A stretch of DNA of 64,000 nucleotides. Origin: Octopus vulgaris. Lineage: Eukaryota. Below, one piece after another: positions 1-64,000 of the stretch. A model generated the notes under the pieces. It was not told the origin of the DNA and searched no databases. It was given only the letters and a program-made list of their open reading frames with translations. The DNA is taken from positions 58,652,001 through 58,716,000 of the forward strand of contig OX597820.1 in NCBI GenBank assembly GCA_951406725.2, given 5' to 3'. Position 1 is the first letter of the stretch. Every line of letters begins with the position of its first letter. Both the position numbers and the translations under genes were made by a program.

Positions 1-496
1 CATAAAATAGGATTTGACTACACCTCCATTTAGAGCACAGTTTAAGATATCTTTTCGCGGAAGAAGGTTTATGTTCCTATAACCTGTGTTAATTCTGTAG
101 CCCTTTAAAATGGAAGATAAGAAAGTTCATTTTCGGCACTTGATGCTTTGGGAACCAGACAAAAATTGTTGCAGATCGGCTGGGATGTGTTACCCCACCC
201 TCCATATTTACCAGATATTGTTTCTTCGGATTTCCATTTATTCAGGTCTCTGCAGAATTGTCTTAATGGTAAAAATTTCAATTCCTTGGATGACGTAAAA
301 AGATACCTTGATTAATTCTTTGCCATGAAACCACTTCAATTTCTGGGAAGAGGGTATTTTCAAGTTGAAGGAAAGATAGAGACGCATTGTGCAACAAAAT
401 GCTTCATATTTGGTTGATTGAAAATGTAATGGCAAGTATTTATTGACCTTTTACTTTCCTTTAAAAATCGGTACGAACTTTCCGGACAACCCAATA
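1..496 (+). mobile_element. Internally deleted mariner transposon remnant
   Basis: MEDKKVHFRHLMLWE (mariner-type N-terminus) joined directly to the C-terminal LLQIGWDVLPHPPYLPDIVSSDFHLFRSLQN (YSPDLAPSD motif, degenerate); TIR-like end ...gaactttccggacaacccaa followed by TA. Confidence 0.8.
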
Positions 497-643
497 TGTT
501 ACACCGTTGGCTATTGTGCGCTGGTTTGCTACACTAGCTTCTGTCAAAAAGGGATCCTTGCTCTATATTACACACGCTTTTGTAAATCCTTCTTCACTTC
601 GCTGTGATTTGAAACTTTTATCCTCTGAATTCTTTCAATATAG

Positions 644-793
644 AAATATAGCGACACCGATTTCCTGTCTAGTTACAAGATGCTGGGTCTCGGACATCCA
701 GTTATTTTATCACAGACAGCAGCACACGTGTCAGGAGCTGCATATTACTATCAACGCAAAGATGTCCCTGAGGATACCTGGCCCGCAAATAAG
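644..793 (+). CDS. MMACHC: MMACHC/CblC-like paralog A, exon 3 (exons 1-2 lie upstream of the window)
   Basis: tag| acceptor at 641-643 and |gtcagt donor at 794; 50 codons [50 protein letters not shown], matching the CblC signature [20 protein letters not shown]; phase 0 at both ends. Confidence 0.88.
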
Positions 794-907
794 GTCAGTA
801 AAATTAACCTAATATACAATAATTTAACATTCTTATTGTCTGCTTTATTAAGCGTTAATGTTGTTGTCACTGTTATGCTTCTTGTTGCTGCTACTACTGT
901 TGTTGAT

Positions 908-1019
908 TTCTTCTTCTTCTTCTTCTTCTTCTTCTTCTTCTTCTTCTTCTTCTTCTTCTTCTTCTTCTTCTTCTTCTTCTTCTTCTTCTTCTTCTTCTTC
1001 TTCTTCTTCTTCTTCTTCT
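908..1019. repeat. (CTT)n microsatellite in copy A intron 3
   Basis: Perfect trinucleotide run. Confidence 0.95.
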
Positions 1020-1907
1020 AATCAGGACTCACGCCATTAGCCACAAAGAATAATCTCTAATTCGAGCCTACTCTAAGCTACTAAGAATTCGTGTGGCAAC
1101 TTGAAGATTCACCCACCACACGCGATAGACTGGCGGTTGCACGGGCGCGAAAGCTACTTTGTTATCCTCATTCCGTAAACGGTGGCTTTTAACAGGTGGA
1201 GAGCTGAACCATCCTGGGGTACAGAGGATTCGCAATCTAGATTAGGGTCTGAATGCTTACCACACCATAGTGGGTTACGCCATGGTTCCTCTGCTTTGTG
1301 AAGTAGGAAGAAAGAGTGAGAGAAAGTTGTGGTGAAAGAGTACAGCGGGGTTCACCACCCCAACCCAGCCGGAGCATCGTAGAGCTTAGGTGTTTTTGCT
1401 CAAGAAACACTCACAATGCCCGGTCTGGGAATCGAAACCGGCGTTCTTACGGCCGCGAGTCCGCTGCCATTGTGCCTACACTGTTGTTGTTGATGTTGCT
1501 GGCTCTTGCAGGCATGTTGTTCATTATAATGAACGATATTAATTTATTGAAGGTTGTTTTTGTTTTTTTATCTTTTACTTCTTACGGTCACTGGAATGCG
1601 GCTATACTGGGATACCAACTTGAACTATTTACTCGAACAAATTGATACTAGTACTTTTCTTTAAAGTCTGATACTTATTCTGCCGGCATCTATTGCCCAG
1701 CCCCTAGGTTACAGGGAAGTAAACAAACCAACACTGGTTGTCAAACGGTGGGTGGGCAACAAGCATAAATACATACACGTGATTGAGAGGGAATAGATCC
1801 AGCGGATCTTTACCTTTTGACTGACAGATTAAAAAAAAATTTTTTTTGTAACTAAACACTTTCAAACTGTAGGTCAAAAGGTAAAGATCCGATTCTGCAT
1901 TGTTTCA

Positions 1908-1941
<34 letters not shown>

Positions 1942-1988
1942 AGATAAAACTTACTATTAAATGGATGCGTGGCGCGTTCGATCATATG

Positions 1989-2028
<40 letters not shown>

Positions 2029-2158
2029 TACACACATACATGTACATGCCTACACTTTTAAATGAAGATAATTTCTATCGTTTTTACAACCACATATTTT
2101 TATAAGAAATGATTAATTTCTTTTTTCTTTTTCTTTTTACTTGCTCTATGTATTTCAG

Positions 2159-2527
2159 ACAATTTATGGTTTTGCTATTCATCCACGATATGGAGGCTGG
2201 GTTAGAATCCCAGGTGTTATCGTGTTTAAGAATGTTATGTTACCCAGCAACTTCACTTGTCTGACGCCTCCAGATGTCGTTCCGACCGTTGAGAAGAGGA
2301 TACAGTTGTTAAATGAAGTGAATAACGACTGGTCGAGTTGGAAATTTGCCGATATCATTCCTGTGGAGAAGAAATATACCCCTGAAGCCAAAAAGTACTT
2401 CTCCTCTTACGGTGAACAACGAGATAAATTATTGAAAGATATCAGCAAAAGATGTTATCGGTGGAAAATAATCAGATTGATACTAAAGTATCTTAAGAAA
2501 CTTTACCTTCGTTTCAAAAAGTATTAA
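2159..2527 (+). CDS. MMACHC: MMACHC/CblC-like paralog A, terminal exon 4
   Basis: Polypyrimidine tract and ttcag| at 2158; TIYGFAIHPRYGGWVRIPGV...PPDVVPT...NDWSSWKFAD...YTPEAKKYFS aligns to CblC ISGVCIHPRFGGWFAIRGV...WRDWTYRD...YSEEQKAYFS; stop ends at 2527. Confidence 0.88.
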   Translation, partial: TIYGFAIHPRYGGWVRIPGVIVFKNVMLPSNFTCLTPPDVVPTVEKRIQLLNEVNNDWSSWKFADIIPVEKKYTPEAKKYFSSYGEQRDKLLKDISKRCYRWKIIRLILKYLKKLYLRFKKY

Positions 2528-3859
2528 GCAAGGAGACACGTTCAAAAATTTTCTAGTGGAACACATCGTCGGAGAAATAAGAATGCGTTCTGAAAAGATA
2601 TCGATTTTTTCCGACCAAGATGTCTTGACTAAAACTTAAAACTTCACCGCTAACTCACGATAACTATATTTATAACTTCTGCATAAACTTATTATACATG
2701 CTATTTGCTAACATAGATTGTCACAATTTCCTAGATTCTGCTTTTCCAAGTTAAATTTTCCACCAAACTCATATCTATTGCTTTTGTCTTTGTTTTTGTC
2801 TTCTTTTTTACTTTTCATTAGTAGATTTCATATAAGCCAAATTAACTTTCTACATACATACATACATACATACATACATACATACATACATACATACATA
2901 CATACATACATACATACATTCATACATACATATATACATACATACATACATACATACATACATACATACGTACGTACGTACTTATATGCATACATACATA
3001 TATACATAGACACATACATACATACGTACGTACATACGTACGTACATACATATACATACATGCATACAAACATAAAGACACATACATACATACATACATA
3101 CATACATACAGACACTCATACGTGCATACATACATAACAGGCATATATATACATACATGGTGGCTGCCCCCTCGTTATCGAGTATGGCCATTGCATGAAG
3201 CTAAATCAATGTTGTTATCGTGCAATGCCTGTGCAAGAAGATTTTTTTTTAAGTGAGGAAAGGCTGTGCACTGAGTTAATCCCACTCACTAAGCAACAAC
3301 AGCCATAATCCGAAAAGAAGAACAAGTCAACATCATCGGTAACCACTGAGCTGCAGGTTTTATGTCGGAGTTATCCCAGTTACCTGAGTTACCTTCTCCT
3401 AGAAGGATGCCCTAACAAAGGCTAGGAGTCCTTCACTCCCAATGGTTTAACCGCGCGATCGGGTATTCAGTCCGATTATTTCTATGTCCCCGCGCATGAT
3501 ACAGCCTTAAGACATTTATTGGATGGCCGTTGACTCTCAAGAGTTCCTCCGCCCTTTGACGGGTTTTGTTTTTTATCCCGCAGAGTGTCCAATAAACACC
3601 CTCTTTACCAAGCAAGCTTGGTGGGGTTGCCGGTTTAGTCGCCGACGACCCGACCATGCAGCAGGTTGTACTGGGTTACATGTTACCAGTAGCACTCGAA
3701 AGTGACCAGACATATATATACATACATACATACATATATATAGAGAGAGAGCGACATACTTACATACAAACGTACGTACGTACATACATACATACATACG
3801 TACGTACGTACGTACTTATATACATACGTACATATATACATAGACATATACATACGTAT

Positions 3860-4333
3860 TACAGGAGAATACCAGAGGTCTGCACTGATCTTAGATCTTT
3901 TCATCATTTTCTTCTGTGAAAAATTCGTCGGTGTCAGTTTTTCTATGGAAGTTTGCCGTTGATGTCAGGATATTGCTGGTTTTAATGTCCAATTCTACAC
4001 AGAGAACATGTGTGCACGTACACCGCTAAATGAATATATAAATATAAAAAAGGAACAAAAAGCGCAATTGAGGATAATAAAATATTCGGACAGATAGACG
4101 ATACAAAGGGGTGTTGTGGTGTATGTACACAATAGCCCTACAACGTATCTGCTGTGTTGGTTCAGATACATTTGGGATACTTGACTGGTCTTTAGAGGAA
4201 ACCTGCTCTATAGACAATAAAATTGGACATTAAAACCAGTAATATCCTGACATCAACGGCAAACTTCCATAGAAAAACTGACACTGACGAATTTTTCACA
4301 GAAGGATGAAGATATCTAAGGTATTCTCCTGTA
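3860..4333. repeat. Local inverted repeat (about 110-130 bp arms, about 225 bp spacer); mirrored at about 62298-62770
   Basis: 3912 ttctgtgaaaaattcgtc...ttttaatgtccaatt is the reverse complement of 4221 aattggacattaaaacc...gaatttttcacagaa. Confidence 0.85.
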
Positions 4334-4714
4334 AATCCATACGCGTATCAATATCCCACGTCAACAAAGACCTGGAATAGAAACACTCTGCATACAATAA
4401 AAAGGTTATACTTGGATATGCTTCCTGCAAGCTTGGGGAGGATAATAATATTAACATGAACTGTAGCCTCTCTTGGTTATGCCTTTTGCAATCCAAAAGC
4501 AGGAGATAGCTGTAGAATGTCAAATGAACAAAGAGATGGTGAAGCCCTTAAACTCGCAAGATGCAAACGTAAATGACTATTGAACTATATTGCACATGTG
4601 CTAAGCAGTTGCCCAAAAATGTAATCTTTCGTATACATCACAGTCATATTCACATGCACATAAAGCACAAACAGTCCCTCTTCCATCCTTCCTTCCTTCC
4701 TCCTTTCCTTCATT

Positions 4715-4780
<66 letters not shown>

Positions 4781-5233
4781 TTACTCTCAATAATATTGAT
4801 AGATGGATAGATATGTATAAAGGGATCAATAAAGAAAATTAAAGACTTCACGTTCCGTTTTGTTTCTTTCATTTGAAAACAATTAAATGCCCACCACCAC
4901 CACCAAACATAATTATTTAAGACAGTTTCATTCGGCCCCGTGCGACTTCAAGTTTCGTAGGCTTCTTACAGAAACCTCATTTGTCGAGCTCAGTTAATTG
5001 AATGGAGAGATGCATGAAAATAATTACCAGCAACTTGGCAGCTATTGGTCAAGGGGAGTGTTATTTGAATTGAAAGCGATATTCCAGCGACACCAAATGC
5101 ATTAACAAGAAGATTTTGGACTTCGTGGGTGGACAGGAACCTGGTGGTGCCTAACTACCTGGCCGGTCTTTGAAGGGACTTGTGGAACATCAGATAAATG
5201 GTCGACAAAGATGTGTGTGTTTGTGTGTGTATG

Positions 5234-5279
<46 letters not shown>

Positions 5280-6008
5280 TGTACCATCTGCATGAGTGTG
5301 TAGATGTGAGTGCCTGATACCTATTCATGTGTATCTGTTAAGCGTGTGTGGGTGTAGAAGATGTGTATGTTTTTAAGCTAGCGTGTGGTTGAAAGCTTAT
5401 GGCATCCGTTTCTTGGTGCGTGTGTGTGTGTGTGTGTGTCAATACGTATCAACCATGTGTGAGTCCTCACATGCGTGAATATGCTGGTGTATGGTGTCAA
5501 GTATATGTATCACCTGCCTGTCAGTCACTTATATGTGTATAAATATGTGCGTATGTGTGCGTGCGCGCGCGCGTTAGTGCCTTCTGCATGAGCGCGTGTG
5601 CCTGTACGTGTTTAGGATGCATGGATGGGTGCGTGAGCGTGTGGGTGTTTGATGCACGTATGTAGTTTTGAGTATTTGTATGCGCATGTATGAACGTGTA
5701 CGGGTTTGTCAGGAAAAACGTATGCCTGATTGTGTTTTTATCTAGTGTGTGCATATATATGTATGCTTTTGATGTTTCTGTGTGCGAACAAGAAAGGCGG
5801 GAAAACCATACCTGCATAAATGTATATGTGTGTATGTGCGCACGCATCTACGTGTATGGAACCGAACGTATGTGGTTAAGGAGGATGCATAAGACTGGAA
5901 TGTATGCCTATGGTCTACTTATTCATTGCCGGTTATGAACCCTGTCCTTAGGTGTGAGGCAGTCAGAGTTGAGATGCAGCCATTGTTAAGGTGGTATATG
6001 TGGTATAA

Positions 6009-6225
6009 GGTGATGAATTGGCAGAATTGATAGCACGCCGGGCAAAATGCTTAGTGGTATTTCGTCTGCCGTTACGTTCTGAGTTCAAATTCCGCCGAGG
6101 TCGACTTTGCTTTTCATCCTTTCGGGGTCGATAAATTAAGTACCAGTTACGCACTGGGGTCCGTTTCTCTGTCCTTGTTTGTCCTCTCTGTGTTTATCCC
6201 CATGTGGGTAGTAAAGAAATAGGTA
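6009..6225 (+). mobile_element. SINE family 2 (ggcggcgagctggcagaatc... type); mirror at about 60410-60628
   Basis: B-box-like gagttcaaattcc and core gtcgactttgcctttcatcctttcggggtcgataaattaagtaccag, shared with many copies in the window. Confidence 0.85.
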
Positions 6226-6578
6226 TATGTAGGTTGTCAGCAGCAATAAGATGTTTCGTGTTTCCTGTAAATAAATACTGCAGGCTGGTAGAAAATATAA
6301 AGTCTTTCGCGGAGACAGAGCTAGAAATTGCGGACGCCGTGTAAGTATGGTAAATTCATGTCAATGACCATCCAATCGATGTTAGGGTTTCATTTTGGAG
6401 GTCACGATGTCCTCAGAGGAAACGAAACAGAGCTATGAAATTCTCTCTCTATCTCTACATCTAAGCAAATGCATATGTTGCATATACCTTCTCTTGAATT
6501 TATTGGCCTTCATGCCCGTGTAGTGCTGCTTCCTTTCGGATTCCCAGACGCTGCGTTTCTAGCAGTGTTTAGGCATAA

Positions 6579-6800
6579 GCGAACTTTAGGTTAGTTTAAA
6601 TATGTTTGCGACTTATTTCAACTTCGAAAGGCAAATTCACTGCAGTTACCGTGGTGAAAAATCTCTAGCACTGGACAGATATGGTGTTTTTACACCGTTT
6701 TATCATGTAAGAGATAATTTGTTTCCACAGTAACTGCAGTGAATTTGACTTGAAAAGTTGAAATATGTCACAAACGTATTTTAAATAATCTAAAGTTCGC
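6579..6800. mobile_element. Foldback/MITE-like element with about 75-bp imperfect terminal inverted repeats (partial second copy 7003-7135)
   Basis: gcgaactttaggttag...ttcactgcagttac pairs with gtaactgcagtgaa...ctaaagttcgc. Confidence 0.6.
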
Positions 6801-7139
6801 CTATATCTATTCACTGCTTGGCACCGACAACGACGAATTCCTTTCGACTTGGCGGTCTAATAGCGCAAATCATTCAATGTTGTTGACTGGTTTTAGTTAA
6901 AGCGACGACTTTAGAGGTGTCCAGAGTTACCTCTCTTCGATATTTTCCATTGACAATAGCTAAAAATCTCGAAGCGCAGCGCCTGGGAATCGGAAAGTGT
7001 GCAGCACTGGACAGATATGGTGTTTTTACACATTTTTTCTATAAGAGAGAATTTTTTTCGAACATTAACTGCAGTGAATATGCCTTTAGAAGTTGAAATA
7101 TGTAACAAACATATTTTAACTAACCTAAAGTTCGCATAT

Positions 7140-7196
<57 letters not shown>

Positions 7197-8232
7197 CATA
7201 TATATATATATGTTCATATCTGTGACCAGTTATAGGTGCATTTGTACCGTACCAAAGTCTTTTTCAGCACACAATAACTAAAATGACGAGATAATTGAAT
7301 TGGATAACTAGGTTAAGATAGCCGTATGATTATATGATACAAGGAGTATCTATATCAGAAGCTATTCCTGGATAAAATACAGGTGAGTGTTCTCTTGGCA
7401 GCTTGAGGAAGACCACGAGAAGGGTTAAGAATTGTTTGTCTTGAGGAAAACGTCATATCAATATTATTATTGCCGGTCATGTTAATATTATTATTGCCTG
7501 TCACGTTAATATTATTATTGCCTGTCACGTTAATATCGCCATTGCCTGATATAAAGCAGCTAGTTGGCAGAATCGTTAGCACACCGGGCAAAATGCTTAT
7601 CAGCATTTCACCCGTGTTTAGGTTCTGTGTACAAATTCTGTCAAAGTCGACTTTGTTTTTCATCTTTTCGAAGTCGATAAAACAAGTTCCCGTTGTGCAC
7701 TGGAGGTCGATGTGATCGACTAACCCACTCCCCAAATATTTCAGGCCCTGTGCCTATAGTTGAAAGGATTGTTATTGCTTGCTATAAAAGTAGCGAACTG
7801 GTAGAAAAGCGGCAATTTCGTTGAATCGTTTGCGCGACGGACAAAATACTTAATGACATTTCATCTGGCTCTATAGATTCTCAGCTCAAATTCCGCTGAG
7901 GTCGAGTTTACCTTTCATCTTTTCGAAGTCGATATAATAAGTACCAGCTGAGCACTGGGCTCGATGTAATCAACTATCCCCTTCCCTTAAAATAGCTGAC
8001 CTTGTGCCAAAATTTCATAAAATTGGTCATATCGACAGTACAAAGATTGTGTAGCTTTGCGAGCTGGACAAACATATTAATGAATGAAAATGAAATAGAA
8101 TGAATAAATGAGAGACGAAACCCAACACCCGCCGATTGGATTTTTCTCGAAAACATATTTTCTTTTTTTGAAAATCAATATGAGGTTTCAAACCTCTTAC
8201 AAGATGGAGGTACTAAAACCTCTTACAAGCTA

Positions 8233-9010
8233 CTTTATTTCATTTAATTTTCACAAGGACAACACATAAATTTACAACAATTCCCTTTGTCAGGTCCCCC
8301 AAGCAATGTGACTTGCCGCCTGCAGACAACTCTGCAACGACAAGTCGGGGCCTGCAAAGAGGAAAGCAAATTCTTTCTTGTCAAAGGTCGCTGTGACCTT
8401 TGACAAAATGTTTTCCGTTACTACCTCCGCAGCCACATGTGGTGGCCATATTGGACTACTTGGGCAGACTGAGTACACACGTTCTCGGTCACCCAAGCCG
8501 TCCAAAAATTTACTCACCTCGTGGTAAAGGAAGAGAAACACTTCCTCTTCACAGGAAGGGACCTCACACTGCTCCGTCAGTGGCACACTTCCCACTGACG
8601 GAGCCCTATCCGCAGGTGGCACACATCCCACCTGCGGCTCCGTCGGCGGCCCAGGAACATCCGCCGACCATCTTCTGCTCCTCTTTCTCCTCTTTCTTTT
8701 TGAGACTGCGGGAGCAGGGGGCTACGTCGACAGACGCGGGGGATCGCTACCCTCCTCCGCCGCCTGTACATTCTTTGGTGAGCAACCATTGTTGCTCACC
8801 TTTCTTTTTCTTTTCGTGGAGGCAACTTCCACTACGACTTCCACCGTCACCCCCTCCAAAGAAGGGGCGGCGAGCACTTTCTCTTTTTCATGCTGCAGGG
8901 CCTTACCACGGCCCTTGGTACAGTTCTTCCTGATATGGCCAGGCTCCAGGCATATGTATCACTTGGGGGAGGGGGCGTCCCTCAAGTATCACCGGGTACC
9001 TGTACCCGGC
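8233..9010 (-). mobile_element. GC-rich retroelement-like remnant (possible LINE ORF1 fragment); mirror about 55010-55790
   Basis: GC-rich island with broken ORFs (8290..8631) followed by aataaa on the minus strand; no diagnostic motif recognised. Confidence 0.3.
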
Positions 9011-10344
9011 CATTTTTAGGAAGCAAGCGACTAACCACACAGTCACTCCTAAAGACGAGAGGCTGGTCAAATAAAGTAATGACTCCTGAAAAGGTCTTCC
9101 CAAAGCCATGTGAATCATACAAGAAAAAAGAGATTCGACTTTTATTGCACAAGTGAACTAAAGAATTTTTTAAAAAAATTGTTGAAAAGGCGCCAATTTT
9201 GAAAAATGTGCTCGGTGGTGGTGGTGGTGGTGGGGGCTCCTAATGCTCCCCTGTTAGCTACGCCATTGAGTTGCCCAAAATGCGACGCAGTGAAACTGAA
9301 CCCAAAATCATGTGGTTGGTTAGCGAATTTCTCACTACACTGCCATGCCAGCACCTGGTTAATTGTGATTTTATATCTGTCAAGTGGAAGACAGATTAGT
9401 GTCTCAACACTTGGCGCCGTTCAACAATTTGGACCTGGAGATCTCCATTTCCAGCGACTTCGAGGGCCACCTCCCAGTGATGTCGGGCGTCAACGAAGAG
9501 CCCTCGACTACAACAAGACGACCAAAGTTTTTTTTTTCCAAGGTCTGGGGTCTCCCGCCCCTAAGCCCTAGACATCACCTAATCACCCTTACCCGTCTTG
9601 TTGCTTAACAACAACAACAACAACAACAACAATCAACACTTGGCTGGAAATCTTTGTTATTTGCTACAATTGGTTTAGAACAGACATGGGCAACATTTTT
9701 GAGATTTAGTCTGTATGAGACTGGACCATCACCAAACAAGCTGCAGTACTAAAAGGTAAGTCAAAGTAATTGTTCGTTGGTGTGTCATTCAGAAAGCCCT
9801 ACGGATCGCAGTTTGCCCATGACTGATATAAACACCAACGCTGGTGTCTCTACGGAGTTGTTCAAGCAATTACAAATAGCAGACAAATTTCTCTTGAAAT
9901 CGTACTCCACGGTCACAAAACAGTATACGTTATACAATCCTTTCTTACTTTGGCACAAGGGCAGTAAATTTGGAAGGGTAGAGGAGGTCGATTCCATCGA
10001 TCCCAGTGCTCAACTGGTACTTATTTTATTGCTCCCCGAAAGGGTGTGTTACGAAGAACACTGAATAGGTGAGATTAAATAAAATTTTTATCCTTCCCGT
10101 AAACACAAAGAAAATGCTGTCGTTACTACGAACGACAAAACATCGAGGGTTTTTCTTTTATTTGTTTCAGTCATTTGACTGCGGCCATGCTGGAGCACCG
10201 CCTTTAGTCGAGCAAATCGACCCTAGGACTTAGTCTTTGTAAACCTGGTACTTATTCTATCGGTCTATCTTGCCGAACCGCTAAGTGACGGTTGTCAAGC
10301 GATGTTGGTGGGGTGGCAAACATAGACACATAAACATAGACGCA

Positions 10345-10381
<37 letters not shown>

Positions 10382-11623
10382 TCTATCTATCTATCTACAC
10401 ACATATATATATATATATAAAGTTAATCCAAACAAGAAAGCACAAAAAAATACAACGCGAGGACGTGGAACAAATATAGTACTATTGGACGCTCAAGAAA
10501 GAAGGAGGGTTTAACGTTTCAAGCGGAGCTCTTCGTCGGAAACATAGGAGAAGGAAAAATCCAGAGAAGGGAAGACAGAGGAAAAAAAAATCGCCAGACG
10601 GGCTTCTTTCAGTTTCCGTCTACCAAATCCACTCACAAGACTTTGGTCGGCCCGCGGCTATAGTAGAAGGCACTGAACCCGGAACCATGTTGTTGGTAGC
10701 AAGCTACTTCCCACACAGCCACTCCTGCGCCTGTTTGAATATTATTGTTCTAGTTGTGATTGTAGCAGCAGTCACAGAGTGGTTAGTTAGTGTTGGTGTT
10801 GGTGTTGCTGTCGTCGTTTGTCATTGTTTAAGCTGCAGTCAGGTTGGGTCAGTAGTTGTTTTCTTCCGTCTACATCTGGTCTCTTGTGTCTCTCAATGCT
10901 CTCTATCATGTAGCTAAAGTGTTCTGAATTTATAGTGCTGGATAGGCTCAGAGAGAAAGGCGTGAAAAAATGGAATTGTGTTCTAGTCGTGATTGGTTAG
11001 AATTTGTTTTTTTATATATATAGTGGGTAATATTCTAGCGAATCGCAACATCAAGTGTAGTGCTGTGACTGCTACAGACCAAAGACAAAGTCGACCTCGG
11101 CTGAATTTGAATTCAGAACCCACAGAAAGGAGAAATGTCGCTGAACATTTTTTTCCGGAGGGCTAACGATTCTTTTCGCTCACCGCCTTAACTCACACGT
11201 TATATAATAGTATTAAATACTCTTAAAAAAAAAAAAAAAGTTTTAAAAATGACAAGCTATTGTTGGAATGTGTTTGCTCATAACTTTGCTATTAAAACTA
11301 GGTTAAATGCATTTCTTGTTGGCTGACAGACGAGCCTATCCCGAAGTAGAGTCTGACGTAAATTGTTTCTAAGAAAAATGAAAAAAAAAAAGGAAATTGA
11401 TACAATTGCAAATAAGTAAAAATGAAAGTTGCGTTTGTCAAGTAAACACTTATTCACGGAACAACTGACAGTTATCAACAAGTAATAAATAAATAAATAT
11501 CAGAAAAAGAACATAAGAAAACTGCTAACATATATTACAAATATGTAAAATGGAAATTTTAATCTACTTTATTCCATCTATCTATGTGTGTGTGTATGTG
11601 TGTGTGTGCGTGTAAATACATGT

Positions 11624-11663
<40 letters not shown>

Positions 11664-11684
11664 GTGTGTGTGTATATATATATG

Positions 11685-11737
<53 letters not shown>

Positions 11738-11774
11738 CATATATACATATATATACATATATACATATATACAT

Positions 11775-11833
<59 letters not shown>

Positions 11834-11889
11834 TATATACACATATATATATACACACACACACACAATACACACACACACACAACACA

Positions 11890-12098
11890 CAAGATGGCCA
11901 AAAAGTAGGTTTATAGTTATTAAACTATCTCTTTCGAATTCATATATAAACAGTTTAAATCTTCATTACAAAAAAAAATATGAGACCATTATTTTATAAC
12001 AATTTTGTTAATTGTAAAATAGAAATTTAAATGTCATAAAAGAAATGTATTAAAAGAAATTTAAAGTGCCTACGCGATAACTGTAAACCTACTTTTGC
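11890..12098. mobile_element. Small MITE (Tc1/mariner-type TIRs); mirror about 52934-53135
   Basis: caaaaagtaggtttatagtta ... taactgtaaacctacttttg inverted ends around an AT-rich interior. Confidence 0.6.
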
Positions 12099-12216
12099 AT
12101 ATATACACCCTTCAGCTGGGCGTAAGTGCGTTAATCCTACAGCGGCCGAGGTGACATATCACGTCGAGGTTTCGCCCAACTCGAAGCAGTTGGTAAACTT
12201 CATGTAGCTTTGTGTA

Positions 12217-12289
<73 letters not shown>

Positions 12290-12291
<2 letters not shown>

Positions 12292-12850
12292 TCGCTCAGT
12301 CGAAGTCGACTCTTGGTTACTCGTTGGATCAGTGTCCTCCAGTCAGTTCTATCCTGGGCCGCTTCTTTCAGATTGGCTATGTCCATTCCGGTATCCCACT
12401 TGATGGTGTCAAGCCAGCGGGTTCTTGGTCGGCCTCTTCCTCTCTTGCCACTGACCATTCCGAGCATGATGTCCTTCTCCAGGGATCTTCTCCGCATAAC
12501 ATGACCGAAATATGCCAATCTATGCTTGGTGATCCTAGCTTCTAGCGACATTTTCGGCCTGATCTGCTTAAGAACTTCTCCATTGGTGAGCCTCGCTGTC
12601 CATGGAATCCGCAAAAGTCTTCTCCAACACCAAAGCTCGAATGCATTAATTCTCTTCTGGTCAGCTTTATTTAGTGTCCAGGTCTCGCATCCATATGTTG
12701 CTATTTTGAAGACAATTGCATTCACCAACCTGCATTTGGTAGCGAGTCTGATGTCTCTACTCTTCCAGACCCTGCTCATGCTGACCATTGCCTCTCTGCC
12801 TAGTACTACCTGCCGTCTTATTTCTGGAGTGCAGTCACCATCTCGATTTA
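12290..12850 (-). mobile_element. RTE-clade LINE 3' fragment with (GATA)n tail
   Basis: RVWKSRDIRLATKCRLVNAIVF..YGCETWTL...FELWCWRRLLRIPWT...YFGHVMRR..GRPRTRWLD, typical RTE/BovB ORF C-terminus. Confidence 0.9.
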
Positions 12851-13848
12851 TTTTGTGTATCCAACATGTAAATGCAAGTGTTGGTCATATAAATTATTTA
12901 AACTACATTCCGAAGCTTTCCTCATTGTTTTCCTTTGATATCGTCCAACACACCTATATTCATTTGCTTCACCAATACCTTTAGCTTCACATCCCGCTAC
13001 AATCCGTTAATCGTTAATTAACGAAGTTAACATTTTTGTTAACGATTTAACTTTTAAGTTAACTTTGAAAATCATCATCGGACTAATTAACTTCCGTTTC
13101 ATTTAGCTTCTGTTAACTCAAAAATTTCCTAAAAACCGGTAAACTTTTAAAAGTTTCTATTGTTTTCAGATTGTCTTAGCATATTTAATAATGTACGCGT
13201 CATTTTCAGGGTTTTTTTTTTACACACACACATAACAATCTCGCTCGGTTGGGACTACAAGTGCGTTACTTTGACATCATCATTCCATAAAATTTGTTTA
13301 TGGGAAGAAAAATACGGAAAAATATCAATAGATGTGTAAGAAAGAAACGAGGAGGGAGGTTTGAGGATGTGCTAGAAACAACAGCCAGATCTCCCTTAAA
13401 TCAAACATTTTCCTCTGAAATTATTAACAATTTTTTTAAAACCGAAAATGTTTCTCTCGCGGGTTTTTAAGTGCGTGCATGGCCAAAATCGTTTCGAACT
13501 GCGCTGGTGAGGGGTGGCGGGAGTAGAAAAACAAATTTTCAAACCTTTTTTGTTTTCTCGTGAAAATGCTTCCTATCATCCTGAAGACTTTGGTGAAAAA
13601 CATTGGACAAAATCCCAACATATGTGGGCCGTGGTTAATCCCCAGTGTTTGACCCGAGCAAAAAAATGAAGAAAAAAATTGTGTAACAGGTGTAAAACAA
13701 CATGTAGTAAACGAATATGGAAAAAAAAACTGCGTGCTGGCGAACGGGAGTGGTGGAGACGACTCGGAAAATTCACATCGGGTGAATTCCGAGTCCTCTC
13801 ACCACTTCCCCGTTCGTCTACGCAATTTTTTTTTTCTTCATATTCGTT

Positions 13849-13896
<48 letters not shown>

Positions 13897-14294
13897 ACTT
13901 GTTTCAGTCATTTCACTGTGGCCATGCTGGAGCACCGCCTTTAAGTCGAGCAAATCGACCCCAGGACTTTATTCTTTGTAAGCCTAGTACTAATTCTATC
14001 GGGGGTTTTTTTTTTTGCCGAACCGCTAAGTTACGGGGATGTAAACACAGAAGCGATGTTGGGGAGACAAACACTTGGCAAAATTATTAATTAATTTATT
14101 GATTTTTACCCTTTGTATTCAATATTTCTGGCAACATTCGTCAATTTCTTGAAAATAGGATTATAACCCCCGAAATATTGAATAGAAGATAAGTCTACAT
14201 TAATTCACATATTTGTTTTCTTGTGATATACCTTGCATTTGCTTCGCATTGTTTTGACCTTACCCACGATCCTTTATACAATATATATATATAT

Positions 14295-14689
14295 GCGCAG
14301 GAGTGGCTGTGTGGTAAGTAGCTTGCTAACCAACCACATGGTTCCGGGTTCAGTCCCACTGCGTGGCACCTTGGGCAAGTGTCTTCTACTATAGCCCCGG
14401 ACCGACCAAAGCCTTGTGAGTGGATTTGGTAGACGGAAACTGAAAAGAAGCCCGTCGTATATATGTATATATATATATGCGTGTGTGTGTTTGTGTGCCT
14501 GTGTTTGTCCCCCTAGCATTGCTTGACAACCGATGCTGGTGTGTTTATGTCCCCGTTACATAGCGGTTCGGCAAAAGAGACCGATAGCATAAGTACTGGG
14601 CTTACAAAAGAATAAGTCCCAGGGTCGAGTTGCTCGATTAAAAGCGGTGCTCCAGCATGGCCGCAGTCAAATGACTGAAACAAGTAAAA

Positions 14690-14690
<1 letters not shown>
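14295..14690 (+). mobile_element. SINE family 1 (tRNA-derived, internal microsatellite), full-length
   Basis: A-box-like tggctgtgtgg, B-box-like ggttcagtccc, 3' ...cagtcaaatgactgaaacaagtaaaag; many copies in the window. Confidence 0.85.
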
Positions 14691-14744
<54 letters not shown>

Positions 14745-15053
14745 TGTATGTATGTATGTATGTATGTATGTATGTATGTATGTATGTATGTATGTATGTA
14801 TGTATGTATGTATAATTATATTCTTGTTTGTATTTGTAATTGTGTACTATGTTCTCTGGTTTTTTTTTGTCTTTGTTGCCGTACACATTCGCTAGCTTTC
14901 TTACAAAAACGAGTTTGGTCACCCGATGCTATAGAAGACACTTGTTCAAAGTGCCATGCAGTGGGACTGAACCAGGAACCACTTGATTGGGAAATGAACT
15001 TCTTACCACACACACACACACACGTAACTATATACATATTGTGTACCCATGTG

Positions 15054-15085
<32 letters not shown>

Positions 15086-15253
15086 CGAAAGTGAAAGTGT
15101 AAGAGGGGAGAAGAAAATTATTTTTAGTGCGTAATATATATTCAAAATATGTTGTCATACCATTTGTGACTGACGAATTGTTTACGTAAGATATTTCTCG
15201 GAAAAGTGTTTCTTGGAAAACTGATTTTTTTTTTTTTTGAATCTCACTAGAAG

Positions 15254-15358
<105 letters not shown>

Positions 15359-15457
15359 GCTTGTTCTAAGTGTCTAGGCGAGTTCGTATCCGGTTCCGTG
15401 TATTTCTCCATTCACTTTATTTATGTTTACAACGACGACTTGAAAACAAGCTACAGC

Positions 15458-15541
15458 ATGTTTGCTTCGGAATTATTTACCATTTTGACAGTTTTCAATG
15501 CCACCCTGCACCAATATGGATATGAAGCTCACCCATTTGCG
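15458..15541 (+). CDS. MMACHC: MMACHC/CblC-like paralog B, coding exon 1
   Basis: ATG at 15458, MFASELFTILTVFNATLHQYGYEAHPFA then |gtaac; resembles the CblC N-terminus (..TLCPFGFEVYPFQ), with the intron at the homologous phase-0 position. Confidence 0.75.
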
Positions 15542-15548
15542 GTAACAT

Positions 15549-16095
<547 letters not shown>

Positions 16096-16124
16096 ATAAT
16101 AATAATCCTTTTTACGGAAGGCAC

Positions 16125-16710
16125 AAGGCCTTGACATTTTGGGGGCGGGGACCAGTTGATTACACTGGTACTTAATTTATCGACCCCGAAAGGATGAAAG
16201 ACAAAGTCGACCTCGGCGGAATTTTAACTCAGAACGTAACGGCAGACGAAATACTGCTGAGCATTAAGGCGGCGAGCTGGCAGAAACGTTAGCATGCCGG
16301 GCGAAATGCTTTGCGGTATTTCGTCTGCCGCTATGTTCTGAGTTCAAATTCCGCCGAGGTCGACTTTGCTTTTCATCCTTTCGGGGGTCGATTAAATAAG
16401 TACCAGTTGCGCACTGAGGTCGATATAATCGACTTAATCCGTTTGTCTGTCCTTGTTTGTCCTTTCTGTGTTTAGTCCCTTGTGGGTAGTAAAGGAATAG
16501 GTATTTTGTCTGCCGCTACGTTCTGAGTTCAAATTCCGCCGAGGTCGACTTTGCCTTTCATCCTTTCGGGGTCGATAAATTAAGTACCAGCTGCGTCCTG
16601 GGGTCGATATAATCGATTGGTCCCCTCCCCCAAAATGTCGGGCCTTGTGCCAAGAGTGGAAAAGAATACAGCTGCGCATTTCGTCCAGCGTGGTAACGAT
16701 TCTGCCAGCT
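16125..16710. mobile_element. Nested SINE family 2: sense copy (16267-16666) inserted into an antisense copy
   Basis: Antisense body at 16125-16265 resumes at about 16681; aatactgctgagcatt / aatacagctgcgcatt flank the inner copy as a degenerate TSD. Confidence 0.75.
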
Positions 16711-16784
16711 GAGGTTAAATAGTAATTCCGTTTACATTTGTGTTACTGAGATATTTTGGTTAGATTATAGTCATTCTTTCTCTC

Positions 16785-17190
16785 TTTTTTACTTGTTTCA
16801 GTCATTTGACTGCGGCCATGCTGGAGCACCGCCTTTTTTTACTCGAGCAAATCGACCCCGGGACTTATTCTTTGTAAGCCCAGTACTTATTCTATCGGTC
16901 TCTTTTGCCGAACCGCTAAGTGACGGGGACGTAAACACACCAGCATCGGTTGTCAAGCAATGCTAGGGGGACAAACACAGACACACAAACACACACACAC
17001 ACATAAATATATATATATACATATATACGACAGGCTTCTTTCAGTTTCCGTCTACCAAATCCACTCACAAGGCATTGGTCGGCCCGGGGCTATAGCAGAA
17101 GACACTTGCCCAAGATGCCACGCAGTAGGACTGAACCCGGAACCATGTGGTTGGTTAGCAAGCTACTTACCACACAGCCACTCCTGCGCC
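16785..17190 (-). mobile_element. SINE family 1, full-length
   Basis: Reverse complement of the 14295-14690 consensus. Confidence 0.85.
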
Positions 17191-17519
17191 TATATTGGTG
17201 TTACATTACTTTGGTGTTACATCATTGGTGTTACATTACTTTCTATATTCTGTAACTGTCACAATATACTTTTCTAGGCCTGAAATTTTTGCGGGGAGGG
17301 GGCCAGTTTATTAGATCGACTCCAGTACACAACTGGTACTTTATTTATCGACACCGAAAGGACGAAAGGTAAGGTCGACCTCAGCAGAATTTGAACTCAG
17401 AACGTAAAGATAGACGGGTCATAACATGCAAGCATTTCTCATGGCCCCAGTACACTGTTTACAGATGTTTACATTTTTTTATGTTTGCCGTGAATTTTTC
17501 ACGGGTCCAACTAGTTATT

Positions 17520-17561
<42 letters not shown>

Positions 17562-17566
17562 GCTGC

Positions 17567-17611
<45 letters not shown>

Positions 17612-17620
17612 TATTATTAT

Positions 17621-17915
17621 GGCGGCGTGCTGGCAGATTCGTTAGTGCACCGGATGAAATGTTTAGCGGTATTTCGTCGCCGAGGTCGACTTTGTCTTTC
17701 ATCCTTTCGGGGTCGATAAATAAAGTACCAGTTACGCACTGGGGTCGATATAATCGACTTAATCCGTTTGTCTGTCCTTGTTTGTCCCCTCTATGTTAAG
17801 TCCCCTGTGGGTAGTAAAGAAATAGGTATTTCGTCCGTCGCTACGTTCTGAGTTCAAATTCCGCCGAGGTCGAGTTTGCCTTCCATCCTTTCGTGGTCGA
17901 TAAAATAAGTACCAA
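17621..17915 (+). mobile_element. SINE family 2 copy with duplicated core (antisense copy nearby at about 17277-17440)
   Basis: ggcggcgtgctggcagattcgttag... followed by two gtcgactttg..catcctttcg cores. Confidence 0.75.
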
Positions 17916-18140
17916 TAATCGTCGCATCCTCTCTCACAAAATTGCTGCCCACGCCGAACTTCAGCCTTTAGTAGAAAAATGCGGAAATTCCACAGAACGA
18001 AAAAGTTGAAGAGAAGCTATATAAGAAAGAAGGAAAGAAAGAAAAAGAAGGAAAGAAAGAAAGAAAGAAAGAGAAAGAAAGAAATATTTTTATTTTGCCA
18101 ATATATTTCACTCCAGTCACAATAATACATCATATGATTT

Positions 18141-18452
18141 TTTTTATGCGCCCTTTTCAAGTCTAGCCAGGCTCATGGGCCCGGTTTCCTGGTTTCTGTG
18201 GCGTATGTGTTCCCACCAGCTGGACGGGACGCCAGTCCATCGCAGCATTACCCAAGAAACAGGAAGAAAAAGTGAGAGAAAGTTGAGGCCAAAGAGTAAA
18301 ACAGGGTTCACCACCACCCTCTGCCGTAGCCTCTTGAAGCTTTAGGTATTTTCGCTCAATAAACAGAAACAACGCCCGGTCTGGGAATCGAAACCGCGAT
18401 CCTCCGACCGCGAGTCCGCTACCATAACCACTGGGCCATTGCGCCTCCATAA
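18141..18452 (-). mobile_element. SINE family 3 (ggaggcgcaatggcccagtgg...), with TSD catatgattt
   Basis: tRNA-like head on the minus strand; direct repeats at 18131-18140 and 18453-18462. Confidence 0.8.
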
Positions 18453-18634
18453 CATATGATTTCAGCACTTTATATTTTTCTCTTTGTCTCTGCCTCTTAA
18501 ACCAGGCAAATTCCTCCCTTCCTTCATGTCTTTAACATTTTTCTCTATTTCTTCACATTTCCCTCCCCACTCTACAGCACGTCATTAACACTTCCCTCTC
18601 CCACTTTTCTCTCGCTCTTCGCTTCTCTCTTCAA

Positions 18635-19025
18635 AGTGGAGGCGCAATGGCCCAGTGGTTAGGGCAGCGGACTCGCGGTCGTAGGATCGCGGTTTCGATT
18701 CCCAGACCGGGCGTTGTGAGTGTTTATTGAGCGAAATCACCTAAAAGCTTCACGAGGCTCCGGCAGGGGATGGTGGTGATCCCTGCTGTACTCTTTCACC
18801 ACAACTTTCTCTCACTCTTACTTCCTGTTTCTGTTGTACCTGTATTTCAAAGGGCCGGCCTTGTCACTCTCTGTGTCACGCTGAATATCCCCGAGAACTA
18901 CGTTAAGGGTGCACGTGTCTGTGGAGTGCTCAGCCATTTACACGTTAATTTCACGAGCAGGCTGTTCCGTTGATTCGGATCAACCGGAACCCTCGTCGTC
19001 GTAACCGACGGAGTGCTTCCATCCA
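18635..19025 (+). mobile_element. SINE family 3, full-length, 16-bp TSD
   Basis: A box tggcccagtgg, B-box-like gtttcgattccc; TSD tcgcttctctcttcaa at 18619-18634 and 19026-19041. Confidence 0.88.
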
Positions 19026-19483
19026 TCGCTTCTCTCTTCAACTAACTGTGTGATGCATTTGGCCTTAGTGTTTTATTAATACATCTTCTCTACTCACAGA
19101 CACACATTTTTCTCCGATTCCACCAGGGCCAGATTTAAACTATGGGGGTCTCAGTGCACTTCAAGTTCGGTGGGCCCCTTATACACAAAAATCAAAATCA
19201 ATACTACACAAGAAGAGTGGACCCTACGCGCGCACCCGCGCTAATCAGTAGACGGACGCGTGCACACGCACAAGTCAGTGGCAATCGCAAAAAAAAAAAA
19301 AAAACCCTTCACGTTTGTAAATATGTGTAAACTGTAAATTGGGGAAGGGGATTTAGTGTACTCCCATCATACTCTTGAATCTGCGTTCGTTCCTGGTTTA
19401 ATATACTTTCTGATAAGTGAGAGTAGAGTGTAAAGGAGGAACGATCATTCACAAACACTAAAAATCCTATTTTGTCTTCTCTT

Positions 19484-19562
<79 letters not shown>

Positions 19563-19575
19563 GTTTATCTATCTA

Positions 19576-19957
19576 TGTGGCAGAGGCGCAACAGGGCAAC
19601 AAAGCCACCATTCGGTCTCTGGTAGATGAACAGGGGCGCGAATTGCTCGAGCCAAGTCAAATGTGTGAGGCCTTTCAGCAGCATTTTGCCCGACTGTTCG
19701 GGACGAGTGGCGGGCAAGAACGTATGGTGGACTTCAGTGCCTACCTACAGAGCCTACCACGACTCTCGACAAGAGAAGCAGGGCGCTGCGAAGGTGCCAT
19801 CACGGCGGTGGGAGTGCAGGACGCGATGGCAGAATGCTCGAGGGACAAATCGCCGGGTTTGGATGGTCTACCCTACGAGCTTTACAGCTGTATGCCAGAC
19901 TTGTTTGGAGACGTCTTGGCAGCGGTGTTCTGCAACTGGCAGCAAAATGGGAACATT
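19576..19957 (+). mobile_element. Tx1/L1-like LINE ORF2 fragment (truncated by deletion); full counterpart at 49349-51181
   Basis: ...KSPGLDGLPYELY... pre-RT motif; begins directly after (TATC)n at 19484-19575. Confidence 0.85.
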
Positions 19958-20234
19958 TATTTTTTACTTCCTCTTTATGACCTGTACTTATGTAAGAACT
20001 CAATCGTTGTTTGCTTATTTATACTTTTATTCTATTAATAATGTATCTTTTCAAATGATAAGCAGACTATATCCAATCGTCATTAGCCAGCTATAACACA
20101 AAAACCCTTAGATTTCAGTTCAAGTTCGAGTTTTAGGCAGCAAACAACTTGAGCATTAATTGCATATACCTATTACTTCTTCTAACGAGATATTACCTGA
20201 ATTCTATATATATATATATTGTTATTTTATCCAG

Positions 20235-20441
20235 GTGAGATGCTACAACGATATTAAATCAATGAAACCCTCGTTCCGTCTGAAATACAGTCGAAATACA
20301 CTGGCCCTAACTGTTGTTGCAGCACCAGATATGTTCGAGAAAGCATTGATTCCATGTATTTGTAAATCAAATGTTACCGTTCTCCTAGACGGAGACCCGA
20401 CTGATAACTGTAACCAAAAATATTTCAAGAAATTCTTCGCT
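20235..20441 (+). CDS. MMACHC: MMACHC/CblC-like paralog B, exon 2
   Basis: ccag| ... |gtaagt; 69 codons VRCYNDIKSMKPSFRLKYSRNTLALTVVAAPDMFEKALIP...DPTDNC..., aligning to CblC VAWYN...FHL...TLAFLVLSTPAMFDRALKP...DPVDQC. Confidence 0.85.
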
Positions 20442-23428
20442 GTAAGTCTCTAAATATTTCACATTTACGATTAGTGCTCTGTTCATCGGTGGGGTGTTTA
20501 GACTGAAACCAATTCATTGATTAAAATCAGTTAACTTTACAAAAAGCAGCATGAACGTCACAATTTTCCCATTTTGTTTTTCCATAAAAGTTTATTATGT
20601 ATTTGCTGGACCTTTAGAAACAGCAGGGGTATCTCGCTTAAGCCTGCTTGTCCAAAGCATTTTCATAAATTTGTCCTAAATGTCCATGTTTGTTTCCAGA
20701 CTTTTAGTTAGCCCTTGAGTAATAGCAATCTTTCGTTTCAATAATTCCAAGTTCCTCTAACGGTTGAAAAGAATTGGGAATGTGTACCAAGTCTGATGCA
20801 GGACACCGGCAAAATATATCACATATGATAGACAAAACTGGCAAAAGGTTAAATAATACTCAATTGTGTTTTTAGAAAAGCGTATCTGATAGTATGTTCT
20901 TATGCTGACATTATAGTCACAGCTAGAATGCCCTTAATCATATAAAAGGGCTAACTACAACTACATTAAAGTTTGATAAAAAGGAAGCATATACTTGGTC
21001 ACTCGACCTGTCAGAAATAGTAACCAAATTTCCATAAATTTACAACCTACCATCAAAATAGTGGAGGGACACTGGATCAGGGTGATCTAGATATATTGTT
21101 TCTGAGAAAAGAATTGACCGAGATGCTCACATCTGGAGTATAATTCGGCTCAATCAAGACTGAACTGACGCAAGAACCAAAAAAAAAACGACTCATAGAT
21201 AATTCTATATTTCCTTTGCCAATATCTGTACAGTTTAGTCTAAACACCAATTTTTTTACAACCAATCCTTCTTTCCCAAAATTTCAGTCTTTTGGCTCTT
21301 TCTTTCATGCTCAGACTATGCAGGTTATATAATAGAGACACGAAGCAGTGCTGTGGAATCAACAAACTTTCAGATTAGTCCAAATATGTTTGAAACATAT
21401 TTGACTGGTAAAAAGGCCTTTTCCACTACATTTTGCCATGGAGAAAAATTCTTGTTTTAGGCAACACCAAGTCATTTCAGAGTTGTCGTACTTGGTATCC
21501 AGTATTGACAATAGTTAAGATGCTTGAAATTCATTCATCGATCCTGTTGCTTAAAGTGAGAATTTTCTCCATGGTAAACCACTGTGAAAATGGCCTTTTT
21601 TTATATGGCAAATATATCCCAAATATATTTGAAGTTATCTCAAAGTGTGTTTATCTATGCAGGAATTTGAGCTAAACTTAAACTGCACTAATCCTCTTCA
21701 TCTGGGCATTCTAAATGAGCATTGCCTCACGTTCCATTGGCTTTCATAGAATAACGATAAATGTAATACCGGTTATAATGTGCAGTCAAAGACTTCTTCG
21801 TAAATTGTAATCTTCGGGCCAAGAACGAAATCGTCTGTTTTATATCATGATAGAGCAGTGGAGTTGACAAATACGTAGATTGTTAGACGAATGTGTTTAT
21901 ATACGTTTCTTAGGGTTCTACGTTCAAATTCCACCGAGGCCACTTTACACTTCTTCCAACCAGGAGCAGTGAAATAAGTGCCAGGGACATTTAATATACA
22001 CATATTTAATATATGCGTATATGTTTGGGAGGATTTATTCTTTTATTTGCTTCAGTCATTTGACTGCGGCCATGCTGGAGCACCGCCTTTAGTCGAACAA
22101 ATGACCCCAGGACTTATTCTTCGAAAGCCTGGCACTTATTCTATCGGTCTATTTTGCCGAACCGCTATTGTTACGTGGACATAAACATACCAACATCGGT
22201 TGTCAAGCGATGGTGGGGAGACAAACACAGACACACAAATACATACATACATATACATATATATATTGGCATCCTTTCTGTCTCGGGAGACAATGGAGTT
22301 GCGCATTTTTTTTTTTTTTTTTTGTAGTCTAGTCCGGCTTTTATATTTCATGTCCTGGTACATTTCCTGCTGTGGCTGTGTAGTCCTATCCTGGACAAAC
22401 ACTCCCTCTGGCAGGTATATATATATATCGGTTGTCAAGCGATGGTGGGGAGACAAACACAGACACACAAATACATACATACATACATACATACATACAT
22501 ACATACATACATACATACATACATACACACACACACATATAAAGAAATTTGTGGGGAAAAAATGCTTTTTTTCGGAAGGGGTGGGGAGAGGACTGTCGGA
22601 AAGTTCACACGATCTGTTTTATTCACTCTTAACTTTCAGGATCTAGTTTAGCGCCCGGTCACCAAAACGAAAAAAAAAAAAAAAAAAACAGTCTATAGGA
22701 GTAAAAAAAAAATGTGTAGAAAACGAATATGAAAACAATAAATTTGCGCAAACGAATGTGGAAAGAGGAAATGACGGAAATTGGGGTGGGGGGTAATTTA
22801 GAAATGTCGATTTTTGCCAATGTTTTTGCAGATTCGTATTCCCTCGAGAAGTGGGGTTTGTGACGAAAAAAAAAAAAATTTAAGGGTGGTGGTGAGGGGG
22901 GGGGGGCGAAGTCTGGCCGTAATGTATTATATTACACACTTTTACACTTTTACACTCTTTTGCCGAACCGCTAAGTGACGGCGAGGTAAACACACCAGCA
23001 TCGGTTGTCAAGGGGGACAAACACAGACACACAAACATACACACATATAAATATATATACATATATACGACGGGCTTCTTTCAGTTTCCGTCTACCAAAT
23101 CCACTCACAAGGCTTTGGTCGGCCCTAGGCTATAGTAGAAGACACTTGCCCAAGATGCCACGCAGTGGGACTGAACCCAGAACGATGTGGTTGGTAAGCT
23201 ACTTACCACACAGCCACTCCTGCGCCTGAATATATGTTACACAAATGTATGCTTCATAATACCGTTTTAATGATATTATTTAATATGTAATTTCCGCATC
23301 CTATATATTACACAGTTGTCTGTCACAACGATGCTTGCGACACCCAATTACACACGCTCATGTGAATCCCTCTTCACTTCGCTGTAGATTTGAACTCTTT
23401 CCTATTTGAATTTTTTGTTTCAATACAG

Positions 23429-23578
23429 ATATATCCTGAGACTGATTTCCTGTCTAGTTACAAGATGCTGGGCCCCGGACATCCTCTTGTTTTATCACAG
23501 ACAGCAGCACACGTGTCGGGGGCCGCATATTACTATCAGCGAAGAGATGTCCCAAGGGATACCTGGCCTGCAAATAAG
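23429..23578 (+). CDS. MMACHC: MMACHC/CblC-like paralog B, exon 3
   Basis: tacag| ... |gtcagt; IYPETDFLSSYKMLGPGHPLVLSQTAAHVSGAAYYYQRRDVPRDTWPANK, 42/50 aa identical to copy A exon 3. Confidence 0.9.
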
Positions 23579-24053
23579 GTCAGTAAGGTTTATCAAATAT
23601 ACAATAATTTAACATTTCTTATTGTCTGCTTTATTAAGCTTTAATGTTGTTGCTACTGATGCTGTAGCTGATGCTGTTTATGTTGTTGTTGTTGTTGTGT
23701 GAGTGGTGGTGTTACTACTGTCGTAATTAATGCAGCTGAAATTACTGGCTACTTTTTGCTGTTGTACTTGATTCTGCAATTTCACAGTCGATCTTGTTGT
23801 TTTAGATGATGGGGATGGTGGTGGAAATAACAGTGGCTGCAGTTTTGGCGGCGGCGATGGTGGCGGCGGCGACGGTGGTGACGGTGGTGGCGGCGGTGAT
23901 GATGGTGTTGTAATTCTTTTGTCTGCTGCTCTTACTAGCTGTTCTTCTGGCTGCTGTTGGTTTTCTTCCCAATGCAACAGCTGTTGATCTCAGTTGTTGC
24001 TGTTGCTGTTGCTAATGTTGCATTGTTTGTTTTGTTGTGGTTCTTGATAGTAC

Positions 24054-24600
24054 TGTAGCGTGCCAGGAAAGTTATTTTTATTGTTGTGTCGTAGAAACCT
24101 TTTGCTATGGTATACGCCAGCCAATCAGGGCTGGGCGCCTATGTATACTAGAGGCAGTTCTGTGCCCATGAAGAAAAGTGGGGAGTTTTAAGCGGTTGAC
24201 GAAAAGATGGCGGACCAGCAACATCCCTCTTTCAACCTGGAACAGCTCTTCGTTTGTCACCACCAACTTCTCGCAGCTAACTTTGAGTTATATCGACTCT
24301 CGACTTGTCACCTCTTGAACAACCTATTTCATTTATTCTCACTTCGCTCTGCGAAATTCTGGATGACTTCAGCCACAACTCTGCCTCATAATGAACGGTA
24401 TATTTTCGTTTAAGCAAGCCCCGTTCCTATTCGCTTGTAATGACTTCCAACTTAATCTATTGTTCAAAACGTGTTATAATGCTTTCCCTGATTCACACAC
24501 ACACACAGGCTACACTCATTTTACTCGTCAGCTCATGTAATAATTTAATAAATTAAATTATTTGTTTAAAAAATGCCTTCTGATATTCTATTACACATAC
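24054..24600. mobile_element. Possible solo LTR in B intron 3
   Basis: Begins TGTAGCG, contains ccaatca and aagatggcgg motifs and a later aataaa, and has a candidate end at ttaca; no TSD confirmed. Confidence 0.25.
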
Positions 24601-24800
24601 TTCTCAAAAGCACAATTACCAGACTTTTCCGCGAACACTTTCACGCTTTAAACTAGTGACCATTCTCACTAAAGTACAATACGTTGTTGGTGCTCTTATT
24701 CACAGTAGTGTATGCTTCTGTTGCATACATGTTAAAAGTATCCTATGTTAGACTTAAAGGTTATAAGTTTGAACCCAGTTGAGCAGAGCGTGCAGTCCAA

Positions 24801-24888
<88 letters not shown>

Positions 24889-26631
24889 AAACACATGCAA
24901 ACACAAACACACAAACATACACAAACACACAAACACCACACCACACAAAAAATTAGAAAAGTGAGAGAGAGCGATGTATAAATGCCATCTCTGGGAAGGA
25001 CATAATGGCGGACTGTTTGTTTCCTCTCTTTGCAACGTCCCGCTGTCAAAGGGAAAAAATTCGTATGTTGTTGAATGTATGCTTTTGTTCTTATTTTACA
25101 TTCTAGATGCACGAAACCAAGGCCTAAAACCTCCGAGCTGGGAGCTCTAACGACTGTGTGATTTGTTGGCCTTAATTGATTCAGTAATAGATTTTTAAAT
25201 AAAGTCCGGTATTTAGGGCATTAAGACAGTCCAGTACAGGAAACCTGAACGCAATCCTGTATTGGGAACACTAACACAGTTCGACATTTTGAACCGTGAC
25301 ATAAGAGAGTCCAGTATTCGTATTAACAAACCAGTCTAATATTGAGAGGTTTAAATACTAGAGCCCTAATATAATCCAATATTAGTATAACCATTGTCTG
25401 ACATCTCCTGTTACAAGGTTCGAGTTATGCTATGAATTTTTTCCCTTTACTGAAACCTCTCGCGGTCGCTTTACTTGCTAGAAATAGCAACCCAAACATT
25501 TTAAAATCAGATCCTAATGCTGAATGTTCAAGAACTAAATGAAGGGTGGATTTTCAATCCCGAGTTCATCCTGATTCCAAAAAGGTATAACATATTTATG
25601 TAGATAAAATGTAGACTGAGCTACAAGGGTCCCAGACGAAGAGACAGAATTTCGCTTTTATTAATGTCTCTCTCTCTTTTTCCCCCTCCCTCCTCTCTCT
25701 CTTTCTCCTTCCTTCTCTCTCTCTCTTCCAATATTTTAGATGTGGTGGTGGTGGTGGTGGTAGTGGTGGTGATGATGGTGTGTGTTTGTGTGAGTGTGAG
25801 TGCGAGTGCGTGCGTGCGTGTGCGCTCTGCTAAATTGGGTTCAATGTCATAACCCTTATGTCTGACATAGGATGTTTTTAACATGTATGCCACAGATTTG
25901 CATAACGTATTGTGAAGTGATTCAGAATGAAATGGATTTAGTTTGGCAATAAGTCGAGAAGTGGTTCCTAATGCACCCTCCCTGCATCTTTCCACTGCCC
26001 CTTTGGGGCAATAATGGAGTGGCCAAAAGATGGATGTAAAAAAAAAGCCCCAAAATAATGGGTTCATTAGGTTAAGTTTTATTTGTGAAATACAGTGGCT
26101 TTGAATTTACTTCAAAAAGAGGTCTATGTTTGTGGTGGTGAGTGGCGGGGATAGAGCACCAGGAATTTGGCCTGGGTGCCAAGGGGACGGCAGCCTGAAA
26201 AAGTTTCAGAACCACTAGTCTAAAGTAGGGGTACTATTTATGGAGAATTAATAAATTCTGTTGCATTCATTGTTAGAAGAGGAAAGACATTGTTCATACC
26301 TCTTCACACAATCTGTAAGTCTATTTGAGGGGGACAGTATGAAACCATGAGTGATGATTAGCTGAAGTGGGAGACAGCCTCTCAGGATATATCTTGTTTT
26401 CTTTAGACAGTAAAGATAGTCCAAATACGTGCAACAGAAAGGACTATGCCAAAGACAGACAAGGGTCAGGTGGTAGCATTAAACTGAACAACAGTTAAGT
26501 CTACCATCCAAACTGGATTCGACGTGAGAATACTCAGCCTTCTATTGATCAGTTTAAGTCACGTGAATGCTTCAGCTAGCCAGCGAATGCAGTTCTTTTA
26601 TCATTTGCTGCATGTGGTAGAAAATAAACTC

Positions 26632-27020
26632 TTTTACTCTTTTACTCTTTTACTTGTTTCAGTCATTTGACTGTGGTCATGCTGGAGCACTGCCTTTGGT
26701 CGAGCAAATCAACCCCAGGACGGAAACACTCTAGCATCGGTTGTTAAGCGATGTTAGGGGGGGGGGGGGGGCAAACACAGACTCACAAACATACACACAC
26801 ACGCACACACACACACACACATATATATATGTACACATATATACGACGGGCTTCTTTCAGTTTCTGTCTACCAAATCCACTCAGAAGGCTTTGGTTGGCC
26901 CAAAGACACTTGCCCAACACTAGTTGAAGACACTTGCCCAAGGTGCCACGCAGTGGGACTGAACCAAGAACCATGTGGTTGGTAAGCAAGCTACTTACCA
27001 CACAGCCACTCCTACGCCTA
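26632..27020 (-). mobile_element. SINE family 1 (mirror at about 42755-43092)
   Basis: Consensus match. Confidence 0.8.
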
Positions 27021-27287
27021 TATATCTTTAATTTCTATAACAACAAAGGTATCTGATTATATACAAGTCCTCAATAATGCATTCGTTTAACACATACTAA
27101 TCAGTTCTGATGGAATCGAAACTGGCAGTGTCCTTAATGATATTAAAAGTACCTTATCCTGAAAGTACACGCGTGCGCATGTCCTCTTCCCTTAGACACT
27201 CCAAAAGGCAATATCCATCATTTCTACAACTGTTTCTTTTACAGTTACAAATATTATCTAATTCCGTCCACTTTCTTTATATTTCAG

Positions 27288-27629
27288 ACAATTTATGGTG
27301 TTGCTATTCATCCACTGTATGGAGGATGGGTTAGATTCCCAGGTGTCATCGTATTTAAGAATGTTAAACTACCCAGAAATTTCCGTTGTCGGTCACCCCC
27401 AGACGTGATTCCTAGCATCAAAAAAAGAATAAAATTATTAAATGAATACAATAATGACTGGGCGAGTTGGAAATTCGCAGATATCATTCCAGTGGTGAAG
27501 AAATATACTCCAGAAGCAAAAGCATACTTTTCGATATTTGGAAAAAAGCGAGAAGAATTCGTAAAGGATGTCAAAAAGTATTGCACCAATTCTATGCCGA
27601 AGTTCGAAAGATACGTTAAAGTGGTTTAA
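27288..27629 (+). CDS. MMACHC: MMACHC/CblC-like paralog B, terminal exon 4 (spliced product about 260 aa)
   Basis: ttcag| at 27287; TIYGVAIHPLYGGWVRFPGV...NDWASWKFADIIP...YTPEAKAYFS...KVV*; the four exons (28+69+50+113 codons) join in frame. Confidence 0.9.
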   Translation, partial: TIYGVAIHPLYGGWVRFPGVIVFKNVKLPRNFRCRSPPDVIPSIKKRIKLLNEYNNDWASWKFADIIPVVKKYTPEAKAYFSIFGKKREEFVKDVKKYCTNSMPKFERYVKVV

Positions 27630-27696
27630 TTATTAACTAGTGTTTCACTAACTTCAATTATCAACTAGCATTTATGATTTCCTTACTAATGGTACT

Positions 27697-27869
27697 CTTT
27701 TACTTGTTTCATTCATTTGACTGTGGCCATGCTGGAGCACCGCCTTTAGTCGAGCAAATCGACCCCGGGACTCATTCTATCGGACTCTTTTGCCGAACCG
27801 CTAAGTTACGGGGACGTAAACACCAGCATCGGTTGTCAAGCGATGTTGGGAGGTGGGGACAAGCACAGC

Positions 27870-27915
<46 letters not shown>

Positions 27916-28058
27916 CAACGGGCTTCTTTCAGTTTCCGTCTACCAAATCCACTCAGAAGGCTTTGGTCGGATCGAAGCTATAGTAGAAGACACTTGGCCA
28001 AGGTGCCACGCAGTGGGACTGAACCAGGAACCATGTGGTTGGTAAGCAAGCTACTTAC
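27697..28058 (-). mobile_element. SINE family 1 about 70 bp after the B stop codon
   Basis: Consensus match; antisense to the copy at 28749-29170. Confidence 0.82.
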
Positions 28059-28748
28059 CACACAGCCACTCCTACGCCTATCTATATTTAGTAAAAAAAA
28101 TTGTTTCTTGCATATCTCCTCTTCACTATAATTCTCTTGCATTTATTTCTATCAGCGTTTGTCTACTCTTCTCTGCTGAAATTTCCAGCATTAACCAATG
28201 TATTTTGACTATGTTAATCTCATGCTGCTTTTTTCCGTTCTTCTTCATCAAATTTCCACAGAGAACAGTTGTCCAAAATGTTGATCTTTCTTTCTTTCAT
28301 CACAAAATAATAAAGTTCAGTTGTACTCTTTTTTTTTGTTGTTGTTATATTTTTACACCATTTCCATTTTTACGATTCACTTCGAATATACATACACAGC
28401 CGTCTCTTTCTTTTTCTCTCACTTTCTTTCTAACTCTGTGTGTGTGCGCGCGCGCACGTGCACCAGTGTTGCTGAGTGTTGCAATACATACACACACACA
28501 TATATACATAGTACATACATACACACATACATACATGCATACATACATACATACATACATACATACATACATGCATACATACATACACACTCATACATAT
28601 ATACATATATACATACATACATACATACATACATACATACATACACACATACATACATGCATACACACACATACATACATATAGACGCATACATACGTTT
28701 ATATATATATACATAAATACAAACATACATACATACATACATACATAC

Positions 28749-28911
28749 AGGCGCAGGAGTGGCTGTGTGGTAAGTAGCTTGCTAATCAACCACATGGTTC
28801 CGGGTTCAGTCCCACTGCGTGGCATCTTGGGCAAGTGTCTTCTGCTATAGCCCCGGGCTGACCAATGCCCTGTGAATGGATTTGGTAGACGGAAACTGAA
28901 AGAAGCCTGTC

Positions 28912-28969
<58 letters not shown>

Positions 28970-29170
28970 CTGTGTTTGTCCCCCTAGCATTGCTTGACAA
29001 CCGATGCTGGTGTGTTTACGTCCTCGTCACTTAGCGGTTCGGCAAAAGAGACCGATAGAATAAGTACTGGGCTTACAAAGAATAAGTCCCGGGGTCGATT
29101 TTCTCGACTAAAGGCGGTGCTCCAGCATGGTCGCAGTCAAATGACTGAAACAAGTAAAAGAGTAAAAGAG
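28749..29170 (+). mobile_element. SINE family 1, full-length
   Basis: Consensus match. Confidence 0.85.
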
Positions 29171-29184
29171 TATACATACATACA

Positions 29185-29268
<84 letters not shown>

Positions 29269-29906
29269 CAAACACACACATACAAACATGCACACGCACA
29301 CACACACAAACATGCACACATACATACAGAAGACTCTGTGCGTGTGTGTGCGCGCGCGCGAGTGTGTGTGTGTGTGTGTACATACAAACAGAGCTACTGT
29401 CAGGGTCCCAGCAATGTGATGACAATCCATCTGAGCGTGGGAAATTCCCTTGGTTGGTGTCAGGGTGGCAAGTAAAACCACTTGGAGTCAGGGACCCCTT
29501 GCTGGTGTTACAGCATCCTTCAGAGAAGAGGAACATTCTTATATAAAACCTGTGCTTTCATATGATTACTGGCCATATCGATTCGGCCTGTCATTGGGTA
29601 TTAGTCACGGGGAGTCAGAGGGTAGTAATGATCCTGGGTTTGTATATCTAAAAGAAATAATACTCTTACAGACAGGTGAAATTATTATTATCATTGATTC
29701 AGAAATATATCTAAAATTCGTGGACAGGAGGGCAATAACTATCAGCTTAAAATTCAAACCATATTTGAACTTTTATACGGCTGCAAGTCCTTCCGTGTCC
29801 GTAGTGGATCAGAATTTTCAAAACAACCATTATGGATTTCTGCAAGTTCCTTCCTGTTCAGTGCACATTTGTGTGTGCGCGCATATGTGTGTATCCCCGA
29901 AGCATA

Positions 29907-30632
29907 CCGTAAATCCTCGAGTATAATCCGCAAAATTCCCCAAAATTTAAAGGTCAAAATCCCTAGTGCGTACTATTTACGAGGTTAAAAATGAAAAATA
30001 TTTTCTAAGCAATGCCCAAGTCTCTATTTGCTGTCCGGCAATGTTTATTCAGATGCATTTTGTGATGTCGGGCACGGAAATATCTTAAGCTAAGCCTGAA
30101 AGCAATGAAGGCATGAAAAAATCGTCCATAACTTGCAGTAAGCAACATTTATTAAAATAAAAGTATTCAGAAAACAGAATAACATGTAACTAAAACAATT
30201 TGCAAACATATTTACAAACATATTTCGCGCTCCTGACCTGACTTTGATATCCAAATAGATCGTGTATGCATGGAATGAACTTGATCCCCAGATTTTTGTG
30301 AAACGTTTTATCAAATGTTGTATATCGTCTGCACTGGATGGTACTCAGGATGACGTTGTATGGAAAGATGAAATAAATGAAAGTGAATCTTCTGATGTTG
30401 ACTATGAAGCTGACGATGACGGAGATTTACACTAAAATGATGCTGGCATGTTTACGGAGGAACAAATTGAACAATTATTTGATGCAAACCAAGGGCGTTA
30501 TATAGACCTCCTTGACTCAAGTTAGAGAACGGATGCGTATTATATACAAGGTTTAGGTTTTTCAGGGATACAGCCCCCTAAAAATCCTCCGCGTACTATA
30601 CTCAAGGGTGGACTATACTCGAGGATTTACGG
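29907..30632 (+). mobile_element. Non-autonomous pogo/Tigger-like DNA transposon
   Basis: TIRs ccgtaaatcctcgagtata(a/g)tcc at both ends, flanking TA at 29905-29906 and 30633-30634; residual transposase C-terminus FIKCCISSALDGTQDD. Confidence 0.85.
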
Positions 30633-30643
30633 TATTTCTTGTA

Positions 30644-30674
<31 letters not shown>

Positions 30675-32125
30675 ATTTCTTTGTTTGTATATGGGCAGAC
30701 AAATGCTTGTACAAGCAAACACATGACAAGAAAGACAACCCCTCCGCAACAAAATAAAACCCAGAACGTAACAAGGGAGATAACCTCCCGCAACTAGTGG
30801 TACAGTTTATATATGTTGCACTGAATTGCAAGATATATAAACAAATATATTTCTGCTGCTTAATTCCATTCTCCCACCCCTGTTTTTTTTTTTTATTTCT
30901 TTGTTTCTGGATTTTTTTCCCCCGATAGTTTGATCTCTCATACTTTTAGTGTTGCTAAATGTTGCCAAATAATAATGCGTTCAGCTAATTGTTAAAAAAA
31001 ATACATGAGAGGATGGGAGGTCATCTCTTGAGAGTAAATGAACTGAAGCACACGATTGGCCGAGACGTCGGAGCATTTAGTCAACAAACAAGTGCATATG
31101 CACGCACGAGCGCGCGGAAACAAAATAAGCTTTTGCAAAGTTGCAATTTGGCTGTTGAATAAACTGGGTTGGAGAGAAAAGAAGAGAGAGGACGAGGAGG
31201 GGAGAAATAAAGAAGGGAAGAGACGGAGAGAAAGAGAGACAGAGAGGAAGGGAGATAGGGAAAGAAGGAGAGAGGGAGGTGAAAAGAAAGAGTGAAAGGA
31301 CAGGAGAGAGGAAGAAAACAAGCATGGGAGGAAAGTGTGAAGGGGAGAGATGGGGAGGAGTGGGTGACTCAGAGAAGAAAGAAGAGAACGGATACCAGCG
31401 AAAGCAACGAGGATGAAGAGGAAGGAGAAAAGAAAGAAATGCAGTACTCGGACCACGCGACACGGAACGGGGCTTGCAGCTATAAGCTGTGCACAGTTTC
31501 TTGTAGAAAGACGTAATACGTGGGATGTTATGATTCATCAGAGCTGGACATAATCCACTCTACTAAAGGCACAAGGCCTGAAATTCGGGGAAAGGGGCTA
31601 GTCGATTACATTGACCCCAGTGTTTCACTGGTACTTAATTTATCTACCCCGAAAAGATGAAAGGCAAAGTTCACCTTGACGGAATTTGAACTCAGAACGT
31701 GGCGACGAGCGAAATTCCGCTAAGTATTTCGGGTTCTTTACCTTTTGATCGACAGATTTAAAAAATGATTTTTTGTAACTGAACACTTTTAAACTTCGGA
31801 TACTAGTAGAATGTGTCATATAAAACATCTTTTACTCTTACCGTTTTTGAGAAAAGCTTATAATTAGGAAGTTATTTCACGTTAAAATTGTAGTATTTCG
31901 GTTATTTCAACCAATCAATGACGTGTATTCAGCTGAATAAAATTACTACTGTTGTTTGTCAACAAGAACTTCCGGCGGTGTATACACATGCTGACATAAG
32001 ACCTACGTTGGACTCCTTATTCGCATAATCACCAGACCTGGAGCTTAACTGTAGTCTGTCCATAGCACTTACTCAGCATTACCTGACACCTTTGTGTCTT
32101 ATTGACACCATTACCTCTCATAACC

Positions 32126-32246
<121 letters not shown>

Positions 32247-32300
32247 ATATTTCGGTACTCCAGCAATGTTTTCAGTCAAATGACTGAAATGAATAAAAGA

Positions 32301-32329
<29 letters not shown>

Positions 32330-32334
<5 letters not shown>

Positions 32335-32950
32335 TAAGGCTACCATTGGTTTCATGTCAAGAAGAGTTGGATATCTAAATATCTTAACAATTCTCAATCC
32401 CATCACATGGATAAAAGTGGTTCGCCTCAATTTTGGTAAACAATCTTGTTTCATTCAAGGATTCACTCATAAGTTAGCGTAAATAAAACAACGAAACAAT
32501 GAATCAAGGGGCGCTACTCTAGAAGGCATTTCTTTGAGTATGTCTCCCTTGTGTTTTCCATATTTGTATGATCTAAGCAAGGTGTTTTGTGCTTGTATGT
32601 TGGGGCTAATCCTTCTTTGTGTGGAATTTTTGATATTTCTTCTTTATTGTGTGAAGTTTGTGTTCTATGTGTGTTTACGTATGTAGAGCTGCTATCCTGG
32701 CAGGGTTGCCCTCGTTTGTAGTTATCCACGTTTATAGGGGGGGGTCTTCTGTTAAGTATTTTAGAGTAAAATATTGCTTATGTGAAGGTTTCATATCTAA
32801 TGTTTAAGATGTTGCCTGTTGTTTGAATAATATTTAATTTTTCAGTAATGCAGAGTTCACATTTGGTGCCCCGTCCTCTGTATCTTTTTTTTCTTTTTTT
32901 TTTTTTTGGCTTTAGCAATGATTTTTCATTCTATCTGGGGGTGTTTCCCC
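32330..32950 (-). mobile_element. Penelope-like element remnant (GIY-YIG C-terminus and 3' repeat)
   Basis: Minus strand KCELCITEKLNII near 32830-32865, resembling the CxLCxxEK end of Penelope endonucleases. Confidence 0.5.
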
Positions 32951-32974
32951 AGACAGACATTATCTTATCCCCTG

Positions 32975-34215
32975 ATGGACATTGAAAGATGGTTTGAAGA
33001 AGCCTAATTTCTCAAGATTGGTATTTAGGCAGAGTGTTATACATATCCCAGGGCCCCATTAATTACAAGTATAAACCTGAACTTGTAATCTGGATATAGA
33101 GTAACTACAGATTTCTCAATAGTTCAGCTCAGATATTCTCTTTTTCACTGATCTTCAGCTTTATGCTAACATCCGCTGGTCAGCTAATTTCCACAACTGT
33201 ACACAGCTTCTCTTCTTTATCCCAAATCCTTATATCAGGTGTGTTGTGCTTACATTTTATTGAGGTCTTCACTGAGACATTCCACCAGTACTCCTTTTAG
33301 TATGAGTAGCTATGGCTTCTACCATACTGTAGGTTCTTATTTGTTTGTCCTTGGGGTTATCCTTCCGTCGGATTTCATTATAGAATGTCCTAGCTACAAC
33401 ATCACGTCTCAAAGAGAGATAATACCGTGATGACATTTTCAAACAACTACTTATGATGTGGGTGATATCTTTGCTGTTATCTCCACAATGTCTGCATCGG
33501 TTGTCACATTTTACTGCTTTTCCTGCATCTCTATCCCGTTTGTGCATCAGGTATTTGGTTCATATTTCCTGTTCCTAGATTGCAAACGCATATCCTTCAA
33601 AGTGGGAGGTAGTAATCCGCCTATTGGTCCATAATAGACTGCTTTGATGATCAATGTTACTATCATCTCGGAGCTTTCTACTAACATATCTATGCATAGT
33701 CTTCTGCTCATATAAGCTCATCTTTTCATCTGATGATACGTTGCGGTAGAGTCGTGCGACTTCTTTGGGCATGTATTCTAGGTAATGAGACAAGGAATGT
33801 TGCTCAAGGAGCTGCCTTCCAGGTCTTATGATGTTATCAGCTTCATGTATGCAAACTTGGTCAAGGGATGCACTTCAACACTTGGTGATTAAAAGATGTT
33901 GCCGAAAGGATATGATACGACATTCAAAGGTATTCTGGATCGATGTTAAAGCCTCTGCTGCCTTGTTTTCGTTTTAGGTAGAAGCGGTCTAAGTCACTGT
34001 TTATGTGGAAATTATGTGTGCTTGTTAGTATTTTTCGAATTTTCACGTCAATGGCTCGGATCTCATCAAACGTCTAATCAAGCAGCCCAAATGTTGGTAT
34101 GAGTACTGGAACAGCAAACACATTGTGGGCTATTATTTTATTGAATGCAGAGAGTTCTGGGGTCCAAATTTTTTTATTCAGCTGTAATATTCTTTAATGA
34201 CACGTGTTTTATTAC
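32975..34215 (-). mobile_element. Degenerate RLE-type (R4/NeSL-like) non-LTR retrotransposon 3' part
   Basis: CCHC knuckle CRHCGDNSKDITHIISSC followed by PDIRIWDKEKKLCTVVEIS restriction-like endonuclease motif; multiple stops and frameshifts. Confidence 0.75.
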
Positions 34216-34381
34216 AGGTGCCATTGTATGTATGTATGTATGTATGTATGTATGTACGTATGTATGTATGTATGTATGTATGTATGCATGTATGTATGTA
34301 TGTATGTATGTATGTATGTATGTATGTATGTATGTATGTATGTATGTATGTATGTGTAGGTAGGTAGGTAGGTAGGTAGGA

Positions 34382-34605
34382 AGGCGGCGATCTGGCAGAA
34401 TCGTTAGCACGCCGGGCGAAATGCTTAGCGGTATTTCGTCTGCCCCTACGTTCTGAGTTCAAATTCCGCCGAGGCTGACTTTGCCTTTCATCCTTTCAGG
34501 GTCGATTAAATAAGTACCAGTTCCGCACTGGGGTCGATATAATCGACTTAATCCGTTTGTCTGTCCTCTCTGTGTTTCGCCCCTTGTGGCTAGTAAAGAA
34601 ATAGG
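34382..34605 (+). mobile_element. SINE family 2
   Basis: Consensus match; inverted relative to the copy at 35226-35448. Confidence 0.85.
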
Positions 34606-35036
34606 TAGGTACGTACGTACATACATATGCGTATGATTGTATATATGTGTGTGTGTATAAATAAATAAATATGTATGTATGAATGTATGTGTGCATGTTA
34701 ACTCAGTATTGAGGATTCTGTTGTTTCATGTAACCGTTGAGATTTGATTTGCGACCTGAAAGTAAGTATTGAGTGCACAAGAGAAAGTGACTGTGAACTG
34801 TTTTAAAGGAGAAAATTGAGATTACGAGAAAACGCAATTTTATTAATTTACACAACACTGCCATTTCTCAAAATGATTTGAAATAAAATACGATATTTCT
34901 TTTCGTGGTTTGGTTTGGTTTGCATCATTGGATTTCTGAAAGAGTTACTATTCTTTTAATGTTATAACTATTATGAGGAATTTGGAAGAAAATCTTTAGA
35001 ATTTACTTTCAAGCTTCATAGACACAAACAAAATCC

Positions 35037-35631
35037 CTAAAAAGGTATAAAGGCTGGAAGAATATTCTTAAAGAAATACGCGTATCGCCCTTCTTTGCAT
35101 GATTTTTCCGTTTCTCTAACTATTGAAATTGTCTGACTTAATTTTGAAGAGAAATATTGTTTTGCTTCCTCAGAAAACGGTTGCCTTCCCGGCATAAAAG
35201 AAGCATGTCGCCATTCCATAGTACCTATTTCTTTATTACCCACAAGGGGCTAAACACAGAGGGGACAAACAAGGACAGACATAGGTATTAAGTCGATTAC
35301 ATCGACCCCAGTGCGTAACTGGTACTTAATTTATCGACCCCGAAAGGATGAAAGGCAAAGTCCACCTCGGCGGAATTTGAACTCACAACGTAACGACAGA
35401 CGAAATACGGCTACGCATTTCACCCGGCGTGCTAACGATTCTGCCAGCTCGCCATTCCATAGTACCATTGTGTAGTGACTGTAGAACATATCTTCTATGT
35501 TCATGAGATGGAAGGGCATCGAATGGGAGAGGATAAAGAAGACTGGGCAGTTTGAAATCTCGAAAAACAATCACTGCTGGGACAGTAAACCATGCGCCAT
35601 ACTTGTGATGGACTGCAAATTCAAGTGGCTT
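35037..35631 (-). CDS. MMACHC: Divergent MMACHC/CblC-like paralog C, terminal exon 4, interrupted by a SINE (35226-35448); pseudogene allele or new intron
   Basis: ttacag|KPLEFAVHHKYGAWFTVPAVIVFRDFKLP...HNGTMEWR[SINE]HASFMPGRQPFSEEAKQYFS...F*; the frame is open on both sides once the 241-nt insertion is removed. Confidence 0.78.
35226..35448 (-). mobile_element. SINE family 2 inserted in copy C exon 4, with a perfect 18-bp flanking direct repeat
   Basis: tcgccattccatagtacc at 35208-35225 and 35449-35466. Confidence 0.93.
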
Positions 35632-36454
35632 CTGTAAATAGACGAGAAAACATCATGAGGACACATAATAATAATTTCTGGCCATTTTTTAAAAAATTAT
35701 TATCTAATCTTTGGTGTTGACGTCACCGATTTTTTTAATTATGAAGAATGATAAAATAAATTCCATTTTTGCCAGCGTAAAAGTATAAAAGTATAAAATA
35801 ATTGTTTTGACAATATAAAGCTCAAAGGTACAAAGGTAAAGACAGGGCCAGCCTAAACTTACCACCTACCCTCATTCTTCTGTGTAAAAAATAAGTTGAC
35901 ACGCCCAATTACCAAGGGCTTAAATACTGAGCTGTGTACCTTAGATATTATATTGTCAAGCGAAAGGATTAAATGCAGTAATGCCAAAAGCGCCCAAAAT
36001 GCTTTCAAACCTTGTGCCCACTTATCTAAAGAGAAACACCTACAAGCTTGTTTACCAATTGCTATACGCATGAATAAATTCCAAACACTAACATATCCCC
36101 AAATTTAATCAATGAAAAATTTTCCAAAACCCCTTTCCATAACAACTGACTACAAAAACCTAATTACTATTCACTAGAGCAGCGGGTGGGGACGGTTCGC
36201 CCCGGGCGGTACTTTTAAAAAGGTGGCACTTTTGGGTCTGCTGTAGGCTACAGATGATTAAAACTCAACAGGAACTATATAAAAGCAAGACCGACGATGG
36301 GTTGGCTGGCCGAAACTTCGAAGTCGCTGTCAACAACATTCTTGTGTAAGAATACAAAATTTGCACTTTACAAAAGAATGGAGTGACCCATCAGATTAAT
36401 ATGAAATTGATTTTATTATAACTGAACATAAAAACAAACACTAATATATGTACA

Positions 36455-36492
<38 letters not shown>

Positions 36493-37064
36493 GACGGCGA
36501 ATTTCGAAATAAACATGTCATGCTCTACCATTGAGCTAAAGCGATCCTTCAAATTTCTCAATTCATTTTAAAAACTTTATTCTCACCAGAGAGAATTGTA
36601 TGATGTTGAGGTCATGAGAAGTTAAAAACTTCGAGAACGTGAAATAATTCCTTTTAGTCTCGAAGCAAATGCAGCTACAAATAATAGCGTTTAAATACTG
36701 GGTTGAAACGTCTATGGATAGAAAAGCCCCACGAGAAGCCTTCAACTTTTTCTATCCGAAGGAGTTCTAATCTAATATTCACACTCTATAATTTATAGCT
36801 TTATGTGCTTCTAGATTCACTTTGGAATCCCATCATCGTTCAGGCTCGTACACATTACACTACACAAGCATGTTCGATTACTGTATTATCCGAGCGTGCA
36901 ACTCATAGTAGCTCACAAATAAATATTGTTTATTAAATATTTATCTCTCGCTGGATGGAATATATTTTTGTTGATCCTGCCAATAATGGAAGAGTACATT
37001 CTATACATACATACATACATACATACATACATACATACATACATACATACATACATACACACAC

Positions 37065-37106
<42 letters not shown>

Positions 37107-37110
<4 letters not shown>

Positions 37111-37263
37111 GCTGTGTGGTAAGTAGCTTGCTTACCAACCACATGGTTTCGGGTTCAGTCCCACTGCGTGGCATCTTGGGCAAGTGTCTTCTGCTATAGC
37201 CCCTGGCCGACCAATGCCTTGTGAGTGGATTTGGTAGACGGAAACTGAAAGAAGCCTGTCGTA

Positions 37264-37357
<94 letters not shown>

Positions 37358-37553
37358 TGTGTCTGTGTTTGTACCCCTAGCATTGCTTGACAACCGATGC
37401 TGGTGTCTTTACGTCCCCGTCACTTAGCGGTTCGGCAAAAGAGACCGATAGAATAAGTTCCGGGGTCGATTTGCTCGACTAAAGGCGGTGCTCCAGCATG
37501 GCCGCAGTCAAATGACTGAAACAAGTAAAAGAGTAAAAAAGAGAGTAAAAGAG
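37107..37553 (+). mobile_element. SINE family 1 in copy C intron 3
   Basis: Consensus match, slightly 5' truncated. Confidence 0.85.
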
Positions 37554-37848
37554 TATATACATATATTTAAAATTAAAATCAAAATGCGGGTGAAAAAATT
37601 GGATATTAATTTGATAATATCAATTTTAACACCAGTGGTCTAGCATATAAAAAAACTGAGATTCAGTAAATAGTATTTCATACATAAATATAAGGGGGAA
37701 TTTTTTTAACCACTATGTGGAAAACCTTATGCTAGATGAAGAGCCGGTATGGTCTTAACCACTAAGAATTGTTCTCCAGAAAATTTAGCACACCAGAAAC
37801 GTAAGCGAGTAAGACAAATGAAAAGTAACAAAAAGTGTTACTCACTCT

Positions 37849-37901
<53 letters not shown>

Positions 37902-37933
37902 TCTTTCTTTCTTTCTTTCTTTCTTTCTTTCCT

Positions 37934-37996
<63 letters not shown>

Positions 37997-38286
37997 CTCT
38001 CTCCCTCTTTCTCTCTGTTTCACTCACTCTCTCTGACACGCAAGTGAGCACATAGGTGCACAACAAAATGGGAAAATGTGGAAGATGTTTGCAAGCCTTT
38101 CAAGAACACACAAAAACCGTTAGTTTCACTTCAACATTTAAATTTCATTTGTATTAAAATATTTTCGTCGTTTTGAAACCGCGACCTGTTCATCGACAAA
38201 ACTTCGAGCTGCATCTCACTTGCTATGCATTTTCGTAATTTATAGGAAAAATTATCGATCAACAAGAATCGATTATGTCTACTTAC

Positions 38287-38424
38287 CTTTGTCTTTGGCC
38301 AAGTATAATGCAGGACATCAGATTGAGTATATCGGTAAGCAACACCTGTGACGTGTGCGGCTATATTGGTATTAAGATTGCTGTGATGTCCACGCACGTT
38401 TCCGAGAATAATATCGACGTATTC
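38287..38424 (-). CDS. MMACHC: Divergent MMACHC/CblC-like paralog C, exon 3
   Basis: Minus strand tttcag|EYVDIILGNVRGHHSNLNTNIAAHVTGVAYRYTQSDVLHYTWPKTK|gtaagt; retains AAHVxG.AY.Y...DV...TWP..K and the same phase-0 donor position as copies A and B. Confidence 0.8.
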
Positions 38425-38997
38425 CTGAAACCGTTAGAGCAAAAAAAAAAAACCAAAAAAAAATCGATTGAATTTATTGATACAACAGGTACAGGCGTGA
38501 CTGGGATGGGGGTGCTTTCTAATCATGTAATCTTGGGTTCAATTCCAGTGTGCCTCACTCAGTGCGAGTGTCTTCTTTTATAACACAGGTAACTCTGGGC
38601 CGGCCAAAGCCTTACGAGAGGATTTGGTAACCGAAAACTGAAAGAAGCCTGTCATATATATGCGTGCGTGTGCGTGCGCGCGTGCGTGTGTGTGTGTGTG
38701 TGTGTGTATGTGTGTGCGTGCGTGTGTGTGTGCGTGCGTGTGTGCGTGTATCTATGTATGTGCGCTTGTGTTGTGCTACTCCCATCGCTTAACAACTGTT
38801 CTTGGTTTGTTTATGTCCCCATGCACTAGCGGTTCGGCAAAAAGCGACCGATAGAATAAGTACCAAAGTTAAAACGGAAATGGGCTCGGAACGGTGATAT
38901 GTCTCTCTGCTGTCAGACAGTGTTGTGCGTCGATTAGACCAACATCTCAGTCACAACAATAAAATGTGCACAAAGGGGGATTTAACGCAAGGAGATA

Positions 38998-39080
<83 letters not shown>

Positions 39081-39129
39081 GAAGAAGAAGAAGAAGAAGA
39101 AGAATGATAATGATGATGATGATAATAAC

Positions 39130-39198
<69 letters not shown>

Positions 39199-39602
39199 TC
39201 GGGTCAAGGGACAATAGCTTGATGTTCTTTACAAATCCTACGGCTGATGTTCAAGTTTTGTAGTTAAATATGAGTAAGAAAACAATTCAAGACGGTCGAA
39301 GATCTGAAGAGAAAAGATTGCAAGGAAAATATTTGTAGCGAACAGCTAGAGAATAGCTAAGCTAGGATTCGAGACCAAATCCACATTTCTCCACATTGTC
39401 AAGCAAGTATTCGGTCTATTGTCTCAGTCCTGCACTCAGAAATTAATGAGATTGAGTTTAGCTCTCAGACCTTTTCTCCAGTCATAGAATGAACCATGGA
39501 ACCAGAATATATTTTACTGCAACTACAAACAATGTGTATACACAAACAACGCGACGACGTTGTGTATTTCTTATATATTTTAACGAATATAATATTATAA
39601 TC

Positions 39603-39852
39603 GTGGAGGCGCGTGGCTTAGTGGTTAGGGTGTCAGCATCGTGATCGTAAGATTGTGGTTTCGATTCCTGGACCGGGCGACGCTTTGTGTTCCTGGGCAA
39701 AACATTTCATTTCACGTTGCTACAGTTCACTCAGCTGGCAAAAATGAGTAACGCTGCGATGGACTTGTATCCCGTCCAGCTGGGGAACACATACGCCATA
39801 GAAACCTAGAAACCGGGCCCATGATCCTGGCTAGGCTTTAAAAGGGCGCATT
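39603..39852 (+). mobile_element. SINE family 3 variant
   Basis: gtggaggcgcgtggcttagtggttaggg...gtttcgattcctggaccggg; 3' end shared with 18141-18270. Confidence 0.75.
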
Positions 39853-40180
39853 TATTTATTAATATTCTAATGAACTTAATAAATGACCGTATCAAGCAGC
39901 TTTTCCGCTTTAGTCATTTCTCCGCTGCATTATGACATTATTATTTTATCGTTGTTACATATTTGTATGAGTGCCGCCGGATGTGAGACACTGTAGAGGT
40001 GAGGCGATGGGGAAGAAAAACATTTATGCTCGGTAGGGTTATGCAGAGATGTGATGCATCTAGCTTGTTCCCAAAGAACAAAGATTGCTTTGATAGTGAT
40101 AAAAAAAACACTGCGATACATAGAGAGGGTGAAAAACTGTACGTTTATGTTAGAATGAGATTTTGCCAGTCAGTCTAGAG

Positions 40181-42671
40181 CAGGGGTGGGCGAACTTTTT
40201 TGATCGCGGGCCGCACAGTGCGTCTTTGGAACCTTGGCGGACCTCATTTATAAAAATCAAGTGAAAATATATTTAAAGGCGGTTATAGACCTATAAACAT
40301 ACAATTGATTGAAAGGAAATTTTGTGAAATATTCCTGGTTTAAGTGATTTAATTTATTTTTTAGAGTATCGGGTTCATGTTTTTCGGTTATTTGCTCCTA
40401 TAGTTGAAATTATTACAGGAACCTCGGTTATTTTGGACAGCCTGTTATCGCTTACAAATTGCCAGGAACGGAATTTTCCTAGTAAAATCTGCACTAATTG
40501 TGGACAACCACCTCTTAATATTATGGACAACCATGATGAATATTATACTTAAATTCTAGGATACCCAAAATAAAAGATTTTAAAGAGAAATAACAGTTTA
40601 TTAATATGAATTGATATCTGAAATTAGAAACGTCACCTGAAGCATTTATTTGAAGAACAAAGCGGCTCTGTAAATAACAATGTCAATGAGAATGATGCAG
40701 CTGACTACTGTCATTTACCAGTTTGTCAAAATTAGGTGTCAAGTTGCTTGTGCTGATTCTTAACACTGACTGAAGATTTGAGTCTGTGAGAAGTGATCGA
40801 TTCTTCCCCTTGTTAATTTTCATGATGGAGAAAGTCTGCTCACATATGTAAGTTGATGCAAACAACACAAACATCTTTCTTGCAAATTTTTTTTGATTTT
40901 GAAACTTTTTTGAATGTAGAGAAGCATAAAACTCGACCAGTGGTTTACTTTCAAACATCATCTTTAAAGAATTGTCGGCTTGCAAATGAATCAGTTCTAT
41001 CTGCAGTTCCTCGGTAGTTGTTTCAATGTCACAGGCAAGAGGTGAGTTAAGCAAATCGAACAGGCCTTCAACTGCCTTGAAATCAGCAAATCTTCTAATG
41101 AATTCCTTTTGTAAAGCCATCAACTGGGAACTGTACTTGTCCGATGATTCTTGTGTAACAGACTGTGTTTTCAGCAGAGGGAAGTGAATAATTTTTTGCT
41201 CATTCAGCTGCTTGGCAAAAAGTCCGAGCTTCCATTGAAAAGCTTTCACTTCCAGGTACAATTCATGAGCAAATATACCTTTGCTTTGCAGATTTGTGTT
41301 AAGTTCATTCAGCTTCTGCATTATGTCCACAGCAAATGCAAAATCACAAACCCATTCGTCACTCTCCATTTTGTTTAAAAAGTCACAGGAGATGTCTTGC
41401 AGTTTGAGAAATATAAGAATCTCTGCTTTGAGGTCCCATACTCTCTTAAGAACTTTTCCAATGCTTAACAAGCGGACATTTGTGTAGTACAGCACATCAG
41501 TAAAATCAGCCTCCACATCCTCCAAGAAACTTCGGAATTGCCTGTGTTTCAATCCCCGTGATCTTATTAAATTCACTGCACGCACCACAGGTTCGATGAC
41601 ATGTTTGAGTTTTAAAGATGACTTACAAAGGCTTTCTTGATGTATGATGCAGTGAAAAGACAACACACTGTGTAGTGGAAAATCTTCTTTGATTTTGTCA
41701 TTCAACAACTTCACAAGGCCGGAATGTTTACCGGTGAGTGAAGGAGCTCCATGGGTTGTAATGCTGGCCAGTTTATTTAGGGTTAATCCAGACCTGATTG
41801 AACTGTTAATGACACTGTTGAACAAATCTTTTCCAGTAGTAGTGTCTTTGAGAGACGCCATAGATAACAATTCCTCTGTAATTTCAAAGTTTTCGTCAAT
41901 TCCTCTGATGTAAATGAGTAACTGAGCAGTATCCTGAATATCAGTACTCTCATCTAAAGCAATAGAAAACCACTGAAATCGACCACTGGCTGTTAACAGC
42001 TGTTCATGAATACTTACGGCAATTGCATCAATGCGACGAACAATAGTTCTTCGTGACAGGGAAATGGCTTCTACGTTTGACTTAACTTCAGGACACACAA
42101 CGCTGACAGCATCAACCATACAATCTTTGATAAATTCTGCTTCTGCGAATGACTTGTTTTGCTGTGCAATTTTGTTGGCCAATATAAAACTTGCTTTTGT
42201 CGCGTTCCTTTGTAAAGAGGAAGTTTTATCAAACACATTTTGCTGTTGCTTCAAACGTTTTGTCAGATCATTTGCTTTCTTTTGCAGTTCTTGTTTTGAT
42301 AAATTGTGTCCAAAATTGGCGTGCTTCGTTTGAAAGTGGCGTTTCAAATTATATTCCTTGAACACAGCAACTGTTTCAGAACAAATCAAACATGCAGCTT
42401 TCACTCCAACGTCGGTAAAGAAATACTTTTCAGTCCAATTTTCATTAAAAACACGACATTCTTCTTCAATTTTTCGCTTTTTAGATAGCTTCGAACAACT
42501 CATTTTGGGTAAATTTTATCAGACAACAAAAGCTAGTTTGAAACACTCGTGTCTGTACTAAATTCAAATAATCGATAGAGTGAATGATAACCAACCACAG
42601 CTCTGTGTCCAGAAAAAGCTGGTTCAAGCCCTTTTATTAACATGGCCGTCTTCTTCATTGGAACGAAACGC
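40181..42671 (-). mobile_element. hAT DNA transposon (Buster/SPIN/GTF2IRD2-like), one TIR visible
   Basis: caggggtgggcgaac TIR after a gtctagag target-like octamer at 40173-40180; no second TIR seen before the duplication breakpoint at about 42672. Confidence 0.8.
40683..42503 (-). CDS. hAT transposase, 606-aa open ORF (GTF2IRD2/SPIN-like), probably catalytically inactive
   Basis: N-terminal zinc finger CLIC...KEYNLKRHFQTKH, FSIALDESTD, HCIIHQE, STYICEQTFS; TTDG->TTHG and RWLS->RLLS substitutions. Confidence 0.9.
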   Translation of the reverse strand: MSCSKLSKKRKIEEECRVFNENWTEKYFFTDVGVKAACLICSETVAVFKEYNLKRHFQTKHANFGHNLSKQELQKKANDLTKRLKQQQNVFDKTSSLQRNATKASFILANKIAQQNKSFAEAEFIKDCMVDAVSVVCPEVKSNVEAISLSRRTIVRRIDAIAVSIHEQLLTASGRFQWFSIALDESTDIQDTAQLLIYIRGIDENFEITEELLSMASLKDTTTGKDLFNSVINSSIRSGLTLNKLASITTHGAPSLTGKHSGLVKLLNDKIKEDFPLHSVLSFHCIIHQESLCKSSLKLKHVIEPVVRAVNLIRSRGLKHRQFRSFLEDVEADFTDVLYYTNVRLLSIGKVLKRVWDLKAEILIFLKLQDISCDFLNKMESDEWVCDFAFAVDIMQKLNELNTNLQSKGIFAHELYLEVKAFQWKLGLFAKQLNEQKIIHFPLLKTQSVTQESSDKYSSQLMALQKEFIRRFADFKAVEGLFDLLNSPLACDIETTTEELQIELIHLQADNSLKMMFESKPLVEFYASLHSKKFQNQKKFARKMFVLFASTYICEQTFSIMKINKGKNRSLLTDSNLQSVLRISTSNLTPNFDKLVNDSSQLHHSH

Positions 42672-43258
42672 ATTAGTATGTGTTAAACGAATGCATTATT
42701 GAGGACTTGTATATAATCAGATACCTTTGTTGTTATAGAAATTAAAGATATATAGGCGTAGGAGTGGCTGTGTTCTGGGTTCAGTCTCACTGCGTGGTAC
42801 CTTGGGCAAGTGTCTTCAACTATAGCCTCGGGCCGACCAAAGCCTTGTGAGTGGATTTGGTAGACAGAAACTGAAAGAAGCCCGTCGTATATATGTGTAT
42901 ATATATATATATATGTGTTTGTGTGTGTGTGTGTATGTTTGTGTGTCTGTGTTTGCCCCCCCCCAACATCGCTTAACAACCGATACTGGAGTGTTTCCGT
43001 CCTGGGGTTGATTTGCTCGACCAAAGGCAATGCTCCAGCATGACCACAGTCAAATGACTGAAACAAGTAAAAGAGTAAAAGAATAAAAGAGTTTATTTTC
43101 TACCACATGCAGCAAATGATAAAAGAACTGCATTCGCTGGCTAGCTGAAGCATTCACGTGACTTAAACTGATCAATAGAAGGCTGAGTATTCTCACGTCG
43201 AATCCAGTTTGGATGGTAGACTTAACTGTTGTTCAGTTTAATGCTACCACCTGACCCT
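42672..43258 (-). repeat. Inverted duplication block 3 (mirror of about 26462-27101)
   Basis: agggtcaggtggtagcattaaactg... through ...gcattcgtttaacacatactaat are reverse-complement matches; the block stops about 190 bp before B exon 4. Confidence 0.92.
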
Positions 43259-43429
43259 GTATACATATACATACATATACATGTATGCATGCGCGTATAT
43301 GTATGTATATGTATACGTGTGGGTGTGTGTATGTGTGTATATATGTATGTATGTATGGGTGTATGTATGTATGTATGTATGCGGATGTGTGTATATATAT
43401 ATGTATATGTATATATATGTATATATGTG

Positions 43430-43461
<32 letters not shown>

Positions 43462-44249
43462 TACATGTGTATGTGTATATGTGTATGTATATATATATAT
43501 GTGTGTATATATATGTATGTATGTTTTTGTATGTAGGTGTATATGTATGTGTGTATATATATTTGGTGTATATGTATAGACTAGTCTTCTAAGATTGTAG
43601 ACATGAATCTGTAGGTACGCGTATGTATGTGTATATACGTGTATGTATGTAGATGTATGTATGTATGAATATAACGCGTGCGTGCGTGTATGTGTATGAG
43701 TGTACGAATGAGAGTGTGTGTGCGTGCTAATGAGTGTGCGTGCGTGAGTGAGTGCTTGTGCTCAAGTAGAAAGATAAAAGGGACTAGCCAAGATGTTTGT
43801 GACCAGCGGTCAAAGATAACAAAAGTAATAAATGAAGATAATAAAATTAAAATTAGGGAATGGGTTTGTAATTGTATGTATATATGTGTGTATGTGTAGG
43901 TATGAATAGGTACACATATGTATGTATGTATGTGTATATATATGTATGTGTGTGTGTGTGTATACATACATATATGTGTATGAGTGGGTACACATATGTA
44001 TATATATATATATATGTGTGTGTGTATGCATACATATATGTGTATATGTATATATGAGTATATAGGGACTTGTGTGTTGTGTGTGCATGTGTGTATGTGG
44101 ATATGTGTGTGTATGTGAGTATGTGTATGTGTGTGTATGTATATATTTTTTTGTGTGTGTATGTGTATGTGTGGTCGTGTGTGTGTATATATACATGTGT
44201 GTGTGTATATGTATATGCATGTATATGTGTATGTATGTATATGTATATG

Positions 44250-44292
<43 letters not shown>

Positions 44293-44308
44293 GATATATG
44301 TATGTATA

Positions 44309-44355
<47 letters not shown>

Positions 44356-44395
44356 GTGTGTGTGTATGTATGTGTGTATGTATATGTGTGTGTGT
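43258..44395. repeat. Degenerate (TA/TG) microsatellite block
   Basis: About 1.1 kb of mostly mixed TA/TG/TATG repeats. Confidence 0.9.
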
Positions 44396-44680
44396 TGAGA
44401 ATTTCCTTATTTACCTAAAACTCTATTCTTCTATATAATTTTATATTTTTTTATTCTTTTATTTATTCTTCTATCTAATTTACCACTGACTCCTTGACCA
44501 CTCCCCCAAGTATGCTTTTTTTGCGCTATGCCTACCCCCAAAAAGTCCCCCACCACCACCCCTATAAACCTGCCTAAATGTATAAATGCCAATACAATTC
44601 TTGTTAACTAGCTTCCTGAAGATTTCTCTTGAATGAAACAGTTCTAGTCCTGAAGAAGCTCCTTCTATATAATAAATTAT

Positions 44681-44810
<130 letters not shown>

Positions 44811-45034
44811 CCGGTGTTTTTCAAACGATGAATAGCTTTGCGTAACCATGGTCCGTTTTGTTCTCTTACTTTATTATCATCTTATGATAATCATCTCATA
44901 ATAGTGACTTTTATGACTCGTATTACTACCTCAGTCAATCTAAATGTATATATTTGTCGTTACCTGTCATTAATAGCCTTTTTTTATTTGCAATGTCCAT
45001 TTTCGTTGATTTTTCATATTTTACCCCATATATA

Positions 45035-47529
45035 TATATATATATATATATATACCTGCTGTTTGTCCAGGATAGGACTACACAGCCACAGCAGGAAATG
45101 TACCAGGACATGAAATATAAAAGCCGGACTAGACAAAAAAAAAAAAAAAAATGCGCAACTCCATTGTCTCCCGAGACAGAAAGGATGCATGTATGTATTT
45201 GTGTGTCTGTGTTTGTCTCCCCACCATCGCTTGACAACCGATGTTGGTATGTTTATGTCCCCGTAACAATAGCGGTTCGGCAAAAGAGACCGATAAAATA
45301 AGTGCCAGGCTTTCGAAGAATAAGTCCTGGAGTCATTTTTTCGATTAAAGGCGGTGCTCCAGCATGGCCGCAGTCAAATGACTGAAGCAAATAAAAGAAT
45401 AAATCCTCCCAAACATATACGCATATATTAAATATGTGTATATTAAATGTCCCTGGCACTTATTTCACTGCTCCTGGTTGGAAGAAGTGTAAAATGGCCT
45501 CGGTGGAATTTGAACGTAGAACCCTAAGAAACGTATATAAACACATTCGTCTAACAATCTACGTATTTGTCAACTCCACTGCTCTATCATGATATAAAAC
45601 AGACGATTTCGTTCTTGGCTCCAAGATTACAATTTACGAAGAAGTCTGTGACTGCACATTATAACCGGTATTACATTTATCGTTATTCTATGAAAGCCAA
45701 TGGAACGTGAGGCAATACTCATTTAGAATGCCCTGATGGAGAGGATTAATGCAGTTTAAGTTTAGCTCAAATTTCTGCATAGATAAGCACACTTTGAGAT
45801 AACTTCAAATATATTTGGGATATATTTGCCATATAAAAAAAAGGCCATTTTCACAGTGGTTTACCATGGAGAAAATTCTCACTTTAAGCAACAGGTGTTA
45901 AAACACAACAATAATTTTAGAATGCTTCCTGTGAATCGATGAACGAATTTCAAGCATCTTAACTATTGTCAATACTGGATACCAAGTGCGACAACTCTGA
46001 AATGACTTGGTGTTGCCTAAAACAAGAATTTTTCTCCATTGCAAAATGTAGTGGAAAAGGCCTTTTTACCAGTCAAATATGTTTCAAACATATTTGGACT
46101 AATCTGAAAGTTTGTTGATTCCACAGCACTGCATCGTGTCTCTAATATATAACCTGCATAGTCTGAGCATGAAAGAAAGAGCCAAGAGACTGAAATTTTG
46201 GGAAAGAAGGATTGGGTGTAAAAAAATTGGTGTTTAGACTAAAGTGTACATATATTGGCAAAGGAAATATAGAATTATCTATGAGTCGTTTTTTGTTTGG
46301 TTCTTGCGTCAGTTCAGTCTTGATTGAGCCGAATTATACTCCAGATATGAGCATCTCGGTCAATTCTTTTCTCAGAAACAATATATCTAGATCACCCTGA
46401 TCCAGTGTCCCTCCACTATTTAGATGGTAGGTTGTAAATTTATGGAAATTTGGTTACTATTTCTGACAGGTCGAGTGACCAAGTATATGCTTCCTTTTTA
46501 TCAAACTTTAATGTAGATGTAGTTAGCCCTTTTATATGATTAAGGGTATTCTAGCTGTGACTATAATGTCAGCATAAGAATATACTATCAGATACGCTTT
46601 TCTAAAAACACAATTGAGTATTATTTAACCTTTTGCCAGTTTTGTCTATCATATGTGATATATTTTGCCGGTGTCCTGCATCAGACTTGGTACACATTCC
46701 CAATTCTTTTTAACCGTTAGAGGAACTTGGAATTATTGAAACGAAAGATTGCTATTACTCAAGGGTTAACTAAAAGTCTGGAAACAAACATGGACATTTA
46801 GGACAAATTTATGAAAATGCTTTGGACAAGCAGGCTTAAGCGAGATACCTCTGCTGTTTCTAAAGGTCCAGCAAATACATAATAAACTTTTATGGAAAAA
46901 CAAAATGGGAAAATTGTGACGTTCATGCTGCTTTTTGTAAAGTTAACTGATTTTAATCAATGAATTGGTTTCAGTCTAAACACCCCACCGATGAACAGAG
47001 CACTAATCGTAAATGTGAAATATTTAGAGACTTACAGCGAAGAATTTCTTGAAATACTTTTGGTTACAGTTATCAGTCGGGTCTCCGTCTAGGAGAACGG
47101 TAACATTTGATTTACAAATACATGGAAGCAACGTTTTCTCGAACATATCTGGTGCTGCAACAACAGTTAGGGCCAGTGTATTTCGACTGTATTTCAGACG
47201 GAACGAGGGTTTCATTGATTTAATATCGTTGTAGCATCTCACCTGGATAAAAGAACAATATATATATAGAGAGAGAGAATTCAGGTAATATCTCGTTTGA
47301 AGAAGTAATAGGTATAAGCAATTAATGTTCAAGTTGTTTGCTGCCTAAAACTCGAACTTGAACTGAAATCTAAGGGTTTTTGTGTTATAGCTGGCTAATG
47401 ACGATTGGATATAGTCTGCTTATCATTTGAAAAGATACATTATTAATAGAATAAAAGTATAAATAAGCAAACAACGATTGAGTGGTTACATAAGTACAGG
47501 TCATAAAGAGGAAGTAAAAAATAAATGTT
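45035..47529 (-). repeat. Inverted duplication block 2 (mirror of about 19952-22428)
   Basis: Near-identical reverse complement, including B exon 2 and ORF pairs 21077..21265/46212..46400 and 21978..22184/45253..45459. Confidence 0.95.
47036..47242 (-). pseudogene. MMACHC: Duplicated copy of paralog B exon 2 (orphan exon in the inverted arm)
   Basis: Intact cag|/|gtaag sites, 207 nt, 2 aa differences from 20235-20441 (KALIP vs KTLLP); the matching exons 1, 3 and 4 are absent from this arm. Confidence 0.8.
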
Positions 47530-47811
47530 TGTAACTAACCACTTTCAACCTTCGTATACTGGTAGAATGTGTCACATAAAACATCTTGGCGTTGATGAGA
47601 AAATTCTGTATTTTGGAAATTATTTCTTGTTAAAGTTGTCGTATTTCGGTAATTTCAACCAATCAATGACGTGTATTCAGCTGAATAAAATTACTGCTGT
47701 TGTTTGTGATAACAACTTATTTATGACATCGATTGTGCGTTTGTACTGGTTTTAGCTTTAAGATTTTAGAGTTAGGGTTAGGGTTTTAGGGTTTGACAGC
47801 ATCATAACAAA

Positions 47812-49035
47812 AGCCTACTGGAAGCAGAACGGAAGAATTCCTAGTACTGTTAGCCGGAGTGTGGTAACACTGCTGAGAAAGGACGCCGACAATGGGGACG
47901 TCCTAAGGAATTTTTGGTCCAAAACGCTACTGAACACAGAATCTAAAATTTTGGTCAAGATATTAGCGAAAAGGTTGGCGTTTGTCGTTGCTAGTCTGAT
48001 CGAGGATGCACAAACATGCGCAGTCCTGAGCAGGTCTATCCACGACAACCTCCACCCTATACGATACATCATAGAGAGGGCTGGGACTAAAGCTGGCTTC
48101 GATGGGGTCCTGATCTTTTATATCAGTCGAAAGCTTTCGATAGAGTAGACCATCGCTACTTGGAAGACGTCCTTAAAGCAGTCGATTTCTGACCCGTTTT
48201 CTGAGGCTGGATTGCTGCAATGCACAGCGGCACCTGCTCGGTGGTCAAAGGAAATGGCTACCAACTGGAACCGTTTAGTATCGCACATTCGGTTCGTCAG
48301 GGCTACCCACTGTCACCTCTTCTATATGTCCTGGCTCTCGAGCCACTTCTGCGGAAGTTGGAACAGTTAAGAGGTCTCCTTTCTAAATTGGACTCGGAAG
48401 GGTAGTGTCAGCGTACGCGGACGACGTCACTATCATGGTGTTGGACGCCTCCGAAGTGGAGACGGTCAACTCCATTGTAACGACCCGATGCGGTTGCTCC
48501 ATGTCCACATTGGCACATTCGGGAGGTCGAGTCGGTACCTGTCAGACAGTTGCAAACGTATGAGCAGGTCTTTGAGGCATTTACATCCCCACCTATTCCC
48601 AACTCTACCCACAGTCTCGGTGCACGTCTAAGGTAGCGTTCCAATCCCCCACTAAAAGTAAAGGTCGGAACATTCCCAGGAAAACCTCTAGATGTCGAAA
48701 GAAATCCAGCCGACCTGTTCAGGACGGTGCATAAGCTGTTATCAGTCGAAAAGAACACCCATTACTGCCATCGACATCCAAGACGACCAGCCTACCTTCC
48801 GGGTCTAGGAATATTGTTCTTACTTTGATGTCCAGACTCATCCGAAAAAGCACCGCGGTACCTCCTCGGCACATTCTCGGCAGACACGGAGAAAAATAAA
48901 TGTCGAATTGTCCGCCGAACATGTGCTCGAGGACCCGTAGGTTGTGGAGTCTGGTCTCACTGATAGCTATGATATCTACATTCTATGTCTTGATGTCATC
49001 TAACAAGTAGCCTTGTTTCCAAGGTGACCCCTAGC
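47812..49035. mobile_element. Degenerate Tx1/L1-like LINE: RT fragment on + (47812-48480) and APE endonuclease start on - (49035-48480)
   Basis: LLNTESKILVKILAKRL, VRQGYPLSPLLY and AYADDV on +; CINVRG...GGTAVLF...DPEGRLVVLDV on -. Confidence 0.8.
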
Positions 49036-49269
49036 CACGCACATTTATACAACCTATTCTAAGCATGTTCCTATCGAAAGTTGTATTTTATACACGAAAG
49101 GAAAATAAAAAGAATGAGAGAGAGAGAGGGGGGGGGAGTCACCTACTGTTCGAAAGTTGGTTAGATAGATAGATAGATAGATAGATTGATAGATAGATTG
49201 ATAGATAATTTTCTTTATTAGCCACACAGGGCCGAATAGAGGGGACAAAATACAATGTAGAGCTTTTTT

Positions 49270-49342
<73 letters not shown>

Positions 49343-49348
49343 AAGATA

Positions 49349-51181
49349 TGTTTCTTTATTAGCCACACAGGGGCTGAACACAGACGGGACAAATTACAAG
49401 GTAGAGCTTTTGTTTTTGGGGAGAAAAAAAGGGGGGGTAGGTTTTCGATCAAAAGGGATCGTAAAAAGGAAATAAAAGAAAAAAGACGATCAATAGGGAT
49501 CGTGTATCAAAGAAATATCATGATATAGAGTGTAAAGGGGGAAACAGATGAGGTTTATTCGTGGAAAGAAAAGCCTACGGGAAAGACCACCGTAACCTCG
49601 GTCAATAATATCTGGAAGTTGTCCGTAGGTCCCGGCCCGAAAGTCGACTTAAACAGGCGGGTCTACGTAGAGCCGGAGGTGTTGCAGTCTCAGCGCGTGT
49701 CTGCGCATCATCAACCGCGGCATGCCCAGACCTTTTAACGGGTGTTGACAGCAAATGGATCGCCTGACCATCGGGACGCATCCTTTCCACAAGAAGCGAA
49801 AGAGAATGCGTTCTAATTTGCTGATGGTAGGGCCGGGACAAGGTACGACGGTCAGGCGGTAGTAGATGACGGACGCGATGTACGTGTTCGCCACCTCCGC
49901 CCGACCTTTTAGGGACAGTTTCCTCTCGGCCCCTTGCCGGGCGAGAGTGACCACCCTACTCGTTATCTCGTTCCAGTTCTTCTCCATTTGGCGGTCCGGA
50001 CCAAACCAGACCCCGAGCAACTCGACCGGACCGTCGGTCCAGCGTCCCACGAACGAGGCGCTGGTGGACGGCATGGGCTTGCTTGTCCAGGTGCCGAGTC
50101 GCAAGCCCACTGACTTTTCCCGGTTGATTTTTCGCTCCTGTCACCGCTTCGTAGTCTTTCAGAGTCCCGCCGACCAGCTCGATGTGCTCGTGGCTAGACA
50201 CTATGACGGTGACGTCGTCCGCGTATGCAGATACGCTCGTCCCGCATACCAGTTCTCGCGGGATGCCCCACAGAGTTGCCAGCTTCCGCAATAATGGCTC
50301 GAGAGTCAATACGTATAGAAGCGATGAGAGGGGGCATCCCTGACGGACCGAACGTGCAATGTCGAAAGGTCTCGATAGATGTCCATTCACGCGAATTACC
50401 GAACGGATGCCTCTGTACAAAGCGGCTATCCAGCCGCGGAAGACGGGACCGAAACCAGCCGCTCCGAGGACAACCTCCAAGTATCGATGGTCCACCCTAT
50501 CGAAAAATTTCGATTGATCCAAATTGATCAGGGCCCCACCCATGCTAGGTTCCTTAACTACCTTGTCTATGATGTAGCGTATCAGGTGGAGGTTGTCATG
50601 GATGTTCCGGCCCGGCACGGCGCACGTTTGAGCCTTGTCGACCAGTTTCTCGATAACAAGCGCCAACCTCTTGGCTAACACCTTGGCCAAAATTTTCAAG
50701 TCTGCATTGAGCAGAGTGATGAGCCTAAAGTTATCTATTACACCCCCTTGTTTAGATCTTTCTTCAGCAGTGTTACGGCTCCTCGGCTCAAAAAATCAGG
50801 AATGTTCCCATTTTGCTGCCAGTTGCAGTACACCGCTGCCAAGACGTCTCCAAACAAGTCTGGTATACAGCTGTAAAGCTCGTAGGGTAGACCATCCAAA
50901 CCCGGCGATTTGTCCCTCGAGCATTCTTCCATCGCGTCCTGCACTTCCGCCGCCGTGATGGCACCTTCACAGCGCCCTGCTTCTCTTGTCGGGAGTCGTG
51001 GTAGGCTGTGTAGGTAGGCTCTGAAGTCCACCATACGTTCTTGCCCGCCACTCGTCCCGAACAGTCGGGCAAAATGCTGCTGAAAGGCCTCACACATTTT
51101 ACTTGGCTCGAGCAATTCGCGCCCCTGTTCATCTACCAGAGACCGAATGGTGGCTTTGTTGCCCTGTTGCGCCTCTGCCAC
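49349..51181 (-). mobile_element. 5'-truncated Tx1/L1-like LINE (RT domain plus 3' end) embedded in (GATA)n
   Basis: KSPGLDG, KILAKVLAKRL, SVRQGCPLS, AYADDV, LGVWFG; 3' end tgtgtggctaataaagaaa; GATA repeats on both sides. Confidence 0.9.
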
Positions 51182-51195
51182 ATAGATAGATAAAC

Positions 51196-51245
<50 letters not shown>

Positions 51246-51267
51246 ACAAATAGATAGATAGATAAAC

Positions 51268-51319
<52 letters not shown>

Positions 51320-52199
51320 GGATAGATAGATATCCGTTTACTACATGTTGTTTCTTTCATATTCGTTTATTAAATGTTGTTTTACACCTATTACACAATT
51401 TTTTTTTTCATTCTTTTGCTCGGGTCAAACACTGGGGATTAACCACGGCCCACATATGTTGGGATTTTTTCCAATGTTTTTCACCAAAGTCTTCAGGATG
51501 ATGGGAAGCATTTTCACGAGCATTTTTCTACTCCCGGCTCCCCTCACCAGCCCAGTTCGAAACGATTTTGGCCATGCACGCACTTAAAAACCCGCGAGAG
51601 AAACATTTTCGGTTTAAAAAAAAAATTGTTAATAATTTCAGAGGAAAATGTATGATTTAAGGGAGATCTGGCTGTTGTTTCTAGCACATCCTCAAACCTC
51701 CCTCCTCGTTTCTTTCTTACACATCTATTGATATTTTTCCGTATTTTTCTCTCCATAAACAAATTTTATGGAATGATGATGTCAAAGTAACGCACTTGTA
51801 GTCCCAACCGAGCGAGACTGTTATGTGTGTGTGTGTAAAAAAAAACCCTGAAAATGACGCGTACATTATTAAATATGCTAAGACAATCTGAAAACAATAG
51901 AAACTTTTAAAAGTTTACCGGTTTTTAGGGAATTTTTGAGCTAAATGAAACGGAAGTTAATTAGTCCGATGATGATTTTCAAAGTTAACTTAAAAGTTAA
52001 ATCATTAACAAAAATGTTAACTTCGTTAATTAACGATTAACGGATTGTAGCGGGATGTGAAGCAAAAGGTATTGGTGAAGCAAATGAATATAGGTGTGTT
52101 GGACGACATCAAAGGAAAACAATGAGGAAAGCTTCGGAATGTAGCTTAAATAATTTATTTGACCAACACTTGCATTTACATGTTGGATACACAAAATAA

Positions 52200-52750
52200 A
52201 TCGAGATGGTGACTGCACTCCAGAAATAAGACGGCAGGTAGTACTAGGCAGAGAGGCAATGGTCAGCATGAGCAGGGTCTGGAAGAGTAGAGACATCAGA
52301 CTCGCTACCAAATGCAGATTGGTGAATGCAATTGTCTTCAAAATAGCAACATATGGATGCAAGACCTGGACACTAAAGAAAGCTGACCAGAAGAGAATTA
52401 ATGCATTCGAGCTTTGGTTTGGAGAAGACTTTTACGTCCATGGACTGCGAGGCTCACCAATGGAGAAGTTCTTAAGCAGATCAGGCCGAAAATGTCGCTA
52501 GAAGCTAGGATCACCAAGCATAGATTGGCATATTTCGGTCATGTTATACGGAGAAGATCCCTGGAGAAGGACATCATGCTCGGAATGGTCAGTGGCAAGA
52601 GAGGAAGAGGCCGACCAAGAACCCGCTGGCTTGACACCATCAAGAGGGATACCGGAATGGACATAGCCAATCTGAAAGAAGCGGCTCAGGATAGAACTGA
52701 CTGGAGGACACTGATCCAACGAGTAATCGAGAGTCGACTTCGACTGAGCG

Positions 52751-52752
<2 letters not shown>
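52200..52752 (+). mobile_element. RTE-clade LINE 3' fragment (inverted-arm copy, frameshifted)
   Basis: Mirror of 12290-12850; small deletions split the ORF into 52259..52501 and 52414..52755. Confidence 0.9.
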
Positions 52753-52806
<54 letters not shown>

Positions 52807-53137
52807 TACACAAAGCTACATGAAGTTTACCAACTGCTTCGAGTTGGGCGAAATCTCGACGTGATATGTATGACATGTCACCTCGGCCGCTGTAGGATTA
52901 ACGCACTTACGCCCAGCTCAAGGGTGTATATATGCAAAAGTAGGTTTACAGTTATCGCGTAGGCACTTTAAATTTCTTTTAATACATTTCTTTTATGACA
53001 TTTAAATTTTTATTTTACAATTAACAAAATTGTTATAAAATATTGGTTTCATATTTTTCTATAATGAAGATTTAAACTGTTTATATATGAATTCGAAAGA
53101 GTTTAATAACTGTAAACCTACTTTTTGGCCACCTTGG

Positions 53138-53181
<44 letters not shown>

Positions 53182-53648
53182 TTGATAGAGAGCATTGAGA
53201 GACACCAGAGACCAGATGTAGACGGAAGAAAACAACTACTGACCCAACCTGACTGCAGCTTAAACAATGACAAACGACGACAGCAACACCAACACCAACA
53301 CTAACTAACCACTCTGTGACTGCTGCTACAATCACACCTAGAACAATTATATTCAAACAGGCGCAGGAGTGGCTGTGTGGTAAGTAGCTTGCTTACCAAC
53401 CACATGGTTCCGGGTTCAGTGCCTTCTACTATAGCCGCGGGCCGACCAAAGCCTTGTGAGTGGATTTGGTAGACGGAAACTGAAAGAAGCCCGTCTGGCG
53501 ATTTTTTTTTTCCTCTGTCTTCCCTTCTCTGGATTTTTCCTTCTCCTATGTTTCCGACGAAGAGCTCCGCTCGAAACGTTAAACCCTCCTTCTTTCCTGA
53601 GCGTCCAATAATACTATATTTTTTGTGCTTTCTTGTTTGAATTAACTT

Positions 53649-53687
<39 letters not shown>

Positions 53688-56002
53688 AATTGCGTCTATG
53701 ATTATGTGTCTATGTTTGCCACCCCACCAACATCGCTTGACAACCGTCACTTAGCGGTTCGATAGATTAAGTACCAGGTTTACAAAGACTAAGTCCTGGG
53801 GTCGATTTGCTCGACTAAAGGCGGTGCTCCAGCATGGCCGCAGTCAAATGACTGAAACAAATAAAAGAAAAACCCTCGATGTTTTGTCGTTCGTAGTAAC
53901 GACAGCATTTTCTTTGTGTTTACGGGAAGGATAAAAATTTTATTTAATCTCACCTATTCAGTGTTCTTCGTAACACACCCTTTCGGGGAGCAATAAAATA
54001 GGTACCAGTTGAGCACTGGGATCGATGGAATCGACCTCCTCTACCCTTCCAAATTTACTGCCCTTGTGCCAAAGTAAGAAAGGATTGTATAACGTATACT
54101 GTTTTGTGACCGTGGTGTACGATTTCAAGAGAAATTTGCCTGCTATTTCTAATTGCTTGAACAACTCCGTAGAGACACCAGCGTTGGTGTCTATATCAGT
54201 CATGGGCAAACTGCGATCCGTAGGGCTTTCTGAATGACACACCAACGAACAATTACTTTAACTTACCTTTTAGTACTGCAGCTTGTTTGGTGATGGTCCA
54301 GTCTCATACAGACTAAATCTCAAAAATGTTGCCCATGTCTGTTCTAAACCAATTGTAGCAAATAACAAAGATTTCCAGCCAAGTGTTGATTGTTGTTATT
54401 GTTGTTGTTAAGCAACAAGACGGGTAAGGGTGATTAGGTGATGTCTAGGGCTTAGGGGCGGGAGACCCCAGACCTTGGAAAAAAAAAACTTTGGTCGTCT
54501 TGTTGTAATCGAGGTCTCTTCGTTGACGCCCGACATCACTGGGAGGTGGCCCTCGAAGTCGCTGGAAATGGAGATCTCCAGGTCCAATTTGTTGAACGGC
54601 GCCAAGTGTTGAGGCTCTAATCTGTCTTCCACTTGACAGATATAAAATCACAATTAACCAGGCGCTGGCATGGCAGTGTAGTGAGAAATTCGCTATCCAA
54701 CCACATGATTTTGGGTTCAGTTTCACTGCGTCGCATTTTGGGCAACGCAATGGCGTAGCTAACAGGGGAGCAATAGGAGCCCCCACCACCACCACCACCA
54801 CTGAGCACATTTTTCAAAATTGGCGCCTTTTCAACAATTTAAAAAAAAAATTCTTTAGTTCACTTGTGCGATAAAAGTCGAATCTCTTTTTTCTTGTATG
54901 ATTCACATGGCTTTTGGAAGACCTTTTCAGGAGTCATTACTTTATTTGACCAGCCTCCCGTCTTTAGGAGTGACTGTGTGGTTAGTAGCTTGCTTCCTAA
55001 AAATGGCCGGGTACAGGTACCCGGTGATACTTGAGGGACGCCCCCCCCCCACAAGTGATACATATGCCTGGAGCCTGGCCATATCAGGAAGAACTGTACC
55101 AAGGGCCGTGGTAAGGCCCTGCAGCATGAAAAAGAGAAAGTGCTCGCCGCCCCTTCTTTGGAGGGGGTGACGGTGGAAGTCGTAGTGGAAGTTGCCTTCA
55201 CGAAAAGAAAAAGAAAGGTGAGCAACAATGGTTGCTCACCAAAGAATGTACAGGCGGCGGAGGAGGGTAGCGATCCCCCGCGTCTGTCGACGTAGCCCCC
55301 TGCTCCCGCAGTCTCAAAAAGAAAGAGGAGAAAGAGGAGCAGAAGACGGCCGGCGGATGTTCCTGGGCCGCCGACGGAGCCGCAGGTGGGATGTGTGCCA
55401 CCTGCGGATAGGGCTCCGTCAGTGGGAAGTGTGCCACTGACGGAGCAGTGTGAGGTCCCTTCCTGTGAAGAGGAAGTGTTTCTCTTCCTTTACCACGAGG
55501 TGAGTAAATTTTTGGACGGCTTGGGTGACCGAGAACGTGTGTACTCGGTCTGCCCAAGTAGTCCGATATGGCCTCCACAGGTGGCTGCGGGGGTAGTAAC
55601 GGAAAGCATTTTGTCAAAGGTCACAGCGACCTTTGACAAGAAAGAATTTGCTTTCCTCTTTGCAGGCCCCGACTTGTCGTTGCAGAGTTGTCTGCAGGCA
55701 GCAAGTCACATTGCTTGGGGGACCTGACAAAGAGAATTGTTGTAAATCTATGTGCTGCCCTTGTGAAAATTAAATGAAATAAAGTAGCTTGTAAGAGGTT
55801 TTAGTGCCTCCTTCTTGTAAGAGGTTTGAAACCTCATATTGATTTTTAAAAAAAGAAAATGTTTTCGAGAAAAATCCAATCGGCGGGTGTTGGGTTTCGT
55901 CTCTCATTTATTCATTCTATTTCATTTTCATTCATTAATATGTTTGTCCAGCTCGCAAAGCTACACAATCTTTGTACTGTCTATATGACCAATTTTATGA
56001 AA

Positions 56003-56372
56003 TAAAGTAGCTTGCTTACAAACCACATGCTTCCGGGTTCAGTCCTACTGCGTAGCACCTTGGGCAGGTGTCTTCTACTATAGCCTCGGGCCGACCAAAT
56101 CCTTGTGTGTGGATTTGGTAGACGGAAACTGAAAGAAGCCCGTCGTATATATGTATATGTATATATATATGTGTGTGTGTGTGTTTGTCCCCCCAGTATC
56201 GCTTGACAACCGATGCTGGTGTGTTTACGTCCTCGTAACTTAGCGGTTCGGCAAAAGAGACCGATAGAATAAGTACTAGGCTTCCAAAGAATAAGTCCTG
56301 GGGTTGATTTGTTCGACTAAAGGTGGTGCTCCAGCATGGGGGTAGTCAAATGACTGAAAAGAGTAAAAGAGT
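56003..56372 (+). mobile_element. SINE family 1 (5' truncated)
   Basis: Consensus match. Confidence 0.8.
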
Positions 56373-56666
56373 ATGCTTTGAGATTTGTGAGCTTACTGTA
56401 AAACATTTTATTGTGTTCAACTTTAGATACAAAATAACAGTTGTGTACTTCCTTTTAAATTATATCTTCTTCGGCTTTCGATTATAAACACAAAATTAAA
56501 ATGTATAATGAGTTAATAATTGTTTGGTATGTGTCGCGTCACCTTTTTATTATGTGCTCGCTCCTCCGAAATTTGGAACCTGGCTACGCTGCTGGGATAT
56601 CTTCCCGGGCCAACCAAAGCCTTGTGAGTAGATTTGGTTGCCGGAAACTGTAAGAAGCCCGTGGTT

Positions 56667-56707
<41 letters not shown>

Positions 56708-56779
56708 ACACACACACACACACACTCAGATAGGTAGACAGACAGACAGACAAATAAAGAGATAGAATGACAGATAGAC

Positions 56780-56834
<55 letters not shown>

Positions 56835-56849
56835 CAAACAGACAGACAG

Positions 56850-57013
<164 letters not shown>

Positions 57014-57034
57014 GTAATAGATAGATAGATAGAT

Positions 57035-58252
57035 AAGTTTCTTTATTGGCCACACAGGACTGCACACAGATGGGACAAGTTACAAGGTAGAGCTTTTCTT
57101 TTGGGGGATGAAAAAAAAACAAAAGACAAAAAACAAAAGAAACAAAAAAAAGGTGGCGTAGGCAAAAGCGATCGTAAAAGGGAAAAAAAAGAACAAAAAA
57201 TAATAAAAAAAAAGGAAAAGGAACAAAAGAAAAAAAAGAAGAAAAAAAGGGAGGGGGAAGGGGAAGAGGAAAAAAACCGTCAATAGGGATCGTGTATCAC
57301 AGTGTTATGATGTATGGTGTAAAGGGGAAAGCAAGTAAGGTTTATCCGTGGGAAGAAAAGCCTACGAAAAAGACCACGGTAACCTTGGTCAATATTGTTA
57401 TATGTTACCACATTTGTTTGCAAGTGGGTAACCCTCTGTTTTCAATTTCTGGGTTCATAGGATTATGCTCAAGGTGGCTTCGTCATTCATACGTGCTACA
57501 TACGTACAGTATCACTGGGTACTTGCTGCATTCACCCATCTTTTTTTAAAACATTCGCTAGACAAAACTTGCCTCTCTACTCTCACTTTCCTTTTCAAGT
57601 GGTACTTGAAGAAGTTGATGAGAGATTGACCAGAGGGGAAAGTGTTTGTCTCCAATCCTTTCAGACGCGTCCACCAGATACATTCTTTCGCCATAGCCAC
57701 AAGGATGATGAAAATAGCTCTTCCTTCCCGTTTGAAGGAAGGAGGCGTGACAATATTGACGATAGACTCAACTGATAAACCGACTCGTCCCACACGTGAC
57801 AGCAGTTGTTCGACATAAGCCCACAGGTCGGAAATTGTTGGACATTGTACGAGTGCGTGCAGAACGGTTTCGTCGCTCTGGCCGCATCTCGGGCAGGTCG
57901 GCCCCGTGTTTCTCGAGCCGTGTCTGTAGAGCTTATCCCGAACGGGTAGCACTTCTCGGTAGCACTGCCAGGCCAGGATTCTCTGGAAGTTGTCCATGGG
58001 CCCTGGCCTGAAAGTCGTCCTGAACAGACGGGTCAGGTACTCCTCGTCGACGTCCAGGTTCGCCCCGAGCTCGTCGTCGTACCTCCCCTCCACTAATCCC
58101 CTATAGAATGCTTTAGTTGTGATGAAGTCACTCAAGGTCGACCCAGGACGGCAGAGTTGCTTGAGAGCAGCGCGACACTCGCGGTGCCATTCGCCCTTCC
58201 TCGGCCTCTTTTTGATCCACGATTGCAGTTCGGTCATGGAGACGAGCTGCGG

Positions 58253-58256
<4 letters not shown>
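57035..58256 (-). mobile_element. 5'-truncated Tx1/L1-like LINE (C-terminal zinc knuckle plus 3' UTR) embedded in (GATA)n
   Basis: ORF 57512..58237 with CPRCGQSDETVLHALVQC; 3' UTR similar to 49349-49607; GATA repeats on both sides. Confidence 0.88.
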
Positions 58257-58342
<86 letters not shown>

Positions 58343-59468
58343 TGATTGATTAATTGATTGATTGATAGATCGATTTGTATGTGTCCTAGTTTTTGCCCAC
58401 CACCACCGCTTGGCAACCGGTATTGGTTTGTTTACATCTCCGTGATTTATTGTTTTGGCATAAAAGTGACTGATAGAATTAAGTAACAGATTTTTTTTTT
58501 TTTTCAGAAAAAAGAAAAAGTATCGGGTTCGATTTGCTTAACTAAGATCCTCAAGGTGGCACCCCAGCATGAGAGCAATCTAAACAAATAAAAAATAACC
58601 CTGACAGACACTGAGAAACGGATCATTGCCACAGCAATAGCTTCCTTAGTCCCATTCGTTACATTTGCGATACGAAAAGTAAGTTTCGCCATAGCAAGTA
58701 ATTACAGGGGGTTTCAAATTTTGGCACAAGGTCAGCTATTCTAAGGGAAGGGGATAGTTGATTACATCGAGCCCAGTGCTCAGCTGGTACTTATTATATC
58801 GACTTCGAAAAGATGAAAGGTAAACTCGACCTCAGCGGAATTTGAGCTGAGAATCTATAGAGCCAGAAGAAATGTCATTAAGTATTTTGTCCGACGCGCA
58901 AACGATTCAACGAAATTGACGCTTTTCTACCAGTTCGCTGCCTTTATAGCAAGCAATAACAATCCTTTCAACTATAGGCACAAGGCCTGAAATATTTGGG
59001 GAGTGGGTTAGTCGATCACATCGACCTCCAGTGCACAACGGGAACTTGTTTTATCGACTTCGAAAAGATGAAAAACAAAGTCGACTTTGACAGAATTTGT
59101 ACACAGAACCTAAACACGGGTGAAATGCTGATAAGCATTTTGCCCGGTGTGCTAACGATTCTGCCAGCTAGCCGCTTTATATCAGGCAATAGCGATATTA
59201 ACGTGACAGGCAATAATAATATTGATATGACGTTTTCCTCAAGACAAACAATTCTTAACTCTTCTCATGGTCTTCCTCAAGCTGCCAAGAGAACACTCAC
59301 CTGTATTTTATCCAGGAATAGCTTCTGATATAGATACCCCTTGTATCATATGATCATACGGCTATCTTTACCTAGTTATCCAATTCAATTATCTCGTCAT
59401 TTTAGTTATCGTGTGCTGAAAAAGACTTTGGCACGGTACAAATGCACCTATAACTGGTCACAGATATG

Positions 59469-59504
<36 letters not shown>

Positions 59505-61352
59505 AACTTTAGGTTAGTTGAAATATCTTTGTTACATATTTCAACTTCTAAAGGCATATTCACTGCAGTTAATGTTTAAAAAAAATTCTCTCTTATAGAA
59601 AAAATGTGTAAAAACACCATTTCTGTCCAGTGCTGCACTTTCCGATTCCCAGGCGCTGCGCTTCGAGATTTTTAGCTATTGTCAATGGAAAATATCGAAG
59701 AGAGGTAACTCTGGACACCTCTAAAGTCGTCGCTTTAACTAAAACCAGTCAACAACATTGACTGATTTGCGCTATTAGACCGCCAAGTCGAAAGGAATTC
59801 GTCGTTGTCGGTGCCAAGCAGTGAATAGATATAGGCGAACTTTAGATTATTTAAAATACGTTTGTGACATATTTCAACTTTTCAAGTCAAATTCACTGCA
59901 GTTACTGTGGAAAGAAATTATTTCTTATATGATAAAACGGTGTAAAAACACCATATCTGTCCAGTGCTAGAGTTTTTTCACCACGGTAACTGCAGTGAAT
60001 TTGCCTTTCGAAGTTGAAATAAGTCGCAAACATATCTAAACTAACCTAAAGTTCGCTTATGCCTAAACACTGCTAGAAACGCAGCGTCTGGGAATCCGAA
60101 AGGAAGCAGCACTACACGGGCATGAAGGCCAATAAATTCAAGAGAAGTTATATGCAACATATGCATTTGCTTAGATGCAGAGATAGAGAGAGAATTTCAT
60201 AGCTCTGTTTCGTTTCCTCTGAGGACATCGTGACCTCCAAAATGAAACCCTAACATCGATTGGATGGTCATTGACATGAATTTACCATACTTACACGGCG
60301 TCCGCAATTTCTAGCTCTGTCTCCGCGAAAGACTTTATATTTTCTACCAGCCTGCAGTATTTATTTACAGGAAACACGAAACATCTTATTGCTGCTGACA
60401 ACCTACATATACCTATTTCTTTACTACCCACATGGGGATAAACACAGAGAGGACAAACAAGGACAGAGAAACGGACCCCAGTGCGTAACTGGTACTTAAT
60501 TTACCGACCCCGAAAGGATGAAAGGCAAAGTCGACCTCGGCGGAATTTGAACTCAGAACGTAACGGCAGACGAAATACCACTAAGCATTTTGCCTGGCGT
60601 GCTATCAATTCTGCCAATTCATCACCTTATACCACATATACCACCTTAACAATGGCTGCATCTCAACTCTGACTGCCTCACACCTAAGGACAGGGTTCAT
60701 AACCGGCAATGAATAAGTAGACCATAGGCATACATTCCAGTCTTATGCATCCTCCTTAACCACATACGTTCGGTTCCATACACGTAGATGCGTGCGCACA
60801 TACACACATATACATTTATGCAGGTATGGTTTTCCCGCCTTTCTTGTTCGCACACAGAAACATCAAAAGCATACATATATATGCACACACTAGATAAAAA
60901 CACAATCAGGCATACGTTTTTCCTGACAAACCCGTACACGTTCATACATGCGCATACAAATACTCAAAACTACATACGTGCATCAAACAACCACACGCTC
61001 ACGCACCCATCCATGCATCCTAAACACGTACAGGCACACGCGCTCATGCAGAAGGCACTAACGCGCGCGCGCATGCACACATACGCACATATTTATACAC
61101 ATATAAGTGACTGACAGGCAGGTGATACATATACTTGACACCATACACCAGCATATTCACGCATGTGAGGACTCACACATGGTTGATACGTATTGACACA
61201 CACACACACACACACGCACCAAGAAACGGATGCCATAAGCTTTCAACCACACGCTAGCTTAAAAACATACACATCTTCTACACCCACACACGCTTAACAG
61301 ATACACATGAATAGGTATCAGGCACTCACATCTACACACTCATGCAGATGGT

Positions 61353-61399
<47 letters not shown>

Positions 61400-61867
61400 C
61401 ACATGCATACACACACAAACACACACATCTTTGTCGACCATTTATCTGATGTTCCACAAGTCCCTTCAAAGACCGGCCAGGTAGTTAGGCACCACCAGGT
61501 TCCTGTCCACCCACGAAGTCCAAAATCTTCTTGTTAATGCATTTGGTGTCGCTGGAATATCGCTTTCAATTCAAATAACACTCCCCTTGACCAATAGCTG
61601 CCAAGTTGCTGGTAATTATTTTCATGCATCTCTCCATTCAATTAACTGAGCTCGACAAATGAGGTTTCTGTAAGAAGCCTACGAAACTTGAAGTCGCACG
61701 GGGCCGAATGAAACTGTCTTAAATAATTATGTTTGGTGGTGGTGGTGGGCATTTAATTGTTTTCAAATGAAAGAAACAAAACGGAACGTGAAGTCTTTAA
61801 TTTTCTTTATTGATCCCTTTATACATATCTATCCATCTATCAATATTATTGAGAGTAAGAGATAGAT

Positions 61868-61916
<49 letters not shown>

Positions 61917-62955
61917 AATGAAGGAAAGGAGGAAGGAAGGAAGCATGGAAGAGGGACTGTTTGTGCTTTATGTGCATGTGAATATGACTGTGATGTATAC
62001 GAAAGATTACATTTTTGGGCAACTGCTTAGCACATGTGCAATATAGTTCAATAGTCATTTACGTTTGCATCTTGCGAGTTTAAGGGCTTCACCATCTCTT
62101 TGTTCATTTGACATTCTACAGCTATCTCCTGCTTTTGGATTGCAAAAGGCATAACCAAGAGAGGCTACAGTTCATGTTAATATTATTATCCTCCCCAAGC
62201 TTGCAGGAAGCATATCCAAGTATAACCTTTTTATTGTATGCAGAGTGTTTCTCTTCCAGGTCTTTGTTGACGTGGGATATTGATACGCGTATGGATTTAC
62301 AGGAGAATACCTTAGATATCTTCATCCTTCTGTGAAAAATTCGTCAGTGTCAGTTTTTCTATGGAAGTTTGCCGTTGATGTCAGGATATTACTGGTTTTA
62401 ATGTCCAATTTTATTGTCTATAGAGCAGGTTTCCTCTAAAGACCAGTCAAGTATCCCAAATGTATCTGAACCAACACAGCAGATGCGTTGTAGGGCTGTT
62501 GTGTACATACACCACAACACCCCTTTGTATCGTCTATCTGTCCGAATATTTTGTTATCCTCAATTGCGCTTTTTGTTCCTTTTTATATTTATATATTCAT
62601 TTAGCGGTGTACGTGCACACATGTTCTCTGTGTAGAATTGGACATTAAAACCAGCAATATCCTGACATCAACGGCAAACTTCCATAGAAAAACTGACACT
62701 GACGAATTTTTCAAAGAAGAAAAGGATGAAAAGATCTAAGATCAGTGCAGATCTCTGGTATTCTCCTGTAATACGTATGTATGTATGTATGTATGTATGT
62801 ATGTATGTATGTATGTATGTATGTATGTGTCTATGTATATATGTACGTATGTATATAAGTACGTACGTACGTCCGTACGTATGTATGCATGTATGTATGT
62901 ATGTATGTATGTATGTACGTACGTACGTACGTATGTATGTATGTCGCTCTCTCTC

Positions 62956-62991
<36 letters not shown>

Positions 62992-64000
62992 TGTATATGT
63001 CTGGTCACTTTCGAGTGCTACTGGTAACATGTAACCCAGTACAACCTGCTGCATGGTCGGGTCGTCGGCGACTAAACCGGCAACCCCACCAAGCTTGCTT
63101 GGTGAAGAGGGTTTTTATTGGACACCCTGCGGGATAAAAAACAAAACCCGTCAAAGGACGGAGGAATTCTTGAGAGTCAACGGCCATCCAATAAATGTCT
63201 TAAGGCTGTATCATGCGCGGGGACATAGAAATAATCGGACTGAATACCCGATCGCGCGGTTAAACCATTGGGAGTGAAGGGATCCTAGCCTTTGGTAGGG
63301 CATCCTTCTAGGAGAAGGTAACTCAGGTAACTGGGATAACTCCGACATAAAACCTGCAGCTCAGTGGTTACCGATGATGTTGACTTGTTCTTCTTTTCGG
63401 ATTATGGCTGTTGTTGCTTAGTGAGTGGGATTAACTCAGTGCACAGCCTTTCCTCACTTAAAAAAAAATCTTCTTGCACAGGCATTGCACGATAACAACA
63501 TTGATTTAGCTTCATGCAATGGCCATACTCGATAACGAGGGGGCAGCCACCATGTATGTATATATATGCCTGTTATGTATGTATGCACGTATGAGTGCCT
63601 GTATGTATGTATGTATGTATGTATGTATGTGTCTTTATGTTTGTATGCATGTATGTATATGTATGTACGTACGTACGTATGTATGTATGTGTCTATGTAT
63701 ATATGTATGTATGCATATAAGTACGTACGTACGTATGTATGTATGTATGTATGTATGTATGTATGTATGTATGTATGTATGTATGCATGCATGCATGCAT
63801 GTATGTATGTATGTATGTATGTATGTATGTATGTATGTATGTATGTATGTATGTATGTATGTATGTATGTATGTATGTAGAAAGTTAATTTGGCTTATAT
63901 GAAATCTACTAATGAAAAGTAAAAAAGAAGACAAAAACAAAGACAAAAGCAATAGATATGAGTTTGGTGGAAAATTTAACTTGGAAAAGCAGAATCTAGG

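Follow-up and report, generated by a model that had tools for sequence, protein, structure and literature searches.

In a 64,000-nt window of Octopus vulgaris DNA (the window being the whole stretch analysed), one of three paralogs of the vitamin-B12-processing gene MMACHC, copy C, carries a SINE insertion in its last coding exon. We conclude that this is most probably an ordinary insertional null in which the GT..AG borders of the inserted segment are a by-product of an ATAGGTA tail priming on a GGTA target, and that copy C is likely non-functional. The element is flanked by an 18-bp target-site duplication (TSD), its tail overlaps the target by 4 nt, SINE-free copies of the gene exist as DNA and are expressed, and the copy that carries the SINE (the filled copy) has further lesions. 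The earlier note had offered two readings, a knockout allele or the ongoing gain of an intron through an introner-like SINE. The knockout is supported, whereas intron gain found no support, given splice signals at the level of decoys, an RNA junction that comes from SINE-free copies, and the other lesions of the filled copy.

A SINE in the last exon of MMACHC copy C

The three MMACHC (CblC, PF16690) paralogs in the window, A and B on the plus strand and C on the minus strand, were assigned to the family by a PF16690 profile match and by likeness to solved structures; the O. bimaculoides ortholog of copy C (XP_014782766.1) matches human MMACHC chains with an E value of 7.7e-25. Apart from residues at the exon joints, the exons of A and B in the window correspond to the O. 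vulgaris proteins CAI9725732.1 (A) and CAI9725735.1 (B), and copy C is about 34-36% identical to both. Among protein database candidates, 0 of 11 and 0 of 203 matched the window's own copy C, a weak negative to which we give no weight. Where the human protein has Arg161 and Arg206, residues that have been linked to glutathione binding (PMC9464900), the aligned positions hold Pro and Ala in all three paralogs; judged from these substitutions, the chemistry of the octopus paralogs may differ from that of the human enzyme. The features of copy C and its surroundings are as follows.

35467..35631, minus strand: copy C last exon, portion 5' of the insertion (PF16690, E 1.3e-08)
35449..35466, minus strand: 5' TSD copy, 18 bp, source of the proposed donor G/GTACTA at 35465 (a slash marks a junction)
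35226..35448, minus strand (gene sense): SINE body between the TSD copies, 79-89% identical to four other near-full-length copies in the window
35383..35385, minus strand: stop codon if the SINE is retained, reached after 21 SINE-derived residues
35250..35291, minus strand: TTAAT resembling a branch point (A at 35288), with a pyrimidine tract and a TTTAG acceptor that ends at 35250
35232..35237, minus strand: AATAAA hexamer at the 3' end of the SINE; the other four aligned copies read AGTAAA
35225..35465, minus strand: proposed (putative) 241-nt GT-AG intron, one of 19 exact registers
35208..35225, minus strand: 3' TSD copy, 18 bp, whose first G completes the proposed acceptor AG (35226-35225)
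35037..35224, minus strand: copy C last exon, portion 3' of the insertion, ending at TAG 35039-35037
38287..38424, minus strand: copy C exon 3, lacking two residues (NN) present in the O. bimaculoides and O. vulgaris database proteins
40683..42515, minus strand: uninterrupted hAT-type transposase frame of 610 codons (Spin-doc zinc finger at E 6.3e-08, with a weak hAT dimerisation domain)
47036..47242, minus strand: B-type exon 2 within an inverted segmental duplication, without exon 1; the sole MMACHC exon upstream of C exon 3 within the window

On the minus strand the copy C exon reads CAC AAT G/GTACTA...AAAGAAATAG/GT ACT, and deleting 35465-35225 (241 nt) yields HNGTMEWRHASF. The same sequence is unbroken in the intact O. 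bimaculoides ortholog, whose exon is continuous at the insertion point, and paralogs A and B are intronless at this position; the transposable element thus lies inside a coding exon. The junction, the 241-nt length, the regeneration of the exon to the nucleotide, the absence of an intron here in A and B, and the stop (35385-35383) after 21 SINE-derived residues are all as the earlier note had described them. The two TSD copies (35466-35449 and 35225-35208) are identical, and the ends of the SINE overlap them, by GGCGA at the 5' end and GGTA at the 3' end. Against the majority of the four other window copies the SINE differs at 13 of 225 columns, a crude figure. The identity of the TSD copies and the lack of fixation (see below) point to an insertion that is young but not datable.

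The element has some of the hallmarks of a SINE. It is short, non-coding, interspersed and of high copy number, with 22 matches in the window and more than 100,000 contig records per DNA run, and nearly all of the depth of the DNA runs over the region falls on it. Its TSDs vary in length (18 bp here, repeats of 9-10 bp at two other copies), and terminal inverted repeats are not needed to account for it. An A-box-like TGGCAGAATCG is found at 35446; searches of the SINE with a B-box pattern and, for a tRNA head, with ARAGORN gave no match, and Rfam gave one chance hit (E 8.4). The 3' end reads ATAGGTA in all five aligned copies, with TAGG repeats at one of them. Octopus tRNA-derived SINEs were reportedly described by Ohshima and Okada in 1994. 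The copy C element is like them in its shortness, great abundance, A-box-like motif and short-repeat 3' end, but differs in having no tRNA match in Rfam or ARAGORN, and we assign it to no named family. OR2 is a named octopus SINE family (PMC4758252), and SINEs have been reported to make up 11.6% of the genome of O. vulgaris, where 4544 insertions were recently active (PMC13282606).

Origin of the GT..AG borders

All 19 registers of the TSD give an identical joined exon. Because this holds for the registers of any TSD, exact restoration of the frame is trivial, and we rejected it as evidence for an intron. The sole non-trivial feature is that one of the 19 registers has GT..AG borders; in that register the GT does come from the first target-site copy and the AG lies at the SINE 3' end, as claimed previously. 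A random 18-nt target would give a GT..AG register at 3-8% of 1553 exon positions and at 4-10% of 127,964 window positions, the ranges reflecting the assumed element end. Such a register is certain when the target starts with GGT and the element ends in ATA, as at copy C, where the last four letters of the tail are the first four of the TSD.

Six of the 22 family matches in the 64 kb have a full 3' end, and five of these are independent, two being one segmental duplicate. In three of the five the tail contains the start of the flanking repeat, which measures 18, 10 or 9 nt (the repeat of 10 nt sits in a microsatellite), and all three have a GT..AG register. This supports the earlier suggestion that such junctions arise repeatedly through microhomology between the 3' end and GGTA-containing targets. 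Since two of the three are outside any exon, the copy C locus is less special. The other two independent copies have no TSD and pass into a second piece of SINE at an internal site that resembles GGTA. These copies, at 16271-16616 and 17624-17914 in B intron 1, continue directly into the second piece at an internal GGTATTT, suggesting that the tail may also prime on the family's own sequence.

An overlap between 3' end and target has been described for the clades CR1, L2 and RTE and ascribed to RNA-DNA pairing at priming (PMC6007223). At copy C, target-primed reverse transcription with pairing of tail and target at GGTA would have copied GGTA to both sides, leaving AG/GT at the 3' end and G/GT in the 5' TSD. 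We infer that the GT..AG borders follow from the mechanism of insertion, in which case selection on splicing is unnecessary. The transposon-insertion model of intron gain invokes insertion into AGGT (PMC3443670). Copy C fits this model in that the TSD and the element ends provide potential splice sites and leave the coding sequence unchanged; however, its target is not AGGT, and the AG consists of the element tail plus one nucleotide of the TSD, through the 3' overlap.

Splice signals and the SINE-less RNA junction

Donors were scored as matches to the nine-position U1 consensus; this and the acceptor comparisons are simple counts on six or seven true sites rather than scores from a trained model. 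The proposed donor, ATG/GTACTA, has four of nine matches, compared with 5-8 for the six true donors of the window (five score 6-8; that of B exon 1 scores 5 by hand count), and 60% of the 7897 GTs in the window score at least 4. Upstream of the proposed acceptor, positions -23 to -4 are 35% pyrimidine (65-80% for seven true acceptors) and the AG-free zone is 4 nt (39-74 nt for six measured true acceptors). The caveats that the GTACTA donor is weak and the bases before the AG are purine-rich were therefore well founded, and by these counts the signals fall short of the host-intron strength expected of an introner. The competing TTTAG mentioned in the earlier note is also present, but it ends 25 nt, not about 27 nt, before the proposed AG; it is out of frame, and its use would give HNAPCG followed by a stop. 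This TTTAG has 80% pyrimidines, a 67-nt AG-free zone and the branch-like TTAAT 38 nt 5' of it. There is also a third AG, in frame, 6 nt ahead of the proposed one; its use would add EI. Folding of the 241-nt insert was unremarkable (z -0.67), with no structure uniting its ends.

These signals bear on the possibility of a leaky proto-intron, in which a minority of transcripts from carriers would undergo splicing either at the exact boundaries or to the AG that precedes the proposed one by 6 nt (adding EI), giving partial rescue while most remain non-productive. Weak donors are used at low level, and a strong pyrimidine tract, 19 and 25 nt upstream of the two in-frame AGs, could serve both of them. 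However, the first AG after a branch point and tract is usually chosen, and here that AG (TTTAG) is out of frame and the donor is weak. We consider this reading unlikely.

The earlier note had proposed looking for RNA junctions that skip 35225-35465. Of 24 sequencing runs listed, all as assembled contigs, from which rare forms drop out, four (X1, X4, X13 and X14) were examined over 34750-36440. The joint 35207-35449, a 241-nt skip, was present in three of the four (X4, X13 and X14). X13 and X14 behave as spliced RNA, with zero depth in 35662-35889 and contigs that depart from the reference at 35633 and extend 531 and 426 letters further, respectively. X4 is DNA: its skip-bearing contig continues to 35658, into the intron. 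Hence, the SINE-free form exists as DNA. Compared with the window, the RNA-like contigs have 12 differences in 532 letters (X13) and 14 in 571 (X14), or 2.3-2.5%; a T at 35487 is common to both and to the SINE-free DNA, but at this position the filled contig of X1 agrees with the window. With those of the differences that are listed put in place, the RNA contigs have an open frame to GGYCLCL and a stop. Because the DNA run X4 has the same joint and the RNA contigs carry letters of the SINE-free haplotype, the skip in RNA is no proof of splicing, and we rejected it as such. The junction at the proposed boundaries, seen in both RNA-like runs, lies on SINE-free haplotypes, neither run being a proven carrier. 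The predicted skip was thus found, but not as a spliced filled copy; the SINE-less RNA junction is accounted for by expressed SINE-free gene copies. The absence of SINE-retaining contigs in X13 and X14, neither of which was shown to be a carrier, and the small-share RNA rows X18-X20 were not counted as evidence.

Some introners (for example in Symbiodinium; Gozashti et al.) carry their own 3' site and co-opt a 5' site from the TSD (10.1101/2022.06.06.494994), and copy C has the same layout at the dinucleotide level, with GT and AG at the exact boundaries. Introners are spliced and form families of at least four introns in unrelated genes, and most derive from DNA transposons, with about 82% of those classified being terminal-inverted-repeat elements and about 5% non-LTR (PMC12130899). 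In contrast, the copy C intron is putative only, and a screen of 8,716 genomes that relies on annotated introns lists no introner family for O. bimaculoides, O. sinensis or O. vulgaris, in 3 of 3 annotations (PMC12130899, as given in its supplement 7). With the shortfall in splice-signal strength, the putative status of the intron and the absence of Octopus families from that screen, the copy C SINE is not classed as an introner. A SINE-derived single intron was proposed earlier, the p-SINE1-like intron of rice CatA (Iwamoto 1999, cited in PMC3151243); for octopus, nothing on SINE-derived introns was found in the literature searched, from which most subscription papers were missing.

A broader reading takes the family as a latent retro-introner: its ATAG/GTA tail would prime on GGTA, most full-length sense insertions in exons would be born with exact GT..AG borders, and copy C would be spliced exactly in carriers, as a still unfixed animal intron. 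We regard this as very improbable. Slightly less probable again is exact and efficient splicing of copy C as a new, unfixed intron from a SINE with its own 3' site and a 5' site co-opted from the TSD. The segment has canonical GT..AG borders, a length of 241 nt, phase 1 and an exact product; its layout is that of some introners (10.1101/2022.06.06.494994); and AG/GT is supplied systematically by the SINE family. Additionally, the predicted O. vulgaris model CAI9725740.1 exits the exon at HN/E, and the acceptor phase of its next exon fits the same donor, so the gene predictor appears to have accepted the very donor of copy C, in a prediction that joins it to a distant site. Against these points stand a donor and acceptor at decoy level with a much stronger out-of-frame competitor, RNA junctions that come from SINE-free haplotypes, further lesions in the filled copy, and the zero introner families reported for three Octopus species (PMC12130899, supplement 7). 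The model CAI9725740.1 is itself probably chimeric, combining part of a hAT transposase with C exons 3-4 and the end of a hAT element in inverted orientation.

The DNA run X1 bears on the filled form. Its contig 2 (92 nt, depth 30.7) spans the SINE 5' junction with no differences and starts at 35437, exactly 12 letters into the SINE; the 3' junction is on no listed contig of the runs examined. Contig 1, downstream, terminates exactly at the TSD end. Contig 3 (92 nt, depth 29.6) has 12 letters that misfit before the TSD and four differences, and 92 nt is what an empty site would give with a 30-letter overlap between contigs (word size assumed to be 31). From these break points, X1 appears to hold both filled and empty forms, with the joint itself absent from its listing. 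Three letters of contig 3 give the PRS..I of CAI9725740.1, and this form could be an allele or a second C copy. The share of sampled words found in each run was rejected as a separator of filled and empty samples, since it is 0.73 in X4, which has the SINE-free contig, and 0.82 in X1. That no run holds all sampled words (best 0.82) and that the region is full of segmental duplications might suggest a repeat mis-assembled into the exon, but with a perfect 18-bp TSD and the difference-free X1 contig across the 5' junction this is scarcely credible.

State and meaning of the filled copy

Besides the SINE, the filled copy has a TAG (35039-35037) at codon 118 of the last exon where four of four runs read GGG, and codons 95-96 encode E and K where the same four runs read K and H. 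Singly, its lesions are mild: the stop comes seven codons early, and exon 3 has an in-frame loss of two residues. No C-type exon 1 or 2 was found in the window, including 25 kb upstream; the native first exons could lie beyond it. Upstream of C exon 3 are the open hAT transposase frame and then the B-type exon 2 that lacks B exon 1. Copy C may be a 5'-less, untranscribed duplicate that was dead before the SINE landed.

The surroundings are rearranged. A large inverted segmental duplication relates 2730-22428 to 64000-45042 in blocks that are 93-97% identical, and places the B upstream region and exon 2, not exon 1 (15458-15544), ahead of C exon 3. With these exons in phases 0/0, a chimeric B/C frame could open at an internal Met. 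Fragments that by eye, in the list of open reading frames, resemble those of non-LTR retrotransposons lie at 12288-12884, 47762-48148, 49649-51337 and 57512-58537.

If copy C is transcribed, most transcripts would retain the SINE and reach a stop after 21 foreign residues, be cleaved after the AATAAA of the SINE, or be spliced to the stronger, out-of-frame TTTAG. Each of these fates would give a truncated product, and lack of transcription would be a further route to non-function. The stop lies in the last exon, where mRNA decay is not expected. The native sequence ahead of the SINE ends with a residue that aligns just past human Trp203, and human MMACHC alleles with a stop at Trp203 or at Tyr205 are found in cblC disease (PMC9464900). 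Truncation in this region leads us to infer that the SINE-retained form would be null. Taken with splice sites at decoy level, SINE-free RNA haplotypes and the extra lesions, this makes copy C probably null.

A gene that takes an insertion in an exon is usually inactivated (PMC11282704), and copy C resembles an exonic SINE null allele or dead duplicate in having a short non-coding element, a TSD, a premature stop if the element is retained, and SINE-free copies in other samples. It differs from an ordinary exonic SINE null in that one TSD register reads GT..AG, which the family tail commonly produces. As read, the case is of little consequence, a further SINE insertion into an exon of a gene copy that is redundant. 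It does warn that, for an unfixed insertion, RNA-seq showing a skipped junction does not prove intron gain. If exact splicing were true, copy C would hold a rare, unfixed SINE-derived intron. The reusable rule is that overlap of tail and target yields GT..AG borders, and with a genome and RNA from carriers this could permit the counting of conversions from a pre-adapted retroelement to an intron in an animal.
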